A DNA stretch of 64,000 nucleotides from the NCBI RefSeq assembly GCF_050320075.1, contig NZ_CP190018.1; one strand, given 5' to 3'. Positions 1 to 64,000 of the stretch are shown here, one piece after another; positions within the stretch are counted from its first letter, which is position 1, and each line of letters starts with the position of its first letter. The notes beneath the pieces are model-generated. The model saw only the letters and a list, made by a program, of their open reading frames with translations, did not search any database and was not told where the DNA came from. The position numbers and the translations under genes were made by a program. The DNA is from Escherichia coli (GTDB lineage Bacteria; Pseudomonadota; Gammaproteobacteria; Enterobacterales; Enterobacteriaceae).

Positions 1-575
1 GAATTGATTTTAGAACTCGCAGGATTCGCGCTATTACTGGCCTTGTGTGATGTTGTATTGTTCCCTTCGCCCGCTCCAGAATCTCCCCAGGTGGAGAAGA
101 CTAAAAAAGTCTTCTCTGTCAGCAACTTAAACAGTTACCTATTTAATTTGCTTAGGAGTTCTACCATTGTGATCCGCCCTTAGTAACTGTCACGTTAAGT
201 TACACGGTGAGATGACAGTATAACCTAACGTTGGCGGCAGTTGCACCTCTCACACCGCGATAGCACAACGTGAAGATAAAGCCCATCCTGGCATTGTAAT
301 GTCATCGACAGACTGAACACACGCATTTAAGCCCGATGTGCGGCCTTGTGGCTGCGTAAACAGGTTTATGGTGATATTGGTCCTTGCAAACCATATGCAA
401 GCTCTATCAGCGTTTCAGCCACGCTCCCAACGGGTACACGGTTATCCTGATAAGGTGTGATCTTTCTGACAATCTGATGAAGTCGCTACGCTCCCGCTTG
501 TTGCTGTATCACCAACGGGGCTTTATGGTTTCTATTGTCTATAATAATCTCACAATTCCCCTGCATGAGGTTGAT

Positions 576-782
576 ATGACTGTTAGCTACAAGATTACTT
601 ATGAGCATAGAGACGGTGATCAAATTAGAATGGAAGAGGTTTTATTCCATTCAGAGCATGAACCAACAAAAGATGAAATTCATGATGCAGTAAGAAAAGA
701 TACTGTGAGATTTAATTCTCCATCTAATGGAGTAACGGCTGTTTCAGGGTTTAAAGTGATTTCGGTTGTCCCTGTTCCATGA
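576..782 (+). CDS. hypothetical small protein (68 aa); short form of ORF 384..782
   Basis: GAGG Shine-Dalgarno 5 nt upstream of ATG at 576; the longer form starting at 384 has no ribosome-binding site. No recognisable family. Confidence 0.35.
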   Translation: MTVSYKITYEHRDGDQIRMEEVLFHSEHEPTKDEIHDAVRKDTVRFNSPSNGVTAVSGFKVISVVPVP

Positions 783-815
783 ATGGTTATAGAAGGGGCT
801 GGAAGCCCCTAATTA

Positions 816-1136
816 TTACTTCTTAATATCGCCAGTGCATTGATATTCGATAGTCACAAGTGTTTGCATACAACCAGATGAAGAAGGTTGTGAACATTGA
901 GAAGTGAATCCACCAAAAGGCTCGGCTCCTGAATATCCCCAAGCGGCACAACGCGCTTTGGCTGCATTCATGCCTTGTTGTGGATCTACAACAGGGCTTT
1001 CAAACATACCGTAAGAATAACTCATCCTAACTGTGCCGTCTGATTTGCTTCCACCAGTTGGAACGAGTTGTTTTTTTGTTGCACATCCAGAAATAATCAA
1101 TGTTGAAGCAAGTAACAGCATTAAACTTTTGCGCAT
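816..1136 (-). CDS. putative lipoprotein (106 aa)
   Basis: N-terminal signal peptide with lipobox-like LIISGC in MRKSLMLLLASTLIISGCATKK; convergent with 576..782. Confidence 0.6.
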   Translation of the reverse strand: MRKSLMLLLASTLIISGCATKKQLVPTGGSKSDGTVRMSYSYGMFESPVVDPQQGMNAAKARCAAWGYSGAEPFGGFTSQCSQPSSSGCMQTLVTIEYQCTGDIKK

Positions 1137-1788
1137 GTAAATAATCCCAAGAGATAATGGTTATGTATTGATTTAAAGCGTTTTTAGATTAATGCATTAA
1201 CTTAGCAAAATTAAGTCTTTTCTGATTGTTTGCAGAGTAAAAATGAGTTGCTTTCGAAATTATTTCGGATGTTTATTGTATTACGGTTTTTCAAACCGTC
1301 TAACTATTGTCGCTATTGAATGGGCAATAATAGCAAGAGGATTCATTTCGTCATTGGAGGCAACAAAAAGTCGGTAACTAATAGCCACAACGAATGCAGC
1401 AATAACGAGAAAGCGGATAGTGCTAAGATGTTTTGAAGATAAATGCATAACGCCCCCTAAATGAATGTGAGGGGGATTAAATCATGCAAATTTGTTATGT
1501 GCAATACTGGTAATTTATCCTAATAGTCTACTATTCACCTCAATCTACGTCAACCAATATTTGATGTAGATTTAATTTTCTTTTAAAAACAATATGTTGC
1601 AATTTGTTGGATTTTTGGGTTAGGTTGTTTTTTGAACGTTTCCATCAAGTGTAAAGATACGTTTAGCCTTCATAGTGAGTTCAGTTACTGTCTTTTTATC
1701 TGAAATCGGCGCAAACGTGATCATCGCTTAACGAGAAGATCAGCGCCGTCAGGTCCACGCGGCGACAACTCTGAAATATCAGGAGGCA

Positions 1789-2346
1789 TTACGCTTCCTG
1801 CTCTTTCTTGATACGTTGCACCGTCTGTGTGCTGACACTGAAATCTTTTGCTACGCTCCGAATTGATCCACCATTCGCGAGAGCGGCAGCAATTCCTGCT
1901 CGATCAATTGCTTTTCCATTACCACGTTTTGCTATACGTCCAGCGGCCTTAGCTGCGGCGATCCCTTCACGTTGACGCTCAAGCATCATTTCACGTTCCA
2001 TTTGTGCCACTGCTGCAAGCACTGTGAGCATCATATTCCCTGCGGGAGAGTTCTTCCCTGTCTTAAAGTCTTCTTTATGGAAATGCACAGACACGCCGCG
2101 CTCTGTTAATTGCTCAACCGTTGCCAGTAGGTCGGCTGTATTACGGCAAAGTCGATCAATGCTGTGAACATGCAAAACATCACCTTCCCGCACATAGTTC
2201 ATCATTGCCTCAAACTGTGGGCGCTGGGTATTTTTGCCTGACGCTTTATCTTCAAAGACTTTATCAAGAGTTACTCCAGCTAATTGACGGTCTGTGTTTT
2301 GTTGGACAGTCGATACCCTAATGTATCCAATATTAGCCATTTTCAT
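1789..2346 (-). CDS. serine recombinase (resolvase / DNA invertase family)
   Basis: N-terminal IGYIRVSTVQQ catalytic-serine motif, 185 aa, C-terminal helix-turn-helix-like tail; typical small serine recombinase architecture. Confidence 0.85.
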   Translation of the reverse strand: MKMANIGYIRVSTVQQNTDRQLAGVTLDKVFEDKASGKNTQRPQFEAMMNYVREGDVLHVHSIDRLCRNTADLLATVEQLTERGVSVHFHKEDFKTGKNSPAGNMMLTVLAAVAQMEREMMLERQREGIAAAKAAGRIAKRGNGKAIDRAGIAAALANGGSIRSVAKDFSVSTQTVQRIKKEQEA

Positions 2347-3265
2347 TTTCCTTCTGTGTTGATTTGTGTGTAGTGATTATTGATCGTGTTGATTAGGTGT
2401 GTAAAGGACTTTTTTCACTACGAAATTCGAAGGTTTTTAGTGTGGTGATTTAGCCTGCTTTATCACTACACGTCTTGCATGAGAATCATGTAGTTACATT
2501 TTGGTAAAATTAGCAAGCTATTAAATAGTGTGTTTATTTTGAAAAAATAATTTTTTGTTGCATTAAAGGAAACTTGTTCAATAAATGATAGAACGTTTAT
2601 TGAGCAACAATTTTGCAGTGATGCGCTATATGCCGCATTACATAAGGCTTTGCTGATGATAATGTAAAAGTGAAGAAAGCTAACATTGCTCTTTTAAGCT
2701 ACTTTTCATTGAATTTTTAGTATGGAATTACATAGGGATAAACTATGAATATTCTATGATTTACACGAGATATTCTTGCTGTTTAATTCCGGCTTTGGAG
2801 ATCAGGCATTCGCAAGAATACGCTAACGCGTTGCCTGAAAAGCCATTGCACATAATAGAGGTGAGCGTATAGCGAACTATCAATGTGATCATTGCACGAA
2901 TGATAATGAGTGGATATAGATTCTATATATCGTTAGATTGTAGTTTGATAGTTAATGTGTAATGTAGATTGTATGAGCGTATAGCGAATGTTAGTTAGAT
3001 CAACAACAAACTAACCTTTAAATCTCTTTTATCTTCTCATAGATATGGCTATGCGTAGCAACCGAAGGTTAGCCAATCATCTCTATGCAGCCGTAAGGCT
3101 GTTTTGCATGTAATAGTTGTTTGTTGTTGTTAGACAGTTACCAATTTATAGATCAGAGATAGATGTGAGCGTTGAGCGATACACTAATCATAACAACATC
3201 TTCTTACTTTTTAGTTAGTTGTTAGTAGGTTATTGTTATGCGCGCTATTAGCGCATGTATAAAGG

Positions 3266-3371
3266 TATCATTTTTATCTAAAGGGCTTTAGACATTTTTG
3301 ATACCTTTTTCATCTCTAAAAAAGTGTAATTTTTATCTAAAGGGGCTTTAGACATTTTTTACACCTTTTTC
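3266..3371. repeat. two direct copies of a ~45 bp repeat, each with palindromic core TCTAAAGG(G)CTTTAGA
   Basis: Copy 1 ~3266..3311 and copy 2 ~3327..3371 are near-identical; cores at 3277..3292 and 3337..3353; extra TCTAAAG half-sites near 3412 and 3487. Operator- or iteron-like. Confidence 0.6.
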
Positions 3372-3515
3372 TGTGCAAGACACTTACCAGTGTGCACAAT
3401 ACTTATGCTTTTCTAAAGCCGGGAATTTTTAAGTTTGATTGATCAATTGTTAACTTTAAAAGTTACTTTTAACAATCACTTAGACGATCTAAAGCCGCAA
3501 TTAACATAATATAAG

Positions 3516-3545
3516 TTGACATGCAAGCACTTTTTACCGTATAGT
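3516..3545 (+). promoter_or_regulatory. sigma70-like promoter candidate (TTGACA, 18 nt spacer, TATAGT)
   Basis: Perfect -35 hexamer at 3516..3521, -10 TATAGT at 3540..3545; transcription would start at the 23 bp tandem repeat. Confidence 0.4.
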
Positions 3546-3553
3546 GCGGGTTT

Positions 3554-3604
3554 CCTACCTACCCAGGAAATGAGTTCCTACCTACCCAGGAAATGAGTTC
3601 CTAC
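3554..3604. repeat. 23 bp tandem repeat CCTACCTACCCAGGAAATGAGTT, about 2.2 copies
   Basis: Exact copies at 3554..3576 and 3577..3599, partial third copy (CCTAC) following. Confidence 0.75.
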
Positions 3605-4556
3605 AATACTATAATTAAACTACAATTAAACTATCTTTTATAAATTCTTTTATCTTTTAAAGAATAATTATAGGGATACCCGTTAGGGAGTCTTCGACTA
3701 TCCCTTAATCTATTGGCATTCGCCAGAACCTTGCACAAGTTAGACTGATGCTTGTCATAACAGATAGTTTTTGTTTTTTGTTAGTAGTTAGCTGATCTAT
3801 GTTCGCTTTCCGCTCACAACGAATATGTAATCTACTATGTGCAAATAGCCTACGGCTTGCGTATGGCTAATAGTCTTGCGCTGTGCGCAGAACGATAATT
3901 AACTAACTACCATCTAACGATTGAAATTTACTTGTGCAATAACCTGAGCATAAGCGAATGGTTGTTAGTGTCTATGCGCTGTGCGCTTCAATAGTTCCAT
4001 TGATGAGGCTTACGCCAATCTAACGATCATCAATCTATTTAAGAGAAAATCTATTGTGCAATACTCTGACGAGTGCAATAACCTTGTGTGCTACGCGTTA
4101 GCGATGTTAGCACATAGACACAGACAACAACCAACAACAAACAAAAAAGAAAGAATGGTTTTAGTAGTTGAAGGTTAAATAAGTTTCTACCGCTTAAATC
4201 AAGCCGTAGGCGAGCTAAACGTATATAAGGTAGGGAAACACTTAGCGGTAATAGATTAGCTCGTTATAGAGCTTCTGAGGAGCTTTACAGGTATTTTATA
4301 AGATGTCTGAAATCAGAGTTTATCTATCCACCATCTTTCCATCATCTGATAAATCAAAAATAAGCCCCTTAAATAAGCCTCTGACGAGATAAACAACCTC
4401 TACATAAGGGAATGTATTGTTTTTATCAAAACCCCCGTCAGAGTGCGATTGAGAGCGTTTTAGACAACAGGGAAGAATTGTACCAGAGTAGGCAGCACAA
4501 AAAGCTAAGAAAAATTATAAGAAATTGAAAATGATCAAGTTTTTTATAAAAGAGGG

Positions 4557-4585
4557 TTGACAAAGCCGCCGTTATGTAGTATTGT
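4557..4585 (+). promoter_or_regulatory. sigma70-like promoter candidate (TTGACA, 17 nt spacer, TATTGT) for the plus-strand operon
   Basis: -35 at 4557..4562, -10 at 4580..4585; first ORF of a co-directional gene string starts ~115 nt downstream. Confidence 0.5.
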
Positions 4586-4701
4586 AAGTAGGGAGGGGAG
4601 AAACATCTCTCTCCATCTAAATAATCAAATCACAGAACACTGCACTTTGAGCCGTCAGGCTGCAAGGTGTGTTTTTCTTTTATCTAAATAAGGAGTTTTT
4701 T

Positions 4702-4884
4702 ATGAAATGGTATACACCGGAACACGTCGTAGAGGCATTTAAAAAAGGTGAGCTAACACGACATCAAGTAAGGATGAACAGGAACACAGCGCGGCGCTGT
4801 GGTTATCCAGAGCGTGAAAAATGCTTTGACGATGCACTAAAAATTATTGATGAACTGCGTAAGGCAGAAGCAGAGAAAGAATAA
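4702..4884 (+). CDS. hypothetical small protein (60 aa)
   Basis: AGGAG 6 nt upstream of ATG 4702 (MKWYTPEHV...); first gene after promoter 4557. Confidence 0.5.
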   Translation: MKWYTPEHVVEAFKKGELTRHQVRMNRNTARRCGYPEREKCFDDALKIIDELRKAEAEKE

Positions 4885-4907
4885 TAACAGGAGAAGGAGA
4901 AAACCAA

Positions 4908-5084
4908 ATGAATATTAATTTTGATTCTGCAACTTATAACGCGTTGTTAAATCGTGCAAAGGCAGAAGGGAAATCAATTCCAAAACTTGTTAATGAATTA
5001 CTAATTACAGTCCTTACAAAGGAGGAACTAAATGAACCAAAACACCAAAACAATTGCCGAAGCAAAAGCGCAATGCCTCAATAA
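4908..5084 (+). CDS. ribbon-helix-helix-like small DNA-binding protein (58 aa), not in ORF track
   Basis: GGAGAAGGAGA before ATG 4908; MNINFDSATYNALLNRAKAEGKSIPKLVNELL resembles CopG/Arc-type RHH N-terminus; 3-prime end overlaps the next gene by 53 nt in another frame. Confidence 0.45.
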   Translation: MNINFDSATYNALLNRAKAEGKSIPKLVNELLITVLTKEELNEPKHQNNCRSKSAMPQ

Positions 5085-5697
5085 GAAAGATAGTAAACAA
5101 ACATATGTAGTAGTTGAACAATGGCTGAAGATGTTTAAAAAGTGGTTCTCACCGTCAGGTAAGGAATACACCGCGACACTTCCAGCCGTTGAAATCTACA
5201 GTTACGTAGCTGGGTTCAATGAACAAGGGCAAGAATGTTACGCCAATCAAAAAACATTAGCTAATATTGGAATGGTTAGTGATCGTCAGGTGCGTAATAT
5301 TATAAATATGTTTATTGATATGGGTGTTCTTTCTGTAGAGGCACGGGACGGGCAAACATCACTCTATAAAGCATTACCCTTTACAGATGCACACATCACA
5401 CCACCGGAAGACGTAAAAACCTCTGTAAACGTAGAACAGCCTGCACCTGAAACACAGGAACCGTTAGAAGCGACACACTCTATTGAGCAGGAAACACAGG
5501 CAGAAATCACGGAACAATCTGATCTTTTTACATGGCTTATTTCCATAGACAGCCAAAAGCCTATGCAAGAAGAAACAGAAAATTTTATAAAACGTGCACT
5601 GACCTCGAAGAGGATAATTCTTGAAGATGATGCTTTTAATGCACTGATGATAGCCCTGAGAAAAGAAAGTGAAATCTATGACTCAATACCATTTTAA
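5032..5697 (+). CDS. hypothetical protein with winged-helix-like N-terminus and acidic C-terminus; possible replication initiator or organiser
   Basis: Strong AAGGAGGA before ATG 5032; segment ANQKTLANIGMVSDRQVRNIINMFIDMGVLS resembles winged-helix DNA-binding domains of phage/plasmid Rep-type proteins. Assignment is by resemblance only. Confidence 0.45.
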   Translation: MNQNTKTIAEAKAQCLNKKDSKQTYVVVEQWLKMFKKWFSPSGKEYTATLPAVEIYSYVAGFNEQGQECYANQKTLANIGMVSDRQVRNIINMFIDMGVLSVEARDGQTSLYKALPFTDAHITPPEDVKTSVNVEQPAPETQEPLEATHSIEQETQAEITEQSDLFTWLISIDSQKPMQEETENFIKRALTSKRIILEDDAFNALMIALRKESEIYDSIPF

Positions 5698-5709
5698 GGA
5701 GAATAAAAA

Positions 5710-5967
5710 ATGAAATACAACCTGACATTAAACAAACGAACATTCGAAATTACAGAAAGCGGCTACACACTGGCAAAACAGCTTGCTGATAGCAATTATG
5801 AGCTACCCGCGATTATCAGCTTTCAGGAGTTACCTCATAGTAAAGAACACACACAGCACTGGTTAAATCACCTGAGCCATTTTGGGGTAATTAAGTATGA
5901 GGCTGTGAATAGTCAGACGTTCCGTTTGCTTGAGATAAGCCCTTTCGAATTGTGGGTGGCGCTGTGA
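5710..5967 (+). CDS. hypothetical protein (85 aa)
   Basis: ORF track; GGAG upstream; co-directional operon member. Confidence 0.5.
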   Translation: MKYNLTLNKRTFEITESGYTLAKQLADSNYELPAIISFQELPHSKEHTQHWLNHLSHFGVIKYEAVNSQTFRLLEISPFELWVAL

Positions 5968-6170
5968 CCATATTCGATAGCGAATTTTCACAAGAAACCT
6001 TTCTGCAATATTTACGGGAAAGAACGGGAATGATTCTGTTTGATTCTGAGTTTTCCGGTGTGGTAGGTGAGCAATTTTTATATGCTCTTCTCGATAGCCT
6101 AAGTAAACAAGGATTATTGCAGTATACCAAAACTCATATGAAAGCATTCAGAATCGACTCTGTAGCTTAA
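5952..6170 (+). CDS. hypothetical protein (72 aa, GTG start) with internal FDSEFS...FL.Y.L duplication
   Basis: ORF track; start codon is GTG overlapping the upstream stop; internal ~45 nt direct repeat at DNA level. Confidence 0.3.
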   Translation: MGGAVTIFDSEFSQETFLQYLRERTGMILFDSEFSGVVGEQFLYALLDSLSKQGLLQYTKTHMKAFRIDSVA

Positions 6171-6206
6171 AACAAACAACTATCAAACATCTTGAAGGGT
6201 GAAACA

Positions 6207-6347
6207 ATGGAAAGCTTAATATTTTTCTTAGTATTTATGATCGCTTCCTTTTTTAACACTGCAACAAGAAAAACAAAACGAAGGGGAAGCAATGAGCAAG
6301 AAAAAAGGCAAGAAAAACGTAATAACAACTATTGGCGAAGCATGTGA
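6207..6347 (+). CDS. candidate small single-pass membrane peptide (46 aa), not in ORF track
   Basis: ATG 6207 after AAGGG; MESLIFFLVFMIASFF hydrophobic helix then a basic tail (RKTKRRGS...); overlaps the start of ORF 6292 in another frame, so only one of the two may be real. Confidence 0.25.
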   Translation: MESLIFFLVFMIASFFNTATRKTKRRGSNEQEKRQEKRNNNYWRSM

Positions 6348-6672
6348 TCAGTATGCGTTAAACAATCCTCGCAAATATAATTATGAGCATGATGCACAAC
6401 CAGGCGAGGAATTGATCTTTATACTTGAAGAACCAAGCCCAGAATTAACAGACGAAGAATTATCACTCATTCAAAGTATGGACGGTGTTTACTTTAATCC
6501 GCGCCCACGCAAAACAACGGTTATAGATTCCAGTCTTCTGAAAAGATGGCAGTGTTTGGGTTTTCAGGATATGCACCACTTTAGGGGGTATATGGCTCTT
6601 AACAGTCTGCAATATGCAGGGGTGAGAGAAACCGAATTACTTCTGCTTGATAAAATAAAAATCGACGATTAA
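6292..6672 (+). CDS. hypothetical protein (126 aa)
   Basis: ORF track; AAGGGGA 5 nt upstream of ATG. Confidence 0.5.
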   Translation: MSKKKGKKNVITTIGEACDQYALNNPRKYNYEHDAQPGEELIFILEEPSPELTDEELSLIQSMDGVYFNPRPRKTTVIDSSLLKRWQCLGFQDMHHFRGYMALNSLQYAGVRETELLLLDKIKIDD

Positions 6673-6713
6673 CAGCGTTTGCTGAATATAACCCTTAACA
6701 AAAGGAAAATAAA

Positions 6714-6935
6714 ATGATTAACAAAGCAATTTTAGAGACAACCACTTTTCACGATCTTAAACTTCTTTCTGAATGCTTCATAAGCCTGATTGAACGTGCA
6801 CAGGAAGAAAACGATCTCGGTTTACTCGATGATATTATAGACAACATTGCAACTTATAAAATCCCGCTCACTATTGCTATGAAGAAAGCTCGTGAAGCAC
6901 AACAACAATTAGAACAATCAGAGGAAGTGGCATAA
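6714..6935 (+). CDS. hypothetical protein (73 aa)
   Basis: ORF track; AAGGAAA before ATG; co-directional. Confidence 0.45.
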   Translation: MINKAILETTTFHDLKLLSECFISLIERAQEENDLGLLDDIIDNIATYKIPLTIAMKKAREAQQQLEQSEEVA

Positions 6936-7243
6936 TGAGCGAAGTACACAACGTAACTATTGAAATGATGGATCTGGTTATTGATTTACAGAAAGCAGTA
7001 AACGCGGCTCTGACTTTTCCAAGCGAGCTAACCATCACACAGGCGGTTATTAATCTGGAATCGACGCGGGAAGCACTGCAACTACTTATTGCAGCGTGCG
7101 AAGAGAGCGAAGGTGCACAGATTGAAGCTGATGACCTTTCTAATCTGATCATCGTCATTCATGACACCACTGAAATCATGAAAGAAGCGGTAGCAGATCT
7201 GCAACCCCTCATTAATGAATTAATCGATAAGGCTAACAACTAA
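6935..7243 (+). CDS. hypothetical acidic protein (102 aa)
   Basis: ORF track; start overlaps upstream stop (ATAATG), suggesting translational coupling. Confidence 0.5.
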   Translation: MSEVHNVTIEMMDLVIDLQKAVNAALTFPSELTITQAVINLESTREALQLLIAACEESEGAQIEADDLSNLIIVIHDTTEIMKEAVADLQPLINELIDKANN

Positions 7244-7452
7244 TGTCAAAAACTAAACGTGTGCGCCTTCTGGCGCTCACAGAAGAAGGGAAAGCGGGTA
7301 ATTGTTTCACAGTAGGTAAAGTGTATACCGGCTTACTCGACACTTACACCCGCCTGATGCACGTAACCGATGATAACGGTAACGATCAAACAATCGTTTT
7401 AGATGGTAATTGCGTATTTGGTGAGTGGGAACTGACAACCGAAAAAAGTTGA
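7243..7452 (+). CDS. hypothetical protein (69 aa)
   Basis: ORF track; start overlaps upstream stop (TAATG). Confidence 0.5.
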   Translation: MSKTKRVRLLALTEEGKAGNCFTVGKVYTGLLDTYTRLMHVTDDNGNDQTIVLDGNCVFGEWELTTEKS

Positions 7453-7471
7453 AAATAATTGCATTTACCTA

Positions 7472-7500
7472 TTGACTTTTACTAACAGAAATGTTAGAAT
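7472..7500 (+). promoter_or_regulatory. near-consensus sigma70 promoter (TTGACT, 17 nt spacer, TAGAAT)
   Basis: -35 at 7472..7477, -10 at 7495..7500; followed by ~820 nt without any ORF of 60 codons or more on the plus strand. Confidence 0.55.
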
Positions 7501-7506
7501 AATAAA

Positions 7507-8291
7507 TGTTGGGTTTGGAATCGAAAATAGGTGTTAGCTGGCGTTAATCCTTCTCCCGATTCTAATCCTACACGAAAGCGGGGTAGACCTCAAGGGGTCG
7601 CGCCCTATCTAACCTATCCCGCTTTCCCTTTACAGTGATTTTTTAGAAATTGTTTCCCTCGTTAATAGTTTCATTTTATTTTCCTTATTGCTTTATCAAA
7701 ATTGTGTCTTAAGAATGCAGGGGCTACGGATTTGGCCCCTCATCTTTTTAACCAACTGCGAAGCATGAAACACTTTCTAAAAACACTGTTTACAGTGTCT
7801 ATAAACCCCGTATAAACAAATAACGGTGTATATCTGTTTCTTGACAACAGTTTTCTACTAAGCTTAAAGCTGAATATGTTTTTGTTTGTTGGTGTTTATT
7901 AAGGTGCCAATCTTAGAACGCGAAAGCGTGGATGATCCCCGAAATCATCTCGGCACCGCCTCCTATTAAAATGAGAATCCAAAAGGTTTGAAAGTTAATA
8001 GGTGATTCCTGAAAGTCTGATCGATGCATCCACATTGTGAAAGACAGCGATTAGCCGTCGCACGAATAACAGGTTTATAGATTCCTCTCCAAAGGGGGCG
8101 ACCTCCTAAGCGCCTACTCCCTGTAAGCCTGTTATTCACCCCTCAAGGGTATATAACAATAAGCAATCTTATTCTTATATGTCCTCCTCTTTAAGTTCAT
8201 ATAAACTGCGATTTAGTAACACTCTATAACATCCTTCAAATGTTGTATTCATAAAGCCGGAAGCTTTCCCCTTCCGGTTTTATTTTTATCA
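7507..8291 (+). ncRNA. candidate structured leader or noncoding RNA region
   Basis: ORF-poor; stem-loops at 7575..7626 (GAAAGCGGG / CCCGCTTTC), 7719..7749 (AGGGGC, 10 nt loop, GCCCCT then T-run) and 8065..8136 (AATAACAGG / CCTGTTATT); ends at terminator 8257..8291. Boundaries and function are inferred. Confidence 0.3.
8257..8291 (+). terminator. rho-independent terminator-like hairpin (CCGGAAG, loop, CTTCCGG, then T-run)
   Basis: Inverted repeat with following TTTTATTTTTAT, just upstream of the 8331 ORF. Confidence 0.5.
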
Positions 8292-8330
8292 GCACTAAAC
8301 AAGACTGTTAGGAATAAAGGTAAAGCAATA

Positions 8331-8546
8331 ATGCAAAATCTCATTCTAAAGAATGGTAACGAAGAATTGGTTATCACTGATGAAACATTCAATGCTACGG
8401 CTTATATGCTGGGGATCACTCCCACAGAATTGAAAAAACATTGTGATAAGCTTTTTAAGTCTGCTGATGAACAGAAACCTACTATGCAGGATCTGATTAA
8501 AGCAAAAGCAGAACAAATCAAACAATCCAAAAAAGGAAACTATTAA
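8331..8546 (+). CDS. hypothetical protein (71 aa)
   Basis: ORF track; immediately precedes the capsid-like gene pair. Confidence 0.5.
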   Translation: MQNLILKNGNEELVITDETFNATAYMLGITPTELKKHCDKLFKSADEQKPTMQDLIKAKAEQIKQSKKGNY

Positions 8547-8548
8547 TT

Positions 8549-8920
8549 ATGGCTATTATTAATATGAGCGATCTGTTTCCAGTTCGCAAATCATTTACCG
8601 ATATCGTTTCATATGCAACTGATGAGTTCGGTTGTGTGCAATCTTTTACCGTTGATCTGGCGGTTGATGTTGAATGCGGCGATCTGATTACCAGTGACGG
8701 CGCTGAATATGTAAGCGGCGGCGATGTTCTTGTAGTTGTGTCTGATGCGGTATCCGCTGGCGACGCTAAAACCGTTAACGTGCTGCGTAGCAATGCCGGA
8801 CTGGTTTGCATCAAGTCCGATGCTCTGAATGTTGAAGGCGCTGTGAAAGAAGCTGCTATTGCTGCCCTGGCTGCAAAAGGTTTCCAGATGGCTGGTTTTA
8901 ACACTGTATTCACATCTTAA
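8549..8920 (+). CDS. putative virion structural protein (123 aa), possibly head-decoration-like
   Basis: Small Gly/Ala/Val-rich protein directly upstream of and coupled to the 342 aa gene; codon usage is strongly biased toward highly-expressed E. coli codons. Resemblance to a lambda D-type decoration protein is by size and arrangement only. Confidence 0.4.
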   Translation: MAIINMSDLFPVRKSFTDIVSYATDEFGCVQSFTVDLAVDVECGDLITSDGAEYVSGGDVLVVVSDAVSAGDAKTVNVLRSNAGLVCIKSDALNVEGAVKEAAIAALAAKGFQMAGFNTVFTS

Positions 8921-8938
8921 TATAAAGGAATAAAAATA

Positions 8939-9967
8939 ATGATTATTGGTAATGAATCCGTCGATCTGGCTCCGCTGTTTAGTCTGCACGACTCTCGCAA
9001 CTTCCTGTTAACTTCTCTCGACTTTACTGATCCGGTAGGTGTGAGTTCTCATAAAGTGGCTGTTAGCCAACTGGTGGAAACTAACGAATCTCTGTTCAAC
9101 AAAGAAACCTCTCGTTTCTCTTCTGAACATAACGTGACTAAACGTGAACAGGGTAAAGAATTTTTAGTAGAGATCCCCTACTTCCTGCGTGAAGATATGA
9201 TTAAGCCGCAAGACGTGCAAGGCAAACGTAAACCAGGCGCTACCGTTGAAGAAACTCTGACAGATATCTACGCGGAATATGTTGCTAAGCACCACATTGC
9301 TTTCCAGCGTACTAAAGAAAGCGTGCTGGCTGCTTCCCTGTTCTCTGGTCGCACTTACACCCCTAAAACTGATGATGTGCTGATCCAGTGGGGCGATCTG
9401 TTTAGTGTTGTTCCGATGACTGCAACCATCGACGCATCAAGCACCACGCCTTCTATGGTGTTCCAGCAATTCGATCAGATGCATACAGACGTTATTACTA
9501 AAGCACAAAGCCAGGCGGCTGCTGTAGAACGTATCGTTGTATTCTGTAAACCTGCTGCTTTCAACGCTATCCGTTACAGTGCTGGCATGGTTAACGCGTT
9601 CCAGTATGCAAGCCCTACCGATGACGCAAACATCGTTTATAGCGTGCGCTCCCTGCTGCCAGGTGTGACTACCTTCACTATTCCTGGGACTAACATCGAT
9701 ATCGTTAAAGTTACTGATCCGCTGCTGCTGGCTCATATGACTTCTGATGCGGTTGCTGTTCCGAAGTTCGCTAAAGGCTCTAACGTCTATCAGAACATTT
9801 TCAGCGCTCCTTCTTCAACGTTCGACCTGCTGAATTCTGGCGCGGCTGAATATTACAGCTATGCGTTTAGCCCAGCACGTAACGACGCTGTAAACGTAGT
9901 TACTGAGAATAGCCAGATGGTTGTAAACCACGGCGTAGGCTTCACTGTACAGATCACAGTAGCGTAA
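8939..9967 (+). CDS. putative major capsid-like protein (342 aa)
   Basis: Size and position (after a ~120 aa protein) resemble a lambda D/E-type head gene pair; AAGGAA RBS; codons strongly optimised (CGT, CTG, TCT, AAC, GAA) unlike neighbouring genes. Not confirmed by homology. Confidence 0.45.
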   Translation: MIIGNESVDLAPLFSLHDSRNFLLTSLDFTDPVGVSSHKVAVSQLVETNESLFNKETSRFSSEHNVTKREQGKEFLVEIPYFLREDMIKPQDVQGKRKPGATVEETLTDIYAEYVAKHHIAFQRTKESVLAASLFSGRTYTPKTDDVLIQWGDLFSVVPMTATIDASSTTPSMVFQQFDQMHTDVITKAQSQAAAVERIVVFCKPAAFNAIRYSAGMVNAFQYASPTDDANIVYSVRSLLPGVTTFTIPGTNIDIVKVTDPLLLAHMTSDAVAVPKFAKGSNVYQNIFSAPSSTFDLLNSGAAEYYSYAFSPARNDAVNVVTENSQMVVNHGVGFTVQITVA

Positions 9968-10120
9968 TAAAGCGTTAATAGTCGTTTCCTGTGCGACTGG
10001 AAATAAAACAGGCAATAAGGGCAAAAGGGATTATTAAACCTGTAGCGCAAATACAGTAAACAATCTCTTTTGCCCTTTTTTCGTTTATACCGTCTATTAA
10101 AATATTGTGAGAGAAAAATC

Positions 10121-10312
10121 ATGAGCGAACAAAACAACAATCCAGTTGAGATCCTGAAAGCTGTTTCCACCTTACCGGAAGATATTCTGAATATCTCTCA
10201 AGTGTGTAAGTTTTTAGGGATCTCTAATACTGCTGTACGTCAAAGAATCTTCACTACTGGCTGCTCAGCTATGGAAGCAGTGCAATACTACGTAACAAAA
10301 CAAAACAAATAA
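10121..10312 (+). CDS. hypothetical small protein (63 aa), possible HTH
   Basis: Internal ATG of ORF 10070..10312 (MSEQNNNPVEIL...); segment ISQVCKFLGISNTAVRQRI is helix-turn-helix-like. Confidence 0.35.
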   Translation: MSEQNNNPVEILKAVSTLPEDILNISQVCKFLGISNTAVRQRIFTTGCSAMEAVQYYVTKQNK

Positions 10313-10330
10313 AAGGTAAAGGAAAATATT

Positions 10331-12172
10331 ATGGATTTAAACATCTCAACCTTAACAAACAAGGTTGTATTTAAAGTTGATTTTGCATCATTACAGAAAG
10401 CAAGGGACGCAGGGAAGAAATTTCAGAAAGAAATGGAAAACCTAACCAATCCAACATTGAAAGGGAAGAAGGCTAAACGAGCTATAGACGAGGCTCATGA
10501 TCTGGTAAAGGCTCGTAAAGCTGCACAGGCTAAAACTGATGCCAAAGCGTCAGACAAGCAAGCTCAAACCGATAAGAAGAACGCTGATAAGGTGGCAAAG
10601 GCAGAAGCTAAAGCGAAGGCTAAAGCCGCTATAGCTGCCGATAAACAGATCCGCGCTAAAGCGACAATAGCAGAGAAAGCAGAGATTAAGCGCCAGCAAG
10701 CTTTCAGACAGCTTGAAGGGATTAAGAAAGGGCGTATGGGCGACGGTATGGACTCCGCCCAATACTACAAAACGTTGCAATACATCAAAGCACAAACGGC
10801 AGCGTATGAGAAAGGCGCTATTAGTCAGGCTAAGATGAATCACCTGATCCGTGATCGTATCACGTTAGAACGCCGTGCGGCTGCTGTAAAAGCTCGCCAG
10901 GTGGCGGCTGATGGCGGTAAATATCCACATATGGCTAAACAGCTTAAAGGCGGTCATATAGGCGGTGGTGTAGGTGCAATGGTGGGCGGTGCCGCTCTCA
11001 CTGCTGCCACTCTCGGCGGTGCTGCGATATTCAATACCGTAACCGATCAGGCAAGCAAGATCACAGACACTAACCGCAAGGCAAAGGCTGTCAACGTAAA
11101 CACTAACGCCCTGTTAGCACTTAATCAGTACGGCTTAGAACACGGTGTCGATAGTTCCGTAGACCAACGTCAAGACAACCTTAAAGACGTTCAAGAGCGT
11201 TTAGGTGAATCCGTAGGGAATACCAAATGGGACGCTAAGAAAGGTCGCTGGGCTGGCGGTAATGGTGCCGTCGATAACATCCTTAATAAATATGGTTGGA
11301 GTCCTGAACAGATTAAAGGTTTCCAGACTGATCCATTAGGTTTCCTGGGCGCTGTAGTGAAAGAAGGAGAACGCCGTGGACTCTCTGATCAGGAGCAGGG
11401 TCACATCCTTGAAGACCTTGGAAATGATTTACAATATTTCCGTGGTGCTTTCAGTCGTAACGGTGAAGAGCTAAATAAAACCATCGTTAAGATGCAAAAA
11501 GCCAATGCCACCTATGCGCAAGCGGATCTTGACGCTGCTGAACGTCTGCAAGCTGTACAGGCTAATATGAATATGGCCTGGGAAGGTAGTAAGAAAGCTA
11601 TCATGACGGGATTCGGTGAAGAGTTCGACGCTCAGGCTGGTGAAGAGTGGGCGCAAATGTTGAAAGATCTCAATCCTCTGTTTAAAGAACTTGGAAGCTC
11701 AACGGCTGAAATGATGAGCGCCTTTGCTGGTGCTGTATCGTGGCTTACTGCTGCATACCAGAATATAAATCCAGAGAACAAACATGAAAACCTTGATTCG
11801 TCCGGTATGTATTATAAGGATTCGTTTGTAGGCGGCATGGTTGATTGGGGTCGTAGTGCTTTAGGCTTATCGCCTATCCCTGGCACGGAAGACAAGCCAA
11901 CGACTGGCGGAACTGCAATTCAGAACTATTCAAGCCCGTCCGATAACGTGCAATCCCTGAAAGAGAACGTTAGCCGTGATCTGAACACTACCCCATCTAT
12001 GACGTATGCGCCAAGCATTGTCGTAAACGTGCCAGAAAGTAAGGTTGATGTGAATATCGCTCCTGATGGTAGTCAGCTTGGATCATACCTCGATTACAAA
12101 GTGGGAAGTATCCAACAAGATTTTGAACGTAGTTTCACGTTGGCGGCTCTGTCTGGGCAAGCACCAAGTTAA
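10331..12172 (+). CDS. large coiled-coil / glycine-zipper protein (613 aa); tape-measure-, scaffold- or DNA-pilot-like
   Basis: Lys/Ala-rich coiled-coil stretch (KAKAKAAIAADKQIRAKATIAEKAEIKRQQ), then glycine-zipper hydrophobic segment GGHIGGGVGAMVGGAALTAATLGGAAIF. Function inferred from composition only. Confidence 0.5.
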   Translation: MDLNISTLTNKVVFKVDFASLQKARDAGKKFQKEMENLTNPTLKGKKAKRAIDEAHDLVKARKAAQAKTDAKASDKQAQTDKKNADKVAKAEAKAKAKAAIAADKQIRAKATIAEKAEIKRQQAFRQLEGIKKGRMGDGMDSAQYYKTLQYIKAQTAAYEKGAISQAKMNHLIRDRITLERRAAAVKARQVAADGGKYPHMAKQLKGGHIGGGVGAMVGGAALTAATLGGAAIFNTVTDQASKITDTNRKAKAVNVNTNALLALNQYGLEHGVDSSVDQRQDNLKDVQERLGESVGNTKWDAKKGRWAGGNGAVDNILNKYGWSPEQIKGFQTDPLGFLGAVVKEGERRGLSDQEQGHILEDLGNDLQYFRGAFSRNGEELNKTIVKMQKANATYAQADLDAAERLQAVQANMNMAWEGSKKAIMTGFGEEFDAQAGEEWAQMLKDLNPLFKELGSSTAEMMSAFAGAVSWLTAAYQNINPENKHENLDSSGMYYKDSFVGGMVDWGRSALGLSPIPGTEDKPTTGGTAIQNYSSPSDNVQSLKENVSRDLNTTPSMTYAPSIVVNVPESKVDVNIAPDGSQLGSYLDYKVGSIQQDFERSFTLAALSGQAPS

Positions 12173-12228
12173 TGATAAAGAGAATGTTTAATCACCATTT
12201 AAAACACTCTTATAAGGAATTAAGCATA

Positions 12229-12259
12229 TAAGAGGCTCCCATTACAAGGAAGCCTCTTT
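12229..12259. terminator. bidirectional terminator-like hairpin between convergent 613 aa gene and integrase
   Basis: Inverted repeat AGAGGCT(CC) ... (GGA)AGCCTCT flanked by A/T-rich runs. Confidence 0.4.
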
Positions 12260-12279
12260 ATTGCGCCTATGGCGTTGTT

Positions 12280-13441
12280 TTAAGCCTTAAAATCAATATT
12301 TAATTCATATCTTACTAATTCTACATATTCAGCTAATTCTGGAATGCTTGCCCCTTGTGAGTAGGTGCGAAAGGCTTCTGTTTTAGCTCTCTGCTCTGTA
12401 TGTCCGGTAATGGCACCGATCCGCTGTTCAGGCACTCCGGCACGATCAAGACAAGTGATAAACATCCCGCGCAAGCTGTGAAAGCATTGTCTATTTGTAG
12501 CGATTGGCAAGACGCTACGACGTAAACGTGAGAACGCTTGAGAATAGAACGGGCCTTTCTTACCGTCGATTCTTTTTACTTTGTTCGAGTGAGGGAACAA
12601 ATATTCACCATAATTATGATTTAAATATTCATCGACAATAATCGATAGTCTCGAATGTATCGGAACGTGCCTGATCCCTGCTTTAGTCTTACTTTTGCTG
12701 ATATAAAAACAGCGTATTCCTTCCACAGTTACAACCTCTGACTTTTTCAGACTTGCCAGTTCGTCTAATCTGCATCCTGAAAACAAGCCCATTAAAATAA
12801 TATTTCTGATCTCCGGCTCCGCTGCATCAAGTAGCTTTTGCATTTGTTCAGGTGTAAACGGTTGATAACTCTCGATTGTGCGACGTGCTTCGAGATTATG
12901 ACCGTGAAAAGGGTTACTGTCTGGTATTCCGTCATAACGGCGTTTAGCAAATTCATAGAGCGATCCTAAGCATGTAAGCCAGTTTTGACGAGATTGATCG
13001 GCTGCTCCTCGTTGCTTCTGGTCATCTAAGAATACTGTTACAAGCCGTCTGCCTATTTTCTCAATATGAATATCATCTTTCTGAATGCTTTGTAAAAATA
13101 GCTCAACGGCCCTTGCTGATTTCTGTAGTGTTGAGTATGAACGACGCTCTCTGTAGCATTCGGCGTATTCGTCACGTATTAAGCATAGGGAAGGCGATGC
13201 ATAACCGCGTTTTACGGCTCTTTGCGTGTTTTTATTGGCCCTTGCCTCTGAATGTAAGGATTCAATAGCTTGTTGTAACCTCCTTTCGGGGTTATCAGGA
13301 TTATGTTTCCGCTTTAGTTCCTCCCATTCTAATAATAGATGGTTTCTGAATCTTCTCGCCTCATTCAGATCTCGTGTAGATGTGCTTTTTCTCCACAACT
13401 TGTAAGGGTAAAGATGACGTAAGTATTTAGGAACAAAAATC
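12280..13441 (-). pseudogene. tyrosine recombinase / integrase with 5-prime end disrupted by IS1
   Basis: C-terminal catalytic motifs of tyrosine recombinases (R in GCRLDEL, HSLRGMF, GHTEQ...FRTYSQG). The ORF's first 5 codons (to 13455) lie inside the IS1 inverted repeat, so the native start and promoter are missing. Confidence 0.8.
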
Positions 13442-13496
13442 GGTGATGCTGCCAACTTACTGATTTAGTGTATGATGGTGTTTTTGAGGTGCTCCA

Positions 13497-13772
13497 GTGG
13501 CTTCTGTTTCTATCAGCTGTCCCTCCTGTTCAGCTACTGACGGGGTGGTGCGTAACGGCAAAAGCACCGCCGGACATCAGCGCTATCTCTGCTCTCACTG
13601 CCGTAAAACATGGCAACTGCAGTTCACTTACACCGCTTCTCAACCCGGTACGCACCAGAAAATCATTGATATGGCCATGAATGGCGTTGGATGCCGGGCA
13701 ACCGCCCGCATTATGGGCGTTGGCCTCAACACGATTTTCCGCCATTTAAAAAACTCAGGCCGCAGTCGGTAA
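13497..13772 (+). CDS. insA: IS1 InsA
   Basis: 91 aa product matches remembered IS1 InsA ([32 protein letters not shown]...). Confidence 0.95.
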
Positions 13773-14194
13773 CCTCGCGCATACAGCCGGGCAGTGACGT
13801 CATCGTCTGCGCGGAAATGGACGAACAGTGGGGATACGTCGGGGCTAAATCGCGCCAGCGCTGGCTGTTTTACGCGTATGACAGGCTCCGGAAGACGGTT
13901 GTTGCGCACGTATTCGGTGAACGCACTATGGCGACGCTGGGGCGTCTTATGAGCCTGCTGTCACCCTTTGACGTGGTGATATGGATGACGGATGGCTGGC
14001 CGCTGTATGAATCCCGCCTGAAGGGAAAGCTGCACGTAATCAGCAAGCGATATACGCAGCGAATTGAGCGGCATAACCTGAATCTGAGGCAGCACCTGGC
14101 ACGGCTGGGACGGAAGTCGCTGTCGTTCTCAAAATCGGTGGAGCTGCATGACAAAGTCATCGGGCATTATCTGAACATAAAACACTATCAATAA
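13691..14194 (+). CDS. insB: IS1 InsB reading frame (expressed as InsAB by frameshift)
   Basis: 167 aa ORF overlapping insA in the -1 frame, typical IS1 organisation. Confidence 0.9.
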
Positions 14195-14478
14195 GTTGGA
14201 GTCATTACCCTTTGGCTATGAATAATTCTGATTTGACGAATCCAGAGGACTTATAGATCACTGTCTCCGGTTTAATAACTTGAATATAATCTAATTCTAA
14301 TATTTTAAACGCCTAATGATTTTTCAACACGGGTGTTATTCTGCTTACGCAAAAATTTTATTTTTAATTATATTTCATTATTATTTCATCAATGTATTCT
14401 TTGGATTTTGCTTATAATAATAATGGAAGGGATGATTATAAATGAATGCGTTATTGCATTTACACTCAGGATGAATAT

Positions 14479-15111
14479 ATGGGAAAGATTAAAATTGTAG
14501 TTTCAGATCAGCAGCCGTTTATGATTGATGGGATAATTGGATTTCTCGGACATTATCCCGATTTATATGAGGTTGTTGGGGGCTATAAAGATCTGAAGAA
14601 AGCTATCGCGGAGTGTAACAAATCTGCAGCCCAAATATTTATTTTAGGAGAATTTGCAGGTGGAATGATGGGGTCCGAACTCATAAAATGGGTTAAATCG
14701 CATAAAATAGATGCTCATATTATTACATTTGTAGCAAAAATGCCGTATATTGATTCAATAAAATTGCTTGAAGCCGGTGCGAAAGGATGCGTATGGAAAA
14801 CCAGTCATCCGGCGAAACTAAATCGCGCTATTGATTCGATTAGTAATGGTTACACTTATTTTGATAGTGTACATATGGATTGTGAAAAAATATCTTCAAG
14901 ATATTCCTCTGATAATCAACTTACAAATCGTGAGTCTGAAATACTACAACTCATAGCTGATGGGAAAACAAACAAAGAAATCGCTAATTTCTTGCAGTTA
15001 AGCAGGAAAACAGTCGAAACTCATAGACTCAATATCATGAAGAAATTAGATGTTCACAGTGGTATCGAGTTGATCAAAACAGCTTTACGTATGGGTGTTT
15101 GCACTATATAA
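14479..15111 (+). CDS. ygeK: LuxR-family response regulator (ETT2 remnant)
   Basis: 210 aa from [12 protein letters not shown]; C-terminal LuxR-type HTH ([39 protein letters not shown]). Confidence 0.8.
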
Positions 15112-15129
15112 AAAAAAGAGGCTTTAGGT

Positions 15130-15633
15130 TTATTTTGCTAAAGCCTTACGCTTGTCTATTTCATTAAGTCTGGTATATACAACATATATTTTTTTTGCAT
15201 ATTGCAGCCTCTTTTTTTTGTTTTCCATTGCAAAACCCGCGTTATATGTCCCCAGACATTGCCACGTTACCCCACAACGTGAAAAATGATTATATAAAAT
15301 CTCGGTCCCTATTTTAATGTTCAGACAGGGGTTATCTAACAAATCTCGTCCATCTTTTATTATTCCACGTTTTTTTAACATGGGAATGTGCATCTGGTTT
15401 ATCTGCATTAAACCATAATCAACACTCTTTATATTGTTTTTCTTATCCCTGTTTTTGCCGATGCTATCATTTTTTAAATTACTTTCAACAAGAGCGATAG
15501 CTTTGATCAAATTTGGTTCGATTCTGAAAATTGATCCTGCTTCATTAAAGCAAGCGCTACTGGCGAAAGACATTTTTGTAATTAATATAGAAAACATGAA
15601 GATGGATAAGATTTTAACTTTGGGTAAGCGCAT
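15130..15633 (-). CDS. pbl: IagB-like lytic transglycosylase (T3SS-associated)
   Basis: Signal peptide plus soluble lytic transglycosylase motifs (ALVESN..., GLMQIN, TYNAG). Confidence 0.8.
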   Translation of the reverse strand: MRLPKVKILSIFMFSILITKMSFASSACFNEAGSIFRIEPNLIKAIALVESNLKNDSIGKNRDKKNNIKSVDYGLMQINQMHIPMLKKRGIIKDGRDLLDNPCLNIKIGTEILYNHFSRCGVTWQCLGTYNAGFAMENKKKRLQYAKKIYVVYTRLNEIDKRKALAK

Positions 15634-15716
15634 ATATTTTTATGTGTAGGATTGAAGGAAAGGAACGAGATACTAATATATTCAGTATCTCGTTAATCAT
15701 TTAAGTGGTCAATTAT

Positions 15717-15935
15717 CTACCATTCCAGTTCATAGTAAGGAGAGATAGGATTATCTTTCGAATACATATCATTTTGAAAAGATGCCATCCATGTTGAAAC
15801 TATAAATGCTTGTATTTGATCTGTATCAGTAGTACTGGTGGTGATGTGTTTATCTAATGAAACGACTTCATCACCCGTTGCGGTTGCTATATTTAAACTT
15901 TGAGAAAAATTATTCATATTGATTGGATTAGTCAT
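15717..15935 (-). CDS. ygeI: hypothetical ETT2 protein (72 aa)
   Basis: Size and position match remembered ygeI between pbl and ygeH. Confidence 0.55.
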   Translation of the reverse strand: MTNPINMNNFSQSLNIATATGDEVVSLDKHITTSTTDTDQIQAFIVSTWMASFQNDMYSKDNPISPYYELEW

Positions 15936-16102
15936 AAAATTCCCTTTTTTATTTGTCCAGGCCAATAGCCTATACACAATACTTTTTAATCTAGAGTATT
16001 TGATATATATTGCAATAAGGTAATTATCTTAGATGTTTTCATCTCTGTTGTTGACATAACCAGTTGCATACATCTAAACAATAAAATTGCGACAATAAAG
16101 AT

Positions 16103-17479
16103 TTATCGCATACAAATTCTCGTCAGTTGCTTTAGTTTCAAAATGTTGTCAATTATAACTCGATGGCTTTCACTCGAAGTTTCTTTATAGTAGAGTTTCA
16201 TGTTGCTTTTGAGCGGGTTAGGCACATACATATCTACACACTCTTTTATCACAACTGCTTTTCGTCTTCTGGGTTCGAGTTGTAGTGATTTGTCTATACA
16301 AATCCTTGCCTCTTCAATTCTTTCATTATGAAAATTGACAAGTGCTCTATAGTAGTAGAGAGAGGCTATATCAGTTGTGTGTATCTTAGCCTGTTCAAAT
16401 AAGATATGAGATACTTTTGCTTGTCCAGACAGACCAGTTATCAGTCCCATAATAGCTAAAATTTTTCCATCGACATTGGTTATGTCTGATACATAATGTA
16501 AAAGCTCTAATGCTTTTTGAGCAGCAAGTTCAAGTTCATACTTTCCATGAAGTGCCAAAGACATATGGCATTCCGCTAGCAGACAATAACATTCTATTTT
16601 TAGCGTCTGTATATCACTTTTATTTTGTAATCCATCAAATATAGCCATAGCCCTGTAAATGCTTTCAGGAGTAAACTCGTAAAGTTCTTTCTTACCAGCC
16701 AACAGTTCATCTGATAAATAATGATTCTTATAACCTTGGTCCGGTTTAGCTAATCTTACAGAACGCTCTGGATTATGTACCGTTTGAAGGATATTATCTA
16801 TAATAAATTGTGATGTGTTATGTAGTTCATCAACAGGAAGATGATTACTGGCGATGAGGAAAAGATTTTTAGCGTCGATCAGTTCAATGTATAAAGTTTT
16901 CACCGCGTTATTCTGGTTTATTCTTCCTGTAACGAAATAATCTGGCTTGAATCTTCTCAAAAATGAATTTTGCGATATGTGATCATTACAAAAATTTGTC
17001 GCAGCCATCGGATAGGTATAAAGGCCATCGATTTTTTTATTCGAAATGTTTTGCACTAATTCCTGATTAAGTATTAATGGATCCAGAGTATTCAATGAAG
17101 TGGTGAAAGGAAATATAGCTATGGAATAGTCTGAAGTGTTATCTTCATTTATTTTAGTTTTGAAAACCTGTCCACTGAAACGATAACCTTTCCGGTAGAT
17201 TGTTTCTATGCAACGATCATAGCCAATTTTTTCAAAAATGCAGCGCAAAGAATAGATACATCTTGTCAGGGACTCGTCACTTACAATAATATTTTTCCAT
17301 ACTGATTCGATGATCATATCTTTCAGGACAACATGACCAGCGGATTCAAGTAATACGATCAATACTCCTAACTCTTTCGGTGGAATATAAATCTGCTCAT
17401 TTCCTTGAGTAAGAATTCCATCTTCCGTGAGCGTTAATCCCTCGAGAAAATGATATGAGAATTTATTTTCTAAGTCCAT
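16103..17479 (-). CDS. ygeH: HilA-like transcriptional regulator (OmpR/ToxR-type winged helix plus TPR region)
   Basis: 458 aa; N-terminal winged-helix DNA-binding domain, large C-terminal helical region. Confidence 0.85.
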
Positions 17480-17813
17480 TAGTTATCCTCTATGAAAAAA
17501 TTGGTTTCTTGCATCCTGCATAAGCAATAGAAATTGTGGCTATTCATATTTATGTGTCATTAATGCTACAGGAGTTTACATTCGACATATCTATGATTGT
17601 GTTCACTAATTTATCTTAGGAATTCAGTGATGTAATCTGAAATAGCCTTATTCAATTTTGATAAAATAGATTGTTCTCTAACGCGTTGAAAAATAGTAAT
17701 TTATAGTGTGTTCTTAACTGTTTTAAGATGTTGATTTAAGAAAACATAAGAGAAGCTGGTCATAGTGGTTAACTGCACTATAACCAGCAATTTTTACCAA
17801 ATGCTTGTAATGC

Positions 17814-18305
17814 TTAGCCATTATCTTCTGAATTATCGGTTAAGAGTTCAATATATGCCTGCGCTTTGCTCTTAACACTTTCATCCTCACAATTGTTAAT
17901 AATATGATAGAAACATTGCATTGCGTTATCGATATTTTTAGCCCCAATTTGACATTGACCCATACGATAAATAACTGAATAGTCATCATACGGGGAGTAA
18001 TTGTAACTTAGTTTGTAAAGGTCATATGCTTGTTGATATTTCTTTTTTGACTGGCATACTGATGCAAAACCTTTTAGATATTCATGATTTTCGAACGCAT
18101 AAATGCACAGAAATTTATAATAAATTTCTGCGTCCGTTATATTACCTTTTTCATGGTAGTCGAATGCATATGCATATATTCTATCAAGGATATCAGGAGT
18201 CAATCCATGTAGTAATGCCAGATTTTCTCCTTGTGATAATGCGTGTTTTAGTTGACTTGCCCATTCATCACTGTTATTGAATATTTCAAGTGTATCTGTG
18301 CTCAT
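17814..18305 (-). CDS. ygeG: SycD/LcrH-like tetratricopeptide T3SS chaperone
   Basis: 163 aa from MSTDTLEIF; TPR-like repeats; the ORF track's longer form has an N-terminal extension. Confidence 0.8.
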   Translation of the reverse strand: MSTDTLEIFNNSDEWASQLKHALSQGENLALLHGLTPDILDRIYAYAFDYHEKGNITDAEIYYKFLCIYAFENHEYLKGFASVCQSKKKYQQAYDLYKLSYNYSPYDDYSVIYRMGQCQIGAKNIDNAMQCFYHIINNCEDESVKSKAQAYIELLTDNSEDNG

Positions 18306-18528
18306 AATATTCCTCTGTGATGTGTTTCGTGATGCTAAATTATTATTAATTGACTCATTATTTTTTGCATTTATCTTTTTTGAATTATGAGTTTTAAGCT
18401 TGCATTGCTTAAGGGTATATTGGTTCATTATTAGTAAAAATACTGACCACTATAAACCAATAATGTCATTAGTTTTTTTCTAATATTCACCTTATTAGTT
18501 ATCTTATTTACGACATTTCATAAATGCC

Positions 18529-19020
18529 TTAATATGCATGACCTTGATTCATATTATCAATTTCCCTTTTTTCGATGAAAATTAAAAAGGGGATTTTTGC
18601 GAAGGGTAGTAAGTCGTCTAGTTTTTTTTCTTTATTATGTCTGGTGACGAGGGGGGATAGAACGTCGGTGCATATAGTAGAGAATTTATTCAGGTCTAAA
18701 TTATTCTCTATTTTGGCCAGTTTTATGAGTTCATTTGTAGCCATACTCATTAAATCATCTGTTATCGGAAATTTATATATGCTCATAGCCGATAATATTG
18801 CTTGCTGAATTATTTCTTCAGAAATATCCGCTATCTTTATTGACAAATCATGTGTTAGATATTTTCCTCCAAGAGATTCTTGTTCAATATAATTTAAACC
18901 AGACCTCATCGTAATTTTAACTGGATTCACGTATTTCTCTTCATTTTTCTTATTTTTGTTCTCCTGATCAGGAACTAATGGTTGCAGTGGTAGGCTATTA
19001 TTAATATTTCGTGGCTTCAT
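18529..19020 (-). CDS. ygeF: hypothetical ETT2 protein (163 aa)
   Basis: ORF track; position upstream of ygeG. Confidence 0.55.
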   Translation of the reverse strand: MKPRNINNSLPLQPLVPDQENKNKKNEEKYVNPVKITMRSGLNYIEQESLGGKYLTHDLSIKIADISEEIIQQAILSAMSIYKFPITDDLMSMATNELIKLAKIENNLDLNKFSTICTDVLSPLVTRHNKEKKLDDLLPFAKIPFLIFIEKREIDNMNQGHAY

Positions 19021-19449
19021 TTTACATTTCTCTCATTTGATTAGAGCAAAATCCGAATTCGCAGCTTCTGATAATGTCAAATATCACCTTTTCTCATGCT
19101 TTATTCTATCAAAAATCGCTCATTTTTACTTTTTTTACCATAATGTTACTTAGTGGCATCGGCAATTTACATAACTTACATGTTGTTTTTTATATCCTGA
19201 AAAAACAGATAGATAGTGTGCACACTCGAAATGATATTGGTAACATAAATAGCTTTATTCGTGACAAACATCTCAAAAGATTTCCTTTATTATTTTCGAA
19301 ATTCATTTGATCAAGGTTATCACCTTATGGAGACGTTACGTAGAATGACTATATTTGTTATCGGCACATTAGGGGTATTAAATTTAGTATTGATGGAAGG
19401 TGATTATTGAACAGTAACATCGAGTCACGGTCAAAATGTGAGGTATATA

Positions 19450-19875
19450 ATGGACATTGAGTTTTCGCAGATTCATGAAATGGTCTATATGCATGATATT
19501 GTAAATTCGGACTCGAAAAAGAAACCAAGGATTCCGTTAAAAAAATTCCTTAATGCTGAGAAAGTTCTCACGCAAACAACATCATGGGTACTAAATTCAA
19601 GATATGTGAATGTTAATTCTGTCAGTAAAGTCAACGTAAAGAGTAAAGTTAAAAACAGTTATATCTCACGATCTGTCAATGATGAGTTTAGTTTAACAGA
19701 TGATGAAATCAATTCTTTTAAAGAAACGTTAGTCCTTTCCTCTATTGATTCTCTAAGTAAACTGGTTCTTAATAATCCTCTTTCTGTATTGTTTACATCG
19801 ACTGTACGAAGGAATAATAATAGAGCTAAGATGAATGTTGAGTTCGACTCATGGATTTGCACCAGATGTTGTTGA
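19450..19875 (+). CDS. yqeK: hypothetical protein (141 aa)
   Basis: Start at MDIEFSQ; size matches remembered yqeK. Confidence 0.55.
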
Positions 19876-20023
19876 TACATGATATTTTGCATTGCAAGGT
19901 GATATCTAAAATGAAAGATGTTGATCAAAACTTTGATGCTTTATACTGGCATATACTACAAGCATATTTAATTTTATTGTTTTATGATTAACGAGGTTCC
20001 ATCTTTTTATTATCTATTTAAGT

Positions 20024-20518
20024 TTACCTTGCACAATGCATTATTGCTCTGTTACCAATACTCAAAATAAAAGCATGCTTACCTTGCTTTAGTATATTAT
20101 AGCTTACACTTTTTTCTGGAAAGACATAAAAATCAGGAATAAGTTCTGCAAGTCTATCATCATCGACTTGATCCATGATCTCAAATTTATTAACTTTCTT
20201 TGATGTTAAATGGGCTGTGTCATAGTTTTCAATCCATGTGTATTCAATATTTCGCCGTATTGACTTACTTTCTCTGTTACCTTGTTGCCAGGTTCCGCTC
20301 AACGCAACAGTTCCTGTTTTATTTTTTTGGTTATACATAAAGTCGATGGTAAGATTTGCTCGCCCCTTGTCATTAAAAATTACCCAATTTGCAGTGCATG
20401 TTTCATTATATATCATTTTTTCTGCAGTATAAGAGTAAACAATGAAGAGAATAAACCCACTGATAAAAACTAAAATAAATAATAAGTTTTTTTTATAATC
20501 AATCACGATTAACCTCAC
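20024..20518 (-). CDS. yqeJ: hypothetical membrane-anchored protein
   Basis: N-terminal transmembrane helix (LLFILVFISGFILFIVYSY); position matches. Confidence 0.6.
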   Translation of the reverse strand: MRLIVIDYKKNLLFILVFISGFILFIVYSYTAEKMIYNETCTANWVIFNDKGRANLTIDFMYNQKNKTGTVALSGTWQQGNRESKSIRRNIEYTWIENYDTAHLTSKKVNKFEIMDQVDDDRLAELIPDFYVFPEKSVSYNILKQGKHAFILSIGNRAIMHCAR

Positions 20519-21308
20519 GGTAAGACAGGGTTAAACAGCCTGCCACTTCATGTTGGTTATAGTTTTTATTGCATGCCATAACAATCATCCCTGGTGAGGA
20601 TTTTGCAAGAGGGAAGTATAACCACGGATATTTTTTACAGTTAATCCCCGAATCCAGTATCCGTGTCTTATATTTATCGAACTCTTTCAACCCATCAATT
20701 GTATCTTCTGTCACATTAAAATGGCAGCCATTAATTTCCGCAACAGTCTTGTAATCCTTGAAGAATGGCTTCGGTTGATTATTATTCCATAGCCAATGTG
20801 CAGAATATACGCCTATAGCAAATATGCTCAACATAATTAGATAACTTTTTATATGTTTGAGGATTTTGTTATTGAAATTGTTTGCGCCACCAATGCTCTC
20901 TTTGTACCCCGCATTACCTTTTATGGCAGGTGGGGCATTGTGTGTATGTGCGTCTGTTGAAGAGTTTATTACATGATTTTGTATGTTAATGTCATTATGA
21001 ATCTTGAATCCTCTTCTCGGCACGGTTGCAATAAGCGAGTGGGTGGTATCACCAACAGCGCGAAATCCGCGTCTGATAATGGATATGTTCTGATATAACG
21101 TGTTAGTTGGCACACGCATACCTTCTTCTTCCCAGACTCTGGTGAAAAAATCTTGTTGTGCAACCACATCAGGAAAAGCTTCAAGTAGAAGTGATAAACA
21201 ACGACTGGCTGGCGTTGTCAGAACGACGTTAAGATCGGCGTTATGTACCGATATTAATTTTCGGTGCTCAGGCCAGAACTCGATATTATCGTTAATAATC
21301 CAGTACAT
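20499..21308 (-). CDS. yqeI: ToxR/CadC-like membrane transcriptional regulator (269 aa)
   Basis: N-terminal OmpR-type winged helix followed by a transmembrane segment (IMLSIFAIGVYSAHWLW). Confidence 0.8.
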   Translation of the reverse strand: MYWIINDNIEFWPEHRKLISVHNADLNVVLTTPASRCLSLLLEAFPDVVAQQDFFTRVWEEEGMRVPTNTLYQNISIIRRGFRAVGDTTHSLIATVPRRGFKIHNDINIQNHVINSSTDAHTHNAPPAIKGNAGYKESIGGANNFNNKILKHIKSYLIMLSIFAIGVYSAHWLWNNNQPKPFFKDYKTVAEINGCHFNVTEDTIDGLKEFDKYKTRILDSGINCKKYPWLYFPLAKSSPGMIVMACNKNYNQHEVAGCLTLSYREVNRD

Positions 21309-21641
21309 ACGTCAATAGACACTAAATCAATCAAAATGGAAATCACATAGTTTGCTAAGTATATTGGTATTTACGGCATAAATATATATTAATTTTATAT
21401 TTATCATAATGATTGAAATGAGGCTTTAATGTCGCAACGTAAAACTTTACGTAAATTAACATGATTAACATTTATGCCACTATTGTTTGTAAATTCATAT
21501 TTCGTAATGCTTCTGAATTTTTCGTGTGATGGTTTTAAATACCATGTTGTTTACTCTTGGGGTTACTGCTTATTTGTAAAATACGGGCATTTCAATAGAT
21601 GCCCGTATAAGCAGAGTATGATTCTGGCAGATTATTTAGTA

Positions 21642-22274
21642 TCAATGTTGGACCGAATGTGAACGAATAAATAACTCGTTTATTTTACCACCCATTCTCT
21701 TTTCGATTCGTTGCTTGTACGCGTAGATGCTACGGATATCCATATCCAGAACTTCAGCAATCTGATATGGATTATAACCAGAAACCATATATCCCATTAT
21801 GGTGAATTCCATCTGAGTTAATGTATTCCCTCTGGTAAATGATAAATAACGACCAATAAATAGTTGTCTGATCTTTTCATTGGCAACATCAAGACCATCA
21901 TCATTATATATGACAGCAGATATTGCAGAGTTGTGTTTTCGCCAGTAGTTAGCTAACGATTGCATATTGCGGTCGCTGACTAAAACAATCCCCATGTCAG
22001 TACTTGCAAGATAGTCAATCCAGTCTTTTTCAAGGAATAGACGTAAAAAACTTACTGAAAAATCGACAAAAATATATCCGCTTAATCTCGCATTGTGGTT
22101 TTTTGTTAAAATACCTTCCACCACACCACGATTAAAATATGAACTTTCTTCGGGCCACATACAAAAACACGAGTTTGCGCAATACTGCAAACGCGGTGAC
22201 TCTTCTGGCATTATTTGGCAATGCATTGAGCAACTATTGCATGTAAGACTTTTATAACGACTACAAAGCCCCAT
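21642..22274 (-). CDS. yqeH: LuxR-type transcriptional regulator (210 aa)
   Basis: C-terminal LuxR HTH (GYNPYQIAEVLDMDIRSIYAYKQRIEKRMG); start taken at MGLCSRYK. Confidence 0.75.
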   Translation of the reverse strand: MGLCSRYKSLTCNSCSMHCQIMPEESPRLQYCANSCFCMWPEESSYFNRGVVEGILTKNHNARLSGYIFVDFSVSFLRLFLEKDWIDYLASTDMGIVLVSDRNMQSLANYWRKHNSAISAVIYNDDGLDVANEKIRQLFIGRYLSFTRGNTLTQMEFTIMGYMVSGYNPYQIAEVLDMDIRSIYAYKQRIEKRMGGKINELFIRSHSVQH

Positions 22275-22733
22275 GTTAAGAACCTCCCTATCCGTATATA
22301 ATTGCATAATTTCATTGGTTATTGATGATGTCAATACACCATGATTTTGTAAATTTGCTGGGAAAAATTGCGATTAATCTGAATTTGCTATAATTCTGAG
22401 TAAAGCATTTAAAAATGCATTTCTCGTTATTAAATATGATTATGTTTCACTGATTTAATCTTACCTGGTTGATGGTGGTTCAGATAACTATCTCATGGTA
22501 TGAGAATATCTATATCGCAAATTGTTTTTGAATGACCAGAAGATATCTTGCGAATCTAAGTTATGCATCTTAAATAGTCTTATTTAAGATGTTCAGATCT
22601 CTTTGTGTGTTTAACTAACTGATAATACTAGGATATGACGAGAGAAGTGATAGAGCGGAGTTATAACAAATGAACATTATGAAAACTGGAATGGTTCAAA
22701 ATTGTAGCAATTTTGAACCATTCACAATGGATA

Positions 22734-23963
22734 TTAGCTAAAGAACATTACCGATACGCACAGGATACCCACGATCAGCGTAATCAGATTTCCGATGGAA
22801 CGCCAGGGTTTAAGCGCCGGGATGAGATACGTTGACAGCGTAGGCATGATGAAAAGTATCATGGCAATGAGCGGGCCGCTGATCGCGTAAATCATCGAAA
22901 TCGCGTTCGGGTTAATGCAACAAACAATGAAGGTAATCAGCGATACCAACATAATTGATAGTGCGCGGTTAAATGCACGACTTTTCTTTACACCAACCTG
23001 CTGTAGTGTTGTTTTGACGACCTCTGTGGCACCTTCAATAACGCCAAAGTACGTACCCAGGAATGATTTCGACATCGCAACTACTGCGACAATAATCCCG
23101 GAAATTGACAACCATGCTGGGGCGTTCGGCAGCATAGAAAGCGCCGATAAAATGGTAACCCCTTCTTCTTTAGCCGCTTCAATATACGAAGGTGGAATAG
23201 AAAGCAGGCAGCTAAAGACAAAGAACAGTACACTTATGCAGATGATGAGATAAGCGACTTTCATAATTTTTTTGCATTTATCCATAGCATGTTCGCCATA
23301 TTTTTCACGTCTGTCTATGGCAAACGTAGAAATAATGGGCGTATGGCTAAAGGCGAAAACCATCACGGGAATCGATATCCATATCTGGTGAAGGGTATTC
23401 TGATTGAACTCTACCTGGGTAGTTAATAGATCAGGTTGCCAACTACCGACCAGGTAAATAGAAAGAAATAAGAAATAGGCAATCAATGGGAATACCAAAA
23501 ATCCCATTACCCGAATAGTGGCATGGCGTCCCATCAGAAAAATGAGATTCAGGATTAATACAACACCCAGACTCACCAACATACGGATGCGAAGATCAAT
23601 AACCATATGCTTTGCCAGCTGTTCCGTAAGTGAGTTGGTAATTGCCACGGCATATATCAACACGACGACAAAAAAGGCGATGAAGTACAGCGTGGTAATC
23701 AGATTACCAATCTTCTTGCCATAGTAGTGTGTTACCGCGCCCGTTATCCCTTCACCTGCTGATGTTTTTGATGAGAGGATGAACTGGCATAAGGCTTTAT
23801 GTGGCCAATATGTTAAAGGCCAGGCGACCAGAGCAGTAATAAACAGGACCACAGCCCCTGCCGAACCTAACTGAATAGGAAGGAAGAGCGTGCCTGCACC
23901 AACGGCTGTGCCGTAGAGCGCGAAACTCCACAGAGTTTCTTCTTTTGACCAAATATTAGACAT
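22734..23963 (-). CDS. yqeG: HAAAP-family serine/amino-acid transporter-like inner membrane protein
   Basis: 409 aa polytopic membrane protein; conserved neighbour of yqeF. Confidence 0.9.
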   Translation of the reverse strand: MSNIWSKEETLWSFALYGTAVGAGTLFLPIQLGSAGAVVLFITALVAWPLTYWPHKALCQFILSSKTSAGEGITGAVTHYYGKKIGNLITTLYFIAFFVVVLIYAVAITNSLTEQLAKHMVIDLRIRMLVSLGVVLILNLIFLMGRHATIRVMGFLVFPLIAYFLFLSIYLVGSWQPDLLTTQVEFNQNTLHQIWISIPVMVFAFSHTPIISTFAIDRREKYGEHAMDKCKKIMKVAYLIICISVLFFVFSCLLSIPPSYIEAAKEEGVTILSALSMLPNAPAWLSISGIIVAVVAMSKSFLGTYFGVIEGATEVVKTTLQQVGVKKSRAFNRALSIMLVSLITFIVCCINPNAISMIYAISGPLIAMILFIMPTLSTYLIPALKPWRSIGNLITLIVGILCVSVMFFS

Positions 23964-24217
23964 TATCTGAACGTATCATCTACAAATTAAACAAAATGGA
24001 GGGCAATTTACCATAAACCAGGTTAAGTATGGGAGATTAACGCCCTTTCTACCTCTCTATTGGTGGGTTAGTGGTTGCAAACCTTACGTGCCAGTTATGT
24101 CTCTGACTGCTGGTCAGGCGTATTTCCTTTGTGATAAAAATCACTTTTTTTAAACAATTAAGATAACTGTAATTAACAATCATTTACTATTGCACTGTTA
24201 ATTGGTGCGAGGTTGTG

Positions 24218-25399
24218 ATGAAAGACGTTGTGATTGTCGGGGCGTTACGGACACCTATCGGCTGCTTTCGTGGTGCGTTAGCGGGTCATTCCGCCGTGGA
24301 ACTTGGCAGCCTGGTCGTGAAAGCATTAATAGAACGTACCGGTGTTTCTGCATATGCGGTGGATGAAGTGATTCTTGGTCAGGTGTTGACTGCAGGGGCA
24401 GGGCAGAATCCGGCAAGGCAATCGGCTATTAAAGGTGGTCTTCCTAATAGCGTTTCTGCAATCACGATTAATGACGTTTGCGGTTCCGGGCTTAAAGCAC
24501 TGCATCTGGCTACTCAGGCGATACAGTGTGGCGAGGCTGATATTGTCATCGCCGGTGGTCAGGAAAACATGAGTCGCGCACCACATGTTCTGACTGATAG
24601 CCGCACCGGTGCACAGCTTGGCAATAGCCAGTTGGTTGACAGTCTTGTGCACGATGGGTTGTGGGATGCCTTCAATGATTATCATATTGGTGTCACCGCC
24701 GAAAATCTGGCTCGCGAATATGGCATCAGCCGTCAGTTGCAGGATGCTTACGCACTTAGCTCGCAACAAAAAGCGCGAGCGGCGATTGACGCCGGACGAT
24801 TTAAAGATGAGATCGTCCCGGTAATGACCCAAAGTAACGGTCAGACGTTGGTTGTTGATACCGATGAACAGCCACGCACTGACGCCAGTGCAGAAGGCTT
24901 AGCCCGTTTAAATCCTTCATTTGATAGTCTCGGCTCTGTGACAGCGGGTAATGCATCATCCATAAACGATGGCGCAGCTGCAGTAATGATGATGAGCGAA
25001 GCCAAAGCACGAGCGTTGAATTTACCCGTGCTGGCCCGCATCCGCGCATTTGCCAGTGTTGGTGTAGATCCGGCATTGATGGGAATTGCGCCGGTGTATG
25101 CGACCCGCCGTTGCCTGGAGCGTGTTGGCTGGCAGTTGGCTGATGTCGATCTTATCGAGGCTAATGAAGCGTTTGCTGCACAGGCGCTTTCGGTTGGCAA
25201 GATGCTTGAATGGGATGAGCGTCGGGTCAATGTCAATGGTGGCGCGATCGCACTCGGTCACCCAATAGGCGCTTCCGGTTGCCGAATCCTCGTTTCTCTG
25301 GTTCATGAAATGGTGAAACGTAATGCCCGCAAAGGACTGGCTACGCTTTGTATCGGCGGGGGCCAGGGCGTGGCATTGACCATTGAACGTGACGAATAG
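24218..25399 (+). CDS. yqeF: acetyl-CoA acetyltransferase (thiolase)
   Basis: Thiolase motifs (NDVCGSGLKAL active-site Cys region; C-terminal GHPIGASGCR and CIGGGQG). Confidence 0.9.
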   Translation: MKDVVIVGALRTPIGCFRGALAGHSAVELGSLVVKALIERTGVSAYAVDEVILGQVLTAGAGQNPARQSAIKGGLPNSVSAITINDVCGSGLKALHLATQAIQCGEADIVIAGGQENMSRAPHVLTDSRTGAQLGNSQLVDSLVHDGLWDAFNDYHIGVTAENLAREYGISRQLQDAYALSSQQKARAAIDAGRFKDEIVPVMTQSNGQTLVVDTDEQPRTDASAEGLARLNPSFDSLGSVTAGNASSINDGAAAVMMMSEAKARALNLPVLARIRAFASVGVDPALMGIAPVYATRRCLERVGWQLADVDLIEANEAFAAQALSVGKMLEWDERRVNVNGGAIALGHPIGASGCRILVSLVHEMVKRNARKGLATLCIGGGQGVALTIERDE

Positions 25400-25555
25400 C
25401 TCTGCATTTCCTCCTTACCGATAAATATCAGCCGTCATTAATCTGTTGAATAATGGTGGCTGGCGAGTCGACATACATTTTCAGGGCTCCCTGATTTTTC
25501 CATTCTCATGACATATTCGTGATCGACACTGCACTTTTTTCAGTCCTTAACTTAA

Positions 25556-25576
25556 AAATGAAACATTGTTTTATTT
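25556..25576. promoter_or_regulatory. KdgR operator-like palindrome upstream of kduI
   Basis: AAATGAAACATTGTTTTATTT matches the remembered KdgR box form (AAATGAAACA N TGTTTCATTT). Confidence 0.45.
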
Positions 25577-25685
25577 TTAATTGAAAACCCTATCCCGTGG
25601 GCATATCATCCCCTTATAGAGAAAACGAAACAGCGTTTCACTATCGTTTTCTATTTTCACGCTTCACTGATTATCGGAGGTTGAT

Positions 25686-26522
25686 GTGGACGTAAGACAG
25701 AGCATCCACAGTGCGCATGCAAAAACGCTGGATACCCAGGGGCTGCGCAATGAATTTTTGGTTGAAAAGGTATTTGTCGCCGATGAGTACACCATGGTTT
25801 ACAGCCACATTGACCGTATAATTGTTGGCGGCATTATGCCGGTAACTAAAACGGTTTCCGTTGGCGGGGAAGTTGGTAAACAACTCGGCGTAAGCTATTT
25901 CCTGGAACGTCGCGAGTTAGGTGTTATCAATATTGGCGGTGCCGGTACGATTACTGTCGATGGTCAATGCTATGAAATCGGTCACCGCGACGCCCTGTAT
26001 GTTGGTAAAGGTGCAAAAGAAGTTGTCTTTGCCAGTATTGATACCGCCACTCCGGCGAAGTTTTATTACAATTGCGCACCCGCGCATACGACGTATCCCA
26101 CCAAAAAAGTCACACCGGACGAAGTATCTCCAGTCACGTTAGGCGATAACCTCACCAGTAACCGTCGCACGATTAACAAATATTTTGTCCCGGATGTACT
26201 GGAAACCTGCCAATTGAGTATGGGGCTGACGGAGCTGGCTCCGGGTAACTTGTGGAACACCATGCCGTGTCACACCCACGAGCGCCGGATGGAAGTTTAT
26301 TTCTATTTCAATATGGATGATGACGCCTGCGTTTTCCACATGATGGGGCAGCCGCAAGAAACGCGTCATATTGTGATGCATAACGAGCAGGCGGTGATCT
26401 CCCCGAGCTGGTCGATCCATTCCGGTGTCGGAACCAAAGCTTATACCTTTATCTGGGGCATGGTCGGTGAAAACCAGGTCTTTGATGATATGGACCATGT
26501 GGCCGTTAAAGATTTGCGCTAG
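25686..26522 (+). CDS. kduI: 5-dehydro-4-deoxy-D-glucuronate isomerase
   Basis: 278 aa; position and sequence consistent with KduI. Confidence 0.95.
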
Positions 26523-26551
26523 TTGTGGGCATAAACGAATAAGGTATTGTT

Positions 26552-27313
26552 ATGATTTTAAGTGCATTTTCTCTCGAAGGTAAAGTTGCGGTCGTCACTG
26601 GTTGTGATACTGGACTGGGTCAGGGGATGGCGTTGGGGCTGGCGCAAGCGGGCTGTGACATTGTTGGCATTAACATCGTTGAACCGACTGAAACCATCAA
26701 GCAGGTCACGGCGCTGGGGCGTCGTTTTTTAAGCCTGACCGCCGATCTGCGAAAGATTGATGGCATTCCAGCACTGCTGGATCGCGCGGTAGCTGAGTTT
26801 GGTCATATTGATATCCTGGTGAATAACGCCGGATTGATTCGGCGCGAAGATGCTCTCGAGTTCAGCGAAAAAGACTGGGACGATGTCATGAACCTGAATA
26901 TCAAGAGCGTATTCTTCATGTCTCAGGCAGCGGCGAAACACTTTATCGCGCAAGGCAATGGCGGCAAGATTATCAATATCGCGTCAATGCTCTCCTTCCA
27001 GGGCGGGATCCGTGTGCCTTCTTATACCGCATCAAAAAGCGGCGTGATGGGCGTGACGCGATTGATGGCGAATGAATGGGCTAAACACAACATTAATGTT
27101 AATGCGATAGCTCCGGGTTACATGGCAACCAACAATACTCAACAACTACGGGCAGATGAACAACGTAGCGCGGAAATTCTCGACCGCATTCCAGCTGGCC
27201 GTTGGGGACTGCCGAGTGACCTGATGGGGCCGGTAGTGTTCCTTGCCTCCAGCGCTTCAGATTATGTGAATGGTTATACCATTGCCGTGGATGGCGGTTG
27301 GCTGGCTCGTTAA
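26552..27313 (+). CDS. kduD: 2-dehydro-3-deoxy-D-gluconate 5-dehydrogenase (short-chain dehydrogenase)
   Basis: 253 aa; Rossmann TGCDTGLG motif and YTASK catalytic motif. Confidence 0.95.
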   Translation: MILSAFSLEGKVAVVTGCDTGLGQGMALGLAQAGCDIVGINIVEPTETIKQVTALGRRFLSLTADLRKIDGIPALLDRAVAEFGHIDILVNNAGLIRREDALEFSEKDWDDVMNLNIKSVFFMSQAAAKHFIAQGNGGKIINIASMLSFQGGIRVPSYTASKSGVMGVTRLMANEWAKHNINVNAIAPGYMATNNTQQLRADEQRSAEILDRIPAGRWGLPSDLMGPVVFLASSASDYVNGYTIAVDGGWLAR

Positions 27314-27528
27314 TTCATTTCTCTTACTTTTATGACCCTGCCGCATGGCAGGGTTTTTTATACCTGTAGATCATCATAATCCATATCATGGTTATGAAAT
27401 AATCCATATCAATTATCAATTAATGAACTTTATGAATTTTATCTGCTTTAAAATTAGGTGGTTAATAATAATCTCAATTATTCAACTTAATTTGAAAATT
27501 GGAATATCCATCACATAACGACATGTCG

Positions 27529-27570
27529 TAGCAATTTAATCCATATTTATGCTATTTCCGACCTGACACC
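27529..27570. promoter_or_regulatory. AraC-binding direct repeats of the araE promoter
   Basis: TAGCAATTTAATCCATATTTATGCTATTTCCGACCTGACACC parallels the araBAD araI half-sites. Confidence 0.55.
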
Positions 27571-27627
27571 TGTGTGAATTGTTCACGTATTTTTTCACTA
27601 TGTCTTACTCTCTGCTGGCAGGAAAAA

Positions 27628-29046
27628 ATGGTTACTATCAATACGGAATCTGCTTTAACGCCACGTCCTCTGCGGGATACGCGGCGTATGAATATGTTTG
27701 TTTCGGTAGCTGCTGCGGTCGCAGGATTGTTATTTGGTCTTGATATCGGCGTAATCGCCGGAGCGTTGCCGTTCATTACCGATCACTTTGTGCTGACCAG
27801 CCGTTTGCAGGAATGGGTGGTCAGTAGCATGATGCTCGGCGCGGCAATTGGTGCGCTGTTTAATGGTTGGCTGTCGTTCCGCCTGGGGCGTAAATACAGC
27901 CTGATGGCGGGGGCCATCCTGTTTGTGCTCGGCTCGATAGGGTCCGCTTTTGCGACCAGCGTAGAGATGTTAATCGCCGCTCGTGTGGTGCTGGGCATTG
28001 CTGTCGGGATCGCGTCTTACACCGCTCCTCTGTATCTTTCTGAAATGGCCAGTGAAAACGTTCGCGGTAAGATGATCAGTATGTACCAGTTGATGGTCAC
28101 ACTCGGCATCGTGCTGGCGTTTTTATCCGATACAGCGTTCAGTTATAGCGGTAACTGGCGCGCAATGTTGGGGGTTCTTGCTTTACCAGCAGTCCTGCTG
28201 ATTATTCTGGTTGTCTTCCTGCCAAATAGCCCGCGCTGGCTGGCGGAAAAAGGGCGTCATATTGAGGCGGAAGAAGTATTGCGTATGCTGCGCGATACGT
28301 CGGAAAAAGCGCGAGAAGAACTCAACGAAATTCGTGAAAGCCTGAAGTTAAAACAGGGCGGTTGGGCACTGTTTAAGATCAACCGTAACGTCCGTCGTGC
28401 TGTATTTCTCGGTATGTTGTTGCAGGCGATGCAGCAGTTTACCGGTATGAACATCATCATGTACTACGCGCCGCGTATCTTCAAAATGGCGGGCTTTACG
28501 ACCACAGAACAACAGATGATTGCGACTCTGGTCGTGGGGCTGACCTTTATGTTCGCCACCTTCATTGCGGTCTTTACGGTAGATAAAGCAGGGCGTAAGC
28601 CGGCTCTGAAAATTGGTTTCAGCGTGATGGCGTTAGGCACTCTGGTGCTGGGTTACTGCCTGATGCAGTTTGATAACGGTACGGCTTCCAGTGGCTTGTC
28701 CTGGCTCTCTGTTGGCATGACGATGATGTGTATTGCCGGTTATGCGATGAGCGCCGCGCCAGTGGTGTGGATCTTGTGCTCTGAAATTCAGCCGCTGAAA
28801 TGCCGCGATTTTGGCATCACCTGCTCAACGACGACAAACTGGGTGTCGAATATGATTATCGGCGCGACCTTCCTGACACTGCTTGATAGCATTGGCGCTG
28901 CCGGTACATTCTGGCTCTACACTGCGCTGAACATTGCGTTTGTGGGCATCACTTTCTGGCTCATTCCGGAAACCAAAAATGTCACCCTGGAACATATCGA
29001 ACGCAAACTGATGGCAGGCGAGAAGTTGAGAAATATCGGCGTCTGA
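27628..29046 (+). CDS. araE: arabinose:proton symporter (MFS)
   Basis: 472 aa from [13 protein letters not shown]; the ORF track's longer form has an 18-codon upstream extension. Confidence 0.95.
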
Positions 29047-29052
29047 TTTCAC

Positions 29053-29086
29053 GGGCCGGATGTGCTGTACATCCGGCCCTTTTTTG
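29053..29086 (+). terminator. rho-independent terminator after araE
   Basis: GGGCCGGATG...CATCCGGCCC hairpin followed by TTTTTTG. Confidence 0.65.
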
Positions 29087-29087
29087 T

Positions 29088-29798
29088 GCACAGAAAACCC
29101 CCAGCTAGGCTGGGGGTTCCGGAAAGCTTTCAGCTTTGAGCCAGTTATTCAAACCCCTTTTGATTTGTTAAAACACCTTGCGGTCTGGCAACTGCAAGTG
29201 TCAAACAAGAAATCAAAAGGGGGTCCCAATGGGGGACGAAAAGAGCTTAGCGCACACCCGCTGGAACTGTAAATATCACATAGTTTTTGCGCCGAAATAC
29301 CGAAGACTGGCGTTTTACGGAGAGAAGCGTAGGGCGATAGGCAGTATTTTGAGAAAGCTGTGTGAGTGGAAAAGCGTACGGATTCTGGAAGCAGAGTGCC
29401 GCGCAGATCATATCCATATGCTTGTGGAAATCCCACCCAAAATGAGCGTATCCGGCTTTATGGGATATCTGAAAGGGAAAAGCAGTCTGATGCTTTACGA
29501 GCAGTTTGGGGATTTGAAATTCAAATACAGAAACAGGGAGTTCTGGTGCCGAGGGTACTATGTCGATACGGTGGGTAAGAACACGGCGAAGATACAGGAC
29601 TACATAAAGCACCAGCTTGAAGAGGATAAAATGGGGGAGCAGTTATCGATTCCATATCCGGGCAGCCCGTTTACGGGCCGTAAGTAACGAAGTTGAATGC
29701 AAATGTCAGATCGTATGCGCCTGTTAGGGCGCGGCTGGTAACAGAGCCTTACAGGCGCATTTGAAAAACCTCCGGCTATGCCGGAGGATATTTATTCG
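29088..29798 (+). mobile_element. IS200-like insertion element (IS200/IS605 family), boundaries approximate
   Basis: Subterminal hairpins at both ends (AAAACCCCCAGCTAGGCTGGGGG at 29098..29116; AAAACCTCCGGCTATGCCGGAGG at 29769..29787) flank a Y1 transposase gene; ~710 bp. Confidence 0.7.
29229..29687 (+). CDS. tnpA: IS200 transposase TnpA (HuH/Y1 family)
   Basis: 152 aa from MGDEKSLAHTRWNCKYHIVFAPKYRR; HIHMLVEIPPK HuH motif. Confidence 0.9.
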   Translation: MGDEKSLAHTRWNCKYHIVFAPKYRRLAFYGEKRRAIGSILRKLCEWKSVRILEAECRADHIHMLVEIPPKMSVSGFMGYLKGKSSLMLYEQFGDLKFKYRNREFWCRGYYVDTVGKNTAKIQDYIKHQLEEDKMGEQLSIPYPGSPFTGRK

Positions 29799-29885
29799 TT
29801 AATAGAGATTGGGCACCTGGCCGTTGAGGCGTTTGTCTCGTTCCTTATTCAGCCTTGTTGCGGTAACACACATCAGGAGAGAGGA

Positions 29886-30578
29886 ATGAAAACAATTGGT
29901 TTGCTGGGAGGAATGAGTTGGGAATCCACTATTCCTTATTATCGTCTGATTAATGAAGGTATTAAACAGCGGCTTGGTGGGCTTCACTCTGCGCAAGTGC
30001 TGCTACATAGCGTCGATTTTCATGAAATAGAAGAGTGCCAGCGTCGCGGCGAGTGGGACAAAACCGGGGACATTTTGGCTGAGGCGGCGCTTGGCTTACA
30101 GCGGGCGGGCGCAGAAGGCATTGTGTTATGTACCAATACGATGCACAAAGTGGCGGATGCCATTGAGTCTCGTTGCTCTCTGCCTTTCTTACACATTGCG
30201 GATGCCACCGGACGTGCAATTACCGGGGCCGGGATGACTCGTGTGGCGCTGCTGGGTACGCGTTACACCATGGAACAGGATTTTTATCGCGGGCGGCTGA
30301 CGGAACAATTTTCCATCAACTGTCTCATTCCTGAAGCGGATGAACGGGCGAAAATTAATCAGATTATTTTTGAAGAACTGTGTCTGGGGCAATTTACCGA
30401 AGCGTCACGCACTTATTATGCGCAAGTGATTGCTCGCCTTGCAGAACAGGGCGCACAGGGCGTCATTTTTGGCTGTACGGAAATTGGTTTACTGGTGCCA
30501 GAAGAGCGCAGTGTTCTGCCTGTGTTTGATACCGCGGCGATCCATGCCGAGGATGCTGTCGCTTTTATGCTGTCGTAG
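29886..30578 (+). CDS. ygeA: Asp/Glu racemase-family amino-acid racemase
   Basis: 230 aa from [15 protein letters not shown]; the longer ORF-track form starts upstream without support. Confidence 0.9.
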
Positions 30579-31500
30579 CTGACGACAAAATAGCGTCAAG
30601 AGAAGTGACCAGTTTCGGTAATCCCGCTTGTAAATGCTCACTAAACGCCTGAACCAGCGCTGATGACGGGCGGTGCAGGGGGCGGATCAGGCTGACGGTG
30701 AACGGAACCGCAATACTGAACCGCCGCACCACTAAACCGCTTGCCGCATAATCCAGTGCGGTGAGCGGGTTAACCACCGAAACACCTACCCCCGCCCGTA
30801 CCATTGCGCAGACTGACGCGGCGCTGTGGGTTTCTACGATCATGCGTCGTTTAACCTGATGTTCAGTAAACAATTGATCCAGCAACTGGCGATAGCTGTC
30901 AGTACGGGAAAGGCTGATGTAGTTCTCACTGTGAAAATCTTCTGGCGTTAATATCTCTTTTGCCGCCAGCGGATGACCCGGAGGTAACACACACACTTCA
31001 TCTAAAGAGAGTAATTCGGTACGTTCTGTTCCCGCAGGCGTATGGAGCGTCTCAGTGAGCCCTAAATCATGACGCTGGGCCGAGAGCCACTCTTCAAGTA
31101 GAGGTGATTCCTGGGGCACGATATTTAAGCTGACATCGGGATAACGTGCCAGAAAGGGTTGCAGGAGCTGCGGTAAAAAAGATTGCGAAAAGACCGGCAG
31201 GCAGGCTATAGACAGTTCTCCCTGGCGAAACTCGCGCAGACTTTCTGCGGCGCTGACAATGCGATCCAGTCCGTACCAGGATCGTTGCACTTCTTCAAAC
31301 AGACGCAGTCCTTGCACGGTAGGATGTAATCGTCCACGTACGCGCTCAAACAATTTCAGCCCGATCACCTTCTCAAAGCGCGCCAGTTCGCGGCTGACTG
31401 TTGGCTGTGAGGTGTGTAGCAGGTGTGCCGCCTCAGTCAGGCTTCCGGCGGTCATTACCGCATGAAAAATTTCAATATGACGTAAGTTAACGGCGGCCAT
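30565..31500 (-). CDS. lysR: LysR-type transcriptional activator of lysA
   Basis: 311 aa; N-terminal HTH; divergent from lysA. Confidence 0.95.
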
Positions 31501-31621
31501 TAGCGCTCTCTCGCAATCCGGTAATCCATATCATTTTTGCATAGACTCAACATAAATCGATATTTTTTATTCTTTTTATGATGTGGCGTAATCATAAAAA
31601 AGCACTTATCTGGAGTTTGTT

Positions 31622-32884
31622 ATGCCACATTCACTGTTCAGCACCGATACCGACCTCACCGCCGAAAATCTGCTGCGTTTGCCCGCAGAATTTGGCTGCC
31701 CGGTGTGGGCCTACGATGCGCAAATTATTCGTCGGCAGATTGCAGCGCTGAAACAGTTTGATGTGGTGCGCTTCGCACAGAAAGCCTGTTCCAATATTCA
31801 TATTTTGCGCTTAATGCGTGAGCAGGGCGTGAAAGTGGATTCCGTCTCGTTAGGCGAAATAGAGCGTGCGTTGGCGGCGGGTTACAATCCGCAAACGCAC
31901 CCCGATGATATTGTTTTTACGGCAGATGTTATCGATCAGGCGACGCTTGAACGCGTCAGTGAATTGCAAATTCCGGTGAATGCGGGTTCTGTTGATATGC
32001 TCGACCAACTGGGTCAGGTTTCGCCAGGGCATCGGGTATGGCTGCGTGTTAATCCGGGGTTTGGTCACGGGCATAGCCAAAAAACCAATACTGGTGGCGA
32101 AAACAGCAAGCACGGTATCTGGTACACCGATCTGCCCGCCGCACTGGACGTGATACAACGTCATCATCTACAGCTGGTCGGCATTCACATGCACATTGGT
32201 TCTGGCGTTGATTATGCCCATCTGGAACAGGTATGTGGTGCTATGGTGCGTCTGGTCCTCGAATTCGGTCAGGATTTACAGGCTATTTCTGCGGGTGGTG
32301 GGCTTTCTATTCCTTATCAACAGGGTGAAGAGGCGGTTGATACCGAACATTATTATGGTCTGTGGAATGCCGCGCGTGAGCAAATCGCCCGCCATTTGGG
32401 CCACCCTGTGAAACTGGAAATTGAACCGGGTCGCTTCCTGGTAGCGCAGTCTGGCGTGTTAATTACTCAGGTGCGGAGCGTCAAACAAATGGGTAGCCGC
32501 CACTTTGTGCTGGTTGATGCCGGGTTTAACGATCTGATGCGCCCGGCAATGTACGGTAGTTACCACCATATCAGTGCCCTGGCAGCTGATGGTCGTTCTC
32601 TGGAACACGCACCAACGGTGGAAACCGTCGTCGCCGGGCCGTTATGTGAATCGGGCGATGTCTTTACCCAGCAGGAAGGGGGAAATGTTGAAACCCGCGC
32701 CTTGCCGGAAGTGAAGGCGGGTGATTATCTGGTATTGCATGATACGGGGGCATATGGCGCATCAATGTCATCCAACTACAATAGCCGTCCGCTGTTACCA
32801 GAAGTTCTGTTTGATAATGGTCAGGCGCGGTTAATTCGCCGTCGCCAGACCATCGAAGAATTACTGGCACTGGAATTGCTTTAA
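31622..32884 (+). CDS. lysA: diaminopimelate decarboxylase
   Basis: 420 aa; PLP-dependent decarboxylase fold; conserved synteny. Confidence 0.95.
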   Translation: MPHSLFSTDTDLTAENLLRLPAEFGCPVWAYDAQIIRRQIAALKQFDVVRFAQKACSNIHILRLMREQGVKVDSVSLGEIERALAAGYNPQTHPDDIVFTADVIDQATLERVSELQIPVNAGSVDMLDQLGQVSPGHRVWLRVNPGFGHGHSQKTNTGGENSKHGIWYTDLPAALDVIQRHHLQLVGIHMHIGSGVDYAHLEQVCGAMVRLVLEFGQDLQAISAGGGLSIPYQQGEEAVDTEHYYGLWNAAREQIARHLGHPVKLEIEPGRFLVAQSGVLITQVRSVKQMGSRHFVLVDAGFNDLMRPAMYGSYHHISALAADGRSLEHAPTVETVVAGPLCESGDVFTQQEGGNVETRALPEVKAGDYLVLHDTGAYGASMSSNYNSRPLLPEVLFDNGQARLIRRRQTIEELLALELL

Positions 32885-32890
32885 CTGCGG

Positions 32891-33922
32891 TTAGTCGCTG
32901 GTTGCATGATGACTTGCCTCCAGCGACGGAGTTGACACTGAATGGCGACGTACCAGCGTCGGACTAAAGACATTAGTGATTTCCGGGAGAGGGCGATTAT
33001 CCGCCAGTGCCAAAGCCAGTTCGGCAGCCTGCGTCGCCATCGTCACGATTGGGTAACGCACGGTGGTCAGGCGCGGACGCACATAGCGTGACACCAGCAC
33101 ATCATCAAAGCCAATTAACGAAATCTCACCCGGTACATCAATACCATTATCATTGAGAACGCCCATCGCACCCGCCGCCATTGAATCGTTATAACAGGCT
33201 ACCGCAGTGAAATTTCTGCCTCGTCCCAAAAGCTCGGTCATTGCCTGTTCGCCGCCGCTTTCGTCTGGTTCGCCAAATGTCACCAGCCGGTCATTGGCCG
33301 CAATACCACTTTCAGCAAGGGCATCGTAATACCCTTGCAGACGATCTTCGGCGTCAGAAATAGAGTGGTTAGAACACAGATAACCAATGCGGGTATGACC
33401 TTGCTGAATTAAATGACGCGTTGCCAGCCAGGCACCGTAACGATCGTCCAGAGCAATACAACGGTTTTCAAAGCCAGGCAGGATACGGTTGATCAGCACC
33501 ATACCGGGCATTTGTTTCATTAATGAGGCTAAATCGGCATCCGGTATCATTTTGGCATGGACGACCAACGCAGCACAGCGATGGCGGATCAGTTGCTCAA
33601 TAGCCTGACGCTCTTTTTGTTCGTTGTGGTAACCGTTGCCAATCAATAAAAAATTACCAGTGTGATAAGCCACCTGTTCGACCGCTTTCACCATTGCACC
33701 GAAAAACGGATCGGAAACATCACCAACGACCAGACCGACCGTTTCAGTGGTCTGCTGCGCCAGCGCACGGGCGTTGGCGTTCGGGTGATAGCTAAGAGAC
33801 TCCATTGCACTATGCACAGCAAGCCGGGAAGCTTCGCTGGCTTTGGGTGAATTATTAATGACGCGGGAAACGGTGGCGACTGAAACGCCTGCCAGTCGGG
33901 CTACATCCTTTATGGTCGCCAT
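32891..33922 (-). CDS. galR: galactose operon repressor (LacI family)
   Basis: 343 aa; N-terminal LacI-type HTH (MATIKDVARLAGVSVATVSRVIN). Confidence 0.95.
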   Translation of the reverse strand: MATIKDVARLAGVSVATVSRVINNSPKASEASRLAVHSAMESLSYHPNANARALAQQTTETVGLVVGDVSDPFFGAMVKAVEQVAYHTGNFLLIGNGYHNEQKERQAIEQLIRHRCAALVVHAKMIPDADLASLMKQMPGMVLINRILPGFENRCIALDDRYGAWLATRHLIQQGHTRIGYLCSNHSISDAEDRLQGYYDALAESGIAANDRLVTFGEPDESGGEQAMTELLGRGRNFTAVACYNDSMAAGAMGVLNDNGIDVPGEISLIGFDDVLVSRYVRPRLTTVRYPIVTMATQAAELALALADNRPLPEITNVFSPTLVRRHSVSTPSLEASHHATSD

Positions 33923-34135
33923 GAAAATACCTTAGTGGGTAAACGCTTACATTCTTTCAGTGTTACGGAAAACGCCCGTTGGTTCAAGGGGTGGCGTGTT
34001 TTCATCGTGGGAATGTGAGCCAAACGCAAATAAGTAAGACAAAAAAAGAGATTGCAAACCTTTGGTTACACTTTGCGAAACGCTGTTGCGATTGACCGCT
34101 GGTGGCGTTTGGCTTCAGGTTGCTAAAGTGGTGAT

Positions 34136-34217
34136 CCCAGAGGTATTGATAGGTGAAGTCAACTTCGGGTTGAGCACATGAATTACACCAGCCTGCGCAG
34201 ATGCGCAGGTTTTTTTT
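34136..34217 (+). ncRNA. omrB: OmrB small regulatory RNA
   Basis: CCCAGAGGTATTGATAGGTGAAGTCAACTTCGGGTTGAGCAC... ending in GCGCAGATGCGCAGG hairpin plus T-run. Confidence 0.9.
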
Positions 34218-34332
34218 TGCCGGTCATCAATCTGTAACAGTAACCGACAATTTACACACCTCGTTGCATTTCCCTTCATTCCTTTGCGTTTTCTCACTGG
34301 CGAAGAGTCGTCGTGCAGACCACAATCAAGAT

Positions 34333-34420
34333 CCCAGAGGTATTGATTGGTGAGATTATTCGGTACGCTCTTCGTACCCTGTCTCTTGCACCAACCTGCG
34401 CGGATGCGCAGGTTTTTTTT
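34333..34420 (+). ncRNA. omrA: OmrA small regulatory RNA
   Basis: CCCAGAGGTATTGATTGGTGAGATTATTCGGTACGCTCTTCGTACC... ending in GCGCGGATGCGCAGG hairpin plus T-run; paralogue of OmrB. Confidence 0.9.
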
Positions 34421-34486
34421 CGCACCTAATTTACTGTCGCTCGCGTTCTTTATCTCGTGTAATCTCCCTCCATTCGCTTTTACTGA

Positions 34487-37853
<3,367 letters not shown>

Positions 37854-37884
37854 TATTTAACGCCGGTTTTAACCGGCGTTAATC

Positions 37885-38925
37885 TTATGGTGCCGGATAA
37901 GTATAAACCTGATGTACCGCTTCAATTTCAGCTAATACGTCTTCGCTTAACTCCAGATGCAAACTTTCGACGTTAGTTTTCAGCTGCTCCATCGTGGTTG
38001 CGCCCAGCAGAGTGCTGGCAACAAACGGTTGACGGCGTACAAAAGCGAGCGCCATCTGAGCAGGATCCAGGCCATGACGTCTGGCGATATCAACATACGC
38101 CGCGACGGCTTTTTGCGTTTGCTCACCGCTATAGCGGGTGAAGCGACTAAAGAGCGTATTACGTGCGCCAGCGGGTTTTGCACCATTGAGATATTTCCCG
38201 GTCAGTGTGCCGAAACCCAGGCACGAATAGGCCAGCAGTTCGACCCCTTCATACTGGCTGACTTCTGCCAGACCTACTTCAAAACTGCGGTTTAACAGGC
38301 TGTAGGGGTTCTGAATGGTGACAATACGCGGCAGATCGTGTTTGTCCGCCAGATGCAGGTAGCGCATTACGCCAAATGCAGTTTCGTTCGACACGCCGAT
38401 ATAACGAATTTTTCCCGCGCGTTGGTACTCTGCCAGTGCGTCCAGCGTATCCAGCAGCGAAACCGCAGGCGCAGAATCTGTCCAGCTATAACCGAGTTTG
38501 CCGAAGCAGTTGGTTGGGCGCTGCGGCCAGTGCACCTGATAGAGATCGAGGTAATCAGTCTGCAGACGCTTGAGGCTGTCATGCAGCGCTTCGCGGATAT
38601 TCTTCCGATCCAGCGCCTGATCCGGGCGGATGCCCTTGTCATTATTGCGCGACGGTCCGCTCACTTTGGAGGCGATAATTAACTTTTCGCGGCTGCCATG
38701 TTTCGCCAGCCAGTTGCCGACGTAGGTTTCAGTCAACCCTTGCGTTTCGGGGCGCGGAGGTACTGGGTACATTTCGGCAACGTCGATAAGGTTAATGCCC
38801 TGAGCGACGGCATAGTCGAGTTGTGCGTGGGCGTCGGCTTCGCTGTTCTGTTCACCAAACGTCATCGTGCCAAGCCCCAGCGTGCTGACTTCCAGCGAAC
38901 TGTGGGGTATACGGTGATATTGCAT
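37885..38925 (-). CDS. tas: aldo-keto reductase
   Basis: 346 aa; aldo-keto reductase family. Confidence 0.95.
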   Translation of the reverse strand: MQYHRIPHSSLEVSTLGLGTMTFGEQNSEADAHAQLDYAVAQGINLIDVAEMYPVPPRPETQGLTETYVGNWLAKHGSREKLIIASKVSGPSRNNDKGIRPDQALDRKNIREALHDSLKRLQTDYLDLYQVHWPQRPTNCFGKLGYSWTDSAPAVSLLDTLDALAEYQRAGKIRYIGVSNETAFGVMRYLHLADKHDLPRIVTIQNPYSLLNRSFEVGLAEVSQYEGVELLAYSCLGFGTLTGKYLNGAKPAGARNTLFSRFTRYSGEQTQKAVAAYVDIARRHGLDPAQMALAFVRRQPFVASTLLGATTMEQLKTNVESLHLELSEDVLAEIEAVHQVYTYPAP

Positions 38926-39032
38926 AGCCGTTTCCTTTTTATAATCACGACATAAGGAATATAAAAATGGCAGAGGGAAGGGAAAAGGGAAAGAGAAAAA
39001 TCTTAAGGCCAGCCGGATGCTGACCTTATTAG

Positions 39033-39251
39033 TTAACGTTCAATAATTTGCGAAACATCATCACGGTTAATTTGCATCGCGTTACCTTGCTGATCGTGAT
39101 AACTCACCAGCCCGGTATCATCATCAATTTCAGGTTTTCCATCGGTCAAAATCATACGGCCATCTTTGGTCGCCATGACGTAATCACTGGAACACCCGGA
39201 AACAGCAAACGCCAGTCCGACTGCAGAAATTATTACTGCCCATTTTTTCAT
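39033..39251 (-). CDS. ygdR: small lipoprotein
   Basis: 72 aa; lipobox in [20 protein letters not shown]. Confidence 0.9.
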
Positions 39252-39388
39252 CCGGTTATCCTCATTTGGCCCACCTATGATAATAGTCTGTTTATAAACC
39301 GACGTTATATATCTTGAAAGCAGGAAAATCTTAAACTGTGAGGGGAACAGGAGTGAGTACGCCCTCCCGCAGGAGAGCGTACGGAGTA

Positions 39389-40102
39389 TCAGAGCGGGTT
39401 CTTTTTGTTGCGAATAAGGTTGAGGCTTTCAACCGCAATAGAGAAGAACATCGCGAAGTAGATGTAACCTTTCGGTACGTGGATGTCGAAACTTTCCAGA
39501 ATCAGGGTAAAGCCCACCAGAATCAGGAAAGAGAGCGCCAGCATTTTTACCGAAGGATGGCGCTCGACAAAATCACCAATCGAACGCGCAGCGAACATCA
39601 TCACGCCTACGGCAATTACCACGGCTGCCATCATAATAAACAGGTGATCTGACAGACCCACAGCGGTAATCACTGAATCGAGGCTGAAGATAATATCCAG
39701 CAGCATAATCTGCACGATAGCGCCGAGGAATGATGAAACGCGTGTTTTCAGCCCTTCTTCTTCACCTTCGATGGATTCGTGGATTTCCTTGCTGGCTTTC
39801 CAGATAAGGAACAAGCCACCCAGAAGCAGAATCAAATCACGGGCGGAAATTTCCTGACTGAATATTGTAAAAAGCGGATTCGTCAGGCGCGTAACCCAGG
39901 CGATGGATGCCAGCAGCGCCAGACGCATAACCATGGCTCCCGCCAACCCCAGACGGCGCGCATGAGCACGTTGTGCTGTGGGAAGCTTTGCCACCACCAG
40001 AGAAAGGAAAATAATATTGTCGATCCCAAGAACGATCTCCAGCAGCGTCAGCGTACCGAGCGCAAGCCAGGCGTTAGGATCGGTTATCCATGCAAATAAC
40101 AT
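39389..40102 (-). CDS. ygdQ: TerC-family inner membrane protein
   Basis: 237 aa polytopic membrane protein. Confidence 0.9.
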
Positions 40103-40170
40103 CTAAAAAGCCCTGCCAAAAAAATGAAGCGGTAATTATATGCCCGGAAAGCGGCAGGTCAAAGCGATGG

Positions 40171-40860
40171 CTACTGGATCAGAAAATGACGGGCCAGTAG
40201 TGCACTGGTGAAATTCTTCTTCAAATAAAAGCCGCGTGGCAGCGTCAGAATCCGTTCGCCCCGGGCACCAATGGCTTCGGTAAGTGCTTTCGCATTCGCT
40301 GCTTTCGGTCGTATCTGTAAATATTCCCCGTGACGAGCGGTAATCCGCTCAACCTGACCGAGAACAATCATATCCATTAATTCTTCCCAGTCTTCGCGTA
40401 GCTGTCGGTCTTCCTCTTCATTCGGGCTCCACAGTAACGGTGATCCTACGCGACGCTGCGCCAGCGGGATGCTGCGCTCGCCTTCAACCGGTATCCACAG
40501 TACGCGTTTGAGCTTGTGGCGTACGTGGCTGGTTTCCCAGGTCACCCCGCTATTACCCGTTAACGGGGCAACACAAACGAATGTTGTTTCCAGCGGACGA
40601 CCAAGACTATCCACAGGGATAGTTTTAAGTTCCACGCCCAGGGCAGCAAAATCTTGCTCAGGTTTACTTCCTGCGCTGGCACCTAGCCAGATCTCCAGTA
40701 ACACGCCAATCCAGCCCTTATCGCGTTTTAAATTCTCTGGTGTAACCAGCCCGGCAAGTGCCGCCAGTTCTCCCAATGTATAACCAGAAAGTTGCTGTGC
40801 TTGCGCTAACAACTGTTCTTCAGTTTCGGGAGGAGAGAGCAGTGGGCGAGGTTGGGACAT
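40171..40860 (-). CDS. mutH: methyl-directed mismatch repair endonuclease
   Basis: 229 aa; conserved synteny. Confidence 0.95.
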
Positions 40861-41544
40861 GTCACGATACCTTGGTTAAAAAATAAACAGCAATTATGTG
40901 CCGAATATTCGTAGTGTAACTTTTTCCACATGCGTTGTTCAATTCTCTGATTTATATTGCTTTTTAGGCTTCCTGTAATCGAGTTGCGCAACACTGCAAC
41001 GGGTTTTCCAAATCTGGTCACTGAAAATAAACAGGATCTTACACCATGTTATCCACAGAAAGCTGGGATAACTGTGAAAAACCTCCACTACTGTTTCCAT
41101 TTACAGCCTTGACGTGCGACGAAACTCCAGTTTTTAGTGGTTCAGTGCTTAACTTAGTGGCACATTCTGTGGATAAATACCGCATTGGTTGATCTTTCGC
41201 CAACCCGTAAATGAGAGGTGTGACCTGGGTCACGAATTACTCTTTTTTATTACTAAAATTACATGTAATGCATTGACTGATAATGAATATTTTAAAATGT
41301 CTATATCGGGCTTATTCAGAATGCTCCGGGTTTTCCCGTAGTAATTCCGTAGTTCTTCACAACTCTATCCACAGAAAAGGTGAATAAAAACGGCTATCCA
41401 CCCCTTCCTCTGTTTATAACTCTGCACATAACTGTGAGTTATTCAATTGTTATTAGTGTGTAATGCCCTGCAGAGAGTGGTTTACCGTCTTCCTGGAGTA
41501 TGAAACAATCATTCGTATATAAAGCTTTATTTTGAGGTAGTCCG

Positions 41545-42075
41545 GTGATTGATGACGATGGCTACCGCCCAAACGTAGGTATCGTGATTTGTAATCGCCA
41601 GGGGCAGGTAATGTGGGCCCGGCGATTTGGTCAGCACTCCTGGCAATTTCCGCAAGGCGGAATCAACCCCGGAGAATCCGCAGAGCAGGCGATGTACCGT
41701 GAATTGTTTGAAGAAGTAGGATTAAGCCGTAAAGACGTTCGAATCCTTGCTTCAACGCGTAACTGGTTGCGCTACAAATTACCGAAACGTTTGGTGCGTT
41801 GGGACACGAAGCCGGTTTGTATCGGCCAAAAACAAAAATGGTTTCTCTTGCAGCTGGTGAGCGGCGATGCAGAAATCAATATGCAAACCAGCAGTACACC
41901 AGAGTTTGACGGCTGGCGATGGGTAAGTTACTGGTATCCGGTCAGACAGGTGGTGTCATTTAAACGTGATGTCTACCGTAGGGTAATGAAAGAGTTCGCG
42001 AGTGTGGTGATGTCACTGCAGGAAAATACGCCAAAACCACAAAACGCATCTGCTTATCGACGTAAAAGAGGTTAA
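41545..42075 (+). CDS. rppH: RNA pyrophosphohydrolase (Nudix)
   Basis: 176 aa; Nudix box [22 protein letters not shown]. Confidence 0.95.
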
Positions 42076-42087
42076 GTCACGCCAATT

Positions 42088-44334
42088 ATGCTCACTCGCC
42101 TGCGCGAAATAGTCGAAAAGGTAGCCAGCGCACCACGCCTGAATGAGGCGTTAAATATTCTGGTTACCGACATCTGTCTTGCGATGGATACCGAGGTCTG
42201 TTCGGTTTACCTTGCCGATCATGATCGACGTTGTTACTACCTGATGGCGACCCGGGGGCTGAAAAAACCACGCGGTCGCACTGTAACGCTCGCGTTTGAT
42301 GAAGGGATCGTCGGCCTGGTTGGCAGGCTGGCGGAACCGATAAACCTTGCAGATGCGCAAAAGCACCCCAGCTTCAAATACATCCCCTCCGTAAAAGAAG
42401 AACGTTTCCGCGCGTTTTTAGGCGTACCAATTATTCAACGTCGCCAGTTGCTTGGTGTACTGGTGGTACAGCAACGAGAGTTGCGCCAGTATGACGAAAG
42501 TGAAGAATCCTTCCTGGTGACGCTTGCCACTCAGATGGCAGCTATTCTTTCTCAGTCGCAGTTGACTGCCTTGTTTGGACAATATCGCCAGACGCGAATC
42601 CGTGCATTACCGGCAGCGCCTGGTGTGGCGATTGCCGAAGGCTGGCAGGATGCCACGTTACCTTTAATGGAACAGGTGTATCAGGCATCAACGCTGGATC
42701 CGGCTCTGGAACGCGAACGACTGACCGGGGCGCTGGAAGAAGCGGCAAACGAGTTTCGCCGCTACAGCAAACGCTTTGCCGCCGGTGCACAAAAAGAAAC
42801 GGCGGCTATTTTCGATCTTTACTCGCACCTGCTTTCGGACACCCGGCTGCGGCGCGAATTGTTTGCCGAGGTTGATAAAGGCTCGGTGGCAGAGTGGGCG
42901 GTAAAAACGGTCATTGAAAAATTTGCCGAACAGTTTGCCGCGCTAAGCGATAACTATCTCAAAGAGCGGGCTGGCGATTTACGTGCGCTGGGGCAGCGAT
43001 TGCTGTTTCATCTTGATGACGCTAATCAAGGGCCGAACGCCTGGCCGGAACGTTTCATTCTGGTGGCAGATGAACTGTCAGCGACAACGCTTGCTGAGCT
43101 GCCCCAGGATCGCTTAGTCGGTGTTGTCGTACGCGATGGCGCAGCCAACTCCCATGCTGCGATCATGGTACGTGCGCTGGGGATCCCTACCGTGATGGGC
43201 GCGGATATTCAGCCTTCGGTGCTGCATCGTCGGACGCTGATTGTCGATGGTTATCGCGGTGAATTGCTGGTCGATCCGGAGCCGGTACTGCTGCAAGAAT
43301 ATCAGCGGCTAATTAGTGAAGAGATTGAGCTTAGCCGTCTGGCGGAAGATGACGTCAATTTACCCGCGCAGTTAAAAAGTGGCGAGCGTATAAAAGTCAT
43401 GCTCAATGCCGGTTTAAGCCCGGAACATGAAGAAAAACTGGGCAGCCGTATTGATGGCATAGGACTTTATCGCACTGAAATCCCATTCATGCTGCAAAGT
43501 GGTTTTCCGTCGGAAGAAGAACAGGTGGCGCAGTATCAGGGGATGCTGCAAATGTTCAATGATAAACCCGTCACCTTGCGTACGCTGGATGTCGGAGCAG
43601 ATAAGCAGCTGCCTTACATGCCGATCAGCGAAGAGAATCCATGCCTGGGTTGGCGTGGGATTCGCATTACGCTCGATCAGCCGGAGATCTTCTTGATCCA
43701 GGTGCGGGCGATGCTGCGTGCTAATGCCGCTACGGGCAACCTGAATATTCTGTTGCCGATGGTCACCAGCCTCGATGAAGTTGACGAAGCACGCCGCCTG
43801 ATTGAACGTGCCGGACGTGAAGTCGAGGAGATGATCGGTTACGAAATTCCCAAACCACGTATCGGCATCATGCTGGAAGTGCCGTCAATGGTATTTATGC
43901 TGCCGCATCTGGCAAAGCGGGTCGATTTCATCTCTGTTGGCACCAACGATCTGACTCAATACATCCTGGCCGTTGATCGCAACAATACCCGGGTGGCGAA
44001 CATTTATGACAGTCTTCATCCTGCAATGTTACGAGCTCTGGCGATGATCGCCCGGGAAGCGGAAATACATGGTATCGATCTCCGTTTGTGCAGTGAAATG
44101 GCGGGCGATCCCATGTGCGTGGCAATCCTCATTGGGCTTGGGTATCGCCATCTGTCTATGAACGGACGTTCTGTAGCGCGCGTAAAATACCTACTGCGGC
44201 GCATTGATTATGCCGAAGCAGAAAATCTTGCGCAGCGTAGTCTGGAAGCGCAACTGGCGACCGAAGTTCGCCATCAGGTTGCAGCCTTTATGGAGCGTCG
44301 CGGCATGGGCGGGTTGATTCGCGGAGGGTTATAG
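42088..44334 (+). CDS. ptsP: nitrogen-PTS enzyme I (GAF + EI domains)
   Basis: 748 aa; follows rppH. Confidence 0.95.
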   Translation: MLTRLREIVEKVASAPRLNEALNILVTDICLAMDTEVCSVYLADHDRRCYYLMATRGLKKPRGRTVTLAFDEGIVGLVGRLAEPINLADAQKHPSFKYIPSVKEERFRAFLGVPIIQRRQLLGVLVVQQRELRQYDESEESFLVTLATQMAAILSQSQLTALFGQYRQTRIRALPAAPGVAIAEGWQDATLPLMEQVYQASTLDPALERERLTGALEEAANEFRRYSKRFAAGAQKETAAIFDLYSHLLSDTRLRRELFAEVDKGSVAEWAVKTVIEKFAEQFAALSDNYLKERAGDLRALGQRLLFHLDDANQGPNAWPERFILVADELSATTLAELPQDRLVGVVVRDGAANSHAAIMVRALGIPTVMGADIQPSVLHRRTLIVDGYRGELLVDPEPVLLQEYQRLISEEIELSRLAEDDVNLPAQLKSGERIKVMLNAGLSPEHEEKLGSRIDGIGLYRTEIPFMLQSGFPSEEEQVAQYQGMLQMFNDKPVTLRTLDVGADKQLPYMPISEENPCLGWRGIRITLDQPEIFLIQVRAMLRANAATGNLNILLPMVTSLDEVDEARRLIERAGREVEEMIGYEIPKPRIGIMLEVPSMVFMLPHLAKRVDFISVGTNDLTQYILAVDRNNTRVANIYDSLHPAMLRALAMIAREAEIHGIDLRLCSEMAGDPMCVAILIGLGYRHLSMNGRSVARVKYLLRRIDYAEAENLAQRSLEAQLATEVRHQVAAFMERRGMGGLIRGGL

Positions 44335-44484
44335 CGCGGATCATATACATATCTTTTAACGGTATCCGGCAACCAGCCAGGTCCCCTTGTGCTATTATTC
44401 GCACCTTTGGAGCGCCTGAAACCTGCGGCGCGCATTTCAATCGCTGTTCTCTTTCAGCGAAATAACAAGAACTTGTGGTGACAG

Positions 44485-45360
44485 ATGACCAGTAGCTATC
44501 TGCATTTTCCGGAGTTTGATCCGGTCATTTTCTCAATAGGACCCGTAGCGCTTCACTGGTACGGCCTGATGTATCTGGTGGGTTTCATTTTTGCAATGTG
44601 GCTGGCAACACGTCGGGCGAATCGTCCGGGCAGCGGCTGGACCAAAAATGAAGTTGAAAACTTACTCTATGCGGGCTTCCTCGGCGTCTTCCTCGGTGGA
44701 CGTATTGGTTATGTTCTGTTCTACAATTTCCCGCAGTTTATGGCCGATCCGCTGTATCTGTTCCGTGTCTGGGACGGCGGCATGTCTTTCCACGGTGGCC
44801 TGATTGGCGTTATCGTGGTGATGATTATCTTCGCCCGCCGTACTAAACGTTCCTTCTTCCAGGTCTCTGATTTTATCGCACCACTCATTCCGTTTGGTCT
44901 TGGCGCCGGGCGTCTGGGCAATTTTATTAACGGTGAATTGTGGGGCCGCGTTGACCCGAACTTCCCGTTTGCCATGCTGTTCCCTGGCTCCCGTACAGAA
45001 GATATTTTGCTGCTGCAAACCAACCCGCAGTGGCAATCCATTTTCGACACTTACGGTGTGCTGCCGCGCCACCCATCACAGCTTTACGAGCTGCTGCTGG
45101 AAGGTGTGGTGCTGTTTATTATCCTCAACCTGTATATTCGTAAACCGCGCCCAATGGGAGCAGTCTCAGGCTTGTTCCTGATTGGCTACGGCGCGTTTCG
45201 CATCATTGTTGAGTTTTTCCGCCAGCCCGACGCGCAGTTTACCGGTGCCTGGGTGCAGTACATCAGCATGGGGCAAATTCTTTCCATCCCGATGATTGTC
45301 GCGGGTGTGATCATGATGGTCTGGGCATATCGTCGCAGCCCACAGCAACACGTTTCCTGA
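44485..45360 (+). CDS. lgt: prolipoprotein diacylglyceryl transferase
   Basis: 291 aa polytopic membrane protein; upstream of thyA. Confidence 0.95.
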
Positions 45361-45366
45361 GGAACC

Positions 45367-46161
45367 ATGAAACAGTATTTAGAACTGATGCAAAAAGTGC
45401 TCGACGAAGGCACACAGAAAAACGACCGTACCGGAACCGGAACGCTTTCCATTTTTGGTCATCAGATGCGTTTTAACCTGCAGGATGGATTCCCGCTGGT
45501 GACAACTAAACGTTGCCACCTGCGTTCCATCATCCATGAACTGCTGTGGTTTCTGCAGGGCGACACTAACATTGCTTATCTACACGAAAACAATGTCACC
45601 ATCTGGGACGAATGGGCCGATGAAAACGGCGACCTCGGGCCAGTGTATGGTAAACAGTGGCGCGCCTGGCCAACGCCAGATGGTCGTCATATTGACCAGA
45701 TCACTACGGTACTGAACCAGCTGAAAAACGACCCGGATTCGCGCCGCATTATTGTTTCAGCGTGGAACGTAGGCGAACTGGATAAAATGGCGCTGGCACC
45801 GTGCCATGCATTCTTCCAGTTCTATGTGGCAGACGGCAAACTCTCTTGCCAGCTTTATCAGCGCTCCTGTGACGTCTTCCTCGGCCTGCCGTTCAACATT
45901 GCCAGCTACGCGTTACTGGTGCATATGATGGCGCAGCAGTGCGATCTGGAAGTGGGTGATTTTGTCTGGACCGGTGGCGACACGCACCTGTACAGCAATC
46001 ATATGGATCAAACTCATCTGCAATTAAGCCGCGAACCGCGTCCGCTGCCGAAGTTGATTATCAAACGTAAACCCGAATCCATCTTCGACTACCGTTTCGA
46101 AGACTTTGAGATTGAAGGATACGATCCACATCCGGGCATTAAAGCGCCGGTGGCTATCTAA
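45367..46161 (+). CDS. thyA: thymidylate synthase
   Basis: 264 aa; active-site region with PCH motif ([12 protein letters not shown]). Confidence 0.97.
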
Positions 46162-46181
46162 TTACGAAACATCCTGCCAGA

Positions 46182-46210
46182 GCCGACGCCAGTGTGCGTC
46201 GGTTTTTTTT
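46182..46210 (+). terminator. rho-independent terminator after thyA
   Basis: GCCGACGCC...GCGTCGG hairpin followed by TTTTTTTT. Confidence 0.65.
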
Positions 46211-46345
46211 ACCCTCCGTTAAATTCTTCGAGACGCCTTCCCGAAATTTTGCAACCTCCTGCAACGGCGTAAATAGTCCGGAAGATGCGCCGAAGAAATA
46301 GAAACTGGCCCTCGTCTTTTTTTCTCCTCGCTCCATACTGCCGGC

Positions 46346-46816
46346 ATGAAAACACAACGTGGTTATACGCTGATTGAAACGCTGGTCGCGATGCTGATTC
46401 TGGTCATGCTAAGCGCAAGTGGACTCTATGGCTGGCAATACTGGCAGCAGTCGCAACGGCTATGGCAAACCGCCAGCCAGGCGCGGGACTATTTGCTCTA
46501 TTTACGTGAAGATGCCAACTGGCATAACCGCGACCACAGTATCAGTGTTATCAGGGAGGGGACGTTATGGTGCCTTGTGAGTTCCGCTGCTGGGGCCAAT
46601 ACCTGCCATGGCAGTTCACCATTGGTCTTTGTGCCACGCTGGCCCGAAGTCGAAATGAGCGACCTGACACCTTCGCTTGCTTTCTTTGGCCTACGCAATA
46701 CCGCATGGGCCGGGCATATTCGCTTCAAAAACTCAACGGGCGAGTGGTGGCTGGTGGTTTCGCCGTGGGGAAGACTCCGGCTTTGTCAGCAAGGAGAAAC
46801 AGAAGGATGCCTGTAA
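46346..46816 (+). CDS. ppdA: prepilin peptidase-dependent protein A
   Basis: 156 aa; N-terminal type IV prepilin-like leader ([11 protein letters not shown]). Confidence 0.9.
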
Positions 46817-47370
46817 AAGAGCTAGGTTTTTCTCTGCTGGAAGTGTTGATTGCTATGGCGATCAGTAGCGTATTGTTGCTGGGGGCAGCACGCTTTCTGC
46901 CTGCGTTACAGCGTGAAAGTTTAACGAGCACCCGTAAGCTGGCGCTGGAAGATGAAATCTGGCTGCGGGTATTTACCGTTGCGAAGCATCTCCAGAGGGC
47001 GGGTTATTGTCATGGCAGCTGTACCGGCGAAGGGCTGGAAATTGTCGGACAGGGTGACTGTGTCATTGTGCAGTGGGATGCGAACAGTAACGGTATCTGG
47101 GATCGCGAACCGGTAAAAGAGTCCGACCAGATTGGATTTCGTCTGAAGGAGCATGTGCTGGAAACGCTACGCGGTGCGACATCCTGTGAAGGTAAGGGCT
47201 GGGATAAAGTCACTAATCCGGATGCCATCATTATCGACACTTTTCAGGTCGTACGTCAGGATGTCAGCGGCTTCTCGCCGGTGTTGACGGTTAATATGCG
47301 TGCTGCCAGTAAGTCTGAACCGCAAACCGTGGTGGATGCCAGCTATAGCGTGACAGGATTCAACCTGTGA
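46807..47370 (+). CDS. ppdB: prepilin peptidase-dependent protein B
   Basis: 187 aa from [17 protein letters not shown]; the ORF-track form is a longer upstream extension. Confidence 0.9.
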
Positions 47371-47774
47371 ACCGCGAAAAGGGTGTTTCGTCACTGGCTC
47401 TGGTCCTGATGCTGCTGGTTTTGGGTAGCTTGCTATTACAAGGAATGAGTCAGCAGGATCGCAGTTTTGCCTCTCGCGTGAGCATGGAAAGTCAGTCATT
47501 GCGCCGCCAGGCCATTGTTCAGTCGGCGCTGGAGTGGGGAAAAATGCACTCCTGGCAGACGCAGCCCGCAGTTCAGTGCTTACTGTACGCTGCCACCGGT
47601 GCCCGGGTTTGTCTGCGTTTATTGGCAGATAATGAGGCCTTATTGATTGCCGGTTATGAAGGCGTTTCGTTGTGGCGAACAGGCGAAGTCATCGATGGAA
47701 ACATTGTTTTTTCGCCACGCGGCTGGAGCGATTTTTGTCCGCTGAAAGAGAGGGCGTTATGTCAGCTTCCTTGA
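47367..47774 (+). CDS. ygdB: prepilin-like protein
   Basis: 135 aa; translationally coupled to ppdB. Confidence 0.85.
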
Positions 47775-48082
47775 AGAATCAACAAGGCTTTAGCCTCCCG
47801 GAGGTGATGTTGGCAATGGTGCTGATGGTGATGATTGTCACTGCGTTATCGGGTTTCCAGCGAACATTAATGAACAGTCTTGCCAGTAGAAACCAGTACC
47901 AACAGCTCTGGCGGCATGGCTGGCAGCAAACGCAACTGCGTGCGATTTCGCCACCTGCCCACTGGCAGGTCAACCGAATGCAGACATCGCAAGCGGGATG
48001 TGTCAGCATCAGCGTTACGCTAGTTTCACCCGGGGGCAGAGAAGGCGAGATGACCCGCCTGCATTGCCCGAATCGTCAGTAG
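47759..48082 (+). CDS. ppdC: prepilin peptidase-dependent protein C
   Basis: 107 aa from [20 protein letters not shown]. Confidence 0.85.
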
Positions 48083-48094
48083 TCAGGAGCCGCT

Positions 48095-51000
48095 ATGTTA
48101 AGGGTCTACCATTCCAATCGTCTGGACGTGCTGGAAGCGTTGATGGAGTTTATTGTCGAACGCGAACGGCTGGACGATCCTTTCGAACCAGAGATGATTC
48201 TGGTGCAAAGTACCGGTATGGCGCAGTGGCTGCAAATGACCCTGTCGCAAAAGTTTGGTATTGCGGCAAATATTGATTTTCCGCTGCCAGCGAGCTTTAT
48301 ATGGGATATGTTCGTCCGGGTGTTACCGGAGATCCCCAAAGAGAGTGCCTTTAACAAACAGAGCATGAGCTGGAAACTGATGACTCTGCTGCCGCAACTG
48401 TTGGAGCGCGAAGACTTTACCCTGTTGCGGCATTATCTGACTGACGATAGCGACAAGCGAAAACTGTTCCAGCTTTCTTCAAAAGCGGCGGACCTGTTTG
48501 ACCAGTATCTGGTCTATCGTCCGGACTGGCTGGCACAGTGGGAAACAGGACATTTGGTTGAAGGGCTGGGAGAAGCACAGGCTTGGCAAGCGCCGTTGTG
48601 GAAGGCGTTGGTGGAATATACCCATCAACTCGGGCAACCGCGCTGGCACCGCGCCAATCTCTATCAGCGCTTTATCGAAACGCTGGAGTCCGCGACGACC
48701 TGCCCCCCGGGGCTACCTTCGCGCGTCTTTATATGCGGTATTTCCGCGTTACCGCCTGTTTATCTCCAGGCGCTACAGGCGCTGGGTAAACATATTGAAA
48801 TCCATCTCCTGTTTACCAACCCCTGCCGTTATTACTGGGGCGACATTAAAGATCCTGCTTATCTGGCGAAACTGCTGACTCGTCAGCGTCGACACAGTTT
48901 TGAAGATCGCGAATTACCGCTATTTCGCGACAGCGAAAATGCCGGGCAGCTCTTTAACAGCGATGGTGAACAGGATGTCGGCAACCCGCTGCTGGCCTCA
49001 TGGGGCAAGCTTGGGCGCGACTACATTTATCTCCTTTCTGATCTGGAGGGCAGCCAGGAGCTGGACGCCTTTGTCGATGTCACGCCAGATAACCTGCTGC
49101 ATAACATTCAGTCTGACATTCTGGAACTTGAAAACTGCGCTGTTGCGGGTGTGAATATCGAAGAGTTTTCCCGTAGCGATAACAAACGCCTGCTTGATCC
49201 ACTGGATAACAGTATCACCTTCCACGTTTGCCATAGCCCGCAGCGTGAAGTTGAAGTTTTACACGATCGCCTGCTGGCAATGCTGGAGGAAGACCCGACA
49301 TTGACTCCGCGCGACATCATCGTGATGGTGGCCGACATCGACAGCTACAGTCCGTTTATTCAGGCAGTGTTTGGTAGCGCACCTGCGGATCGTTACCTAC
49401 CTTACGCCATTTCCGACCGTCGGGCGCGGCAGTCGCATCCTGTACTTGAAGCGTTTATCAGCCTGTTATCGTTGCCAGACAGCCGCTTTGTGTCGGAGGA
49501 CGTTCTGGCATTACTGGATGTGCCGGTGCTGGCGGCGCGGTTTGACATCACCGAAGAAGGGCTGCGTTATTTACGCCAGTGGGTCAACGAATCCGGCATT
49601 CGTTGGGGGATAGATGACGACAACGTTCGCGAGCTGGAACTCCCCGCTACCGGTCAACACACCTGGCGGTTTGGCCTGACGCGCATGTTGCTGGGCTACG
49701 CGATGGAGAGTGCGCAGGGCGAGTGGCAATCGGTTCTACCTTATGATGAATCGAGCGGCTTAATTGCAGAACTGGTGGGGCATCTGGCTTCACTGCTAAT
49801 GCAGCTAAACATCTGGCGTCGCGGGCTGGCGCAGGAGCGTCCGCTGGAAGAGTGGTTGCCGGTTTGTCGCGATATGCTCAACGCCTTCTTCCTGCCGGAT
49901 GCGGAAACCGAAGCGGCGATGACGCTGATCGAACAACAATGGCAGGCGATTATCGCCGAAGGTTTAGGTGCGCAGTATGGCGACGCGGTGCCGCTGTCAC
50001 TATTGCGTGATGAACTGGCACAGCGCCTGGATCAGGAACGTATCAGCCAGCGTTTTCTCGCCGGGCCGGTTAACATTTGTACTCTGATGCCAATGCGTTC
50101 CATCCCATTCAAAGTGGTTTGCCTGCTGGGAATGAACGACGGCGTTTATCCACGCCAGCTTGCGCCATTGGGCTTTGACCTGATGAGCCAGAAACCGAAG
50201 CGTGGCGACCGTAGTCGTCGCGATGACGACCGCTATCTGTTCCTGGAAGCGTTAATTTCCGCGCAGCAAAAACTCTATATCAGCTATATCGGGCGTTCTA
50301 TTAAGGATAACAGTGAACGTTTCCCGTCGGTACTGGTGCAGGAACTGATCGACTACATCGGGCAAAGCCATTATCTACCGGGCGATGAAGCGCTCAACTG
50401 TGATGAAAGCGAGGCAAGGGTAAAAGCGCATCTTACTTGCCTCCATACCCGGATGCCGTTTGATCCGCAAAACTACCAGCCAGGCGAACGACAAAGCTAT
50501 GCTCGTGAATGGCTACCTGCGGCCAGCCAGGCTGGTAAAGCACATTCTGAATTTGTTCAGCCGCTGCCGTTTACCTTACCGGAAACCGTGCCGCTGGAAA
50601 CGCTACAACGATTCTGGGCACATCCGGTACGGGCGTTCTTCCAGATGCGTTTGCAGGTGAACTTCCGTACTGAAGACAGCGAAATCCCCGACACCGAGCC
50701 ATTTATTCTGGAAGGGCTTAGCCGTTATCAAATCAATCAGCAGTTATTGAATGCACTGGTTGAGCAGGATGATGCCGAACGCTTGTTCCGCCGCTTCCGG
50801 GCGGCAGGGGATTTACCGTATGGCGCTTTTGGTGAAATTTTCTGGGAAACACAGTGCCAGGAGATGCAGCAGCTTGCCGACAGAGTTATTGCCTGTCGCC
50901 AGCCGGGGCAGAGTATGGAAATTGATCTCGCCTGCAACGGTGTGCAGATAACTGGCTGGTTGCCGCAGGTGCAGCCGGATGGCCTGTTGCGCTGGCGTCC

Positions 51001-51463
51001 CTCTTTATTAAGTGTGGCGCAGGGAATGCAACTTTGGCTGGAACACCTTGTCTACTGTGCCAGCGGTGGTAATGGTGAAAGTCGCCTTTTTCTACGCAAA
51101 GACGGCGAGTGGCGTTTTCCGCCGCTTGCAGCCGAACAGGCTTTGCATTACCTCTCACAACTGATTGAGGGGTATCGTGAAGGAATGTCCGCGCCATTGC
51201 TGGTGTTACCTGAAAGTGGCGGCGCGTGGCTAAAAACCTGTTATGACGCGCAAAACGATGCCATGCTGGATGACGATTCCACGTTACAAAAAGCCCGTAC
51301 GAAATTCCTTCAGGCTTACGAAGGCAACATGATGGTGCGTGGCGAAGGTGATGATATCTGGTATCAACGGCTCTGGCGGCAATTAACACCAGAGACAATG
51401 GAGGCCATCGTTGAACAGTCGCAACGTTTCCTGTTACCGCTGTTTCGCTTTAATCAGTCATGA
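48095..51463 (+). CDS. recC: exodeoxyribonuclease V gamma subunit
   Basis: 1122 aa; conserved recC-ptrA-recB-recD order. Confidence 0.97.
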   Translation: MLRVYHSNRLDVLEALMEFIVERERLDDPFEPEMILVQSTGMAQWLQMTLSQKFGIAANIDFPLPASFIWDMFVRVLPEIPKESAFNKQSMSWKLMTLLPQLLEREDFTLLRHYLTDDSDKRKLFQLSSKAADLFDQYLVYRPDWLAQWETGHLVEGLGEAQAWQAPLWKALVEYTHQLGQPRWHRANLYQRFIETLESATTCPPGLPSRVFICGISALPPVYLQALQALGKHIEIHLLFTNPCRYYWGDIKDPAYLAKLLTRQRRHSFEDRELPLFRDSENAGQLFNSDGEQDVGNPLLASWGKLGRDYIYLLSDLEGSQELDAFVDVTPDNLLHNIQSDILELENCAVAGVNIEEFSRSDNKRLLDPLDNSITFHVCHSPQREVEVLHDRLLAMLEEDPTLTPRDIIVMVADIDSYSPFIQAVFGSAPADRYLPYAISDRRARQSHPVLEAFISLLSLPDSRFVSEDVLALLDVPVLAARFDITEEGLRYLRQWVNESGIRWGIDDDNVRELELPATGQHTWRFGLTRMLLGYAMESAQGEWQSVLPYDESSGLIAELVGHLASLLMQLNIWRRGLAQERPLEEWLPVCRDMLNAFFLPDAETEAAMTLIEQQWQAIIAEGLGAQYGDAVPLSLLRDELAQRLDQERISQRFLAGPVNICTLMPMRSIPFKVVCLLGMNDGVYPRQLAPLGFDLMSQKPKRGDRSRRDDDRYLFLEALISAQQKLYISYIGRSIKDNSERFPSVLVQELIDYIGQSHYLPGDEALNCDESEARVKAHLTCLHTRMPFDPQNYQPGERQSYAREWLPAASQAGKAHSEFVQPLPFTLPETVPLETLQRFWAHPVRAFFQMRLQVNFRTEDSEIPDTEPFILEGLSRYQINQQLLNALVEQDDAERLFRRFRAAGDLPYGAFGEIFWETQCQEMQQLADRVIACRQPGQSMEIDLACNGVQITGWLPQVQPDGLLRWRPSLLSVAQGMQLWLEHLVYCASGGNGESRLFLRKDGEWRFPPLAAEQALHYLSQLIEGYREGMSAPLLVLPESGGAWLKTCYDAQNDAMLDDDSTLQKARTKFLQAYEGNMMVRGEGDDIWYQRLWRQLTPETMEAIVEQSQRFLLPLFRFNQS

Positions 51464-51638
51464 GTGCTGTATAAAAATTGCGCAATATATCTGCTTGCTT
51501 TATGATGCGCACCAGTCACGGACTGATGGATATATAGACATAGGCTGACTCGTGCAGCACAAGATTAAATTCTGGCAGATGATTTGCGTTAACCTGTTGA
51601 ATCTGGCCAGAAAATAAAGTTGATTATGAGGTCCGTGA

Positions 51639-54527
51639 ATGCCCCGCAGCACCTGGTTCAAAGCATTATTGTTGTTTGTTGCCCTTTGGGCACCCTTAAG
51701 TCAGGCAGAAACGGGATGGCAGCCGATTCAGGAAACCATCCGTAAAAGTGATAAAGATAACCGCCAGTATCAGGCTATACGTCTGGATAACGGTATGGTG
51801 GTCTTGCTGGTTTCTGATCCGCAGGCGGTTAAATCGCTCTCGGCGCTGGTAGTGCCCGTTGGGTCGCTGGAAGATCCCGAGGCGTACCAGGGGCTGGCAC
51901 ATTACCTTGAACATATGAGTCTGATGGGGTCGAAAAAGTACCCGCAGGCTGACAGTCTGGCCGAATATCTCAAAATGCACGGCGGCAGTCACAATGCCAG
52001 CACGGCACCGTATCGCACGGCTTTCTATCTGGAAGTTGAGAACGACGCCTTGCCCGGTGCGGTAGACCGCCTGGCGGACGCTATTGCAGAACCCTTGCTC
52101 GACAAGAAATACGCCGAACGTGAACGTAATGCAGTGAATGCCGAATTAACCATGGCGCGTACGCGTGACGGGATGCGCATGGCACAGGTCAGCGCAGAAA
52201 CCATTAACCCGGCACACCCCGGTTCAAAGTTTTCTGGTGGTAACCTCGAAACTTTAAGCGACAAACCCGGAAATCCGGTACAGCAGGCGCTGAAAGATTT
52301 CCACGAGAAGTACTATTCCGCCAATCTGATGAAGGCGGTTATTTACAGCAATAAACCGCTGCCGGAGTTGGCAAAAATGGCGGCGGACACCTTTGGTCGC
52401 GTGCCGAACAAAGAGAGCAAAAAACCGGAAATCACCGTGCCGGTAGTCACCGACGCGCAAAAGGGCATTATCATTCATTACGTCCCGGCGCTGCCGCGTA
52501 AAGTTCTGCGCGTTGAGTTTCGCATCGATAACAATTCAGCGAAGTTCCGTAGTAAAACGGATGAATTGATTACCTATCTGATCGGTAATCGCAGCCCAGG
52601 TACACTTTCTGACTGGCTGCAAAAGCAGGGATTAGTTGAGGGCATTAGCGCCAATTCCGATCCTATCGTCAACGGCAACAGCGGCGTATTAGCGATCTCT
52701 GCGTCTTTAACCGATAAAGGTCTGGCGAATCGCGATCAGGTTGTGGCGGCCATTTTTAGCTACCTCAATCTGTTACGCGAAAAAGGGATTGATAAACAAT
52801 ACTTCGATGAACTGGCGAATGTGCTGGATATCGACTTCCGTTATCCGTCAATCACCCGTGATATGGATTACGTCGAATGGCTGGCAGATACCATGATTCG
52901 CGTTCCTGTTGAGCATACGCTGGATGCAGTCAATATTGCCGATCGGTACGACGCTAAAGCAGTAAAAGAACGCCTGGCGATGATGACGCCGCAGAATGCG
53001 CGTATCTGGTATATCAGCCCGAAAGAGCCGCACAACAAAACGGCTTACTTTGTCGATGCGCCGTATCAGGTCGATAAAATTAGCGCACAAACTTTCGCTG
53101 ACTGGCAGAAAAAAGCCGCCGACATTGCGCTCTCTTTGCCAGAGCTTAACCCCTATATTCCTGACGATTTCTCGCTGATTAAGTCAGAGAAGAAATATGA
53201 CCATCCAGAGCTGATTGTTGATGAGTCGAATCTGCGTGTGGTGTATGCGCCAAGCCGTTATTTTTCCAGCGAACCCAAAGCTGATGTCAGCCTGATTTTG
53301 CGTAACCCGAAAGCCATGGACAGCGCCCGCAATCAGGTGATGTTTGCGCTCAATGATTATCTCGCAGGGCTGGCGCTTGATCAGTTAAGCAACCAGGCGT
53401 CGGTTGGTGGCATAAGTTTTTCCACCAATGCTAACAACGGCCTTATGGTTAATGCCAATGGTTACACCCAGCGCCTGCCGCAGCTGTTCCAGGCATTGCT
53501 CGAGGGGTACTTTAGCTATACCGCTACGGAAGATCAGCTTGAGCAGGCGAAGTCCTGGTATAACCAGATGATGGATTCTGCAGAAAAGGGCAAAGCGTTC
53601 GAGCAGGCGATTATGCCCGCCCAGATGCTCTCGCAAGTGCCGTACTTCTCGCGAGATGAACGGCGCAAAATTTTGCCCTCCATTACTTTGAAAGAGGTGC
53701 TGGCCTATCGCGACGCCTTAAAATCAGGGGCTCGACCAGAGTTTATGGTTATTGGCAACATGACCGAAGCCCAGGCAACAACGCTGGCACGCGATGTGCA
53801 AAAACAGTTGGGCGCTGATGGTTCGGAGTGGTGTCGTAACAAAGATGTCGTGGTCGATAAAAAACAATCCGTCATCTTTGAAAAAGCCGGTAACAGCACC
53901 GACTCCGCACTGGCAGCGGTATTTGTACCGACTGGCTACGATGAATACACCAGCTCAGCCTATAGCTCTCTGTTGGGGCAGATCGTACAGCCGTGGTTCT
54001 ACAATCAGTTGCGTACCGAAGAACAGTTGGGCTATGCCGTGTTTGCGTTTCCAATGAGCGTGGGGCGTCAGTGGGGCATGGGCTTCCTGTTGCAAAGCAA
54101 TGATAAACAGCCTTCATTCTTGTGGGAGCGTTACAAGGCGTTTTTCCCAACCGCAGAGGCAAAATTGCGGACGATGAAGCCAGAAGAGTTTGCGCAAATC
54201 CAGCAGGCGGTAATAACCCAGATGCTGCAGGCACCGCAAACGCTCGGCGAAGAAGCATCGAAGTTAAGTAAAGATTTCGATCGCGGCAATATGCGCTTCG
54301 ATTCGCGTGATAAAATCGTGGCCCAGATAAAACTGCTGACGCCGCAAAAACTTGCTGATTTCTTCCATCAGGCGGTGGTCGAGCCGCAAGGCATGGCTAT
54401 TCTGTCGCAGATTTCTGGCAGCCAGAACGGGAAAGCCGAATATGTGCATCCTGAAGGCTGGAAAGTGTGGGAGAACGTCAGCGCGTTGCAGCAAACAATG
54501 CCCCTGATGAGTGAAAAGAATGAGTGA
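51639..54527 (+). CDS. ptrA: protease III (pitrilysin), M16 zinc metalloprotease
   Basis: 962 aa; signal peptide; inverted zinc motif HYLEH. Confidence 0.97.
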   Translation: MPRSTWFKALLLFVALWAPLSQAETGWQPIQETIRKSDKDNRQYQAIRLDNGMVVLLVSDPQAVKSLSALVVPVGSLEDPEAYQGLAHYLEHMSLMGSKKYPQADSLAEYLKMHGGSHNASTAPYRTAFYLEVENDALPGAVDRLADAIAEPLLDKKYAERERNAVNAELTMARTRDGMRMAQVSAETINPAHPGSKFSGGNLETLSDKPGNPVQQALKDFHEKYYSANLMKAVIYSNKPLPELAKMAADTFGRVPNKESKKPEITVPVVTDAQKGIIIHYVPALPRKVLRVEFRIDNNSAKFRSKTDELITYLIGNRSPGTLSDWLQKQGLVEGISANSDPIVNGNSGVLAISASLTDKGLANRDQVVAAIFSYLNLLREKGIDKQYFDELANVLDIDFRYPSITRDMDYVEWLADTMIRVPVEHTLDAVNIADRYDAKAVKERLAMMTPQNARIWYISPKEPHNKTAYFVDAPYQVDKISAQTFADWQKKAADIALSLPELNPYIPDDFSLIKSEKKYDHPELIVDESNLRVVYAPSRYFSSEPKADVSLILRNPKAMDSARNQVMFALNDYLAGLALDQLSNQASVGGISFSTNANNGLMVNANGYTQRLPQLFQALLEGYFSYTATEDQLEQAKSWYNQMMDSAEKGKAFEQAIMPAQMLSQVPYFSRDERRKILPSITLKEVLAYRDALKSGARPEFMVIGNMTEAQATTLARDVQKQLGADGSEWCRNKDVVVDKKQSVIFEKAGNSTDSALAAVFVPTGYDEYTSSAYSSLLGQIVQPWFYNQLRTEEQLGYAVFAFPMSVGRQWGMGFLLQSNDKQPSFLWERYKAFFPTAEAKLRTMKPEEFAQIQQAVITQMLQAPQTLGEEASKLSKDFDRGNMRFDSRDKIVAQIKLLTPQKLADFFHQAVVEPQGMAILSQISGSQNGKAEYVHPEGWKVWENVSALQQTMPLMSEKNE

Positions 54528-57500
54528 TGTCGCCGAGACACTAGATCCTTTGCGCTTGCCCTTACAGGGCGAGCGCCTGATTGAAGCCTCTGCCGGCACA
54601 GGCAAAACCTTTACGATTGCGGCGCTCTATTTGCGCCTGTTACTTGGACTAGGCGGTTCTGCCGCCTTTCCCCGCCCGCTGACCGTTGAAGAACTGCTGG
54701 TGGTCACCTTTACCGAGGCTGCCACGGCAGAATTGCGCGGTCGTATCCGTAGCAATATCCATGAGTTGCGCATCGCCTGTCTGCGTGAAACCACCGACAA
54801 TCCACTGTACGAACGCCTGCTGGAAGAGATCGACGATAAAGCGCAAGCCGCGCAGTGGTTGTTGTTAGCCGAACGGCAGATGGATGAAGCGGCAGTCTTT
54901 ACTATTCACGGTTTTTGCCAGCGCATGCTCAACCTGAATGCCTTTGAATCCGGCATGCTGTTTGAGCAGCAGCTGATTGAAGATGAGTCTCTGCTACGCT
55001 ACCAGGCCTGCGCCGATTTCTGGCGTCGCCACTGCTACCCGCTGCCGCGTGAAATTGCCCAGGTGGTCTTTGAAACCTGGAAAGGGCCGCAGGCGTTGCT
55101 GCGCGATATTAATCGTTATCTGCAAGGCGAAGCACCGGTTATCAAAGCACCGCCGCCCGATGATGAAACGCTGGCTTCCCGCCACGCGCAAATTGTGGCG
55201 CGTATCGACGCCGTAAAACAGCAGTGGCGCGACGCGGTGGGTGAACTGGATGCGCTGATCGAATCTTCTGGTATTGATCGACGCAAGTTTAACCGTAGCA
55301 ATCAGGCTAAATGGATCGACAAGATCAGCGCCTGGGCAGAAGAAGAGACCAACAGTTATCAGTTACCGGAGTCGCTGGAAAAATTCTCTCAGCGTTTCTT
55401 AGAAGATCGCACGAAAGCCGGGGGGGAAACCCCGCGACATCCACTGTTTGAGGCGATCGATCAACTGCTTGCAGAACCATTGTCGATCCGCGATCTGCTG
55501 ATAACCCGCGCATTGGCTGAGATCCGCGAAACAGTAGCGCGTGAAAAACGCCGCCGTGGCGAATTGGGTTTTGATGACATGTTAAGTCGGCTCGATTCCG
55601 CGCTGCGTAGCGAAAGCGGCGAGGTGTTGGCAGCGGCGATCCGTACGCGATTCCCGGTGGCAATGATCGATGAATTTCAGGATACCGACCCCCAGCAGTA
55701 CCGAATTTTTCGCCGTATCTGGCACCATCAGCCGGAAACCGCATTGTTGCTGATTGGCGACCCGAAACAGGCCATATATGCATTCCGGGGTGCGGATATC
55801 TTCACTTATATGAAGGCGCGTAGCGAAGTTCACGCCCACTACACTTTAGATACCAACTGGCGCTCCGCACCAGGAATGGTGAACAGCGTGAATAAGCTTT
55901 TCAGTCAGACTGATGACGCGTTCATGTTTCGCGAAATTCCTTTTATTCCAGTGAAATCAGCCGGGAAAAATCAGGCGTTACGTTTTGTGTTTAAAGGTGA
56001 AACGCAGCCTGCGATGAAAATGTGGCTGATGGAAGGCGAAAGCTGCGGCGTTGGCGACTATCAAAGTACCATGGCGCAGGTATGTGCTGCGCAAATCCGC
56101 GACTGGCTACAAGCCGGACAGCGGGGCGAAGCGTTGCTGATGAACGGCGACGACGCGCGTCCGGTGCGTGCTTCGGACATCAGTGTGCTGGTGCGCAGCC
56201 GCCAGGAGGCCGCCCAGGTGCGCGACGCCTTAACGTTGCTGGAAATCCCTTCCGTTTACCTTTCGAACCGCGACAGTGTTTTTGAAACTCTGGAAGCGCA
56301 GGAAATGCTTTGGTTGTTGCAGGCGGTGATGACGCCCGAACGTGAGAACACCCTGCGTAGTGCGCTGGCAACGTCAATGATGGGGCTGAACGCGCTGGAT
56401 ATCGAAACGCTGAACAATGACGAACATGCGTGGGATGCGGTAGTCGAAGAGTTCGATGGTTATCGGCAAATCTGGCGCAAACGTGGCGTTATGCCGATGC
56501 TGCGGGCGCTGATGTCGGCGCGTAACATTGCTGAAAACTTGCTGGCAACGGCAGGCGGTGAGCGGCGTCTTACCGATATCTTGCATATCAGCGAACTGCT
56601 ACAAGAAGCCGGAACGCAGCTGGAAAGTGAACATGCGCTGGTACGCTGGTTATCGCAACATATCCTCGAGCCAGACAGTAATGCCTCCAGCCAACAAATG
56701 CGCCTCGAAAGTGATAAACATCTGGTGCAGATTGTCACGATCCATAAATCAAAAGGGCTGGAATATCCGCTGGTCTGGTTGCCATTTATTACCAATTTCC
56801 GCGTCCAGGATCAGGCGTTCTATCACGATCGCCACTCGTTTGAGGCTGTTCTGGATCTTAATGCTGCGCCAGAAAGCGTCGACCTCGCGGAGGCCGAACG
56901 TCTGGCGGAAGATCTGCGTTTGCTTTACGTGGCGCTGACGCGTTCGGTTTGGCATTGCAGTCTCGGCGTTGCACCGCTGGTGCGCCGTCGTGGCGATAAA
57001 AAAGGTGACACCGACGTCCACCAAAGTGCGCTCGGGCGTTTGCTGCAAAAAGGGGAACCGCAAGATGCGGCAGGGCTTCGCACCTGTATTGAAGCGTTAT
57101 GCGATGATGATATTGCCTGGCAAACGGCACAAACGGGTGATAACCAGCCCTGGCAGGTTAATGATGCTATAACTGCAGAACTGAATGCGAGGACACTACA
57201 ACGATTGCCCGGCGATAACTGGCGTGTCACCAGCTACTCCGGTTTGCAGCAGCGTGGTCACGGTATCGCTCAGGATCTGATGCCACGGCTGGATGTTGAT
57301 GCCGCAGGCGTGGTCAGCGTCGTTGAAGAACCGACGTTAACACCGCATCAGTTCCCGCGCGGTGCGTCACCGGGGACATTCTTGCACAGTTTGTTTGAAG
57401 ACCTCGATTTTACCCAGCCGGTTGACCCGAACTGGGTACAGGAAAAACTGGAACTCGGCGGCTTTGAATCGCAGTGGGAACCGGTGTTGACCGAGTGGAT

Positions 57501-58062
57501 CACGGCTGTCCTCCAGGCACCTCTCAATGAAACGGGTGTTAGCCTGAGTCAGCTTTCCGACCGCGATAAACAGGTGGAGATGGAGTTTTACCTGCCGATT
57601 AGTGAACCGCTCATCGCCAGCCAGCTTGATGCACTAATTCGCCAGTTTGATCCGCTATCCGCTGGCTGCCCGCCGCTGGAGTTCATGCAGGTACGCGGCA
57701 TGTTAAAAGGCTTTATCGACCTGGTATTCCGCCACGAAGGGCGTTATTACCTGCTCGACTATAAATCCAACTGGCTGGGTGAAGACAGTTCGGCTTACAC
57801 CCAACAGGCTATGGCAGCGGCGATGCAGGCACACCGCTATGATCTGCAATATCAGCTTTATACCCTGGCGCTGCACCGTTATCTGCGCCATCGCATTGCT
57901 GATTACGACTATGATCGTCACTTTGGCGGCGTTATCTATCTGTTCCTGCGTGGCGTTGATAAAGAACATCCGCAACAAGGGATTTACACAACCCGACCCA
58001 ACGCCGGGTTGATTGACCTGATGGATGAGATGTTTGCCGGTATGACCCTGGAGGAGGCGTAA
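54520..58062 (+). CDS. recB: exodeoxyribonuclease V beta subunit (helicase-nuclease)
   Basis: 1180 aa from [11 protein letters not shown]; Walker A (ASAGTGKT); overlaps ptrA end by 8 nt. Confidence 0.97.
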
Positions 58063-59888
58063 TGAAATTGCAAAAGCAATTACTGGAAGCTGTGGAGCAC
58101 AAACAGCTACGCCCGCTGGATGTGCAATTTGCCCTGACCGTGGCGGGAGATGAACATCCTGCCGTCACCCTCGCGGCAGCCCTGTTAAGCCACGACGCCG
58201 GAGAAGGGCATGTCTGTTTACCGCTCTCACGACTGGAAAATAACGAGGCGTCGCATCCGCTGTTGGCGACCTGTGTCAGTGAAATCGGTGAGTTACAAAA
58301 TTGGGAAGAATGCTTGCTGGCTTCACAAGCGGTCAGCCGGGGAGATGAACCAACGCCGATGATCCTCTGTGGCGATCGTCTTTATTTGAATCGCATGTGG
58401 TGTAACGAGCGCACAGTGGCACGCTTTTTCAACGAAGTGAATCATGCCATTGAGGTTGATGAAGCTCTACTGGCGCAAACCCTGGACAAACTTTTTCCAG
58501 TAAGCGATGAAATTAACTGGCAAAAAGTTGCGGCGGCAGTGGCGCTGACGCGGCGGATCTCGGTGATTTCCGGCGGCCCTGGCACCGGTAAAACGACCAC
58601 CGTAGCGAAGTTGCTGGCAGCGTTAATTCAAATGGCCGACGGCGAACGCTGCCGTATCCGTTTGGCTGCACCAACGGGTAAAGCTGCCGCGCGCTTAACC
58701 GAATCTCTCGGCAAGGCTTTGCGACAGTTACCGCTGACCGATGAACAAAAGAAACGCATTCCGGAAGATGCCAGTACTTTGCATCGATTGCTGGGTGCAC
58801 AGCCGGGTAGCCAGCGTTTACGTCATCATGCCGGTAACCCGCTGCATCTTGATGTGCTGGTGGTAGATGAAGCGTCAATGATCGATCTGCCTATGATGTC
58901 GAGACTGATCGACGCCTTGCCCGATCATGCGCGAGTGATCTTTCTCGGCGATCGTGATCAACTGGCCTCGGTTGAGGCTGGGGCTGTGCTGGGCGATATT
59001 TGTGCTTATGCCAATGCCGGCTTTACCGCCGAGCGTGCCGGGCAGCTAAGCCGCCTGACGGGAACTCACGTTCCGGCAGGAACTGGCACAGAAGCGGCAT
59101 CTTTGCGCGACAGTCTCTGCCTGCTGCAAAAAAGCTATCGTTTCGGCAGCGATTCTGGCATTGGTCAGTTAGCTGCGGCGATCAACCGTGGTGATAAAAC
59201 GGCAGTGAAAACCGTTTTTCAGCAGGATTTTTCTGATATCGAAAAACGGCTTTTACAGAGCGGCGAAGATTATATTGCGATGCTTGAGGAAGCTCTTGCG
59301 GGTTATGGACGTTATCTGGATCTGCTGCAAGCGCGTGCCGAGCCGGATTTAATCATTCAGGCGTTCAATGAGTACCAACTTTTGTGCGCCCTGCGGGAAG
59401 GGCCATTTGGCGTGGCTGGACTGAATGAGCGAATTGAGCAGTTTATGCAACAGAAGCGCAAAATTCATCGTAATCCGCACTCTCGTTGGTACGAAGGCCG
59501 ACCGGTGATGATTGCCCGTAATGACAGCGCGCTTGGGTTGTTTAATGGCGATATCGGTATCGCTCTGGATCGTGGGCAGGGGACGCGCGTCTGGTTTGCG
59601 ATGCCGGACGGCAATATTAAGTCTGTGCAACCGAGTCGCTTGCCAGAGCACGAAACTACGTGGGCGATGACGGTACATAAATCGCAGGGATCGGAGTTCG
59701 ACCATGCGGCGTTGATTTTACCGAGCCAACGCACGCCGGTAGTAACACGAGAGCTGGTTTACACTGCGGTAACCCGCGCGCGTCGACGTTTGTCGCTGTA
59801 TGCCGATGAGCGTATTTTGAGTGCGGCAATCGCCACGCGCACTGAGCGGCGCAGTGGTCTGGCGGCATTGTTTAGTTCGCGGGAATAA
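58062..59888 (+). CDS. recD: exodeoxyribonuclease V alpha subunit
   Basis: 608 aa; Walker A (GGPGTGKTT); start overlaps recB stop by 1 nt. Confidence 0.97.
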
Positions 59889-59949
59889 ACGTAATTGCCG
59901 GATGCGACGCACGGGTGTTACGCATGTCGCATCCGGCGATTTTCATCGC

Positions 59950-61281
59950 TTACCCCAAATCCGCCATCAACACTTTGGATTTACGCTGGTAGTTGTACAA
60001 CTGCTTTTTGCTCTCGGGCAGTAAATCAATATCCACTGGGGTAAATCCACGTTCCTGGAACCAGTGAATACTGCGCGTGGTCAGCACAAATAATTTGCTT
60101 AAGCCGCTCTGCTTCGCCTGAGCGGCAATGCGTTCCAGCAGAACCTCGCCCCGTGATGAACTGCGGTAATCCGGGTGAACTGCCACACAGGCCATTTCCC
60201 CAATCTTCTCTTCCGGGAACGGATAGAGCGCGGCGCAGGCAATAGTCGTGTTATCGCGCTGAATAATGGTGAATTTGTCGATTTCCATCTCCAGCTGCTC
60301 GCGAGAACGGCGCACCAGAATACCTTGCTGCTCCAGCGGGCGAATCAACTCCAGAATACCGCCAATATCGTTGATTGTTGCGCGACGAATCTGCTCGGCG
60401 CTTTCCATCACAATCTGCGTACCGATACCGTCGCGTGAGAACAACTCTTGCAACAGCGCGCCATCTTCCTGATAACTGATTAAATGACAGCGACGCACGC
60501 CGCTGCGGCAGGCTTTCACTGCGCCACGCAAAAAGCGCACCGTACCGGAGTTGTAATCACCTTTCTCTTCCTGGGCTTCTACCCGTGCTTGCGCTTCGTT
60601 AGGGAAAAGTTCGGAGACAATATCACCGTCGTCATTAGTGACGCCCTGGGAAGAGCAAAAACCAATCATCTTTTCAGCTTTCAGTTTGATGGCCAGTTGA
60701 GTGGCAATCTCTTCCGAGGTCAGATTAAAGCTCTCGCCAGTGACTGAAACAGCGACCGGCCCCATTAGCACTATTGCACCGCTGTCCAGTTGACGATGGA
60801 TCGCGTCTTCATCAATCCGCCGGATACGCCCGCTATGGCAGTAATCCACGCCGTCATCGACGCCCAGCGGCTGGGCAATAATAAAATTGCCACTAACGAC
60901 GTTGATATGCGCGCCCTGCAGCGGCGTGTTATTGAGACTCATCGACAGGCGAGCAGTAATATCCAGTTGCAATGTTCCCGCAGCCTGCTTCACCAGTTCC
61001 AATGTTTTGGCGTCGGTCACACGTATATTCTTGTGATACAGCGGTTCGTGGTGATGCGCAGCCAGATTTGCGTCGATCTGCGGACGTGCGCCATAGACTA
61101 CCACCAGACGGATGCCGAGGCTGTGCAACAACCCGATATCATTAACGATACTGGAGAAATTCTCATGCTCAATGGCTTCACCGCCGAGCATGATGACAAA
61201 CGTTTTTCCCCGGTGGGTATTGATATAGGGAACCGAATGGCGGAATCCCTCGACCAGCTCGGTTTTACGTTCCTTTACCAC
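59950..61281 (-). CDS. argA: N-acetylglutamate synthase
   Basis: 443 aa from a GTG start ([12 protein letters not shown]...); the ORF track's 465 aa form is an upstream extension. Confidence 0.93.
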
Positions 61282-61512
61282 GGCACACCTCTTTGCATGA
61301 TTATTCGAAATTAGTGTATTTTTATTCTGTTTTTTCGCAGGGTGCAAGTGTAAATTTTATGCGAGAGCGACTTTTTTATCAGTAATGCCGTGAATATAAA
61401 AAGAATGTTTACCGTTTATTAGATGACAGATTATGCGTCTTTCGCTAAAGTTTCCGGTCAAATTAGTCGTTTACTTGTTACACAGCTTAGATTTCTTTTG
61501 CTCGGGAGAGGC

Positions 61513-62766
61513 ATGTCAGGATCCAACACTGCAATCAGCCGTCGTCGTTTACTGCAAGGCGCGGGTGCCATGTGGCTATTGAGCGTAAGTCAGGTCAGTC
61601 TGGCTGCGGTCAGCCAGGTCGTGGCGGTGCGCGTCTGGCCTGCGTCCAGCTACACCCGCGTGACGGTAGAATCAAATCGTCAGCTGAAATATAAGCAGTT
61701 CGCGTTGAGTAACCCGGAACGCGTGGTGGTGGATATCGAAGATGTAAACCTGAACTCGGTACTCAAGGGGATGGCGGCACAAATTCGTGCAGACGACCCG
61801 TTCATCAAGTCGGCGCGCGTCGGGCAATTTGACCCGCAAACCGTACGCATGGTTTTTGAATTAAAGCAAAACGTAAAACCGCAGCTGTTTGCCCTTGCGC
61901 CGGTCGCCGGGTTTAAAGAGCGTCTGGTGATGGACCTCTATCCGGCCAATGCACAGGATATGCAGGACCCGCTGCTGGCGCTGCTGGAGGATTACAACAA
62001 AGGCGACCTCGAAAAGCAGGTGCCGCCAGCGCAAAGTGGTCCACAACCAGGTAAAGCAGGGCGCGATCGTCCGATTGTCATTATGCTTGACCCTGGCCAC
62101 GGTGGCGAAGACTCCGGTGCGGTGGGGAAATACAAAACGCGCGAAAAAGACGTGGTATTGCAAATAGCTCGCCGTTTGCGCTCTCTGATCGAGAAAGAGG
62201 GCAATATGAAGGTGTACATGACGCGCAATGAAGACATCTTCATTCCGTTGCAAGTGCGCGTAGCAAAAGCCCAGAAACAGCGTGCTGACCTGTTTGTCTC
62301 TATCCATGCCGACGCCTTTACCAGTCGTCAGCCGAGCGGTTCCTCTGTGTTTGCGCTCTCAACCAAAGGTGCAACCAGTACTGCGGCAAAATATCTGGCA
62401 CAAACCCAGAACGCCTCGGACTTGATTGGTGGCGTGAGCAAAAGCGGTGACCGCTATGTCGACCACACCATGTTCGATATGGTGCAGTCGCTGACCATTG
62501 CCGACAGCCTGAAGTTTGGTAAAGCGGTGCTGAATAAGCTCGGGAAAATCAACAAGCTGCATAAAAATCAAGTTGAACAGGCCGGGTTTGCCGTACTAAA
62601 GGCACCAGATATTCCCTCCATTCTGGTCGAAACGGCGTTTATCAGTAACGTTGAGGAAGAACGTAAACTGAAAACGGCGACTTTCCAGCAGGAAGTTGCG
62701 GAGTCTATTCTTGCGGGGATTAAAGCGTATTTTGCCGATGGGGCGACGCTGGCGAGAAGGGGATGA
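61513..62766 (+). CDS. amiC: N-acetylmuramoyl-L-alanine amidase (Tat-exported)
   Basis: 417 aa from [19 protein letters not shown] (twin-arginine signal). Confidence 0.93.
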
Positions 62767-62796
62767 TAAAAAGGCGCTGAATGGCGCTTTTTTTAT
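62766..62796. terminator. terminator-like hairpin after amiC
   Basis: AAAAAGGCGC, loop, GCGCTTTTTTT; A- and T-runs on both sides. Confidence 0.5.
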
Positions 62797-62804
62797 AGGA
62801 GAAC

Positions 62805-62835
62805 AGAAACAAAAAAACACCCGTTAGGGTGTTCA
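62805..62835 (-). terminator. rho-independent terminator of the tRNA-fMet operon (minus strand)
   Basis: Minus strand reads AACACCCTAACGGGTGTT followed by a T-run, directly after the last tRNA. Confidence 0.6.
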
Positions 62836-62840
62836 ATAAT

Positions 62841-62917
<77 letters not shown>

Positions 62918-62949
62918 TCACCGTACTGCTTTATTTCATCAAATTTGAT

Positions 62950-63026
<77 letters not shown>

Positions 63027-63059
63027 TCACCGTACTGCTTTACTTCATCAAATTTTAAT

Positions 63060-63136
<77 letters not shown>

Positions 63137-63149
63137 TCCGTGGATGCGC

Positions 63150-63190
63150 ACTATACTCCGCTCGCGTTTTCATGCAACCTTTTTTTTACC
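63150..63190 (-). promoter_or_regulatory. stable-RNA-type promoter of the tRNA-fMet operon
   Basis: Minus strand: A-rich UP-like tract, TTGCAT (-35), 16 nt spacer, TATAGT (-10), GC-rich discriminator GCGC, ~7 nt before the first tRNA. Confidence 0.5.
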
Positions 63191-63344
63191 CCGATCACGG
63201 ATTCGGCATGATTTTGAACAAAAACAAATCACTAAAGCCTATTTTTTGTGCAAAATTTGCGTCAGGGAGAGGCTGCTCATTTCATTAAACGCGGCGGTTT
63301 GTTATCTTCGTTGCGCCTTATTTTTTAACCTGAAGAAGAGAACA

Positions 63345-64000
63345 ATGAAAGGACGTTGGGTAAAGTACCTTCTTATGGGCACGGTTGTGGCAATGCTTGC
63401 CGCCTGCTCTTCCAAACCAACCGATCGCGGACAGCAATATAAAGACGGGAAATTTACCCAGCCTTTCTCTCTGGTGAACCAGCCAGATGCCGTTGGCGCG
63501 CCGATTAACGCCGGTGATTTTGCCGAGCAAATTAACCATATCCGTAATTCGTCACCGCGTCTGTATGGCAACCAGAGTAATGTTTATAACGCGGTGCAAG
63601 AGTGGCTGCGCGCAGGCGGTGATACCCGCAATATGCGCCAGTTCGGCATTGATGCCTGGCAGATGGAAGGTGCCGACAACTATGGTAACGTGCAGTTTAC
63701 AGGCTATTACACGCCGGTAATTCAGGCGCGCCATACCCGCCAGGGCGAGTTCCAGTATCCTATTTACCGTATGCCGCCAAAACGTGGTCGTCTGCCGTCT
63801 CGTGCGGAGATCTACGCGGGGGCATTGAGCGATAAATACATCCTCGCTTACAGCAACTCCCTGATGGATAACTTCATTATGGATGTGCAGGGTAGCGGGT
63901 ATATTGACTTTGGTGATGGCAGTCCGCTTAACTTTTTCAGCTATGCAGGGAAAAACGGTCATGCATATCGCAGCATTGGTAAGGTGCTGATCGACCGTGG
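63345..64000 (+). CDS. mltA: membrane-bound lytic murein transglycosylase A, 5-prime part (runs past window end)
   Basis: ATG 63345; lipoprotein signal MKGRWVKYLLMGTVVAMLAAC; open to the window end. Confidence 0.9.
   Translation, partial: MKGRWVKYLLMGTVVAMLAACSSKPTDRGQQYKDGKFTQPFSLVNQPDAVGAPINAGDFAEQINHIRNSSPRLYGNQSNVYNAVQEWLRAGGDTRNMRQFGIDAWQMEGADNYGNVQFTGYYTPVIQARHTRQGEFQYPIYRMPPKRGRLPSRAEIYAGALSDKYILAYSNSLMDNFIMDVQGSGYIDFGDGSPLNFFSYAGKNGHAYRSIGKVLIDR

Follow-up and report, generated by a model that had tools for sequence, protein, structure and literature searches.

Results

The island and its gap

The window, that is, the whole 64-kb stretch of DNA that was analyzed, is part of an E. coli chromosome and showed 100% identity to strain YZLc1-3. 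Positions 7453-8330, here called the gap, lie inside an integrative, satellite-like island of ~12 kb, between its replication/regulation module and its capsid module (Table 1). The core genes of the island share one common orientation, with the integrase on the opposite strand, and in other strains the island site is bordered by tRNA-Gly/actS on one side and yqeG on the other. Neither a portal nor a terminase was found among the island genes. The nearest phage relatives of the capsid and tape-measure-like proteins, at only 24-31% identity, belong to lytic myophages of ~150 kb (Phapecoctavirus, Justusliebigvirus) and not to lambdoid phages. The small proteins encoded upstream of the gap matched no family in Pfam, PHROG or NCBIfam, and no antiterminator was recognized among them by these comparisons. 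The other ORF-free stretch of the island, 2346-4669, contains iteron-like repeats, a potential origin marker. Elsewhere in the window lie OmrA/B, STnc490 and three tRNA-Met genes. Our literature search found no description of the island or of its RNA, and the island is apparently a capsid-encoding, satellite-like element that had not been described before.

Table 1. Positions of genes, signals and RNA elements in and around the gap, numbered along the window.
Feature	Position	Strand	Description
Small regulator genes	early part of island		before the replication-initiator-like gene
Early promoter	4557-4585	same as leader promoter	drives the early operon
Replication-initiator-like protein	5032-5697		PHROG matches
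Several small ORFs	between replication-initiator-like gene and gap		
Sigma-70 promoter	7472-7500	+	-35 TTGACT 7472-7477; 17-nt spacer; TG extended -10; -10 TAGAAT 7495-7500
Palindrome CTAACA-N4-TGTTAG	7482-7497	none	overlaps spacer and -10 hexamer; candidate operator
5' domain	7515-7565	+	enclosing helix 7515-7523/7557-7565 around conserved block GGUGUUAGCUGGCGUUAAUCCUUCUCC 7530-7556, core GUUAAUCCUUCU
Hairpin GUUAGC-UGGC-GUUAAU	7533-7548	+	inside the 5' block; followed by a CU-rich tail
Variable long hairpin	7574-7626	+	in minimum-energy fold; inverted repeat I10
Long-range helix	~7633-7656 with 7767-7790 (7633-7790)	+	brackets U-rich region A and T1; 3' arm downstream of T1
Internal intrinsic terminator T1 (predicted)	7713-7749	+	G+C-rich hairpin 7719-7740, extendable to 7713-7744, then UUUUU
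Branched middle element	7904-7956	+	closed by GGUGCC/GGCACC; GAAA-capped hairpin 7917-7930; second hairpin 7931-7952
Conserved 3' domain, four helices	7961-8141	+	covariance model R1, covariation, independent folds
H1	7962-7969 with 7995-8002	+	
H2	8015-8018 with 8042-8045; 8022-8026 with 8033-8037	+	invariant loop CAUCCA 8027-8032
H3	8047-8050 with 8058-8061	+	
H4	8064-8080 with 8121-8137	+	internal AUUCC; apical stem 8097-8100/8111-8114; loop ACCUCCUAAG 8101-8110
CU-rich motif CCUCCUCUUUAAG	8183-8195	+	in G-poor, weakly structured spacer before T2
Terminal intrinsic terminator T2 (predicted)	8251-8291	+	13-bp stem 8251-8283, then UUUUAUUUUU
Late-gene junction	8297-8333	+	operator-like AAACA-AGAC-TGTTA 8297-8310; ribosome-binding site AGGAAUAAAGG; ATG at 8331
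71-aa ORF	ATG at 8331	+	first ORF of the capsid module
123-aa ORF	after 71-aa ORF	+	
Major capsid protein	8939-9967		PF03864
Tape-measure-like protein	after major capsid gene		613 aa; capsid module

Relatives of the gap

Among the 5,426 complete E. coli genomes, 63 contain the gap of the window type (72-100% identity), and in 59 of these most of it is present, at 88-100%. A related type (L006/L013) could be detected in 282 further E. coli genomes, with at least 80% of its length in 101 of them. Detectable parts of the RNA are thus carried by ~6% of complete E. coli genomes, O26:H11 and O104:H4 strains included, and no annotated gene lies under the gap of either type. Further types came to light in scans of genomes, metagenomes and viral contigs. 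In the version carried by strain H22, only ~150 nt could be aligned by BLAST, yet an ORF-free gap of ~860 nt occupies the equivalent position. The leader remained ~90% identical even where the downstream capsid module had been replaced by an unrecognizably divergent one, and it is therefore part of the control region rather than tied to a particular capsid. So far the RNA is known only from Escherichia-type islands.

The order promoter, leader, terminator, capsid module was kept in all 14 representative loci, among them a short-leader lineage (~230-340 nt) and a clade from Citrobacter/Enterobacter in which a separate leader of ~600 nt is conserved, while the scan detected the pre-capsid terminator itself, with differing stems, in 11 of the 14; such a terminator is also visible in L009.

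Absence of protein-coding genes

The longest ORFs in 7501-8295 measured 37 aa on the + strand and 57 aa on the - strand. Strand, frame, position and length of the ORFs in the gap varied even among close relatives, none of them was conserved, and the RefSeq annotation placed no feature in the gap in any genome fetched. Because strand, frame and length are inconsistent among close variants, protein coding can be regarded as excluded for practical purposes on comparative grounds. The preliminary description of this DNA had called the interval ORF-free, which is correct apart from such short, unconserved ORFs; a conserved ORF in relatives, which it had named as counter-evidence, was looked for and not found.

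Promoter and candidate operator

The preliminary description had placed TTGACT-17-TAGAAT at 7472-7500, and our scan recovered this promoter there together with a TG extended -10; transcription is predicted to start near 7507. A consensus match alone is unremarkable, as 3 kb contained 3 promoter-like sites where shuffles predict 6.7. The leader promoter is credible because a near-consensus promoter is kept at the equivalent position in 14 of 14 representative loci. A search of 50,697 phage records and of the remaining sequence of the 5,426 E. coli genomes (e.g., the pR' of prophages) detected no similar promoter. The promoter-proximal 70 nt form the most variable section among variants that are otherwise 88-100% identical.

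The palindrome over the spacer and the -10 hexamer is likely an operator for a dimeric repressor. Loci L021 and L068 carry the allele ATAACA-N4-TGTTAT, in which both arms are altered in concert, and this suggests that the leader promoter may be under repressor control rather than fire constitutively. Downstream of T2, a scan of the + strand over 4400-12400 returned only a weak 9/12 promoter-like match at 8909.

Terminators and the junction to the late genes

The two terminators proposed earlier, at 7719-7749 and 8257-8291, both reappeared, the former as a hairpin at 7719-7740 with its U-run ending at 7749, the latter as a somewhat longer hairpin at 8251-8283 with its U-run ending at 8291. T1 and T2 are predicted to be intrinsic (Rho-independent) terminators from their anatomy and their recurrence in relatives. 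A hairpin plus U-run equivalent to T1 was found in the window, H22 and L006 types, built on three unrelated stems. T2 ends ~40 nt upstream of the first ORF of the capsid module, and before the end of that module the scan of 4400-12400 yielded one further hairpin-plus-U match on the + strand, a weak one at 8612-8638 inside the 123-aa ORF.

The CU-rich motif upstream of T2 has related motifs at the equivalent position in other types (CCUCCUCAAAG and UCCUCUUAUAG, and CUCCUCCUUAAG in the short-leader L008 type), and we take it to resemble boxA and the 16S anti-Shine-Dalgarno sequence. Sequences like boxA (cf. CGCUCUUUA) were located at 8186-8195 (CCUCUUUAAG) and within T1 of the L006 type (CGCUCUUA). 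No boxB-type hairpin was seen adjoining the boxA-like sequence, and no N-like protein was detected among the ten island proteins tested.

Overall fold and the 5' and middle elements

The minimum-energy fold of the + strand RNA 7507-8295 had -234 kcal/mol, with z = -12.1 relative to shuffles, and folding was strongly strand-asymmetric, the minus strand reaching z = -3.5. The stem-loops noted earlier at 7575-7626 and 8065-8136 correspond to the hairpins 7574-7626 (I10) and 8064-8137 (I3), which both appear in the minimum-energy fold as well as among the inverted repeats. The leader had been described as a few hairpins; these are present, but the description underestimated the extent of the structure, which amounts to a covarying, multi-domain RNA of ~0.8 kb.

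In the hairpin of the 5' block, the 5' arm occurs as UUAGC, UUAGU or UUGAC, and all of these still pair with an invariant GUUAA. The enclosing helix of this domain has another sequence in the H22 and L006 types, yet is predicted there too. An antisense seed in the 5' block (UCCUUCUCC) was considered against the ribosome-binding site of ORF 4908 (GGAGAAGGA) and rejected, as the match of 9 bp showed no compensatory change and islands lacking the 5' block conserve that ribosome-binding site as well. The following long hairpin is variable, its stem being GAAAGCGGG/CCCGCUUUC in the window and AUGGAAGGU/ACCUUCCAU in the L006 type, and it is missing in H22; within the window type its changes are wobble-compatible.

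The arms of the long-range helix (inverted repeat I1) are 94% complementary, and the helix appeared both in the minimum-energy fold and in the RNAalifold consensus. When each was folded on its own, the window, L003, L005 and H22 types contained it with differing sequences; the L006 and L007 folds did not, and the fold of L059, an L006-like locus, contained it only in part. Because the helix has its 3' arm on the downstream side of T1, selection would, where this helix forms, act on the read-through RNA as well as on the short product. The middle element 7904-7956 was invariant in variants of the window type, and the H22 and L006 types have other sequence in its place. Among 13 variants of the window type, nearly all changes within predicted helices were wobble-compatible, and variation clustered in linkers and in the first 30 nt.

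Pairing between the leader and the start of the first late gene was also considered. Positions 8321-8337 are 88% complementary to the U-rich segment 7679-7695 (repeat I2), which also pairs with 8151-8166, and the duplex with the start region of ORF 8331 has 11 contiguous bp in the window. Shuffled start regions equaled it in 4-62% of trials, and this pairing is no more than a lead; in most types the best duplex between leader and start used the homologous region and was only marginally better than shuffles.

The conserved 3' domain

The 181-nt domain at the 3' side of the RNA was recovered by covariance model R1 in 27 loci at E <= 2e-25, and four divergent types each folded independently into the same architecture. 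H4 has 16-17 bp and an apical YCCUAAGMG loop, on four unrelated stem sequences among the types. The loops CAUCCA, AUUCC (twice) and YCCUAAGMG are invariant, and the stems around them change freely. In 15 distinct sequences, 93.8% of cells were paired versus 33-49% with the partners slid, and the covariation score was 0.41 versus 0.16 in shuffles. Pairs changed on both sides numbered 18 of 41 against a shuffle mean of 12.9, and 1 of 500 shuffles reached 18; these counts come from an alignment (A8) that was fitted to the model, although the types fold into the same helices on their own. The helices contained 39 G·U cells but 6 A·C cells, and the folded molecule is therefore the + strand. Even island lineages that can barely be aligned retain the same helices through compensatory changes. 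Judged from these comparisons, the RNA of the gap has the properties of a structured, functional RNA, namely compensatory changes in independent lineages and strand-specific G·U pairs.

Model R1 found no match in the Citrobacter/Enterobacter-type and short-leader islands, the latter of which lack the 181-nt domain, which leaves a homology of the leader families unproven. H2 was also considered as a hammerhead or K-turn (CUGAU...GAAA), and the idea was dropped, the motif not being conserved in the H22 or L006 types.

Database searches

No Rfam family reached its gathering score in the gap, the GOLLD, ROOL, OLE, HEARO and raiA models included, and at E <= 10 nothing credible was found over 7300-8500: the best hit was a eukaryotic lncRNA model at E = 0.14, and no C4 or CI RNA matched. 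When phages and plasmids were searched by BLAST with the complete gap, its promoter region or its 3' half, all matches were at chance level, and no phage record matched the RNA over at least 20 nt. A likeness to lambda cosN at 8093-8104 was discarded as well, with 2 such matches in the window versus 3.55 expected and no conservation.

Discussion

The gap carries a unit that is non-coding, structured on the + strand, closed by hairpin-plus-U terminators and kept at one position in the island. The best explanation, which we hold at about even confidence, is that the stretch from near 7507 to near 8291 forms a single transcription unit for a highly structured non-coding RNA of ~790 nt on the + strand, and that this RNA also serves the capsid operon as its terminator-gated leader. 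Given that promoter, leader, terminator and capsid module follow each other in this order in all 14 loci, control of the late genes by termination and read-through would be the natural reading of the arrangement. In such a scheme, the operator-bearing sigma-70 promoter would fire into the leader, and most polymerases would halt at T1, releasing an RNA of ~240 nt, or at T2. The two terminators would shield the capsid module from the leader promoter as well as from the co-oriented early operon (4557-4585), and the capsid genes would be expressed only upon read-through. The read-through RNA would allow the long-range helix around T1 and the four-helix 3' domain to form, and these structures might act in cis, either as the platform of an antitermination device or in the stability or translation of the late mRNA.

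Several observations favor this gated leader. The promoter and both terminators stand where it needs them, and between T2 and the end of the module there is only the weak hairpin at 8612-8638 and the 9/12 site at 8909. In addition, T1 recurs on three unrelated stems, folding of the + strand reaches z = -12.1, covariation in the 3' domain is strong and G·U pairs set its strand, and the long-range helix has its 3' arm downstream of T1 in the window-type and H22 folds. The ~90% identity of the RNA across a swap of the capsid module and the lack of a conserved ORF in the gap agree with it as well. However, neither an antiterminator protein nor an antitermination RNA element was found, and the small upstream proteins have no family matches. 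A plain leader would need no conserved 181-nt domain with invariant loops, and the short-leader islands manage without this domain, so that its function may be separate from gating. The weak promoter-like site at 8909 could, furthermore, drive the capsid gene independently.

The other explanations differ in how much of this they can account for. The preliminary description had offered an independent regulatory RNA as its second option; a stand-alone role in trans is a possible but doubtful reading, in which the ~790-nt RNA, the ~240-nt T1 product or both would act on mRNAs or proteins of the helper, the host or the island, T2 would simply be the terminator of the RNA, and its place before the capsid genes would be incidental. 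Such a role is compatible with a gated leader, and the two could coexist. It accords with the near-consensus promoter and strong terminator, and with invariant loops on freely changing stems, the pattern of recognition surfaces. In enterobacterial Hfq-binding sRNAs a terminator hairpin comes after a U-rich stretch, and the T1 product, with these two parts in the same order, has an anatomy that may be compatible with an Hfq-dependent sRNA. Conserved CU-rich segments are also complementary to GGA-type ribosome-binding sites in the island. Precedents exist in the SviR sRNA of PLE and the ~800-nt RNA of phage ICP1, satellites and helpers being known to carry such RNAs (PMC7567579; bioRxiv 10.1101/2022.04.08.487710). 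No target stands out, however, and any CU-rich sequence would show such complementarity; islands without the 5' block conserve the GGAGAAGGAG ribosome-binding site to the same degree, the pairing between leader and first late gene start is only marginally above shuffles, and no phage record matches over at least 20 nt. A purely trans-acting RNA would also leave the terminator before the capsid genes in nearly every representative locus unexplained. The first option of the preliminary description, a late-operon leader under antitermination control, is borne out as regards a structured non-coding unit with two terminators before structural genes, but not as regards the logic of lambda pR'/qut/tR' that it invoked. 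In lambda, the pR'-tR' layout consists of a strong promoter, an early intrinsic terminator and a long ORF-free leader before the structural genes. A leader of this kind capturing the Q protein of a helper, with the promoter region as a qut mimic and T1 as the equivalent of tR', would need a lambdoid helper to supply Q, and we regard it as very improbable. The strong promoter, the intrinsic terminator within ~240 nt and the long ORF-free leader before structural genes fit it, and the variability of the promoter-proximal 70 nt is as expected if the specificity of a regulator diversifies. Yet reading by eye through the initially transcribed region of all types revealed no conserved -10-like pause element: the candidate GAAAAT (7522-7527) of the window is lost in close variants (CGAAAC, CGAAAT), and the recurring TATAGG or TAGGGG after the -10 is without the essential final T. 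The ten island proteins tested include nothing like Q or N, a similar promoter occurs in 0 of 50,697 phage records and at no other place in the 5,426 E. coli genomes, the closest counterparts of the capsid and tape-measure-like proteins belong to ~150 kb lytic myophages rather than lambdoid phages, and the palindrome that covers the -10 speaks instead for control by a repressor.

Two further explanations place a DNA-level element or small protein genes in the gap. That the gap is a DNA-level element, such as a cos/pac packaging site, a replication origin or a single-strand initiation signal, has little to commend it, and it is probably not such a site. An island without terminase would need a packaging site recognized by the helper; lambda cos lies in ORF-free DNA upstream of the head genes, the gap has a matching position, and AGGGGGCGACCT at 8093-8104 resembles lambda cosN (GGGCGGCGACCT) with 2 mismatches. 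But this match is at the level of chance and falls in a loop and stem that are replaced in other types. The 39 G·U against 6 A·C cells fit a single + strand rather than duplex or cruciform DNA, folding is strongly strand-asymmetric, the promoter and both terminators are all oriented on the + strand, and the iteron-like repeats lie in a different ORF-free stretch (2346-4669). We give almost no credence to the idea that the gap hides one or more small protein genes, for example the 35-aa GTG ORF at 7531-7638 over the conserved 5' block. Small ORFs do exist there, and, read by eye, a portion of the 5' block is in frame in several types; against this, ORF length, frame and start codon depend on the type (35 aa, 18 aa, none, 24 aa), a Shine-Dalgarno sequence at a usable distance is lacking, the substitutions track hairpin pairing rather than codon positions, and RefSeq calls no gene in the gap across the genomes fetched.

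Terminator-bearing late leaders are a known kind of element, as are large non-coding RNAs associated with phages. The RNA family is not in Rfam, and the family, the T1 enclosed by a helix, the 181-nt domain and the host island all appear to lack a prior description. The lambdoid late leader (pR'-qut-tR', 6S RNA) yields a short terminated RNA as its default product, and in Stx phages early termination produces the StxS sRNA. It resembles the unit described here in having a strong promoter, an early terminator, an ORF-free leader and further terminators before the late genes; it differs in that our unit has a palindromic operator and a covarying multi-domain RNA, has no conserved pause element, Q gene or sequence similarity, and precedes structural proteins resembling those of large lytic myophages. 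The CI RNA of P4, which is processed from the leader of the operon that it controls, and the C4-type antisense RNAs of P1, P7 and N15 are similar in combining an untranslated leader of a satellite with a strong promoter and premature termination that holds the genes behind it silent. The likeness extends to complementarity within the leader and between the leader and a start region further down (7679-7695 with 8151-8166 and 8321-8337), a statistically unconvincing feature here. In contrast to these RNAs, ours gives no such Rfam match at E <= 10, is ~10 times larger than CI RNA, and would control capsid rather than replication genes. GOLLD, ROOL, the ICP1 RNA and the PLE IIR/SviR sRNA share with it a size of ~0.8 kb, a promoter of their own and an ORF-free gap among late genes, whereas our RNA has no similarity to them in Rfam, contains an internal terminator and sits at a fixed boundary between early and capsid modules. 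In ICP1, the ornate RNA of ~800 nt occupies an ORF-less gap of 1 kb (PMC7567579). Finally, HK022 put and Bacillus EAR resemble it as structured leader RNAs located before terminators through which polymerase has to pass if a long operon is to be expressed. These elements measure ~70-120 nt and have defined two-hairpin or pseudoknot folds; our unit, compared with them by description only, has one terminator (T1) upstream of the conserved domain.

A bolder idea, which we think unlikely, is that a hitherto undescribed family of capsid-encoding satellites of large lytic E. coli phages uses a new class of large, ornate, functional RNA in the conflict between satellite and helper, either as a put-like antiterminator or for capturing ribosome-binding sites. 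In one version, the 181-nt domain might be a protein-independent element of processive antitermination, like put but far larger. In the other, the invariant loops, rich in UCC and similar to the anti-Shine-Dalgarno sequence of 16S rRNA, could capture ribosome-binding sites of the helper or the island and thereby reprogram late expression.

E. coli is the best-annotated organism, and RefSeq nevertheless has no feature under this structured RNA of ~0.8-0.95 kb. The domain of invariant loops on variable stems is a testable candidate for an RNA-based regulatory device. In the island, the RNA stands at the control point that separates early from capsid genes, and the mechanism of terminator read-through would reveal how the island senses its helper and times the production of capsids.

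Host island and its repeat-rich region

Besides a replication initiator and an integrase, the island that hosts the leader RNA encodes a capsid and a tape-measure-like protein, and neither a portal nor a terminase is present among its genes. The structural proteins display 24-31% identity to those of lytic myophages of ~150 kb (Phapecoctavirus and Justusliebigvirus), and the element as a whole has the appearance of a hitherto undescribed, satellite-like island that encodes a capsid. Another gap without ORFs, 2.3 kb in length and rich in repeats, was observed at window positions 2346-4669; it probably serves as origin and regulatory region. A copy of IS1B (window 13468-14194) is annotated directly beside the island integrase gene in strain YZLc1-3.

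Coordinates of island features, other RNA genes in the window and leaders of related loci (L numbers)
Feature	Coordinates	Remark
Island	window 2346-13455	
Iteron-like repeat TGAGCGTATAGCGAA	within window 2346-4669	four copies
Repeat TTCCTACCTACCCAGGAAATGAG	within window 2346-4669	two copies
Repeat unit of ~45 nt	within window 2346-4669	two copies
Early promoter TTGACA-17-TATTGT	window 4557-4585	end of the ORF-free stretch
Capsid gene	window 8939-9967	
Tape-measure-like protein	window 10331-12172	613 aa
STnc490	window 29096-29219	ordinary chromosomal RNA gene
OmrA and OmrB	window 34136-34420	ordinary chromosomal RNA genes
tRNA-Met, three in tandem	window 62841-63136	ordinary chromosomal RNA genes
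RNA of L059	L059 8365-9265	
Capsid-like ORF of L059	L059 9906-10937	
Citrobacter/Enterobacter/Pseudenterobacter-island leaders	L009 5740-6390; L010 5730-6365; L011 5690-6400; L048-L058	

Putative operator and complementarity in the leader

The -10 element of the leader promoter is overlapped by the palindrome CTAACA-N4-TGTTAG (window 7482-7497), for which an allele with both arms jointly altered (ATAACA-N4-TGTTAT) was identified. A related half-palindrome occurs at 8297-8310, between the terminal terminator and the first late ORF, and the two could form a two-site operator. The 70 nt nearest the promoter (7462-7532) vary from 76 to 100% identity among island variants, whereas the rest of the RNA is far less variable.

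Upstream of the internal terminator, U-rich positions 7679-7695 are complementary to 8321-8337, where the first late ORF has its ribosome-binding site and ATG (11 contiguous base pairs, with weak statistics), and also to 8151-8166, directly 3' of the conserved 3' domain. This layout recalls seqA/B/C of P4, although the statistics for pairing here are weak.

Leaders and modules of related islands

The sister island lineage of loci L008 and L038, with capsids 76-77% identical, has a leader of just ~230-340 nt (e.g., L038 5061-5405), which retains the promoter and a single terminator as well as the CU-rich motif CUCCUCCUUAAG, and from which the large RNA domains are absent. Islands of Citrobacter, Enterobacter and Pseudenterobacter possess their own conserved mosaic leader of ~600 nt, without ORFs, at the same position; it was not detected by the clade-A covariance model, and in some of these leaders a hairpin loop, AAUCUCCUAAGAUA, resembles the apical loop of H4, the long hairpin of the 3' domain.

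The RNA of locus L006 is 99.9% identical to that of E. coli strain SF-088, and its contig (JAEWTL010000083.1), labelled 'MAG: Bacillota bacterium', bears an E. coli-type island and was probably mis-binned. Four IMG/VR loci (L059, L060, L063 and L065) carry an RNA with ~90% identity to the L006 type; the window capsid, used as a tblastn query, found no match in them, their downstream capsid module being too divergent. Island modules are swapped at the RNA or beside it.

Follow-up and report, generated by a model that had tools for sequence, protein, structure and literature searches.

A codon-adapted decoration and capsid gene pair in Escherichia coli as the likely head module of a small integrative phage satellite

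Within 64,000 nt of an Escherichia coli genome (contig NZ_CP190018.1; this whole stretch is termed the window), two adjacent genes for proteins of 123 and 342 aa lie in a small island and appeared, from their codons, to be highly expressed. We asked computationally what these genes encode, whether their codon usage says anything about expression and what kind of element carries them.

Codon usage and identity of the gene pair

Both open reading frames were confirmed, with a gap of 18 nt between them:

8549–8920, + strand: head decoration (cement) protein by predicted gpD/SHP-like fold, 123 aa, codon adaptation index (CAI) 0.590
8939–9967, + strand: major capsid protein, lambda gpE family, predicted HK97 fold, 342 aa, CAI 0.644

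The initial annotation had placed the pair in the codon set of highly expressed E. coli genes (CGT, CTG, TCT/TCC, AAC, GAA and AAA), in contrast to the surrounding open reading frames. We computed CAI against 29 ribosomal-protein, EF-Tu and EF-G genes of E. coli K-12, whose own values range from 0.556 to 0.836. Both genes fall inside this span and above the flanking genes, bearing out the two parts of the claim: the remaining 12 genes of the island reach 0.24–0.48, and the core genes of the window (n = 32) average 0.372 and do not exceed 0.519. The individual codons agree, with arginine encoded by CGT (9) and CGC (4) only, leucine by CTG in 26 of 30 cases, 16 TCT and 5 TCC codons, AAC favoured over AAT (15 versus 6), GAA over GAG (18 versus 3) and AAA over AAG (16 versus 4), and no ATA, AGA or AGG at all.

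When synonymous codons were redrawn 2,000 times for the same amino-acid sequences, flank codon usage gave CAI values of 0.383 ± 0.036 for the 123-aa gene and 0.356 ± 0.021 for the 342-aa gene, and core-gene usage gave 0.407 (maximum 0.527) and 0.404 (maximum 0.474). The observed values exceed expectation by more than 5 s.d. and more than 10 s.d., respectively, so amino-acid composition does not explain the bias. Decoration and capsid genes of phAPEC8-type phages are biased likewise, and the same codon pattern is seen in phage anhysbys (decoration gene 0.629, capsid gene 0.653, sheath gene 0.507, most others about 0.3); in diverged relatives of the element the capsid gene is the most codon-adapted gene, with CAI of 0.49–0.54. 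Both genes are intact and evolve under purifying selection: compared with a 94%-identical allele, the capsid gene has a dN/dS of 0.069 and the 123-aa gene one of 0.256; values for the late genes of the element span 0.07–0.26.

The likeness to a lambda D/E-type decoration and major capsid pair, raised earlier from gene size and arrangement, gained support for both proteins. The 342-aa protein matches Pfam PF03864 (E = 3.9e-11, residues 25–340 on model positions 20–328 of 329) and phrog_29, major head protein (2.8e-11). With its AlphaFold model (pLDDT 81.2), the top 30 Foldseek matches were phage capsid proteins throughout, lambda gpE among them, at best TM scores of 0.60–0.70; the nearest fold clade includes the ICP1 coat protein (8g1r), and encapsulins appear among the distant matches. 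By profile match and predicted fold, this is a lambda-gpE-family capsid protein with an HK97 fold. The 123-aa protein had no sequence matches in Pfam (including PF02924), NCBIfam, PHROGs or the PDB, and neither BLASTP nor hhalign related it to the decoration protein of phAPEC8-type phages; its identification came solely from structure prediction, in which it models as a gpD-like decoration protein. Its gene lies immediately 5′ of the capsid gene, an arrangement also found in phage anhysbys.

We are therefore highly confident that the pair comprises decoration and capsid genes and that these are highly expressed. Codon usage at the ribosomal-protein level is likely explained by a short burst in which every particle takes up hundreds of copies of both proteins; as the most abundant virion proteins of a small element, these two had been correctly flagged by codon adaptation.

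Boundaries, gene content and distribution of the element

The element spans about 13.6 kb and is integrated at tRNA-Gly (glyU), flanked by 22-bp repeats. In strain H3, copies of TCGATTCCCTTCGCCCGCTCCA delimit the same element, one at the tRNA-Gly end and the other just beyond the integrase, with 13,559 bp between the two, and the att repeats are intact in other strains. The window copy, whose left junction is adjoined on its left side by a different inserted element, ends on the right at an IS1 copy, beside which both the right-hand att repeat and a portion of the ETT2 cluster are gone. Having lost the right att site and the integrase start to IS1, this copy is probably immobile. No tRNA genes were found within window positions 1–26000. 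Apart from the gene pair, the following features were assigned:

61–78, + strand: left junction, 18 nt of the 22-nt att repeat, corresponding to the 3′ end of tRNA-Gly glyU
525–2346, mixed strands: variable left-arm cargo, made up of the next three genes
525–782, + strand: 85-aa hypothetical protein
816–1136, − strand: YecR-family lipoprotein
1789–2346, − strand: serine recombinase/DNA invertase (phrog_125 DNA invertase, 3.8e-62)
2347–4701, no strand assigned: ORF-poor, repeat-rich region of 2.35 kb, candidate origin or regulatory region
4702–4884, + strand: 60-aa protein, family-wide at 73–87% identity
4908–5084, + strand: probable ribbon-helix-helix regulator, 58 aa (weak regulator matches in PHROGs)
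5032–5697, + strand: winged-helix (HTH_36) protein, putative replication initiator, 221 aa (Pfam HTH_36 and replication-initiator PHROGs)
5710–7452, + strand: six small genes of 85, 68, 126, 73, 102 and 69 aa
7453–8330, + strand: ORF-free leader of the capsid operon, 880 nt, with a sigma70-like promoter at 7472–7500
8331–8546, + strand: 71-aa gene, stopping 2 nt ahead of the decoration start codon
10121–10312, + strand: helix-turn-helix protein, 63 aa (weak excisionase/DNA-binding matches)
10331–12172, + strand: tail tape-measure homologue of phi92/phAPEC8 type, 613 aa (phrog_16051, 2e-64)
12280–13441, − strand: tyrosine integrase, about 20 N-terminal codons and the promoter lost
13442–14209, + strand: IS1 copy, truncating the integrase

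In an ETEC relative, other left-arm genes and a small tyrosine recombinase occupy the same place. The repeats in 2347–4701 include a 23-nt iteron at 3552–3597, three copies of the motif ATCGTTAGATKG and 59/60-nt repeats, and blocks at 2544–2766, 3549–3630 and 4321–4702 are kept in diverged family members. The ORF of the 58-aa regulator is absent from the RefSeq annotation; the 126-aa gene is conserved across the family. The leader contains terminator-like hairpins at 7719–7740 and 8251–8283, its RNA is strongly structured (z = −3.96 and z = −6.57), and it is conserved to 93.7% in the ETEC allele and missing from the diverged subtype. With either the gathering threshold or E ≤ 1, Rfam gave zero matches for the ORF-free regions; the structured 880-nt leader may be a new RNA-based late switch. 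Downstream of it, the 71-aa gene has a dN/dS of 0.077 and a similar-sized counterpart at the same position in relatives, and all relatives have a 60–67-aa gene at the position of the 63-aa helix-turn-helix gene.

The pair is present in 396 of 5,426 complete E. coli genomes (about 7%, or roughly 1 in 14), and the same compact 12–14-kb layout, with intact ORFs and at several integration sites, recurs in E. coli, Klebsiella, Citrobacter, Enterobacter, Cronobacter, Serratia and Pantoea; in a second subtype, the insertion lies exactly inside srsR. A Pantoea-type relative was assembled from three independent metagenomes, as circles of 14,035 bp, and was never found on any longer contig. This circular form encodes a ParA-like gene and could simply be a plasmid. 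None of the E. coli-type contigs of about 13 kb was circular, and these included neighbouring DNA; in IMG/VR, the only matches were predicted prophages of isolate genomes, with no virome match.

Searches of the element's ORFs against NCBIfam, PHROGs and Pfam detected no portal, terminase, protease/scaffold, sheath, tube, baseplate or lysis genes, and gave zero matches to the cf-PICI set of portal, protease, small terminase and head–tail connectors. PHROGs and NCBIfam likewise yielded no matches to psu, sid, delta or the alpha primase/helicase of P4-like satellites. No pseudogene fragments of further phage genes were seen in the element, and PADLOC reported no defence family save one weak, implausible ZorA match.

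An intact or defective prophage was rejected as an identity for the element, no terminase, portal, tail or lysis genes or their remnants having been found for it.

Phage relatives and competing explanations

The phage relatives of the element are mostly Stephanstirmvirinae, the phi92/phAPEC8-type phages, with more distant relatives of the capsid protein in Pseudomonas phages. The capsid protein is 24–26% identical to its Stephanstirmvirinae counterpart, and no capsid protein of a cultured phage is closer than 26%. The tape-measure homologue matches Phi92_gp134 (1.3e-46) and the tape-measure protein of phage anhysbys (29% identity over 476 aa); overall it is 29–33% identical to phage proteins, and all 134 of the 134 phage records matched belong to this group, at about 130–160 kb. 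A tube-initiator homologue carried by relatives of the element is 58–61% identical to Stephanstirmvirinae proteins (5.7e-79 against Phi92_gp135), and phage homologues of the 69-aa gene are restricted to Phapecoctavirus-type phages.

At the nucleotide level, just 8 of 50,697 phage records matched, all of them Stephanstirmvirinae at 90–96% identity. Two DNA-binding genes of the element are 91–96% identical in nucleotides to accessory genes of these lytic phages. One of them, for the 58-aa regulator, matches both bas60_0101 in the lytic phage PaulScherrer and Justusliebigvirus VEcB, at 91% amino-acid and 95–96% nucleotide identity. Judged by such identities, DNA has recently been exchanged between the element family and these phages. 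In phage muut, gp094 carries a DNA-binding domain of one element replicon type (46% amino-acid identity overall, with a 22-aa identical stretch and 98.5% nucleotide identity over 67 nt), a DNA-binding domain of the window replicon type (75–86% in amino acids, 91–97% in nucleotides) and a predicted nuclease domain of MUG113/T5orf172 type (GIY-YIG-type); residues 30–143 of the 221-aa initiator are 75% identical to its second DNA-binding domain, and the DNA 91%. The ICP1 nuclease Gp88/Odn destroys its satellite PLE (PMC8263062). By analogy, gp094 looks like the same design and like a sign of conflict between phage and element; it could also be an ordinary homing endonuclease that picked up these domains by chance. 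A search for a packaging site or late-promoter motif common to element and phage found no more shared 12–13-mers than expected by chance; the structural operons of the phage have plain sigma70-like promoters.

We consider it likely that a small, integrative phage satellite has this pair as its head module, and fairly likely that the element is a satellite of Stephanstirmvirinae-type phages, on which it would depend as helpers. On infection by a lytic phi92/phAPEC8-type myophage, the element would excise and replicate; its capsid operon would then be highly expressed, giving small capsids of the element's own (roughly T = 3–4 for about 13.6 kb), and the helper would supply portal, packaging, tail and lysis functions. 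We infer this helper dependence, the assembly of small capsids and a role for the tape-measure homologue. Because the capsid protein is just about 25% identical to that of the presumed helper, it would need to function with a foreign portal and scaffold. The possession of a tape-measure protein of its own, with a tube initiator in relatives, speaks against the satellite reading, as does a decoration protein that shows no sequence likeness to that of phAPEC8-type phages.

The element might instead be mainly an anti-phage interference island, itself unpackaged, that overproduces capsid, decoration and tape-measure proteins as poison or decoy subunits against phi92/phAPEC8-type phages. We regard this as unlikely. 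Its homologues do point to one phage group, distant Pseudomonas-phage capsid relatives aside, its codon bias implies high expression, the chimeric phage nuclease looks like a counter-measure and host protection is known for satellites (PMC8263062); however, about 25% identity to the phage capsid protein makes poison co-assembly unlikely, the selection on a matching decoration protein suggests that genuine mature shells are formed, the integrase, att sites, replication module and constant 12–14-kb size point to a packaged mobile unit, and no known defence family was matched. Interference and transfer can both hold for the element. A decayed temperate phage whose head genes are functionless leftovers is less plausible again. 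The scarcity of virion genes, with terminase and portal not detected, and the visible damage to the window copy by IS1 would suit such a remnant, but a compact layout of intact ORFs that recurs across genera and sites, with att repeats intact in other strains, would not, and nor would dN/dS of 0.07–0.26, codon adaptation at the ribosomal-protein level, 14,035-bp circular copies, or a closest cultured-phage capsid protein of only 26% identity with no pseudogene fragments of other phage genes.

We give very little credence to a self-sufficient small plasmid or virus-like replicon that has no helper and whose shell serves otherwise, as a nanocompartment or GTA-like particle. The best fold and sequence matches are gpE-clade phage capsid proteins, paired with a gpD-like cement protein, the tape-measure and tube-initiator homologues make sense only with a contractile tail, which is not encoded, and the largest protein without assignment in the window copy, at 126 aa, is below portal or terminase size; on the other side stand the Pantoea-type relative, which is circular (14,035 bp) and has a ParA-like partition gene, and the encapsulins among the distant fold matches of the capsid model. 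That the codon pattern is a compositional accident of amino-acid content or local GC, uninformative on expression, is scarcely credible: the GC content of the pair (0.465 for the 123-aa gene and 0.471 for the 342-aa gene) is indeed above that of most small neighbours, but the tape-measure gene equals the capsid gene in GC (0.471) and has a CAI of just 0.416, none of the 2,000 synonymous redraws on either background attained the observed CAI, and in the related phage, too, it is these two genes that stand out.

The element is best read as representing a new family of capsid-encoding phage satellites. A fuller account, in which an undescribed Enterobacterales family with its own capsid, decoration and tape-measure proteins, and often a tube initiator, would parasitise virulent phi92/phAPEC8-type myophages, some of which would fight back with an Odn-like nuclease, seems to us evenly poised between right and wrong. 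Our literature search found no account of the element or of any Stephanstirmvirinae satellite; most subscription journals lay outside it, so novelty is unproven.

Comparison with known systems

Like phage satellites in general, the element is a discrete integrative unit far below phage genome size in which essential virion and packaging genes were not detected; unlike the classical PICI, PLE and PICMI types, which have no capsid gene of their own and build on the capsid protein of the helper, it encodes capsid and decoration proteins. The lambda gpD/gpE module (PF02924/PF03864) is also present in phiTE, Sf14, Bas63, Chi/YSD1 and phi92/phAPEC8 phages. It shares with the element a small decoration gene directly 5′ of a capsid gene of about 340 aa without a delta domain, a capsid protein that matches PF03864 with a predicted HK97 fold, a decoration protein of predicted gpD-like fold, and the standing of both genes as the most codon-adapted of their genome. 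The element differs in that its decoration protein falls outside the gpD Pfam profile and every sequence family, and its pair has no portal, protease/scaffold or terminase genes alongside.

cf-PICIs bring with them a complete set of genes for head and packaging (small terminase, portal, protease and head–tail connectors) and are not known to have tail genes. They are, like the element, small integrative elements of Enterobacteria that code for a capsid protein themselves and, as the element would, rely on a helper for the rest of the virion; the element, however, has just the decoration and capsid genes and a tape-measure homologue, which relatives supplement with a tube initiator, and its phage relatives are virulent myophages. 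P4, whose helper is P2, encodes the capsid-decorating protein Psu, and the helper capsid protein is resized by Sid. P4 and the element are both E. coli integrative satellites (presumed for the element) of 11–14 kb that encode a decorating protein, and the small capsid of P4 has its parallel in the one that the element would form; P4 takes the helper capsid protein, whereas the element encodes its own, and psu, sid, delta and the alpha primase were not detected in it.

The PLE of Vibrio cholerae has no capsid gene, and an external scaffold remodels the helper coat protein. PLE and the element are both small integrated islands whose partner phage is a virulent myophage (presumed for the element), and in both cases the phage encodes a chimera in which the DNA-binding domain of a satellite initiator is joined to a T5orf172/GIY-YIG-type nuclease (PMC8263062), that of gp094 being predicted. 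Their gene repertoires share no homology. The Streptomyces satellites MulchMansion and MiniFlayer are reported to have their own encapsidation genes (PMC10690885). They are described without replication genes, whereas an initiator-like gene and iterons are present in the element. The hosts and genes of these satellites are unrelated to those of the element.

To our knowledge, no earlier satellite type carries a tape-measure gene, and the element would be the first. Phi92- and phAPEC8-type phages are broad-host-range coliphages, often isolated against pathogenic E. coli (avian-pathogenic and ESBL-producing strains, among others). If the satellite reading is true, an element in about 1 in 14 E. 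coli genomes that exploits or blocks such phages would affect phage-therapy outcomes and gene transfer, and it would be the second independent case, after PLE and ICP1 in Vibrio, of a virulent-myophage satellite in an arms race with an origin-directed nuclease.

A decoration and capsid gene pair with adapted codons

The gene pair very probably encodes a head decoration protein and a major capsid protein that are both highly expressed. The two reading frames are intact and coincide with those of the initial annotation:

8549–8920 (+), 123-aa gene, putative decoration protein
8939–9967 (+), 342-aa gene, capsid protein

Pfam Phage_cap_E matches the entire 342-aa protein, which also matches PHROG 29 and solved capsid proteins including Phi92_gp124. 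Its AlphaFold model (pLDDT 81) resembles the HK97-fold capsid proteins of phiTE, ICP1, Sf14, Bas63, Chi/YSD1 and lambda (gpE), and RefSeq already names it 'major capsid protein'. The family of the 123-aa protein is restricted to Enterobacterales and labelled hypothetical throughout, and this protein carries no sequence signature from Pfam, NCBIfam, PHROGs or the PDB; its putative role in head decoration, based on a predicted gpD-like fold, is a new if unsurprising assignment. Because of these matches, the initial reading of a capsid gene within a lambda D/E-type pair was right, and the pair is a member of a gpE/gpD-type head module.

Codon adaptation was computed against K-12 ribosomal-protein, EF-Tu and EF-G genes (n = 29).

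Codon adaptation index (CAI) of the gene pair and comparison sets
123-aa gene: 0.590
342-aa gene: 0.644
K-12 reference genes (n = 29): 0.556–0.836
Remaining island genes (n = 12): 0.24–0.48
Window core genes (n = 32): mean 0.372, maximum 0.519

Both values fall inside the reference range and above those of the flanking genes, confirming the codon usage of highly expressed genes and the contrast with neighbouring genes. The preference for CGT, CTG, TCT/TCC, AAC, GAA and AAA that had been noticed in the sequence is also present. When synonymous codons were redrawn according to island or core usage, with the proteins left unchanged, 0 of 2,000 draws attained the observed CAI of either gene; the bias is no compositional artefact. 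In phage anhysbys (phAPEC8 type), the decoration and capsid genes have CAIs of 0.629 and 0.653, with most other genes at about 0.3, a pattern that can be explained simply if these two proteins are the most abundant in the virion.

The integrated element and its relatives

The most interesting aspect of the pair is its genomic context, an integrated element of about 13.6 kb. The window is chromosomal DNA, and its positions 4000–14000, the stretch queried, are 100% identical to E. coli strain YZLc1-3. Strain H3 carries the element between two direct-repeat copies of 22 nt each, 13,559 bp apart, which are the 3′ end of tRNA-Gly (glyU). In the window, the left att repeat is partly kept (61–78) and an IS1 (13442–14209) cuts short the element integrase by about 20 codons; beside it, the right att repeat and the ETT2 genes between a glycoside hydrolase gene and ygeK are missing relative to strains H3 and L3_E36. 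After this damage the window copy is probably immobile. The glyU site holds a tandem array, in which a different inserted element, one of whose genes spans about 2.7 kb and encodes a hypothetical protein, lies between tRNA-Gly and the island (window 1–60; 1–2060 of comparison sequence L001). Ordinary features of the region are an IS200/IS605 tnpA between araE and ygeA (about 29229–29687) and three tandem tRNA-Met genes between amiC and mltA (about 62841–63136).

On its left, the element has a variable arm that encodes a serine recombinase, followed by an ORF-poor, repeat-rich region. Next come genes for a small ribbon-helix-helix (RHH) protein and an HTH_36 winged-helix initiator-like protein, and several small genes. 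A leader then precedes a 71-aa gene and the decoration–capsid pair, and to the right of these lie a 63-aa HTH gene, the gene for a tape-measure homologue of 613 aa and the integrase gene. Profile searches of its ORFs detected no portal, terminase, protease, sheath, tube, baseplate or lysis gene. Three of these features lie upstream of the pair:

2347–4701, repeat-dense, nearly ORF-free stretch (2.35 kb)
4908–5084, 58-aa ORF overlapping the start of the initiator gene, unannotated in RefSeq
7453–8330, 880-nt leader without ORFs, ahead of the capsid operon

The first probably serves the element as its origin or as a control region: it contains a 23-nt iteron (3552–3597; 3.3 copies in strain H3), 59/60-nt repeats (3258–3371), three copies of the motif ATCGTTAGATKG, which is absent from the rest of the window, and three blocks kept in diverged relatives. 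The 58-aa ORF, 91% identical in amino acids to bas60_0101 of the lytic phage PaulScherrer, is probably an RHH regulator. The leader, with a strong sigma70-like promoter (7472–7500), terminator-like hairpins (7719–7740 and 8251–8283) and predicted RNA folds far stabler than shuffles (z = −3.96 and −6.57), matched no Rfam family; it is 93.7% conserved in the allele of an enterotoxigenic (ETEC) strain, absent from the diverged subtype, and may be a regulatory RNA or antitermination switch.

The decoration–capsid pair occurs in 396 of 5,426 complete E. coli genomes, chromosomal in every case and with at most 3 copies per genome. Relatives in E. coli, Klebsiella, Citrobacter, Enterobacter, Cronobacter, Serratia and Pantoea, and on further Enterobacterales contigs, have the same compact gene order; the ETEC relative lies at glyU, and a second E. 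coli subtype of about 12.3 kb is inserted in srsR. In most relatives the tape-measure gene is followed by one homologous to phi92 gp135, the tube initiator (5.7e-79), and replication module and left arm are exchanged among members. A Pantoea-type member assembles from three independent metagenomes (L027, L028 and L029) as a circle of exactly 14,035 bp and never appears on a contig longer than this. Besides the decoration, capsid, tape-measure and tube-initiator module, it has genes for a ParA-like protein and a small tyrosine recombinase, and it may represent the family in episomal form. A Pantoea-type relative is also present on contig JANUXM010000001.1 of Pantoea sp. B623. The late genes are under purifying selection (dN/dS 0.07–0.26), and the elements are a family, not a wreck. 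Between subtypes the tape-measure proteins are only about 25% identical, as against 76% for the capsid proteins, suggesting helper matching or an arms race. Adjoining a diverged copy in another E. coli, positions 10100–13627 of that sequence (L010) encode a second integrase and, after it, a reverse transcriptase of 542 aa (RVT_1) and a protein of 246 aa, possibly a defence island of the retron or DRT type.

Exchange with Stephanstirmvirinae

Several genes point to one phage group, the Stephanstirmvirinae, which includes the phi92 and phAPEC8 types and whose members are virulent myophages with genomes of about 150 kb. Among phages, the tape-measure homologue (29–33% identity) and a 69-aa gene (43–44%) have relatives in this group alone; the tube initiator has its nearest phage relatives there (48–61%) with remoter matches in other phages, and the capsid protein has its nearest cultured-phage relatives (24–26%) mostly in Stephanstirmvirinae-type genomes and in part in Pseudomonas myophages. 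When window positions 2300–8548 were compared at the nucleotide level with 50,697 phage records, only 8 records matched, all Stephanstirmvirinae, at 90–96% identity.

The winged-helix domain of the element initiator matches part of gp094 of phage muut (2130–3128 of comparison sequence L024), a 332-aa protein, also present in phages inny, Mt1B1_P17 and BI-EHEC, that combines two HTH_36 domains with an endonuclease domain of MUG113/T5orf172 type (GIY-YIG superfamily) at its C terminus. The initiator of the second E. coli subtype corresponds to the first DNA-binding domain plus linker: overall identity is 46%, 22 residues in a row are identical, and nucleotide identity reaches 98.5% over 67 nt. 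The second DNA-binding domain matches the window-type initiator (75–86% amino acid and 91–97% nucleotide identity). These domains indicate very recent recombination between the elements and these lytic phages. ICP1 Gp88/Odn, which joins a PLE initiator-like domain to a T5orf172 nuclease, cuts the satellite origin (PMC8263062). By its shared design, gp094 is a candidate anti-satellite, origin-directed nuclease, which would be a sign of conflict, and it fits a parasite–helper relationship.

A satellite reading, its rivals and known systems

We consider it fairly probable that the element is a phage satellite. Infection by a Stephanstirmvirinae-type phage would lead to excision and replication from the repeat-rich region through the element's own initiator; high-level transcription of the capsid operon would then yield small capsids of its own, stabilised by its decoration protein, with portal, terminase, tail and lysis functions taken from the helper. 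By comparison with P4, SaPI and PLE capsids, a 13.6 kb genome would suit a T=3–4 HK97-type shell. From its tape-measure and tube-initiator homologues, the element may act on the assembly of tails as well.

Weak points of the satellite reading are the lack of any detected portal, scaffold or packaging gene in the element, the low identity between the capsid proteins of the element and the presumed helper, and the derivation of all IMG/VR matches from isolate genomes rather than viromes. Less likely rival readings are a decayed prophage, an island that only interferes with phages, a replicon independent of any helper and, as regards codon usage, a compositional artefact. None of these covers the constant unit size, the intact att sites and the purifying selection taken together with the extreme codon adaptation of exactly the two shell genes and the recent exchange with one phage group.

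A literature search of partial coverage found no description of the element. Its gene content differs from that of P4-like satellites, classical PICIs and PICMIs. It also departs in gene content from cf-PICIs, which it resembles in making its own capsid, and from PLE, with which it would share a virulent myophage as partner and a candidate phage-borne counter-weapon of the Odn kind.

Follow-up and report, generated by a model that had tools for sequence, protein, structure and literature searches.

The window analysed here, 64,000 nucleotides of the Escherichia coli contig NZ_CP190018.1, carries a chromosomal island that extends from position 61 to 13441. Its features are listed below with window coordinates, strand, description and basis of the assignment.

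61..78, +, left island end with a partial att core, TTCCCTTCGCCCGCTCCA, in which 18 of 22 nt are kept; comparison with strain H3
816..1136, −, YecR-family lipoprotein gene; RefSeq annotation, found in the same place in a Citrobacter relative (L011)
1789..2346, −, serine DNA invertase, 184 aa; phrog_125 'DNA invertase', E 3.8e-62
2347..4668, no strand, ORF-poor, AT-rich region; iteron-like direct repeats at 3258-3371 and 3552-3597
4908..5084, +, 58-aa early gene; DNA match to Justusliebigvirus phages
5032..5697, +, 221-aa replication-initiator-like protein; PHROG replication-initiation families, E 7e-6 to 4e-3
7453..8330, +, non-coding gap ahead of the structural operon; promoter and hairpin predictions
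8331..8546, +, 71-aa protein, gene 1 of the structural operon; present in all relatives examined
8549..8920, +, 123-aa protein, possible head decoration protein (weak match); directly 5′ of the capsid gene, as in phages
8939..9967, +, major capsid protein, 342 aa, HK97 / lambda gpE type; phrog_29, with Pfam Phage_cap_E in relatives
10017..10083, +, 16-bp hairpin followed by a U-run; RNA fold −26.2 kcal/mol, z −4.8
10121..10312, +, 63-aa protein with a helix-turn-helix-like centre; conserved in family alignments
10331..12172, +, tape-measure protein (TMP) homologue, 613 aa; ATG to stop, homology to phage TMPs
12280..13455, −, tyrosine integrase, 5′ end replaced by IS1; phrog_1, E 4e-37, and H3 comparison
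13442..14209, +, IS1 copy truncating the island; annotation and breakpoint, right att absent from the window

The island copy in strain H3 (NZ_CP010167) is 99.7% identical to that in the window and is flanked by a 22-nt repeat, TCGATTCCCTTCGCCCGCTCCA, which in that strain forms the 3′ end of the tRNA-Gly(CCC) gene glyU. Between these att repeats the intact element measures 13,559 bp and includes a 406-aa integrase. A search of the window for att sites with up to 3 mismatches found none, and the H3 comparison showed a partial left copy to be present and the right copy to be lost. Homology breaks at 13441, and the integrase is 391 aa here versus 406 aa in intact copies. The exact ends of the IS1 copy were placed from the IS1 terminal sequence and the usual IS1 length, which is 768 bp. 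Because IS1 has removed attR and the integrase start, the window copy may be immobile. A 9.5-kb query (window 4000-13500) was recovered over at least 80% of its length from 54 of 5,426 complete E. coli genomes, with STEC among the carriers. Relatives with the same order of genes exist in Klebsiella, Citrobacter and other E. coli, and one relative assembles as a 14.25-kb circular contig. No relative was found in the plasmid collection searched, and IMG/VR holds 16 loci, mostly provirus calls from isolate genomes, none of which evidences encapsidation.

Two properties expected of a satellite are seen in this element. It is small and integrated, with an integrase and att repeats that are intact in the H3 copy, and its virion and packaging gene set is incomplete. 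A PHROG scan of all annotated ORFs, the largest of which are 613, 391, 342 and 221 aa, returned only the capsid protein and the TMP as structural genes and detected no portal, terminase, protease, sheath, tube or baseplate gene. The island alone is unable to build a virion. No family was matched in an Rfam scan of the island, and no defence family in a PADLOC scan.

A gene of 186-205 aa occupies the position of the invertase in every relative examined. The adjoining AT-rich region contains, besides its iteron-like repeats, a 26-nt inverted repeat (2929-2954 / 3896-3921), and related iterons lie at 3582-3704 in two relatives (L006/L007). Two stretches match phage DNA: 4894-5060 is 95-96% identical to Justusliebigvirus by megablast, with the match falling on bas60_0101 of phage PaulScherrer, and 5127-5387 is about 91% identical to Stephanstirmvirinae phages (muut gp094 and others). 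The gap that precedes the structural operon contains a predicted sigma70-like promoter (7472-7500) and terminator-like hairpins at 7719-7740 and 8251-8283. We also considered a late-promoter motif shared between phage and island, and rejected it; the phage intergenic regions contain ordinary sigma70-like promoters and no special motif.

Within the structural operon, the 71-aa protein had no match in PHROG, NCBIfam or PADLOC. The 123-aa protein is a possible head decoration protein: its profile match to the phage decoration ORF reached E 0.055 in hmmsearch and was not significant in hhalign, and its best Foldseek matches were the capsid decoration chains of Sf14 and Bas63 (E ~0.09, for a model with pLDDT 60). 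The capsid protein has its closest phage relatives in Stephanstirmvirinae at about 25% identity; it matches phi92 gp124 (PDB 21uy) with E 1.5e-7, and the capsid family profile matches the anhysbys capsid protein with E 3.6e-21. The hairpin at 10017-10083, between the capsid gene and the genes for the 63-aa protein and the TMP, is terminator-like and is possibly an attenuator. A role as tail assembly chaperone was considered for the 63-aa protein and rejected, as searches found no phage homologue and only weak helix-turn-helix matches in Pfam (E ~0.1).

A sequence-only reading of this DNA had drawn attention to the 613-aa ORF as the last gene of the operon, with a Lys/Ala-rich coiled coil and a glycine-zipper hydrophobic segment. 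The ORF is real, running from ATG to stop on the + strand, and no other + strand gene follows it ahead of the convergent integrase (12280-13455, −); RefSeq labels its product 'hypothetical'. The protein can be divided as follows.

10331..10450, +, aa 1-40, N-terminal motif; 33-38% identity to phage TMPs
10466..10735, +, aa 46-135, Lys/Ala-rich basic helical 'ruler'; 28% Ala, 23% Lys
10736..10945, +, aa 136-205, satellite-conserved segment; 37-79% identity among satellite TMPs, 16-18% versus phage
10949..11041, +, aa 207-237, Gly-rich hydrophobic segment ('glycine zipper'); composition, and same alignment position in phage TMPs
11051..11560, +, aa 241-410, best-conserved domain; 39-42% identity to phage TMPs, pLDDT 86-96
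12011..12169, +, aa 561-613, C-terminal segment; ends in an invariant L..SGQ motif common to phage TMPs

The Lys/Ala-rich region is predicted by AlphaFold2 to form long helices, in line with the coiled coil proposed for it. Helices are modelled at 18-39, 42-68, 76-132, 142-160 and 166-193, and over most of aa 18-510, with confidence only for aa 240-410. The glycine zipper was borne out as well: residues 206-240 are 29% Gly and 20% Ala, and the single hydrophobic stretch of the protein (Kyte-Doolittle >1.0 over 19 residues) is aa 208-239, GHIGGGVGAMVGGAALTAATLGGAAIFNTV, with GxxxG-type spacing. Phage TMPs have a hydrophobic small-residue segment aligned with it. Ahead of this segment the net charge is +20 to +27 in all homologues, and the N-terminal 205 aa of the island protein carry +24. 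The protein is thus long, by its model mostly helical, and equipped with a hydrophobic segment, as TMPs are.

At least about 120 full-length homologues of the protein were found. Across relatives, the satellite copies are only 30-36% identical to each other, and they measure 611-635 aa compared with 646-662 aa for phage TMPs. Their dN/dS ratios are 0.13-0.28, and none of 14 copies contains a stop codon. Selection of this kind, the absence of stops and the narrow length range indicate that the gene is functional.

Judged from these alignments, the 613-aa protein is a full-length, colinear homologue of the TMP of phi92/phAPEC8-type phages (Stephanstirmvirinae). It matches PHROG 16051 with E 2e-64 and phi92 gp134 in the PDB with E 1e-46, while the family profile aligns end to end with E 5e-157; similarity to this TMP family covers the full length, including a weak alignment of the N-terminus to gp134. 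BLASTP against anhysbys gp254 gave E 5e-58 at about 30% overall identity. Stephanstirmvirinae are the only phage relatives, and all relatives that could be detected are either tail TMPs or copies of such a protein in satellites; the central domain (aa 241-410) additionally matches long TMPs in other PHROG TMP families. The tape measure, which the sequence-only reading had listed first among its options, is therefore the one that homology upholds. Confident similarity to a non-virion family, which the same reading had named as contrary evidence, did not appear, since Pfam, NCBIfam and PADLOC scans of the protein gave no match. A profile search of the PDB matched no solved TMP other than phi92 gp134, and Foldseek comparison of the AlphaFold2 model with the PDB returned helical matches at chance level only (E >0.4).

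gp134 itself is taken to be a TMP on account of the order of genes around it, its PHROG labels and its inclusion in a solved phi92 entry, 21vq, where it is chain V under the name 'Phi92_gp134' only; the same entry contains gp135, the tube-initiator homologue. A literature search found no paper describing gp134. In Stephanstirmvirinae the TMP gene is flanked by those for the tail assembly chaperone and the tube initiator. In anhysbys the order is sheath, tube, chaperone, gp254 (the TMP homologue) and baseplate, and in a phage fragment (L010) the TMP homologue lies 3′ of a Pfam Phage_TAC_15 chaperone gene.

The island and phage TMPs share an N-terminal motif, a basic helical region, a hydrophobic segment, a central domain and the L..SGQ end. 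The island protein differs in being 46-49 residues shorter, in lacking an Arg/Glu-rich helix of about 40 aa, and in residues 136-205, which are conserved only among satellite copies and not in Stephanstirmvirinae TMPs. Its gene resides in a chromosomal island, whereas the phage gene resides in the tail cluster. Unlike in Stephanstirmvirinae, no chaperone gene lies 5′ of it; its neighbours are the 63-aa helix-turn-helix-like gene and the integrase, rather than a chaperone and a tube initiator or baseplate gene. The earlier statement that no tail genes accompany the protein holds for the window copy and fails for three relatives (L005, L006, L008), in which a tube-initiator gene lies directly 3′ of the TMP gene. 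This initiator shows 65% identity to anhysbys gp253, and its match to phi92 gp135 has E 1e-70. A TMP without tail genes is explained by the element being a satellite-like island, and satellites with a TMP of their own have a precedent in the PLEs.

The same phages emerge as the probable helper. Patches of island DNA with 90-96% identity are common only to Stephanstirmvirinae among 50,697 phage records searched by megablast, one of them 96% identical in the BASEL phage Bas60 PaulScherrer, and the nearest phage relatives of both the capsid and the TMP genes belong to this group. Stephanstirmvirinae are myoviruses of about 150 kb and are strictly lytic. On this sequence comparison, the island most likely parasitises lytic myoviruses of the phi92/phAPEC8 type. 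Identity to phage TMPs is only about 30%, and the fit of the island TMP to the tail of any given helper is putative.

There are known satellites with which the island can be compared. The hallmarks of P4 are sid, psu, delta and the alpha primase, and those of PICIs are alpA with pri-rep plus terS, ppi or rpp; no PHROG match to these families was found for any island ORF. The island resembles cf-PICIs as a satellite that is integrated and encodes an HK97-type capsid protein of its own. cf-PICIs, as reportedly defined by Alqurainy et al. in 2023, carry a complete head and packaging module of portal, protease, connectors and terminase subunits. The island falls short of such a module, with no more than a capsid protein and possibly a decoration protein, and besides the TMP, integrase and capsid genes none of its ORFs has the size to encode the missing parts. 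Putative tmp genes are reported for some cf-PICIs (PMC12987554, legend of Extended Data Fig. 10). EPIP satellites of Mycolicibacterium are reported to encode a capsid protein and a TMP and to have altered tail length, but they belong to a different phylum, have a siphovirus-type prophage as helper and, unlike the island, possess a small terminase subunit, adaptor, stopper and scaffold proteins and a serine integrase (bioRxiv 10.64898/2025.12.02.691453).

The functional precedent is provided by the PLEs of Vibrio cholerae. PLE TMPs are built into satellite virions, exclude the ICP1 TMP and shorten tails by about 10 nm, and deletion of the PLE TMP lowers transduction by 96-99.9% (Mathur et al., Nature 2026, PMC12987554). 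Like the island, a PLE is a satellite of a virulent myovirus with a divergent copy of the helper TMP, at 20% identity in PLE11 versus about 30% here, and in both groups some members have an additional gene for tail initiation, which encodes the baseplate hub BhuB in PLEs (PMC12987554) and the tube initiator in island relatives. PLEs differ in encoding a tail assembly chaperone, of which none was found in the island, and in reusing the helper capsid protein by means of the scaffold TcaP, whereas the island has its own capsid gene (PMC12987554). Host, helper family and integration site all differ. The resemblance appears to be one of function and not of membership, drawn from descriptions rather than from sequence, with the function demonstrated in the PLE and proposed here by analogy.

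On this basis, we consider it reasonably probable that the 613-aa protein is a satellite-encoded TMP that replaces the helper TMP in chimeric tails. Its homology, architecture, conservation and link to Stephanstirmvirinae are shown; incorporation into tails, an effect on tail length and a benefit to the satellite are what we infer from the PLE. As the island has its own genes for both a capsid protein and a TMP, it probably replaces the head shell as well as the tail core of its helper. Upon helper infection, the structural operon (71-aa protein, possible decoration protein, capsid protein, 63-aa protein and TMP) would be expressed. The satellite TMP would then take the place of the helper TMP at the baseplate hub and tube initiator and serve as the core on which the tube and sheath of the helper polymerise, giving chimeric tails. 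Since the island has no chaperone gene of its own, its TMP would need the tail assembly chaperone of the helper. Chimeric tails would be expected to be slightly shorter, by roughly 5-7 nm or one or two tube rings, because the satellite TMP is about 46-49 residues shorter than that of the helper. The capsids would be expected to be small. In the subsequent infection, the satellite TMP would exit the tail first and help to open a path for satellite DNA, with its hydrophobic segment inserting into the envelope. The TMP length difference, of about 47 residues, is small, and its selective benefit is not obvious.

A different account, which we consider unlikely, is interference only: the TMP would act as a dominant-negative decoy that joins or titrates the tail-initiation complexes of the helper, thereby blocks helper tail assembly and protects the bacterial population, with no working part in a virion. 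Interference with tail assembly is an established theme of satellites and defence systems (Rta in PLE11, Tai/Tab-type systems), yet a decoy would have no need for both termini, the full ruler length and a C-terminal hub-binding end under purifying selection across genera. The missing chaperone gene and the divergence of aa 136-205 from phage TMPs are as this account would have them, but some relatives pair the TMP with a near-helper tube initiator, the island's own capsid gene implies particles in need of working tails, and PADLOC found no defence family. Decoy and structural roles of a TMP are not mutually exclusive.

The sequence-only reading had also proposed a capsid-internal protein or a scaffold, and we regard as quite improbable such a non-tail role in the virion, in which a TMP-derived protein would serve the satellite's small capsid as internal, pilot/ejection or scaffolding protein. 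The gene shares an operon with the capsid gene and adjoins no tail gene in the window copy, but relatives keep the tail order of TMP followed by tube initiator. The strongly basic N-terminal 205 aa (net +24) could bind DNA; a basic N-terminus is, however, common to phage TMPs (+20 to +27) and is therefore not a novelty of the satellite. TMPs are themselves ejected proteins, and colinearity with gp134 spans the whole protein, its C-terminal end included. We found no similarity to scaffolds or internal proteins, all detectable relatives being tail TMPs or satellite copies, which leaves that proposal unsupported. That the capsid and TMP genes are functionless leftovers of a decaying prophage is hardly credible: the window copy is damaged by IS1, lacks attR and bears a 'hypothetical' label in RefSeq, but the same minimal gene set and order recur in several genera with TMPs only 30-36% mutually identical, dN/dS is 0.13-0.28 with no stop codons, strain H3 retains undamaged att sites and an undamaged integrase, a relative yields a 14.25-kb circle on assembly, and the related ~150-kb phages are strictly lytic and so no source of prophages.

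Returning to the satellite-encoded TMP, we tentatively extend the proposal to a satellite family of Enterobacteriaceae (E. coli, Klebsiella, Citrobacter, Pluralibacter), so far undescribed, that may exploit virulent Stephanstirmvirinae of about 150 kb. Its members would contribute their own capsid protein, with or without decoration protein, and their own TMP, with or without tube initiator, and would borrow portal, terminase, sheath, tube and baseplate; residues 136-205 would be a satellite-specific tail element for selective incorporation or for coupling to satellite heads. In a full-text literature search of limited coverage, neither this island family nor any satellite of Stephanstirmvirinae was found to be described. 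Because the TMP is annotated 'hypothetical' in RefSeq and lacks a model in Pfam and NCBIfam, islands of this kind probably escape current annotation and satellite-finding pipelines.

Satellite TMPs have been shown experimentally only recently, and only in Vibrio PLEs. The island family, if the proposal is true, would present the same phenomenon in E. coli and Klebsiella. Candidate helpers are held in public collections (for example Bas60 PaulScherrer), and the solved phi92 structure contains both TMP and tube initiator, so the reason why a satellite should replace the tail core is directly testable by genetics and cryo-EM. Phages of the phi92/phAPEC8 type are often proposed for use against APEC and Klebsiella. 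If true, the island would represent a type of satellite that parasitises strictly lytic, therapy-relevant phages, and such islands could make treatment less productive of phage or be spread by transduction in its course.

Judged by its sequence, the 613-aa product of ORF 10331-12172 (+) is a tape-measure protein (TMP) encoded by a satellite, a further instance of a recently recognised phenomenon. The protein is labelled hypothetical in RefSeq and had no match in Pfam, NCBIfam and PADLOC scans; PHROG 16051, 'tail length tape measure protein', matches it with an E-value of 2e-64. When 50,697 phage records were searched by tblastn, 134 gave matches, and all those examined are ~150-kb Stephanstirmvirinae-type myoviruses (Phapecoctavirus, Justusliebigvirus and their Klebsiella relatives), with ~30% identity across aa 235-611. 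Stephanstirmvirinae are strictly lytic phages. In anhysbys the homologue is gp254 (662 aa), which follows sheath, tube and tail assembly chaperone and precedes baseplate, and in a phage fragment (L010) a 54%-identical homologue sits after a Pfam Phage_TAC_15 chaperone gene. In phi92 the homologue is gp134 (659 aa, E 1e-46), present as chain V in solved entry 21vq; another protein of that entry, gp135, is homologous to 'tube initiator' proteins of solved structure. A full-library profile search with the TMP family returned 325 representatives. Among them are 700-2,100-aa proteins whose match covers the hydrophobic segment and the central domain, and the eight of these that were checked belong to several other PHROG TMP families. 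Tape-measure was among the options of a sequence-only reading, and was right, given PHROG 16051 and the end-to-end alignment of the family profile with phi92 gp134 (E 5e-157).

That reading had also described a Lys/Ala-rich region followed by a Gly-rich hydrophobic segment in the last operon gene, which composition and gene order confirm: Ala makes up 28% and Lys 23% of aa 46-135, the sole hydrophobic stretch is Gly-rich aa 207-237 with GxxxG-type spacing, and the ORF is the final + strand gene, followed by a convergent integrase gene. In the AlphaFold2 model (42 homologues), aa 18-193 form long helices, the Gly-rich linker is unstructured, aa 240-410 fold into a confidently predicted domain (pLDDT 86-96) and the C-terminal third has low confidence. 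Satellite and phage TMPs are colinear end to end in alignment. They share an N-terminal motif (aa 1-40) and a C-terminal L..SGQ end and, between these, the basic helical region, hydrophobic segment and central domain (39-42% identity). The N-terminal half, basic with a net charge of +24, and the hydrophobic segment are common to phage TMPs and so point to ordinary TMP functions rather than satellite novelty. Satellite copies are 611-635 aa long versus 646-662 aa for phage copies, a gap that is mainly a ~40-aa Arg/Glu-rich helix missing in all satellite clades. Residues 136-205 (10736-10945) are a candidate satellite-specific module, with 37-79% identity among otherwise distant satellite clades and 16-18% to phage TMPs. 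Satellite TMP genes have dN/dS values of 0.13-0.28, and none of 14 copies carries stop codons.

The gene belongs to an island at tRNA-Gly glyU, with the following features.

Features of the island in the window
First in order: YecR-type lipoprotein gene
1789-2346 (-), second in order: Hin/Gin-type serine DNA invertase gene
2347-4668: AT-rich, ORF-poor 2.3 kb with iteron-like repeats, beside the invertase gene
2929-2954 and 3896-3921: 26-nt inverted repeat, copies 941 nt apart
3258-3371 and 3552-3597: iteron-like direct repeats within 2347-4668
Next in order: small early genes and a replication-initiator-like protein (PHROG matches)
7453-8330: 880-bp non-coding gap upstream of the capsid/TMP operon
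7472-7500: sigma70-like promoter, in the gap
7530-7556: 27-nt block kept in relatives L005, L006 and L008, in the gap
7719-7740 and 8251-8283: two terminator-like hairpins, in the gap
Single structural operon: 71-aa, 123-aa, 342-aa HK97/gpE-type capsid, 63-aa HTH-like and TMP genes
10017-10083: 16-bp hairpin and U-run between the capsid and 63-aa/TMP genes (-26.2 kcal/mol, z -4.8)
~13442-14209: IS1, replacing the first ~20 integrase codons

A PHROG scan of the island's ORFs found no portal, terminase, protease, sheath, tube or baseplate genes. The region 2347-4668 may serve as an invertible segment, as a replication origin or as both. The gap at 7453-8330, which has no Rfam match, could encode a non-coding RNA or act as an antitermination leader; in the compared relatives, an alignment read by eye has an apparent hairpin and T-run directly 5' of the first structural gene. 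The hairpin at 10017-10083 may lower expression of the 63-aa/TMP genes relative to the capsid protein.

Window positions 4000-13500 are 100% identical to the E. coli YZLc1-3 chromosome (NZ_CP123240.1), and among 5,426 complete E. coli genomes 54 contain at least 80% of this 9.5-kb query. In strain H3 the island, 99.7% identical to the window copy, lies between two 22-nt direct repeats, 13,559 bp apart, whose sequence is the 3' end of tRNA-Gly(CCC) glyU; it adjoins actS (ygeR) and the ETT2 region. The window copy is probably stranded, since it keeps only 18 nt of the left repeat (61-78), has its integrase start replaced by IS1 and lacks attR; part of the neighbouring ETT2 region of H3 is also missing. 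In RefSeq the integrase still counts as an intact CDS of 391 aa, with its start inside the IS1 end. The left att adjoins hypothetical-protein DNA, not tRNA-Gly (window 1-60 and the 2 kb to its left), which suggests either a rearrangement or a second, tandem island at glyU. To the right, 14446-19020 holds low-GC ETT2 type III secretion remnants (LuxR-type regulator, lytic transglycosylase, ygeH, ygeG); GC rises to ~50% from ~23 kb to 64000, and three tandem tRNA-Met genes lie at 62841-63136 (-).

The island's gene order recurs, with TMPs of 30-36% identity, in Klebsiella (L003), Citrobacter (L011) and E. coli (L006-L008), and also in an IMG/VR provirus (L019) and contig L005 (Logan SRR16178778, 14,281 bp), whose 30-nt terminal overlap indicates a 14.25-kb circle. 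L005 encodes a capsid protein, a TMP, a tube initiator and a 492-aa protein, lacks the large integrase, and could be an excised or plasmid-like form. The extra gene 3' of the TMP in L005, L006 and L008 shares 65% identity with anhysbys gp253 and has a match to phi92 gp135, the tube initiator (E 1e-70).

Other genes lead to the same phages. The capsid protein has its best phage relatives in Stephanstirmvirinae (~25% identity); its family profile matches the anhysbys capsid protein (E 3.6e-21), and phi92 gp124 in PDB 21uy is a further relative. Megablast of the whole island against the 50,697 records matched eight, all Stephanstirmvirinae. Window 5127-5387, within the replication-initiator-like gene, has ~91% DNA identity to muut (gp094), inny, Mt1B1_P17 and BI-EHEC, and 4894-5060, a 58-aa early gene, 95-96% to PaulScherrer (bas60_0101) and VEcB; both patches map to one common early region of the phage genomes. 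These matches, at 90-96% DNA identity, imply recent recombination between the island and Justusliebigvirus/Phapecoctavirus phages, and such exchange in turn implies that island and Stephanstirmvirinae phages replicate in the same host cells.

The closest system that has been worked out is that of the Vibrio cholerae PLE satellites. Every PLE carries a TMP with 20% identity to the one of its lytic helper, ICP1, together with a chaperone and sometimes a baseplate hub; PLE virions incorporate this TMP to the exclusion of the phage's and have tails shortened by ~10 nm for a TMP length difference of 95 residues, and tmp deletion cuts transduction by 96-99.9% (Mathur et al., Nature 2026, PMC12987554). 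By this analogy we somewhat favour a satellite TMP that replaces the helper's in tails. At the hub and tube initiator the 613-aa protein would stand in for the gp134-type TMP, with the helper's tube and sheath building up around it, and the chimeric tails, predicted to be ~5-7 nm shorter than the helper's, would join capsids made of the island's own capsid protein, to the satellite's benefit. A decoy that only poisons helper tails, itself compatible with TMP replacement, seems unlikely. The capsid-internal or scaffold role proposed by the sequence-only reading is less probable still and was not borne out, and a dead prophage remnant is very improbable. Against all three stand a full-length TMP conserved under purifying selection, relatives that keep the order TMP then tube initiator, and the same minimal gene set in several genera.

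The island differs from PLEs in having a capsid gene of its own and no recognisable chaperone. The cf-PICIs reportedly carry portal, protease, connectors and terminase, genes that the island lacks, and general PHROG profiles detected no hallmark genes of P4 or classical PICIs in it. Putative tmp genes occur in some cf-PICIs (PMC12987554), and Mycolicibacterium EPIP satellites have been reported with a TMP (bioRxiv 10.64898/2025.12.02.691453). The literature searched gave no description of this island family or of any Stephanstirmvirinae satellite. As a satellite architecture the island seems to be undescribed, and its ties are to lytic phages of the phi92/phAPEC8 type.

Follow-up and report, generated by a model that had tools for sequence, protein, structure and literature searches.

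The junction considered here lies within a window of 64,000 nucleotides (the whole stretch of DNA that was analysed) from Escherichia coli YZLc1-3, an isolate from chicken faeces in Yangzhou; window position 1 corresponds to position 1084605 of the chromosome record NZ_CP123240.1. A complete IS1 is found between the shortened integrase gene of a phage-like island integrated at glyU and the remnant of ETT2, and the DNA on both of its flanks is in the standard chromosomal order and orientation, from actS-glyU to yqeG-kduI. The features of the region, in window coordinates, are these:

61..13441: glyU-integrated phage-like island of 13.4 kb ('element 2'), its right end cut by IS1.
61..78, plus strand: left attachment repeat of that island, a copy of the glyU 3' end (TTCCCTTCGCCCGCTCCA), adjoining the right end of a second island.
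12280..13441, minus strand: tyrosine integrase gene int2 without its first 59 nt (20 codons, MSIKSQAYLFKRKDGIWMFQ).
13433..13441, plus strand: left flank of IS1 (ACAAAAATC), the inherited junction; equivalent to position 20000 of the U1 locus (L011).
13442..14209, plus strand: complete IS1 (IS1B type) of 768 bp with intact insA and insB'.
13442..13464, plus strand: IS1 left inverted repeat.
13497..13772: insA ORF, inside IS1.
13691..14194: insB' ORF, inside IS1.
13748..13754, plus strand: AAAAAAC (A6C) programmed -1 frameshift motif, between insA and insB'.
14187..14209, plus strand: IS1 right inverted repeat, directly beyond which the newest deletion begins.
14210..14256, plus strand: last 47 bp, TAG stop included, of the gene between orgA and ygeK (WP_019842356.1 in relatives).
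14479..15111, plus strand: ygeK, a LuxR-type regulator and the first retained ETT2 gene.

The element starts with GGTGATGCTGCCAACTTACTGAT and finishes with ...ATCAATAAGTTGGAGTCATTACC, and its inverted repeats agree at 18 of 23 positions. Its length, its 23-bp imperfect terminal repeats and the insA/insB' pair with an A6C site are those of the IS1 family, and PGAP labels the ORFs as an IS1B-family transposase with programmed frameshift (WP_095033700.1). The IS1 copies of Ec-U3, of the assembly GCA_050489405.1 (here L014), of ZJ3920 and of 19AR0656 are identical to it at 768 of 768 positions. Its 9-bp flanks, ACAAAAATC on the left and CTTTGGCTA (14210..14218) on the right, agree at one position of nine. 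The initial annotation had described a complete IS1 with differing 9-bp flanks, and that description is exact; a matching duplication, which would have spoken against it, was absent from either flank, also when a shifted repeat of 8-9 bp was sought. The missing target-site duplication excludes an unaltered simple insertion, but not membership of IS1.

The window and the RefSeq/GenBank record differ at two bases, 13703 (C in the window, T in the record) and 28273 (G and A, respectively). The first of these is IS1 position 262, where the change is silent in insA; T is found in the record and in a further assembly, L015, and C in the window, L014 and Ec-U3. The T, if real, could hint at exchange with another IS1 copy, but the difference is of a single base and may be one of polishing. 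Neither base affects the deletion described below.

To the left of the element, int2 has lost its start. Intact copies of the gene, in ZJ3920 (L002 6081..7301) and AH50 (L009 16481..17701), begin with GTG and encode 406 amino acids, in which Pfam places a DUF6538 domain at residues 8-61, a SAM-like domain at 117-188 and the catalytic Phage_integrase domain at 217-370. The part that remains in YZLc1-3 is 100% identical to these copies, and all DNA upstream of codon 21, including the native start and promoter, is replaced by IS1. The removal of the integrase start, as first proposed, can thus be put at 59 nt and 20 codons, and with them go 13 of the 54 residues of the N-terminal DUF6538 domain, about a quarter. 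A search for an intact integrase start elsewhere on the chromosome detected none.

The int2 ORF as annotated (12280..13455, minus strand; 391 amino acids) reaches 14 nt into the left end of IS1. PGAP lists it as an intact 391-aa protein, WP_252148749.1, with a TTG start within the IS1 left inverted repeat, so that 14 nt of its coding sequence (five codons, read MAASP, of which TTG is the first) belong to IS1. This intact-gene call is an artefact that hides the truncation of the integrase, and we flag it as an annotation error. No good ribosome-binding site was found upstream of the weak TTG start, and a promoter scan from IS1 outward into int2 returned the inward promoter of IS1 itself but no promoter-like site directed at int2. 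We infer from these two results that int2 expression has probably been lost.

The island to which int2 belongs (window 61..13441) is 99.86% identical to AH50 L009 4255..17642. Its genes, as classified with PHROGs, include those for a Hin-type DNA invertase, a replication-initiator-like protein, a major head protein and a tape-measure-like protein, and it also encodes a YecR-like lipoprotein and int2. In AH50 the island is bounded by 22-bp direct repeats of the glyU 3' end (TCGATTCCCTTCGCCCGCTCCA) at L009 4251-4272 and 17787-17808, the right-hand one 86 bp past the int2 start. Homology of the window to AH50 and Ec-U3 begins at position 61, within their glyU gene; the left attachment repeat is kept in YZLc1-3, and the right repeat falls within the deleted interval. 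Both features of a functional mobile island are lacking, namely a complete integrase with its own start and promoter and attachment repeats at both ends. The island has very probably been immobilised, and site-specific excision should no longer be possible, mainly because the right attachment repeat is gone and also because int2 is without its start, its promoter and part of its N-terminal DNA-binding domain. The initial annotation had already suggested immobilisation, from the state of the integrase; the stronger reason, the deletion of the right repeat, had not been seen.

Two integrases are present at the locus, as a second island of about 19 kb lies upstream in glyU itself, in tandem with the first (window 1..60 together with NZ_CP123240.1 1065461..1084665; L005 25462..44666). 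Besides its own integrase it carries antirepressor, BRO, DUF927 primase-like, SSB and ProQ/FinO genes, as well as three large ORFs (2.1-2.8 kb) that have no annotation; the adjacent glyU is still annotated as an intact tRNA-Gly(CCC). The integrases of the two tandem islands are 21% identical, so that of the neighbour is unlikely to substitute for int2.

Two further observations concern the 13.4-kb island. Its segment at window 2347..4668 (about 2.3 kb, from the invertase gene to the first small ORFs) contains no annotated gene in YZLc1-3, AH50 or O26:H11, and a single ORF of 65 amino acids is listed there. The same island is present in O26:H11 FWSEC0001 (L010 17943..26452) with a 100% identical int2 and with an extra block inserted before the GH15 gene, made up of a gene for a 535-aa site-specific integrase, a DUF4145 gene, a Rha regulator and an IS66-family element; ETT2 begins in that genome only at a truncated eivJ.

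To the right of the element, the 47-bp remnant belongs to a gene for which a Pfam search gave no match and which is named here by its position upstream of ygeK. The native 222-bp intergenic region upstream of ygeK is intact, and it is followed by ygeK, pbl, ygeI, ygeH, ygeG and yqeK-yqeH, beside yqeG, a retained regulator and chaperone half of ETT2 that is 100% identical to that of Ec-U3 over 21.9 kb. The eiv, epa and epr apparatus operons are all absent between IS1 and ygeK. ETT2 in YZLc1-3 would accordingly be reduced to its regulator half, ygeK to yqeH.

The extent of the missing DNA is given by U1, which shares the chromosomal lineage of YZLc1-3. Both IS1 flanks are collinear there and lie 19,478 bp apart, at L011 20000 and 39479, the latter being the position of CTTTGGCTA, the flank of the derived junction; the right flank is 100% identical. 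On the left, the interval holds the first 59 nt of int2, the 22-bp right attachment repeat, a GH15 glycoside hydrolase gene and a ghoT-like gene. These are followed by eivF, eivG (sctC), eivE, eivA (sctV), eivC (sctN), eivI and eivJ, and then by epaO-S, two regulator genes, eprH-K, orgA and the next gene except for its last 47 bp. The apparatus genes that had been expected beside ygeK in intact islands are exactly those missing. The proposed comparison with genomes holding intact ETT2 or the intact element, run with U1, AH50 and ZJ3920, confirmed the deletion, and the collinearity of flanks 19,478 bp apart in U1 upholds the original view that deletion or recombination accounts for the junction better than simple insertion.

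To address relocation of the interval, the chromosome was searched with a composite query in which a 1.3-kb window segment, serving as anchor, was combined with three 400-bp probes from the gap. Only the anchor matched in the YZLc1-3 chromosome, and none of the three probes did; the controls behaved as expected, with four places in ETEC genomes and two in Ec-U3. The absence of all three probes from the rest of the chromosome argues that the DNA was deleted rather than moved.

The two junctions differ in their distribution. When both were searched in 5,426 complete E. coli genomes, YZLc1-3 alone matched, and the right junction CTTTGGCTA is private to it in this set. An exact-protein look-up, which draws on public assemblies, found the 391-aa IS1-int2 fusion ORF in identical form in 52 blocks of assemblies; the left junction is thus an inherited one. 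The int2-IS1 junction is common to L014, L015 and L017, and the same left context is present in 19 further contigs (L017 and 18 similar places), L017 itself ending inside IS1.

L014 is the most informative of these relatives. Its identity to the window is 100% along 7,930 bp, through the right end of IS1, and its junctions read ACAAAAATC, IS1, GCGATCGAC. The last of these sequences is from the interior of eivI, and L014 shows no target-site duplication. YZLc1-3 is not the ancestor of L014, since L014 keeps DNA that is missing from YZLc1-3. The right IS1 junction of L014, at about 29918 in U1 L011, is the same as that of Ec-U3. In Ec-U3, identity to the window is 100% over 21.9 kb on the right and over 2.5 kb on the left; its left junction is at window 2587/2588, and window 2588..13441 (10,854 bp) is lost. 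Both IS1 junctions of Ec-U3 are private to it among complete genomes. An apparent match between the left flank in the window and the IS1 flank of Ec-U3 was rejected, because the alignment had been extended there by chance (CAATAAATG versus CAAAAATC).

These comparisons give an order of events. L014 is an intermediate, to which YZLc1-3 corresponds after a rightward loss of 9,562 bp (L008 10439..20000) and Ec-U3 after a leftward loss of 10,854 bp. Because Ec-U3 shares the right junction of L014 but has lost the DNA on its left, the same IS1 has shed DNA on both sides in sister lines; and as L014 is itself without a duplication, it was preceded by one or more earlier events that removed about 9.9 kb. 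The 19,478-bp gap thus arose in two steps or more; its left junction is inherited and its right junction is the younger of the two, a stepwise history that was not visible to the initial annotation.

In the first step, as the comparisons show, an IS1 located between int2 and eivI in a U1-like ancestor with an AH50-type island came to abut int2 codon 21 on the left and the interior of eivI on the right. About 9.9 kb went in the process, comprising the int2 start and the right attachment site, the genes for GH15 and the ghoT-like product, eivF, eivG, eivE, eivA and eivC, and the 5' part of eivI; this state is extant in GCA_050489405.1. In the second step, the line leading to YZLc1-3 lost another 9,562 bp, from the right end of IS1 exactly to a point 47 bp short of the stop codon of the gene that precedes ygeK. 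The DNA absent from YZLc1-3 on this count is the rest of eivI, eivJ, epaO-S, the two regulator genes, eprH-K and orgA.

Other IS1 copies at the locus give a measure of what an ordinary insertion looks like here. Clean duplications of 8-9 bp flank the IS1 copies of ZJ3920 (GACTTTTCT), MSI001 (CACCTCATC), SW071618 (AAAAAATG) and 19AR0656 (CACGTTTTT), so the absence of one in YZLc1-3 is informative and not a reading error. The copies without a duplication are those of YZLc1-3, Ec-U3 and TOE3, each of which spans a different deletion. In TOE3 (L007, NZ_CP069086.1) the element at 10467..11234 lies between an intact int2 and yqeG with unlike flanks (AATAAAAAG versus GATGATGTC), and nothing of ETT2 remains, so that the locus provides a third IS1-bounded deletion of independent origin.

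An IS1 at the 3' end of eivC (sctN), at 15288..16055 in FDAARGOS_448 (L012) and B19429 (L013), provides a comparison of another sort. In eight genomes of the FDAARGOS_448 type it has the duplication CGAATTGTT, and in B19429 its left junction is identical while its right junction is 107 bp further on; the 107-bp loss is a small adjacent deletion in natural isolates. This IS1 was considered as the original insertion of YZLc1-3 and rejected, as its nine genomes belong to a related but distinct lineage, with a flank that is 98.9% identical. Common descent of the two elements is possible but unproven, and the pair is used here as a precedent only.

A complete insertion sequence with one inherited junction, a new junction at its terminus and no target-site duplication is the classical signature of an adjacent deletion. 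In YZLc1-3 the IS1 is intact, one junction is shared with relatives, the other begins exactly at the IS1 terminus, and the interval is absent from the chromosome; no ancestor with an ordinary duplication at either junction of the IS1 at 13442..14209 was found. Since the IS1 is intact, its transposase could act. The element would move to a neighbouring target on the same DNA molecule, in such a way that IS1 itself and one old junction are kept, the intervening DNA is discarded and no target-site duplication is left. We regard it as probable that a long-resident IS1 bridges a deletion made in at least two steps, each of them most likely a transposase-driven adjacent deletion. Missing duplications are usually the result of adjacent deletion or of recombination between IS copies (PMC11708052), and intramolecular replicative transposition is a recognised route to IS-adjacent deletions (PMC9330008).

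The second step might instead have been a RecA-dependent crossover between the resident int2 IS1 and a second IS1 in the same direction at CTTTGGCTA, with loss of 9.6 kb and one IS1, a course of events that is possible and that we consider rather unlikely. Adjacent deletion and RecA-dependent recombination between two same-direction copies lead to the same product, one IS1 with unrelated flanks. The structural identity of the two outcomes is documented (PMC11708052), and several observations give the crossover some plausibility: about 20 IS1 copies are present in the genome, the AT-rich region upstream of ygeK attracts IS1, as seen in a simple insertion in SW071618 only 17 bp away (duplication AAAAAATG), and the C/T difference at IS1 position 262 between window and record could reflect mixing of copies. 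The crossover implies that an IS1 with the duplication CTTTGGCTA once existed, with ...GATTCTTTGGCTA joined to its left end, and it requires one extra insertion event. An IS1 at CTTTGGCTA was found in 0 of the 5,426 genomes, and the sign of a chimera is lacking, the element being base for base that of the intermediate L014. Adjacent deletion, probable as against the unlikely crossover, is favoured on these two grounds, because it needs fewer events, and because the eivC IS1 pair of the FDAARGOS_448 type and B19429 offers a natural precedent, a short one-sided loss from a single IS1 that recombination explains poorly.

A different reading would give the junction a role of its own. The IS1-int2 fusion might be functional, either because truncated int2 is expressed from IS1-derived signals and is active, or because the fixed IS1 is a preferred chromosomal entry point for resistance DNA. 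The fusion ORF is unchanged across dozens of assemblies, and the adjacent IS1 has repeatedly remodelled the DNA on its other side, with two nested deletions and, in L015, a resistance module. We consider this reading improbable; if it were true, the junction would have to be regarded as a functional hotspot rather than a scar. The contig in question (L015, GCA_050489245.1, JBKQDL010000004.1, locus 1..5960) keeps the int2-IS1 junction and has on the other side a resistance-type module in which an MFS efflux gene has a TetR-family gene on either side. The module also encodes an IS26-type transposase and a class A beta-lactamase of 291 amino acids, and at a distance of 3.7 kb there is a partial IS1 fragment in inverted orientation.

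Collapse of two IS1 copies during assembly, with the intervening 19.5 kb dropped, is very unlikely. IS1 is present in multiple copies, the assembly on record is in its second version, and window and record do differ at one base within the IS1 at 13442..14209; but the 19.5 kb are missing from the whole chromosome and not misplaced, the left junction recurs in many independent assemblies, more than one sample is reported for the contig with the full YZLc1-3 arrangement, and long reads easily span a repeat of 768 bp. A simple insertion with a decayed duplication, or an inversion or translocation between IS1 copies that relocated the missing DNA, can scarcely be credited, as nothing besides the bare absence of a duplication speaks for it, while the flanks agree at one position in nine and map 19.5 kb apart in relatives, both are in normal chromosomal order, and the gap probes are absent from the chromosome.

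The stepwise adjacent deletion that we favour makes this locus a fully reconstructed natural example of the erosion of a genomic island in both directions by one insertion sequence. It also illustrates that an insertion sequence can strand a neighbouring mobile island by taking its attachment site together with the start of its integrase. In avian strains the ETT2 regulators reportedly influence flagella, biofilm and virulence (PMC11068852), and YZLc1-3 is a poultry isolate with a form of ETT2 that keeps only the regulator half. The junction sequence can be used as a clonal marker.

IS1-associated deletions are textbook biology, and adjacent deletions mediated by IS1 were reportedly described in the gal region of E. 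coli K-12 by Reif and Saedler in 1975. IS-associated deletions are also known from evolving E. coli, and those at IS150 grow stepwise in the long-term evolution experiment (PMC11708052). As in these cases, the insertion sequence at the locus described here is complete, the deletion runs from its exact terminus, one junction is inherited, no duplication is present and the loss grew stepwise. Unlike the laboratory deletions, the YZLc1-3 case comes from natural isolates, with losses in both directions from one IS1 in sister lineages and a putative role of the transposase.

ETT2, beside glyU, is known for mutational attrition and for multiple deletion isoforms (PMC11068852; PMC7058095), and IS transposases have been noted in the cluster (PMC11068852). 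The form in YZLc1-3 resembles these isoforms in its location by glyU, in the loss of eiv, epa and epr with retention of ygeK, ygeH, yqeH and yqeI, and in the presence of IS elements in the cluster. The isoforms listed for avian strains have right-end deletions of 4.99, 5.68 or 8.74 kb (PMC11068852), whereas the loss in YZLc1-3 is of 19.5 kb and continues past ETT2 into the integrase and attachment site of the neighbouring island. That island, in turn, is like other stranded tRNA islands in its insertion at a tRNA gene, in the repeats of the tRNA 3' end that bound intact copies and in the tyrosine integrase beside one of them; in contrast to gradual decay by point mutation, its right repeat and int2 start appear to have been lost together in a single IS1-associated event. 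The YZLc1-3 junction is in these respects a well-resolved instance of a known process, the ordinary decay of genomes, rather than a new kind of system.

Follow-up and report, generated by a model that had tools for sequence, protein, structure and literature searches.

The second type III secretion island of Escherichia coli (ETT2) is known to be degenerate, and both its attrition and the distant action of its regulators have already been published. The reference island has a G+C content of about 37%, which is low compared to the chromosome (PMC11068852). In EHEC the ETT2 regulators EtrB/YgeK, EtrA and EivF act on the LEE, and in APEC YgeK, YqeI and YqeH act on flagella, adhesion and virulence (PMC11068852, PMC10877973, PMC8614350, PMC7552227 and PMC9014576, for EHEC and APEC jointly). 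The mutant phenotypes of ygeK and yqeI stem from APEC AE81, in which ETT2 is intact (PMC8614350), and etrB is reportedly monocistronic and subject to autoregulation (PMC10877973). YgeH of EAEC 042 is experimentally functional and can substitute for HilA, the O157 protein is full length yet apparently non-functional, and H-NS silences ygeH in 042 as well as in a K-12 reporter (PMC4210603). YqeI and YqeJ have been described as MarT/FidL orthologues and ToxR/ToxS-like co-component sensors (PMC9214523).

Here we give an exact account of one further decay event, a loss of 19,480 bp in one sequenced genome (E. coli YZLc1-3), in which an IS1-associated deletion of ~19.5 kb very probably removed the secretion apparatus and left an intact regulator arm.

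The regulator and accessory genes of ETT2 are retained

The window analysed here is a 64-kb stretch that is 100% identical to the YZLc1-3 chromosome (NZ_CP123240.1) from position 1084605 onward. The 45 kb flanking it on the left were examined in the same record, bringing the total to 109 kb. Positions 14210-22334 of the window hold an ETT2 regulator and accessory block of ten named genes plus yqeL, preceded by a fragment of orgB:

14210..14256, plus strand: 3'-terminal 47 bp of orgB (ygeM-like), which specify the final residues LAMNNSDLTNPEDL and the stop codon
14257..14478, plus strand: native orgB-ygeK intergenic region, preserved and collinear with Sakai, 042 and AH50
14479..15111, plus strand: ygeK/etrB, NarL/LuxR-type regulator of 210 aa with Response_reg and GerE domains (Pfam)
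15130..15633, minus strand: pbl, SLT-domain lytic transglycosylase of 167 aa, intact (pseudogenes in K-12 and Sakai)
15717..15935, minus strand: ygeI, 72 aa, no recognised domain
16103..17479, minus strand: ygeH, HilA-like regulator of 458 aa
17814..18305, minus strand: ygeG, TPR_3 protein of the T3SS chaperone type, 163 aa (Pfam)
18529..19020, minus strand: ygeF, 163 aa, no recognised domain, intact (pseudogene in K-12)
19450..19875, plus strand: yqeK, 141 aa, no recognised domain
19911..19991, plus strand: yqeL, intact ORF of 26 codons
20024..20506, minus strand: yqeJ, 160 aa, hydrophobic segment near residues 8-26, ToxS/VtrC-like partner of YqeI (PMC9214523)
20499..21308, minus strand: yqeI, ToxR-like regulator of 269 aa, Trans_reg_C at residues 28-102 (PMC9214523, PMC7552227)
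21642..22274, minus strand: yqeH, LuxR-type HTH protein of 210 aa, GerE domain (PMC9014576)

The initial annotation had reported ygeK, pbl, ygeI, ygeH, ygeG, ygeF, yqeK, yqeJ, yqeI and yqeH as present and apparently intact. All ten lie where claimed, the RefSeq annotation concurs, and each frame has a start and a stop codon and zero internal stops. The 26-codon yqeL, absent from that gene list, is also intact, giving eleven frames in total. The block end given there, 22334, corresponds to a TTG further upstream at which the longest yqeH ORF begins, and its start, 14210, falls in the orgB stub and is the first base past IS1.

The block proteins are 97-100% identical to those of the near-complete ETT2 of EAEC 042, with values of 98.7-100% for the four regulators. 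Frame lengths equal those of the orthologues wherever the reference gene is intact, with yqeJ as the sole exception (160 aa; the Sakai protein has 159 and the AH50 annotation gives 140). The eleven frames are collinear with Sakai, K-12, AH50 and 042, and one 9.8-kb alignment covers yqeH to ygeK (orthologues of ECs3703-ECs3712) in Sakai, 042 and AH50. The G+C content of the block is 33.4%, compared to 51.4% for the remaining window. As expected of ETT2, the block lies between yqeG and tRNA glyU: yqeG (22734-23963) is directly to its right, and leftward the gap to glyU consists of two integrated elements and IS1 alone, the order in the left flank being the second integrative element, glyU, actS and xdhA. 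The locus is the known degenerate second type III secretion island of E. coli.

The secretion apparatus is missing from the locus

When 24 proteins of the ETT2 apparatus and the glyU-proximal region were used as tblastn queries, zero matches were obtained in the window and the 45 kb to its left, and the ygeK control was matched. The earlier reading that the apparatus is gone was borne out for the window, with the exception of the orgB stub, whose tail is readable at 14212-14256 and is the sole trace of an apparatus gene. Nor do apparatus genes lie in the 45 kb leftward, the place that the initial annotation had singled out. Comparison with the near-complete ETT2 loci of 042 and AH50 and with the ETT2 of Sakai likewise showed that the regulator arm is kept and the apparatus missing. 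Because no apparatus protein gave a tblastn match and only 47 bp of orgB are left, the locus qualifies as a remnant, not as a secretion system, and the SPI-1-like epr, epa and eiv operons are missing.

An IS1 element occupies the junction

The segment between glyU and the regulator block contains the following features:

1..60, no strand assigned: right end of element A, a ~19-kb integrative element in glyU that lies mostly left of the window
61..78, plus strand: 18-bp copy of the glyU 3' end, TTCCCTTCGCCCGCTCCA, attR of element A and attL of element B
61..13441, no strand assigned: element B, phage-like and 13.4 kb long, inserted at glyU, right end truncated here
12280..13441, minus strand: tyrosine integrase gene of element B, first 59 bp gone
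13442..14209, plus strand: IS1 (IS1B type), 768 bp, at the deletion junction (annotation and flanks)

The IS1 copy has the typical length (~768 bp), canonical inverted repeats (GGTGATGCTGCCAACTTACTGAT / GGTAATGACTCCAACTTATTGAT) and a frameshifted insA/insB transposase. No 9-bp target-site duplication was found in its flanks, ACAAAAATC and CTTTGGCTA, which fits a product of deletion or recombination. In comparison with AH50 (L009), window position 13441 corresponds to 2126 and window position 14210 to 21607, such that 19,480 bp are missing and the 768-bp IS1 stands in place of the gap. Both IS1 flanks retain their native relative orientation. Among the 5,426 complete E. coli genomes searched, a contiguous match to each IS1 junction occurs in just one, and no precursor genome with IS1 at either junction was found.

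Element A starts just past glyU with its integrase gene in NZ_CP123240.1, and window position 61 is where homology to genomes lacking this element restarts. In Ec-U3, H3 and Sakai the 3' end of glyU has exactly the sequence of the repeat at 61..78. Element B encodes an invertase, a replication-initiator-like protein, a major head protein, a tape-measure-like protein and an integrase, and is 99.7% identical to the H3 copy. In AH50 it separates glyU from a near-complete ETT2, and in H3 it adjoins a half cluster; in both genomes direct repeats of the glyU 3' end mark its two borders, and the sequence past its attR is that found past glyU in Sakai. The intact integrase gene measures 1221 bp in AH50 and H3, and homology ends at window position 13441. 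The window copy of element B is without attR and the first 59 bp of the integrase gene, and the annotated 391-aa integrase CDS uses a borrowed TTG start within IS1 at 13455. The damage to element B and the removal of the apparatus are one event.

The apparatus genes had been described as replaced by IS1 and the phage-like element. The former part stands, since IS1 occupies the gap, but element B is no replacement. Although element B and IS1 occupy exactly the place expected for the apparatus genes, it is highly improbable that they replaced these genes by insertion at or across ETT2: the near-complete ETT2 of AH50 and the half cluster of H3 both have element B as a neighbour, with the 18-bp glyU repeat on either side of the element. 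A swap of element B for the apparatus was rejected, as the element is itself a casualty that lost its attR and integrase start.

Two further explanations would spare the apparatus genes. Queries containing IS1 match 22 places in NZ_CP123240.1, and an IS1-mediated rearrangement might have moved the apparatus within the chromosome; this is scarcely credible, because the IS1 flanks keep the order and orientation of the intact locus, a pattern of deletion and not of inversion, and zero apparatus matches were found in the 109 kb examined of the 5.2-Mb chromosome. An assembler might instead have collapsed two IS1 copies around an intact segment, given that the junction is a repeat element found in one record only. 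Such an artefact is very improbable, as NZ_CP123240.1 is a circular, finished record that has reached its second assembly version, and independent genomes bear IS-linked deletions of varied extent here, which makes a real deletion unremarkable. MSI001 has an IS5 junction and is without the entire regulator block, and SW071618 carries IS elements and has several block genes disrupted.

Proposed history of the locus

The favoured history is one IS1-associated deletion of about 19.5 kb, which would have run from the 5' end of the element B integrase gene to the final 47 bp of orgB. It would have taken with it the attR of element B, the GH15 genes (ygeQ/ygeP), a ghoT-like gene, eivF-G-E-A-C-I-J, epaO-P-Q-R-S, etrA with the gene beside it, eprH-I-J-K, orgA and orgB apart from that short tail. 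Two mechanisms fit the data, as no precursor genome was found: an adjacent deletion caused by intramolecular transposition of IS1, or recombination between two IS1 copies in direct orientation. What is left is an 8.1-kb block of 33% GC that encodes four transcription factors, namely YgeK/EtrB, YgeH, YqeH and YqeI, the last together with its partner YqeJ. The block also specifies a TPR protein of the chaperone type, one lytic transglycosylase and four small proteins without known function. An injectisome cannot be built from such a locus, and any remaining activity must be regulatory, on genes elsewhere. The deletion also disabled the neighbouring glyU element.

The sister genome Ec-U3 (NZ_CM192149.1) is 100% identical over window positions 14210-24000; the two also have in common the portion of element B nearest glyU and the transposase protein of IS1B. 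Its IS1 links position 2587 of element B to eivI and eivJ, and no junction is common to the two genomes. Ec-U3 lacks the eiv half of the cluster and the greater part of element B, and retains epaO' to orgB, with eivJ' beside IS1. The loss of the apparatus in YZLc1-3 looks recent, as Ec-U3 keeps half of the apparatus next to an identical regulator block.

Predicted properties of the retained proteins

YgeK aligns with the full-length structures of DesR, VraR, RcsB and NarL, and carries a C-terminal GerE/LuxR helix-turn-helix (PF00196, E = 4.9e-21) and a receiver domain that barely passes the Pfam cut-off (31.2 versus 30.2 bits). In the DesR and NarL alignments its Gly57 fills the column of the MDIEMPG and LLDLNMPG motifs, which we take to be the site of the phospho-acceptor aspartate in these proteins. 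No phospho-acceptor aspartate was found in the YgeK receiver, with Gly57 at this presumed column. Judging from its sequence, YgeK is probably a phosphorylation-independent atypical regulator. The intergenic region at 14257..14478 is, by its position, the presumed ygeK/etrB promoter region.

YgeH has an N-terminal winged-helix Trans_reg_C domain of the OmpR/ToxR type (residues 28-101) and a C-terminal TPR region (370-437). An intact frame proves no activity, as the full-length but seemingly non-functional O157 YgeH illustrates. YqeI has a hydrophobic segment near residues 155-175, and yqeI and yqeJ overlap by 8 nt; the pair has the predicted layout of a ToxR/ToxS-like co-component system, in which a cytoplasmic winged helix is followed by a single membrane segment and a small periplasmic domain and the neighbouring gene encodes a membrane-anchored partner, with the family assignment taken from PMC9214523. 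Pbl, with its SLT domain (PF01464, E = 1.3e-27) and a hydrophobic, signal-peptide-like N-terminus, resembles T3SS-associated lytic transglycosylases, and enzyme activity is predicted.

Are the regulators retained for a function?

By analogy with EHEC and APEC, the regulators of YZLc1-3, if expressed and active, could act on distant genes. A separate question is whether the regulator arm was retained by selection as a free-standing regulatory module, its survival in YZLc1-3 being adaptive and not incidental. The regulator block is found at ≥80% coverage in 3,490 genomes, compared to 933 for the apparatus block, and in at least 383 genomes the regulator block is matched and the apparatus block is not. 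Compared to Sakai, dN/dS for the four regulators is 0.03-0.16 (single pairwise estimates from few substitutions), and mutant phenotypes have been published (PMC8614350, PMC7552227, PMC9014576). Adaptive survival is nevertheless doubtful. The YZLc1-3 deletion is unique and apparently recent, such that intact frames may simply be inherited and say little on selection. The glyU side collects integrases and IS elements, and deletions may preferentially begin there, biasing survival without selection. Moreover, ygeK, pbl and ygeF are pseudogenes in K-12, genes are disrupted in SW071618 and the whole block is lost in MSI001.

It is unlikely that the yqeH-ygeK arm, with its acceptor-less NarL-type, HilA-like and LuxR-type regulators and the ToxR/ToxS-like pair, is a self-sufficient module kept after loss of the injectisome. 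If it were, YZLc1-3 and its half-cluster sister Ec-U3 would form a natural near-isogenic pair for finding regulator targets without ETT2 machinery. The pair could serve as a natural control for what ETT2 regulators do without local targets. The finding alone matters little, as ETT2 decay and cross-talk of its regulators to virulence and motility genes are well documented; its lesson is that intact frames next to a fresh deletion are no evidence for selective retention.

Comparison with known systems

In Salmonella SPI-1 both the apparatus and HilA are present, whereas in YZLc1-3 there is no machinery for YgeH to activate. The likeness of YgeH to HilA, and of YqeI/YqeJ to MarT/FidL of Salmonella SPI-3, was compared here by domain content alone. 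EAEC 042 has an orthologous regulator arm, with proteins 100% (YgeK, YqeH), 98.7% (YgeH) and 98.9% (YqeI) identical to those of YZLc1-3, and the ETT2 of O157:H7 Sakai (ECs3703-ECs3737) shows 95.6% DNA identity from position 14210 on. Past ygeK, 042, AH50 and Sakai continue with orgB, orgA, eprK-H, etrA, epaS-O, eivJ-F, GH15 and glyU, a series of apparatus and GH15 genes that YZLc1-3 lacks.

The remnant of K-12 MG1655 (yqeH to ygeQ, b2846-b2863) occupies the same yqeG-glyU site with the same gene order and orientation, at 93-97% nucleotide identity. It is likewise nearly free of apparatus genes and has an IS element at the scar. K-12 retains the pseudogene stubs ygeL, ygeN, ygeO, ygeP and ygeQ beside IS2; the scar of YZLc1-3, in contrast, is IS1 with just 47 bp of orgB, and the glyU-proximal GH15 genes are lost too, although ygeK, pbl and ygeF are intact. 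The YZLc1-3 locus is an ordinary case of documented decay.

Regulatory and accessory genes of ETT2 are intact

The YZLc1-3 chromosome (NZ_CP123240.1; E. coli from chicken faeces) matches window positions 1-14300 and 14210-22334 at 100% identity, with record position 1084605 corresponding to window position 1. Genes within the remnant of ETT2, the degenerate second type III secretion island of E. coli (14210-22334), were called from six-frame open reading frames and direct translation.

Genes of the ETT2 remnant (window coordinates, strand, product length and Pfam family)
14479-15111, + strand: ygeK, 210 aa; weak receiver domain and GerE/LuxR HTH
15130-15633, - strand: pbl, 167 aa; SLT domain
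15717-15935, - strand: ygeI, 72 aa; no Pfam family
16103-17479, - strand: ygeH, 458 aa; Trans_reg_C winged helix and TPR
17814-18305, - strand: ygeG, 163 aa; TPR_3
18529-19020, - strand: ygeF, 163 aa; no Pfam family
19450-19875, + strand: yqeK, 141 aa; no Pfam family
19911-19991, + strand: yqeL, 26 aa
20024-20506, - strand: yqeJ, 160 aa; no Pfam family
20499-21308, - strand: yqeI, 269 aa; Trans_reg_C
21642-22274, - strand: yqeH, 210 aa; GerE

The RefSeq annotation of NZ_CP123240.1 uses the gene names of the initial annotation, which had described these genes as apparently intact and had not listed yqeL. Each listed gene was indeed found where it had been placed. Translation revealed no internal stop in any of the eleven genes (yqeL included), and their lengths equal those of the Sakai, K-12, AH50 and EAEC 042 orthologues wherever the reference gene is intact, the exception being yqeJ (160 aa here versus an annotated 159 aa in Sakai and 140 aa in AH50). 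Three of the genes intact here (ygeK, pbl and ygeF) are pseudogenes in K-12, as is pbl in Sakai. The Pfam families support the predicted functional labels of YgeK, Pbl, YgeH, YgeG, YqeI and YqeH.

The remnant has a G+C content of 33.4%, whereas the remainder of the window has 51.4%. A consensus scan for promoters and terminators (13400-22800) returned 52 promoter-like sites versus 45.3 +/- 6.8 in shuffled sequence, which is uninformative in such AT-rich DNA, and an Rfam scan of positions 1-24000 returned no RNA families.

The secretion apparatus is absent from the locus

The window and 45 kb of its left flank were searched by tblastn with 24 proteins, of which strain AH50, whose ETT2 is near-complete, supplied 21 (GH15, GhoT-like, EivF/G/E/A/C/I/J, EpaP/Q/R/S, EtrA and its neighbour, EprH/I/J/K, OrgA and OrgB) and Sakai three (EpaO, ECs3736 and ECs3737). 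None gave a match, while the YgeK positive control was found at 100% in the same search. Apparatus genes immediately to the left would have placed the phage-like element inside ETT2; the 45-kb flank contains none, and therefore the reading of this locus as a remnant stands. The locus is incapable of producing an injectisome. In the source genome the left flank instead carries a second integrative element, followed by tRNA-Gly (glyU), actS and xdhA.

Integrated elements between glyU and the remnant
Window 1-78 and positions 20462-39683 of the left-flank locus (NZ_CP123240.1 1065461-1084682): element A, the second integrative element
Window 61-13441: element B, the phage-like element, with an invertase-type recombinase, a replication-initiator-like protein, a major head protein, a tape-measure PHROG match and a tyrosine integrase

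An IS1-marked deletion removed the apparatus genes

Breakpoints were placed to the base by blastn against reference loci. Homology to Sakai, 042, AH50 and Ec-U3 (a sister genome) begins exactly at position 14210, 47 bp ahead of the stop codon of orgB (ygeM-like), such that the OrgB C-terminus LAMNNSDLTNPEDL and its stop remain encoded at 14212-14256. On the left side, the match to the 13.4-kb phage-like element seen in other genomes stops at 13441, within the integrase gene. The interval between these points is occupied by a 768-bp IS1 (13442-14209) with canonical inverted repeats. The 9-bp sequences flanking it are unequal (ACAAAAATC versus CTTTGGCTA), hence a target-site duplication is absent. 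Positions 13441 and 14210 correspond to 2126 and 21607 of the AH50 locus, so 19,480 bp are missing.

A lone IS1 that lacks a target duplication and whose flanks are still ordered and oriented as in the native locus is what either adjacent deletion by IS1 or recombination between two direct IS1 copies usually leaves behind, and the deletion would have arisen by one or the other of these routes. Using a 300-bp probe for each junction, no precursor with IS1 at either one was detected in 5,426 complete E. coli genomes. Each junction was contiguous in the source genome only (1/5,426); other matches were to IS1 halves, to IS1 copies spaced differently from the integrase or, in SW071618, to an IS1 of another type close by.

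The phage-like element is a neighbour integrated at glyU

According to the initial annotation, IS1 and the phage-like element had taken the place of the apparatus genes. While IS1 does lie at the gap, element B is a glyU-integrated neighbour that was itself damaged. It directly follows glyU in H3 and, judged by annotation, in O26:H11 FWSEC0001. AH50 has GH15, ghoT-like, eivF to orgB and ygeK to yqeH after the element, constituting a near-complete ETT2. In both H3 and AH50 the glyU 3' end is repeated as an 18-bp copy (TTCCCTTCGCCCGCTCCA) ~90 bp past the integrase start, and the sequence beyond it is that found downstream of glyU in Sakai. Because of this repeat and the Sakai-like downstream sequence, element B is integrated at glyU beside ETT2, an arrangement compatible with a complete cluster. 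Integration into ETT2 itself was considered and rejected, given the glyU 3'-end repeats at both bounds of the element in AH50 and H3 and the Sakai-like sequence past attR.

Only the left repeat (61-78) survives in the window; the deletion that removed the apparatus genes also took the attR repeat and the integrase gene's first 59 bp. The annotated integrase (WP_252148749.1, 391 aa, 12280-13455) has a TTG start within the left end of IS1, and the intact protein has 406 aa in AH50 and H3. Since its start is borrowed from IS1 and 59 bp of the true gene are gone, the annotated protein is a chimeric and probably non-functional product. Two stretches of element B (2341-4701, 2.4 kb; 7453-8330, 0.9 kb) have no annotated gene in any record examined and no Rfam family.

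Element A (~19 kb) lies between glyU and element B, so that the two elements are arrayed in tandem at glyU. Its products are an integrase, AntA/B, BRO-N, Icd-like, DUF927, SSB and ProQ/FinO proteins, together with three large hypothetical proteins (843, 686 and 918 aa). The rebuilt glyU gene is annotated as 71 nt rather than 74 and reads ...CGCCCGCTCAAAA, and thus is without an encoded CCA end. Elsewhere, an IS200/IS605 tnpA between araE and ygeA (~29229-29687) is shared with Ec-U3 and absent from the site in AH50, 042, Sakai and MSI001.

Erosion by insertion sequences recurs at this locus

Ec-U3 is 100% identical over window positions 14210-24000 and encodes the same IS1B transposase protein. 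In that genome, IS1 connects position 2587 of element B with eivI and eivJ, and epaO' through orgB are kept. This IS1-eivI junction is rare (10 genomes cover the probe, mostly as split matches), and the Ec-U3 probe revealed no ancestral junction shared with the window. Because the two genomes have no junction in common, the deletion would either postdate a very recent split from Ec-U3 or derive from a cluster-bearing common ancestor.

IS-linked erosion recurs at the ETT2 locus across strains: SW071618 carries IS1, IS3 and IS903 insertions with many frameshifts, MSI001 has lost the whole island including the regulators and retains a scar with IS5, and the K-12 scar carries IS2. In the glyU-ETT2 interval of four comparison loci (L004, L005, L007 and L010), IS1, IS2, IS3, IS5/ISKpn26 and IS903 appear repeatedly, each accompanied by its own deletion end-point. 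Because these various elements are tied to distinct end-points, the AT-rich island behaves as a hot spot for IS insertion and deletion.

Constraint and function of the retained regulators

Pairwise dN/dS against Sakai was 0.04 for ygeK, 0.03 for yqeH, 0.13 for ygeH and 0.16 for yqeI, suggesting long-term constraint on the regulators, with few substitutions behind each value. ygeI (0.63) and ygeF (0.68) exceed their neighbours (0.03-0.25) and may be under relaxed constraint or evolving fast.

The YgeK receiver domain is only just above the Pfam cut-off. In alignments to DesR and NarL, residue 57 of YgeK (14479-15111) is a glycine (motif FILGEFAGG) in the column that we take to be the phospho-acceptor aspartate position. 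YgeK (EtrB) probably acts as an orphan regulator independent of phosphorylation. YqeI carries a hydrophobic stretch at approximately residues 155-175 and YqeJ another at its N-terminus, and their genes overlap by 8 nt; these features fit the published account of the two as a co-component pair of the ToxR/ToxS and VtrA/VtrC kind, orthologous to Salmonella MarT/FidL (PMC9214523).

EtrB activates the LEE in two ways, through binding at the ler regulatory region and through repression of etrA and eivF, and its gene is reported to be activated by QseA (PMC10877973, PMC11068852). Dependence of ygeK on read-through from the lost epr/org operon was considered but set aside, as etrB has been described as a monocistronic, autoregulated gene (PMC10877973) and the native 222-bp upstream intergenic region is kept (14257-14478). 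In APEC, mutation of ygeK, yqeI or yqeH led to a loss of motility, adhesion and virulence and to changes in hundreds of genes (PMC8614350, PMC7552227, PMC9014576); ETT2 is intact in at least AE81, the background of the ygeK and yqeI mutants. It is plausible that the regulators act on distant genes in YZLc1-3, and their intactness is plain inheritance from a lineage with intact copies.

Comparison with known ETT2 loci

ETT2 remnants are already known. Overall, the remnant reading of the initial annotation holds, with its proposed cause, replacement by element B, now corrected; what is added is the base-level anatomy of a strain-specific deletion, and YZLc1-3 and Ec-U3 form a candidate natural comparison pair. 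The regulator block has matches in 4,072 genomes (3,490 at >=80% coverage) and the apparatus block (eivF to orgB of AH50) in 3,689 (933 at >=80%). Roughly 470 genomes reach >=99% identity in the regulator block. Subtracting one total from the other leaves at least 383 genomes with a regulator-block match and no apparatus-block match, and therefore regulators without a machine are a common condition. This frequency agrees with published work in which ETT2 is widely eroded by mutation and exists in multiple deletion isoforms (PMC11068852). Compared with EAEC 042, YgeK and YqeH are 100% identical, YqeI is 98.9% identical, and YgeH is 98.7% identical with six substitutions, all outside the winged helix. 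The 042 YgeH is active by experiment and H-NS-repressed, while that of O157 appeared inactive (PMC4210603).
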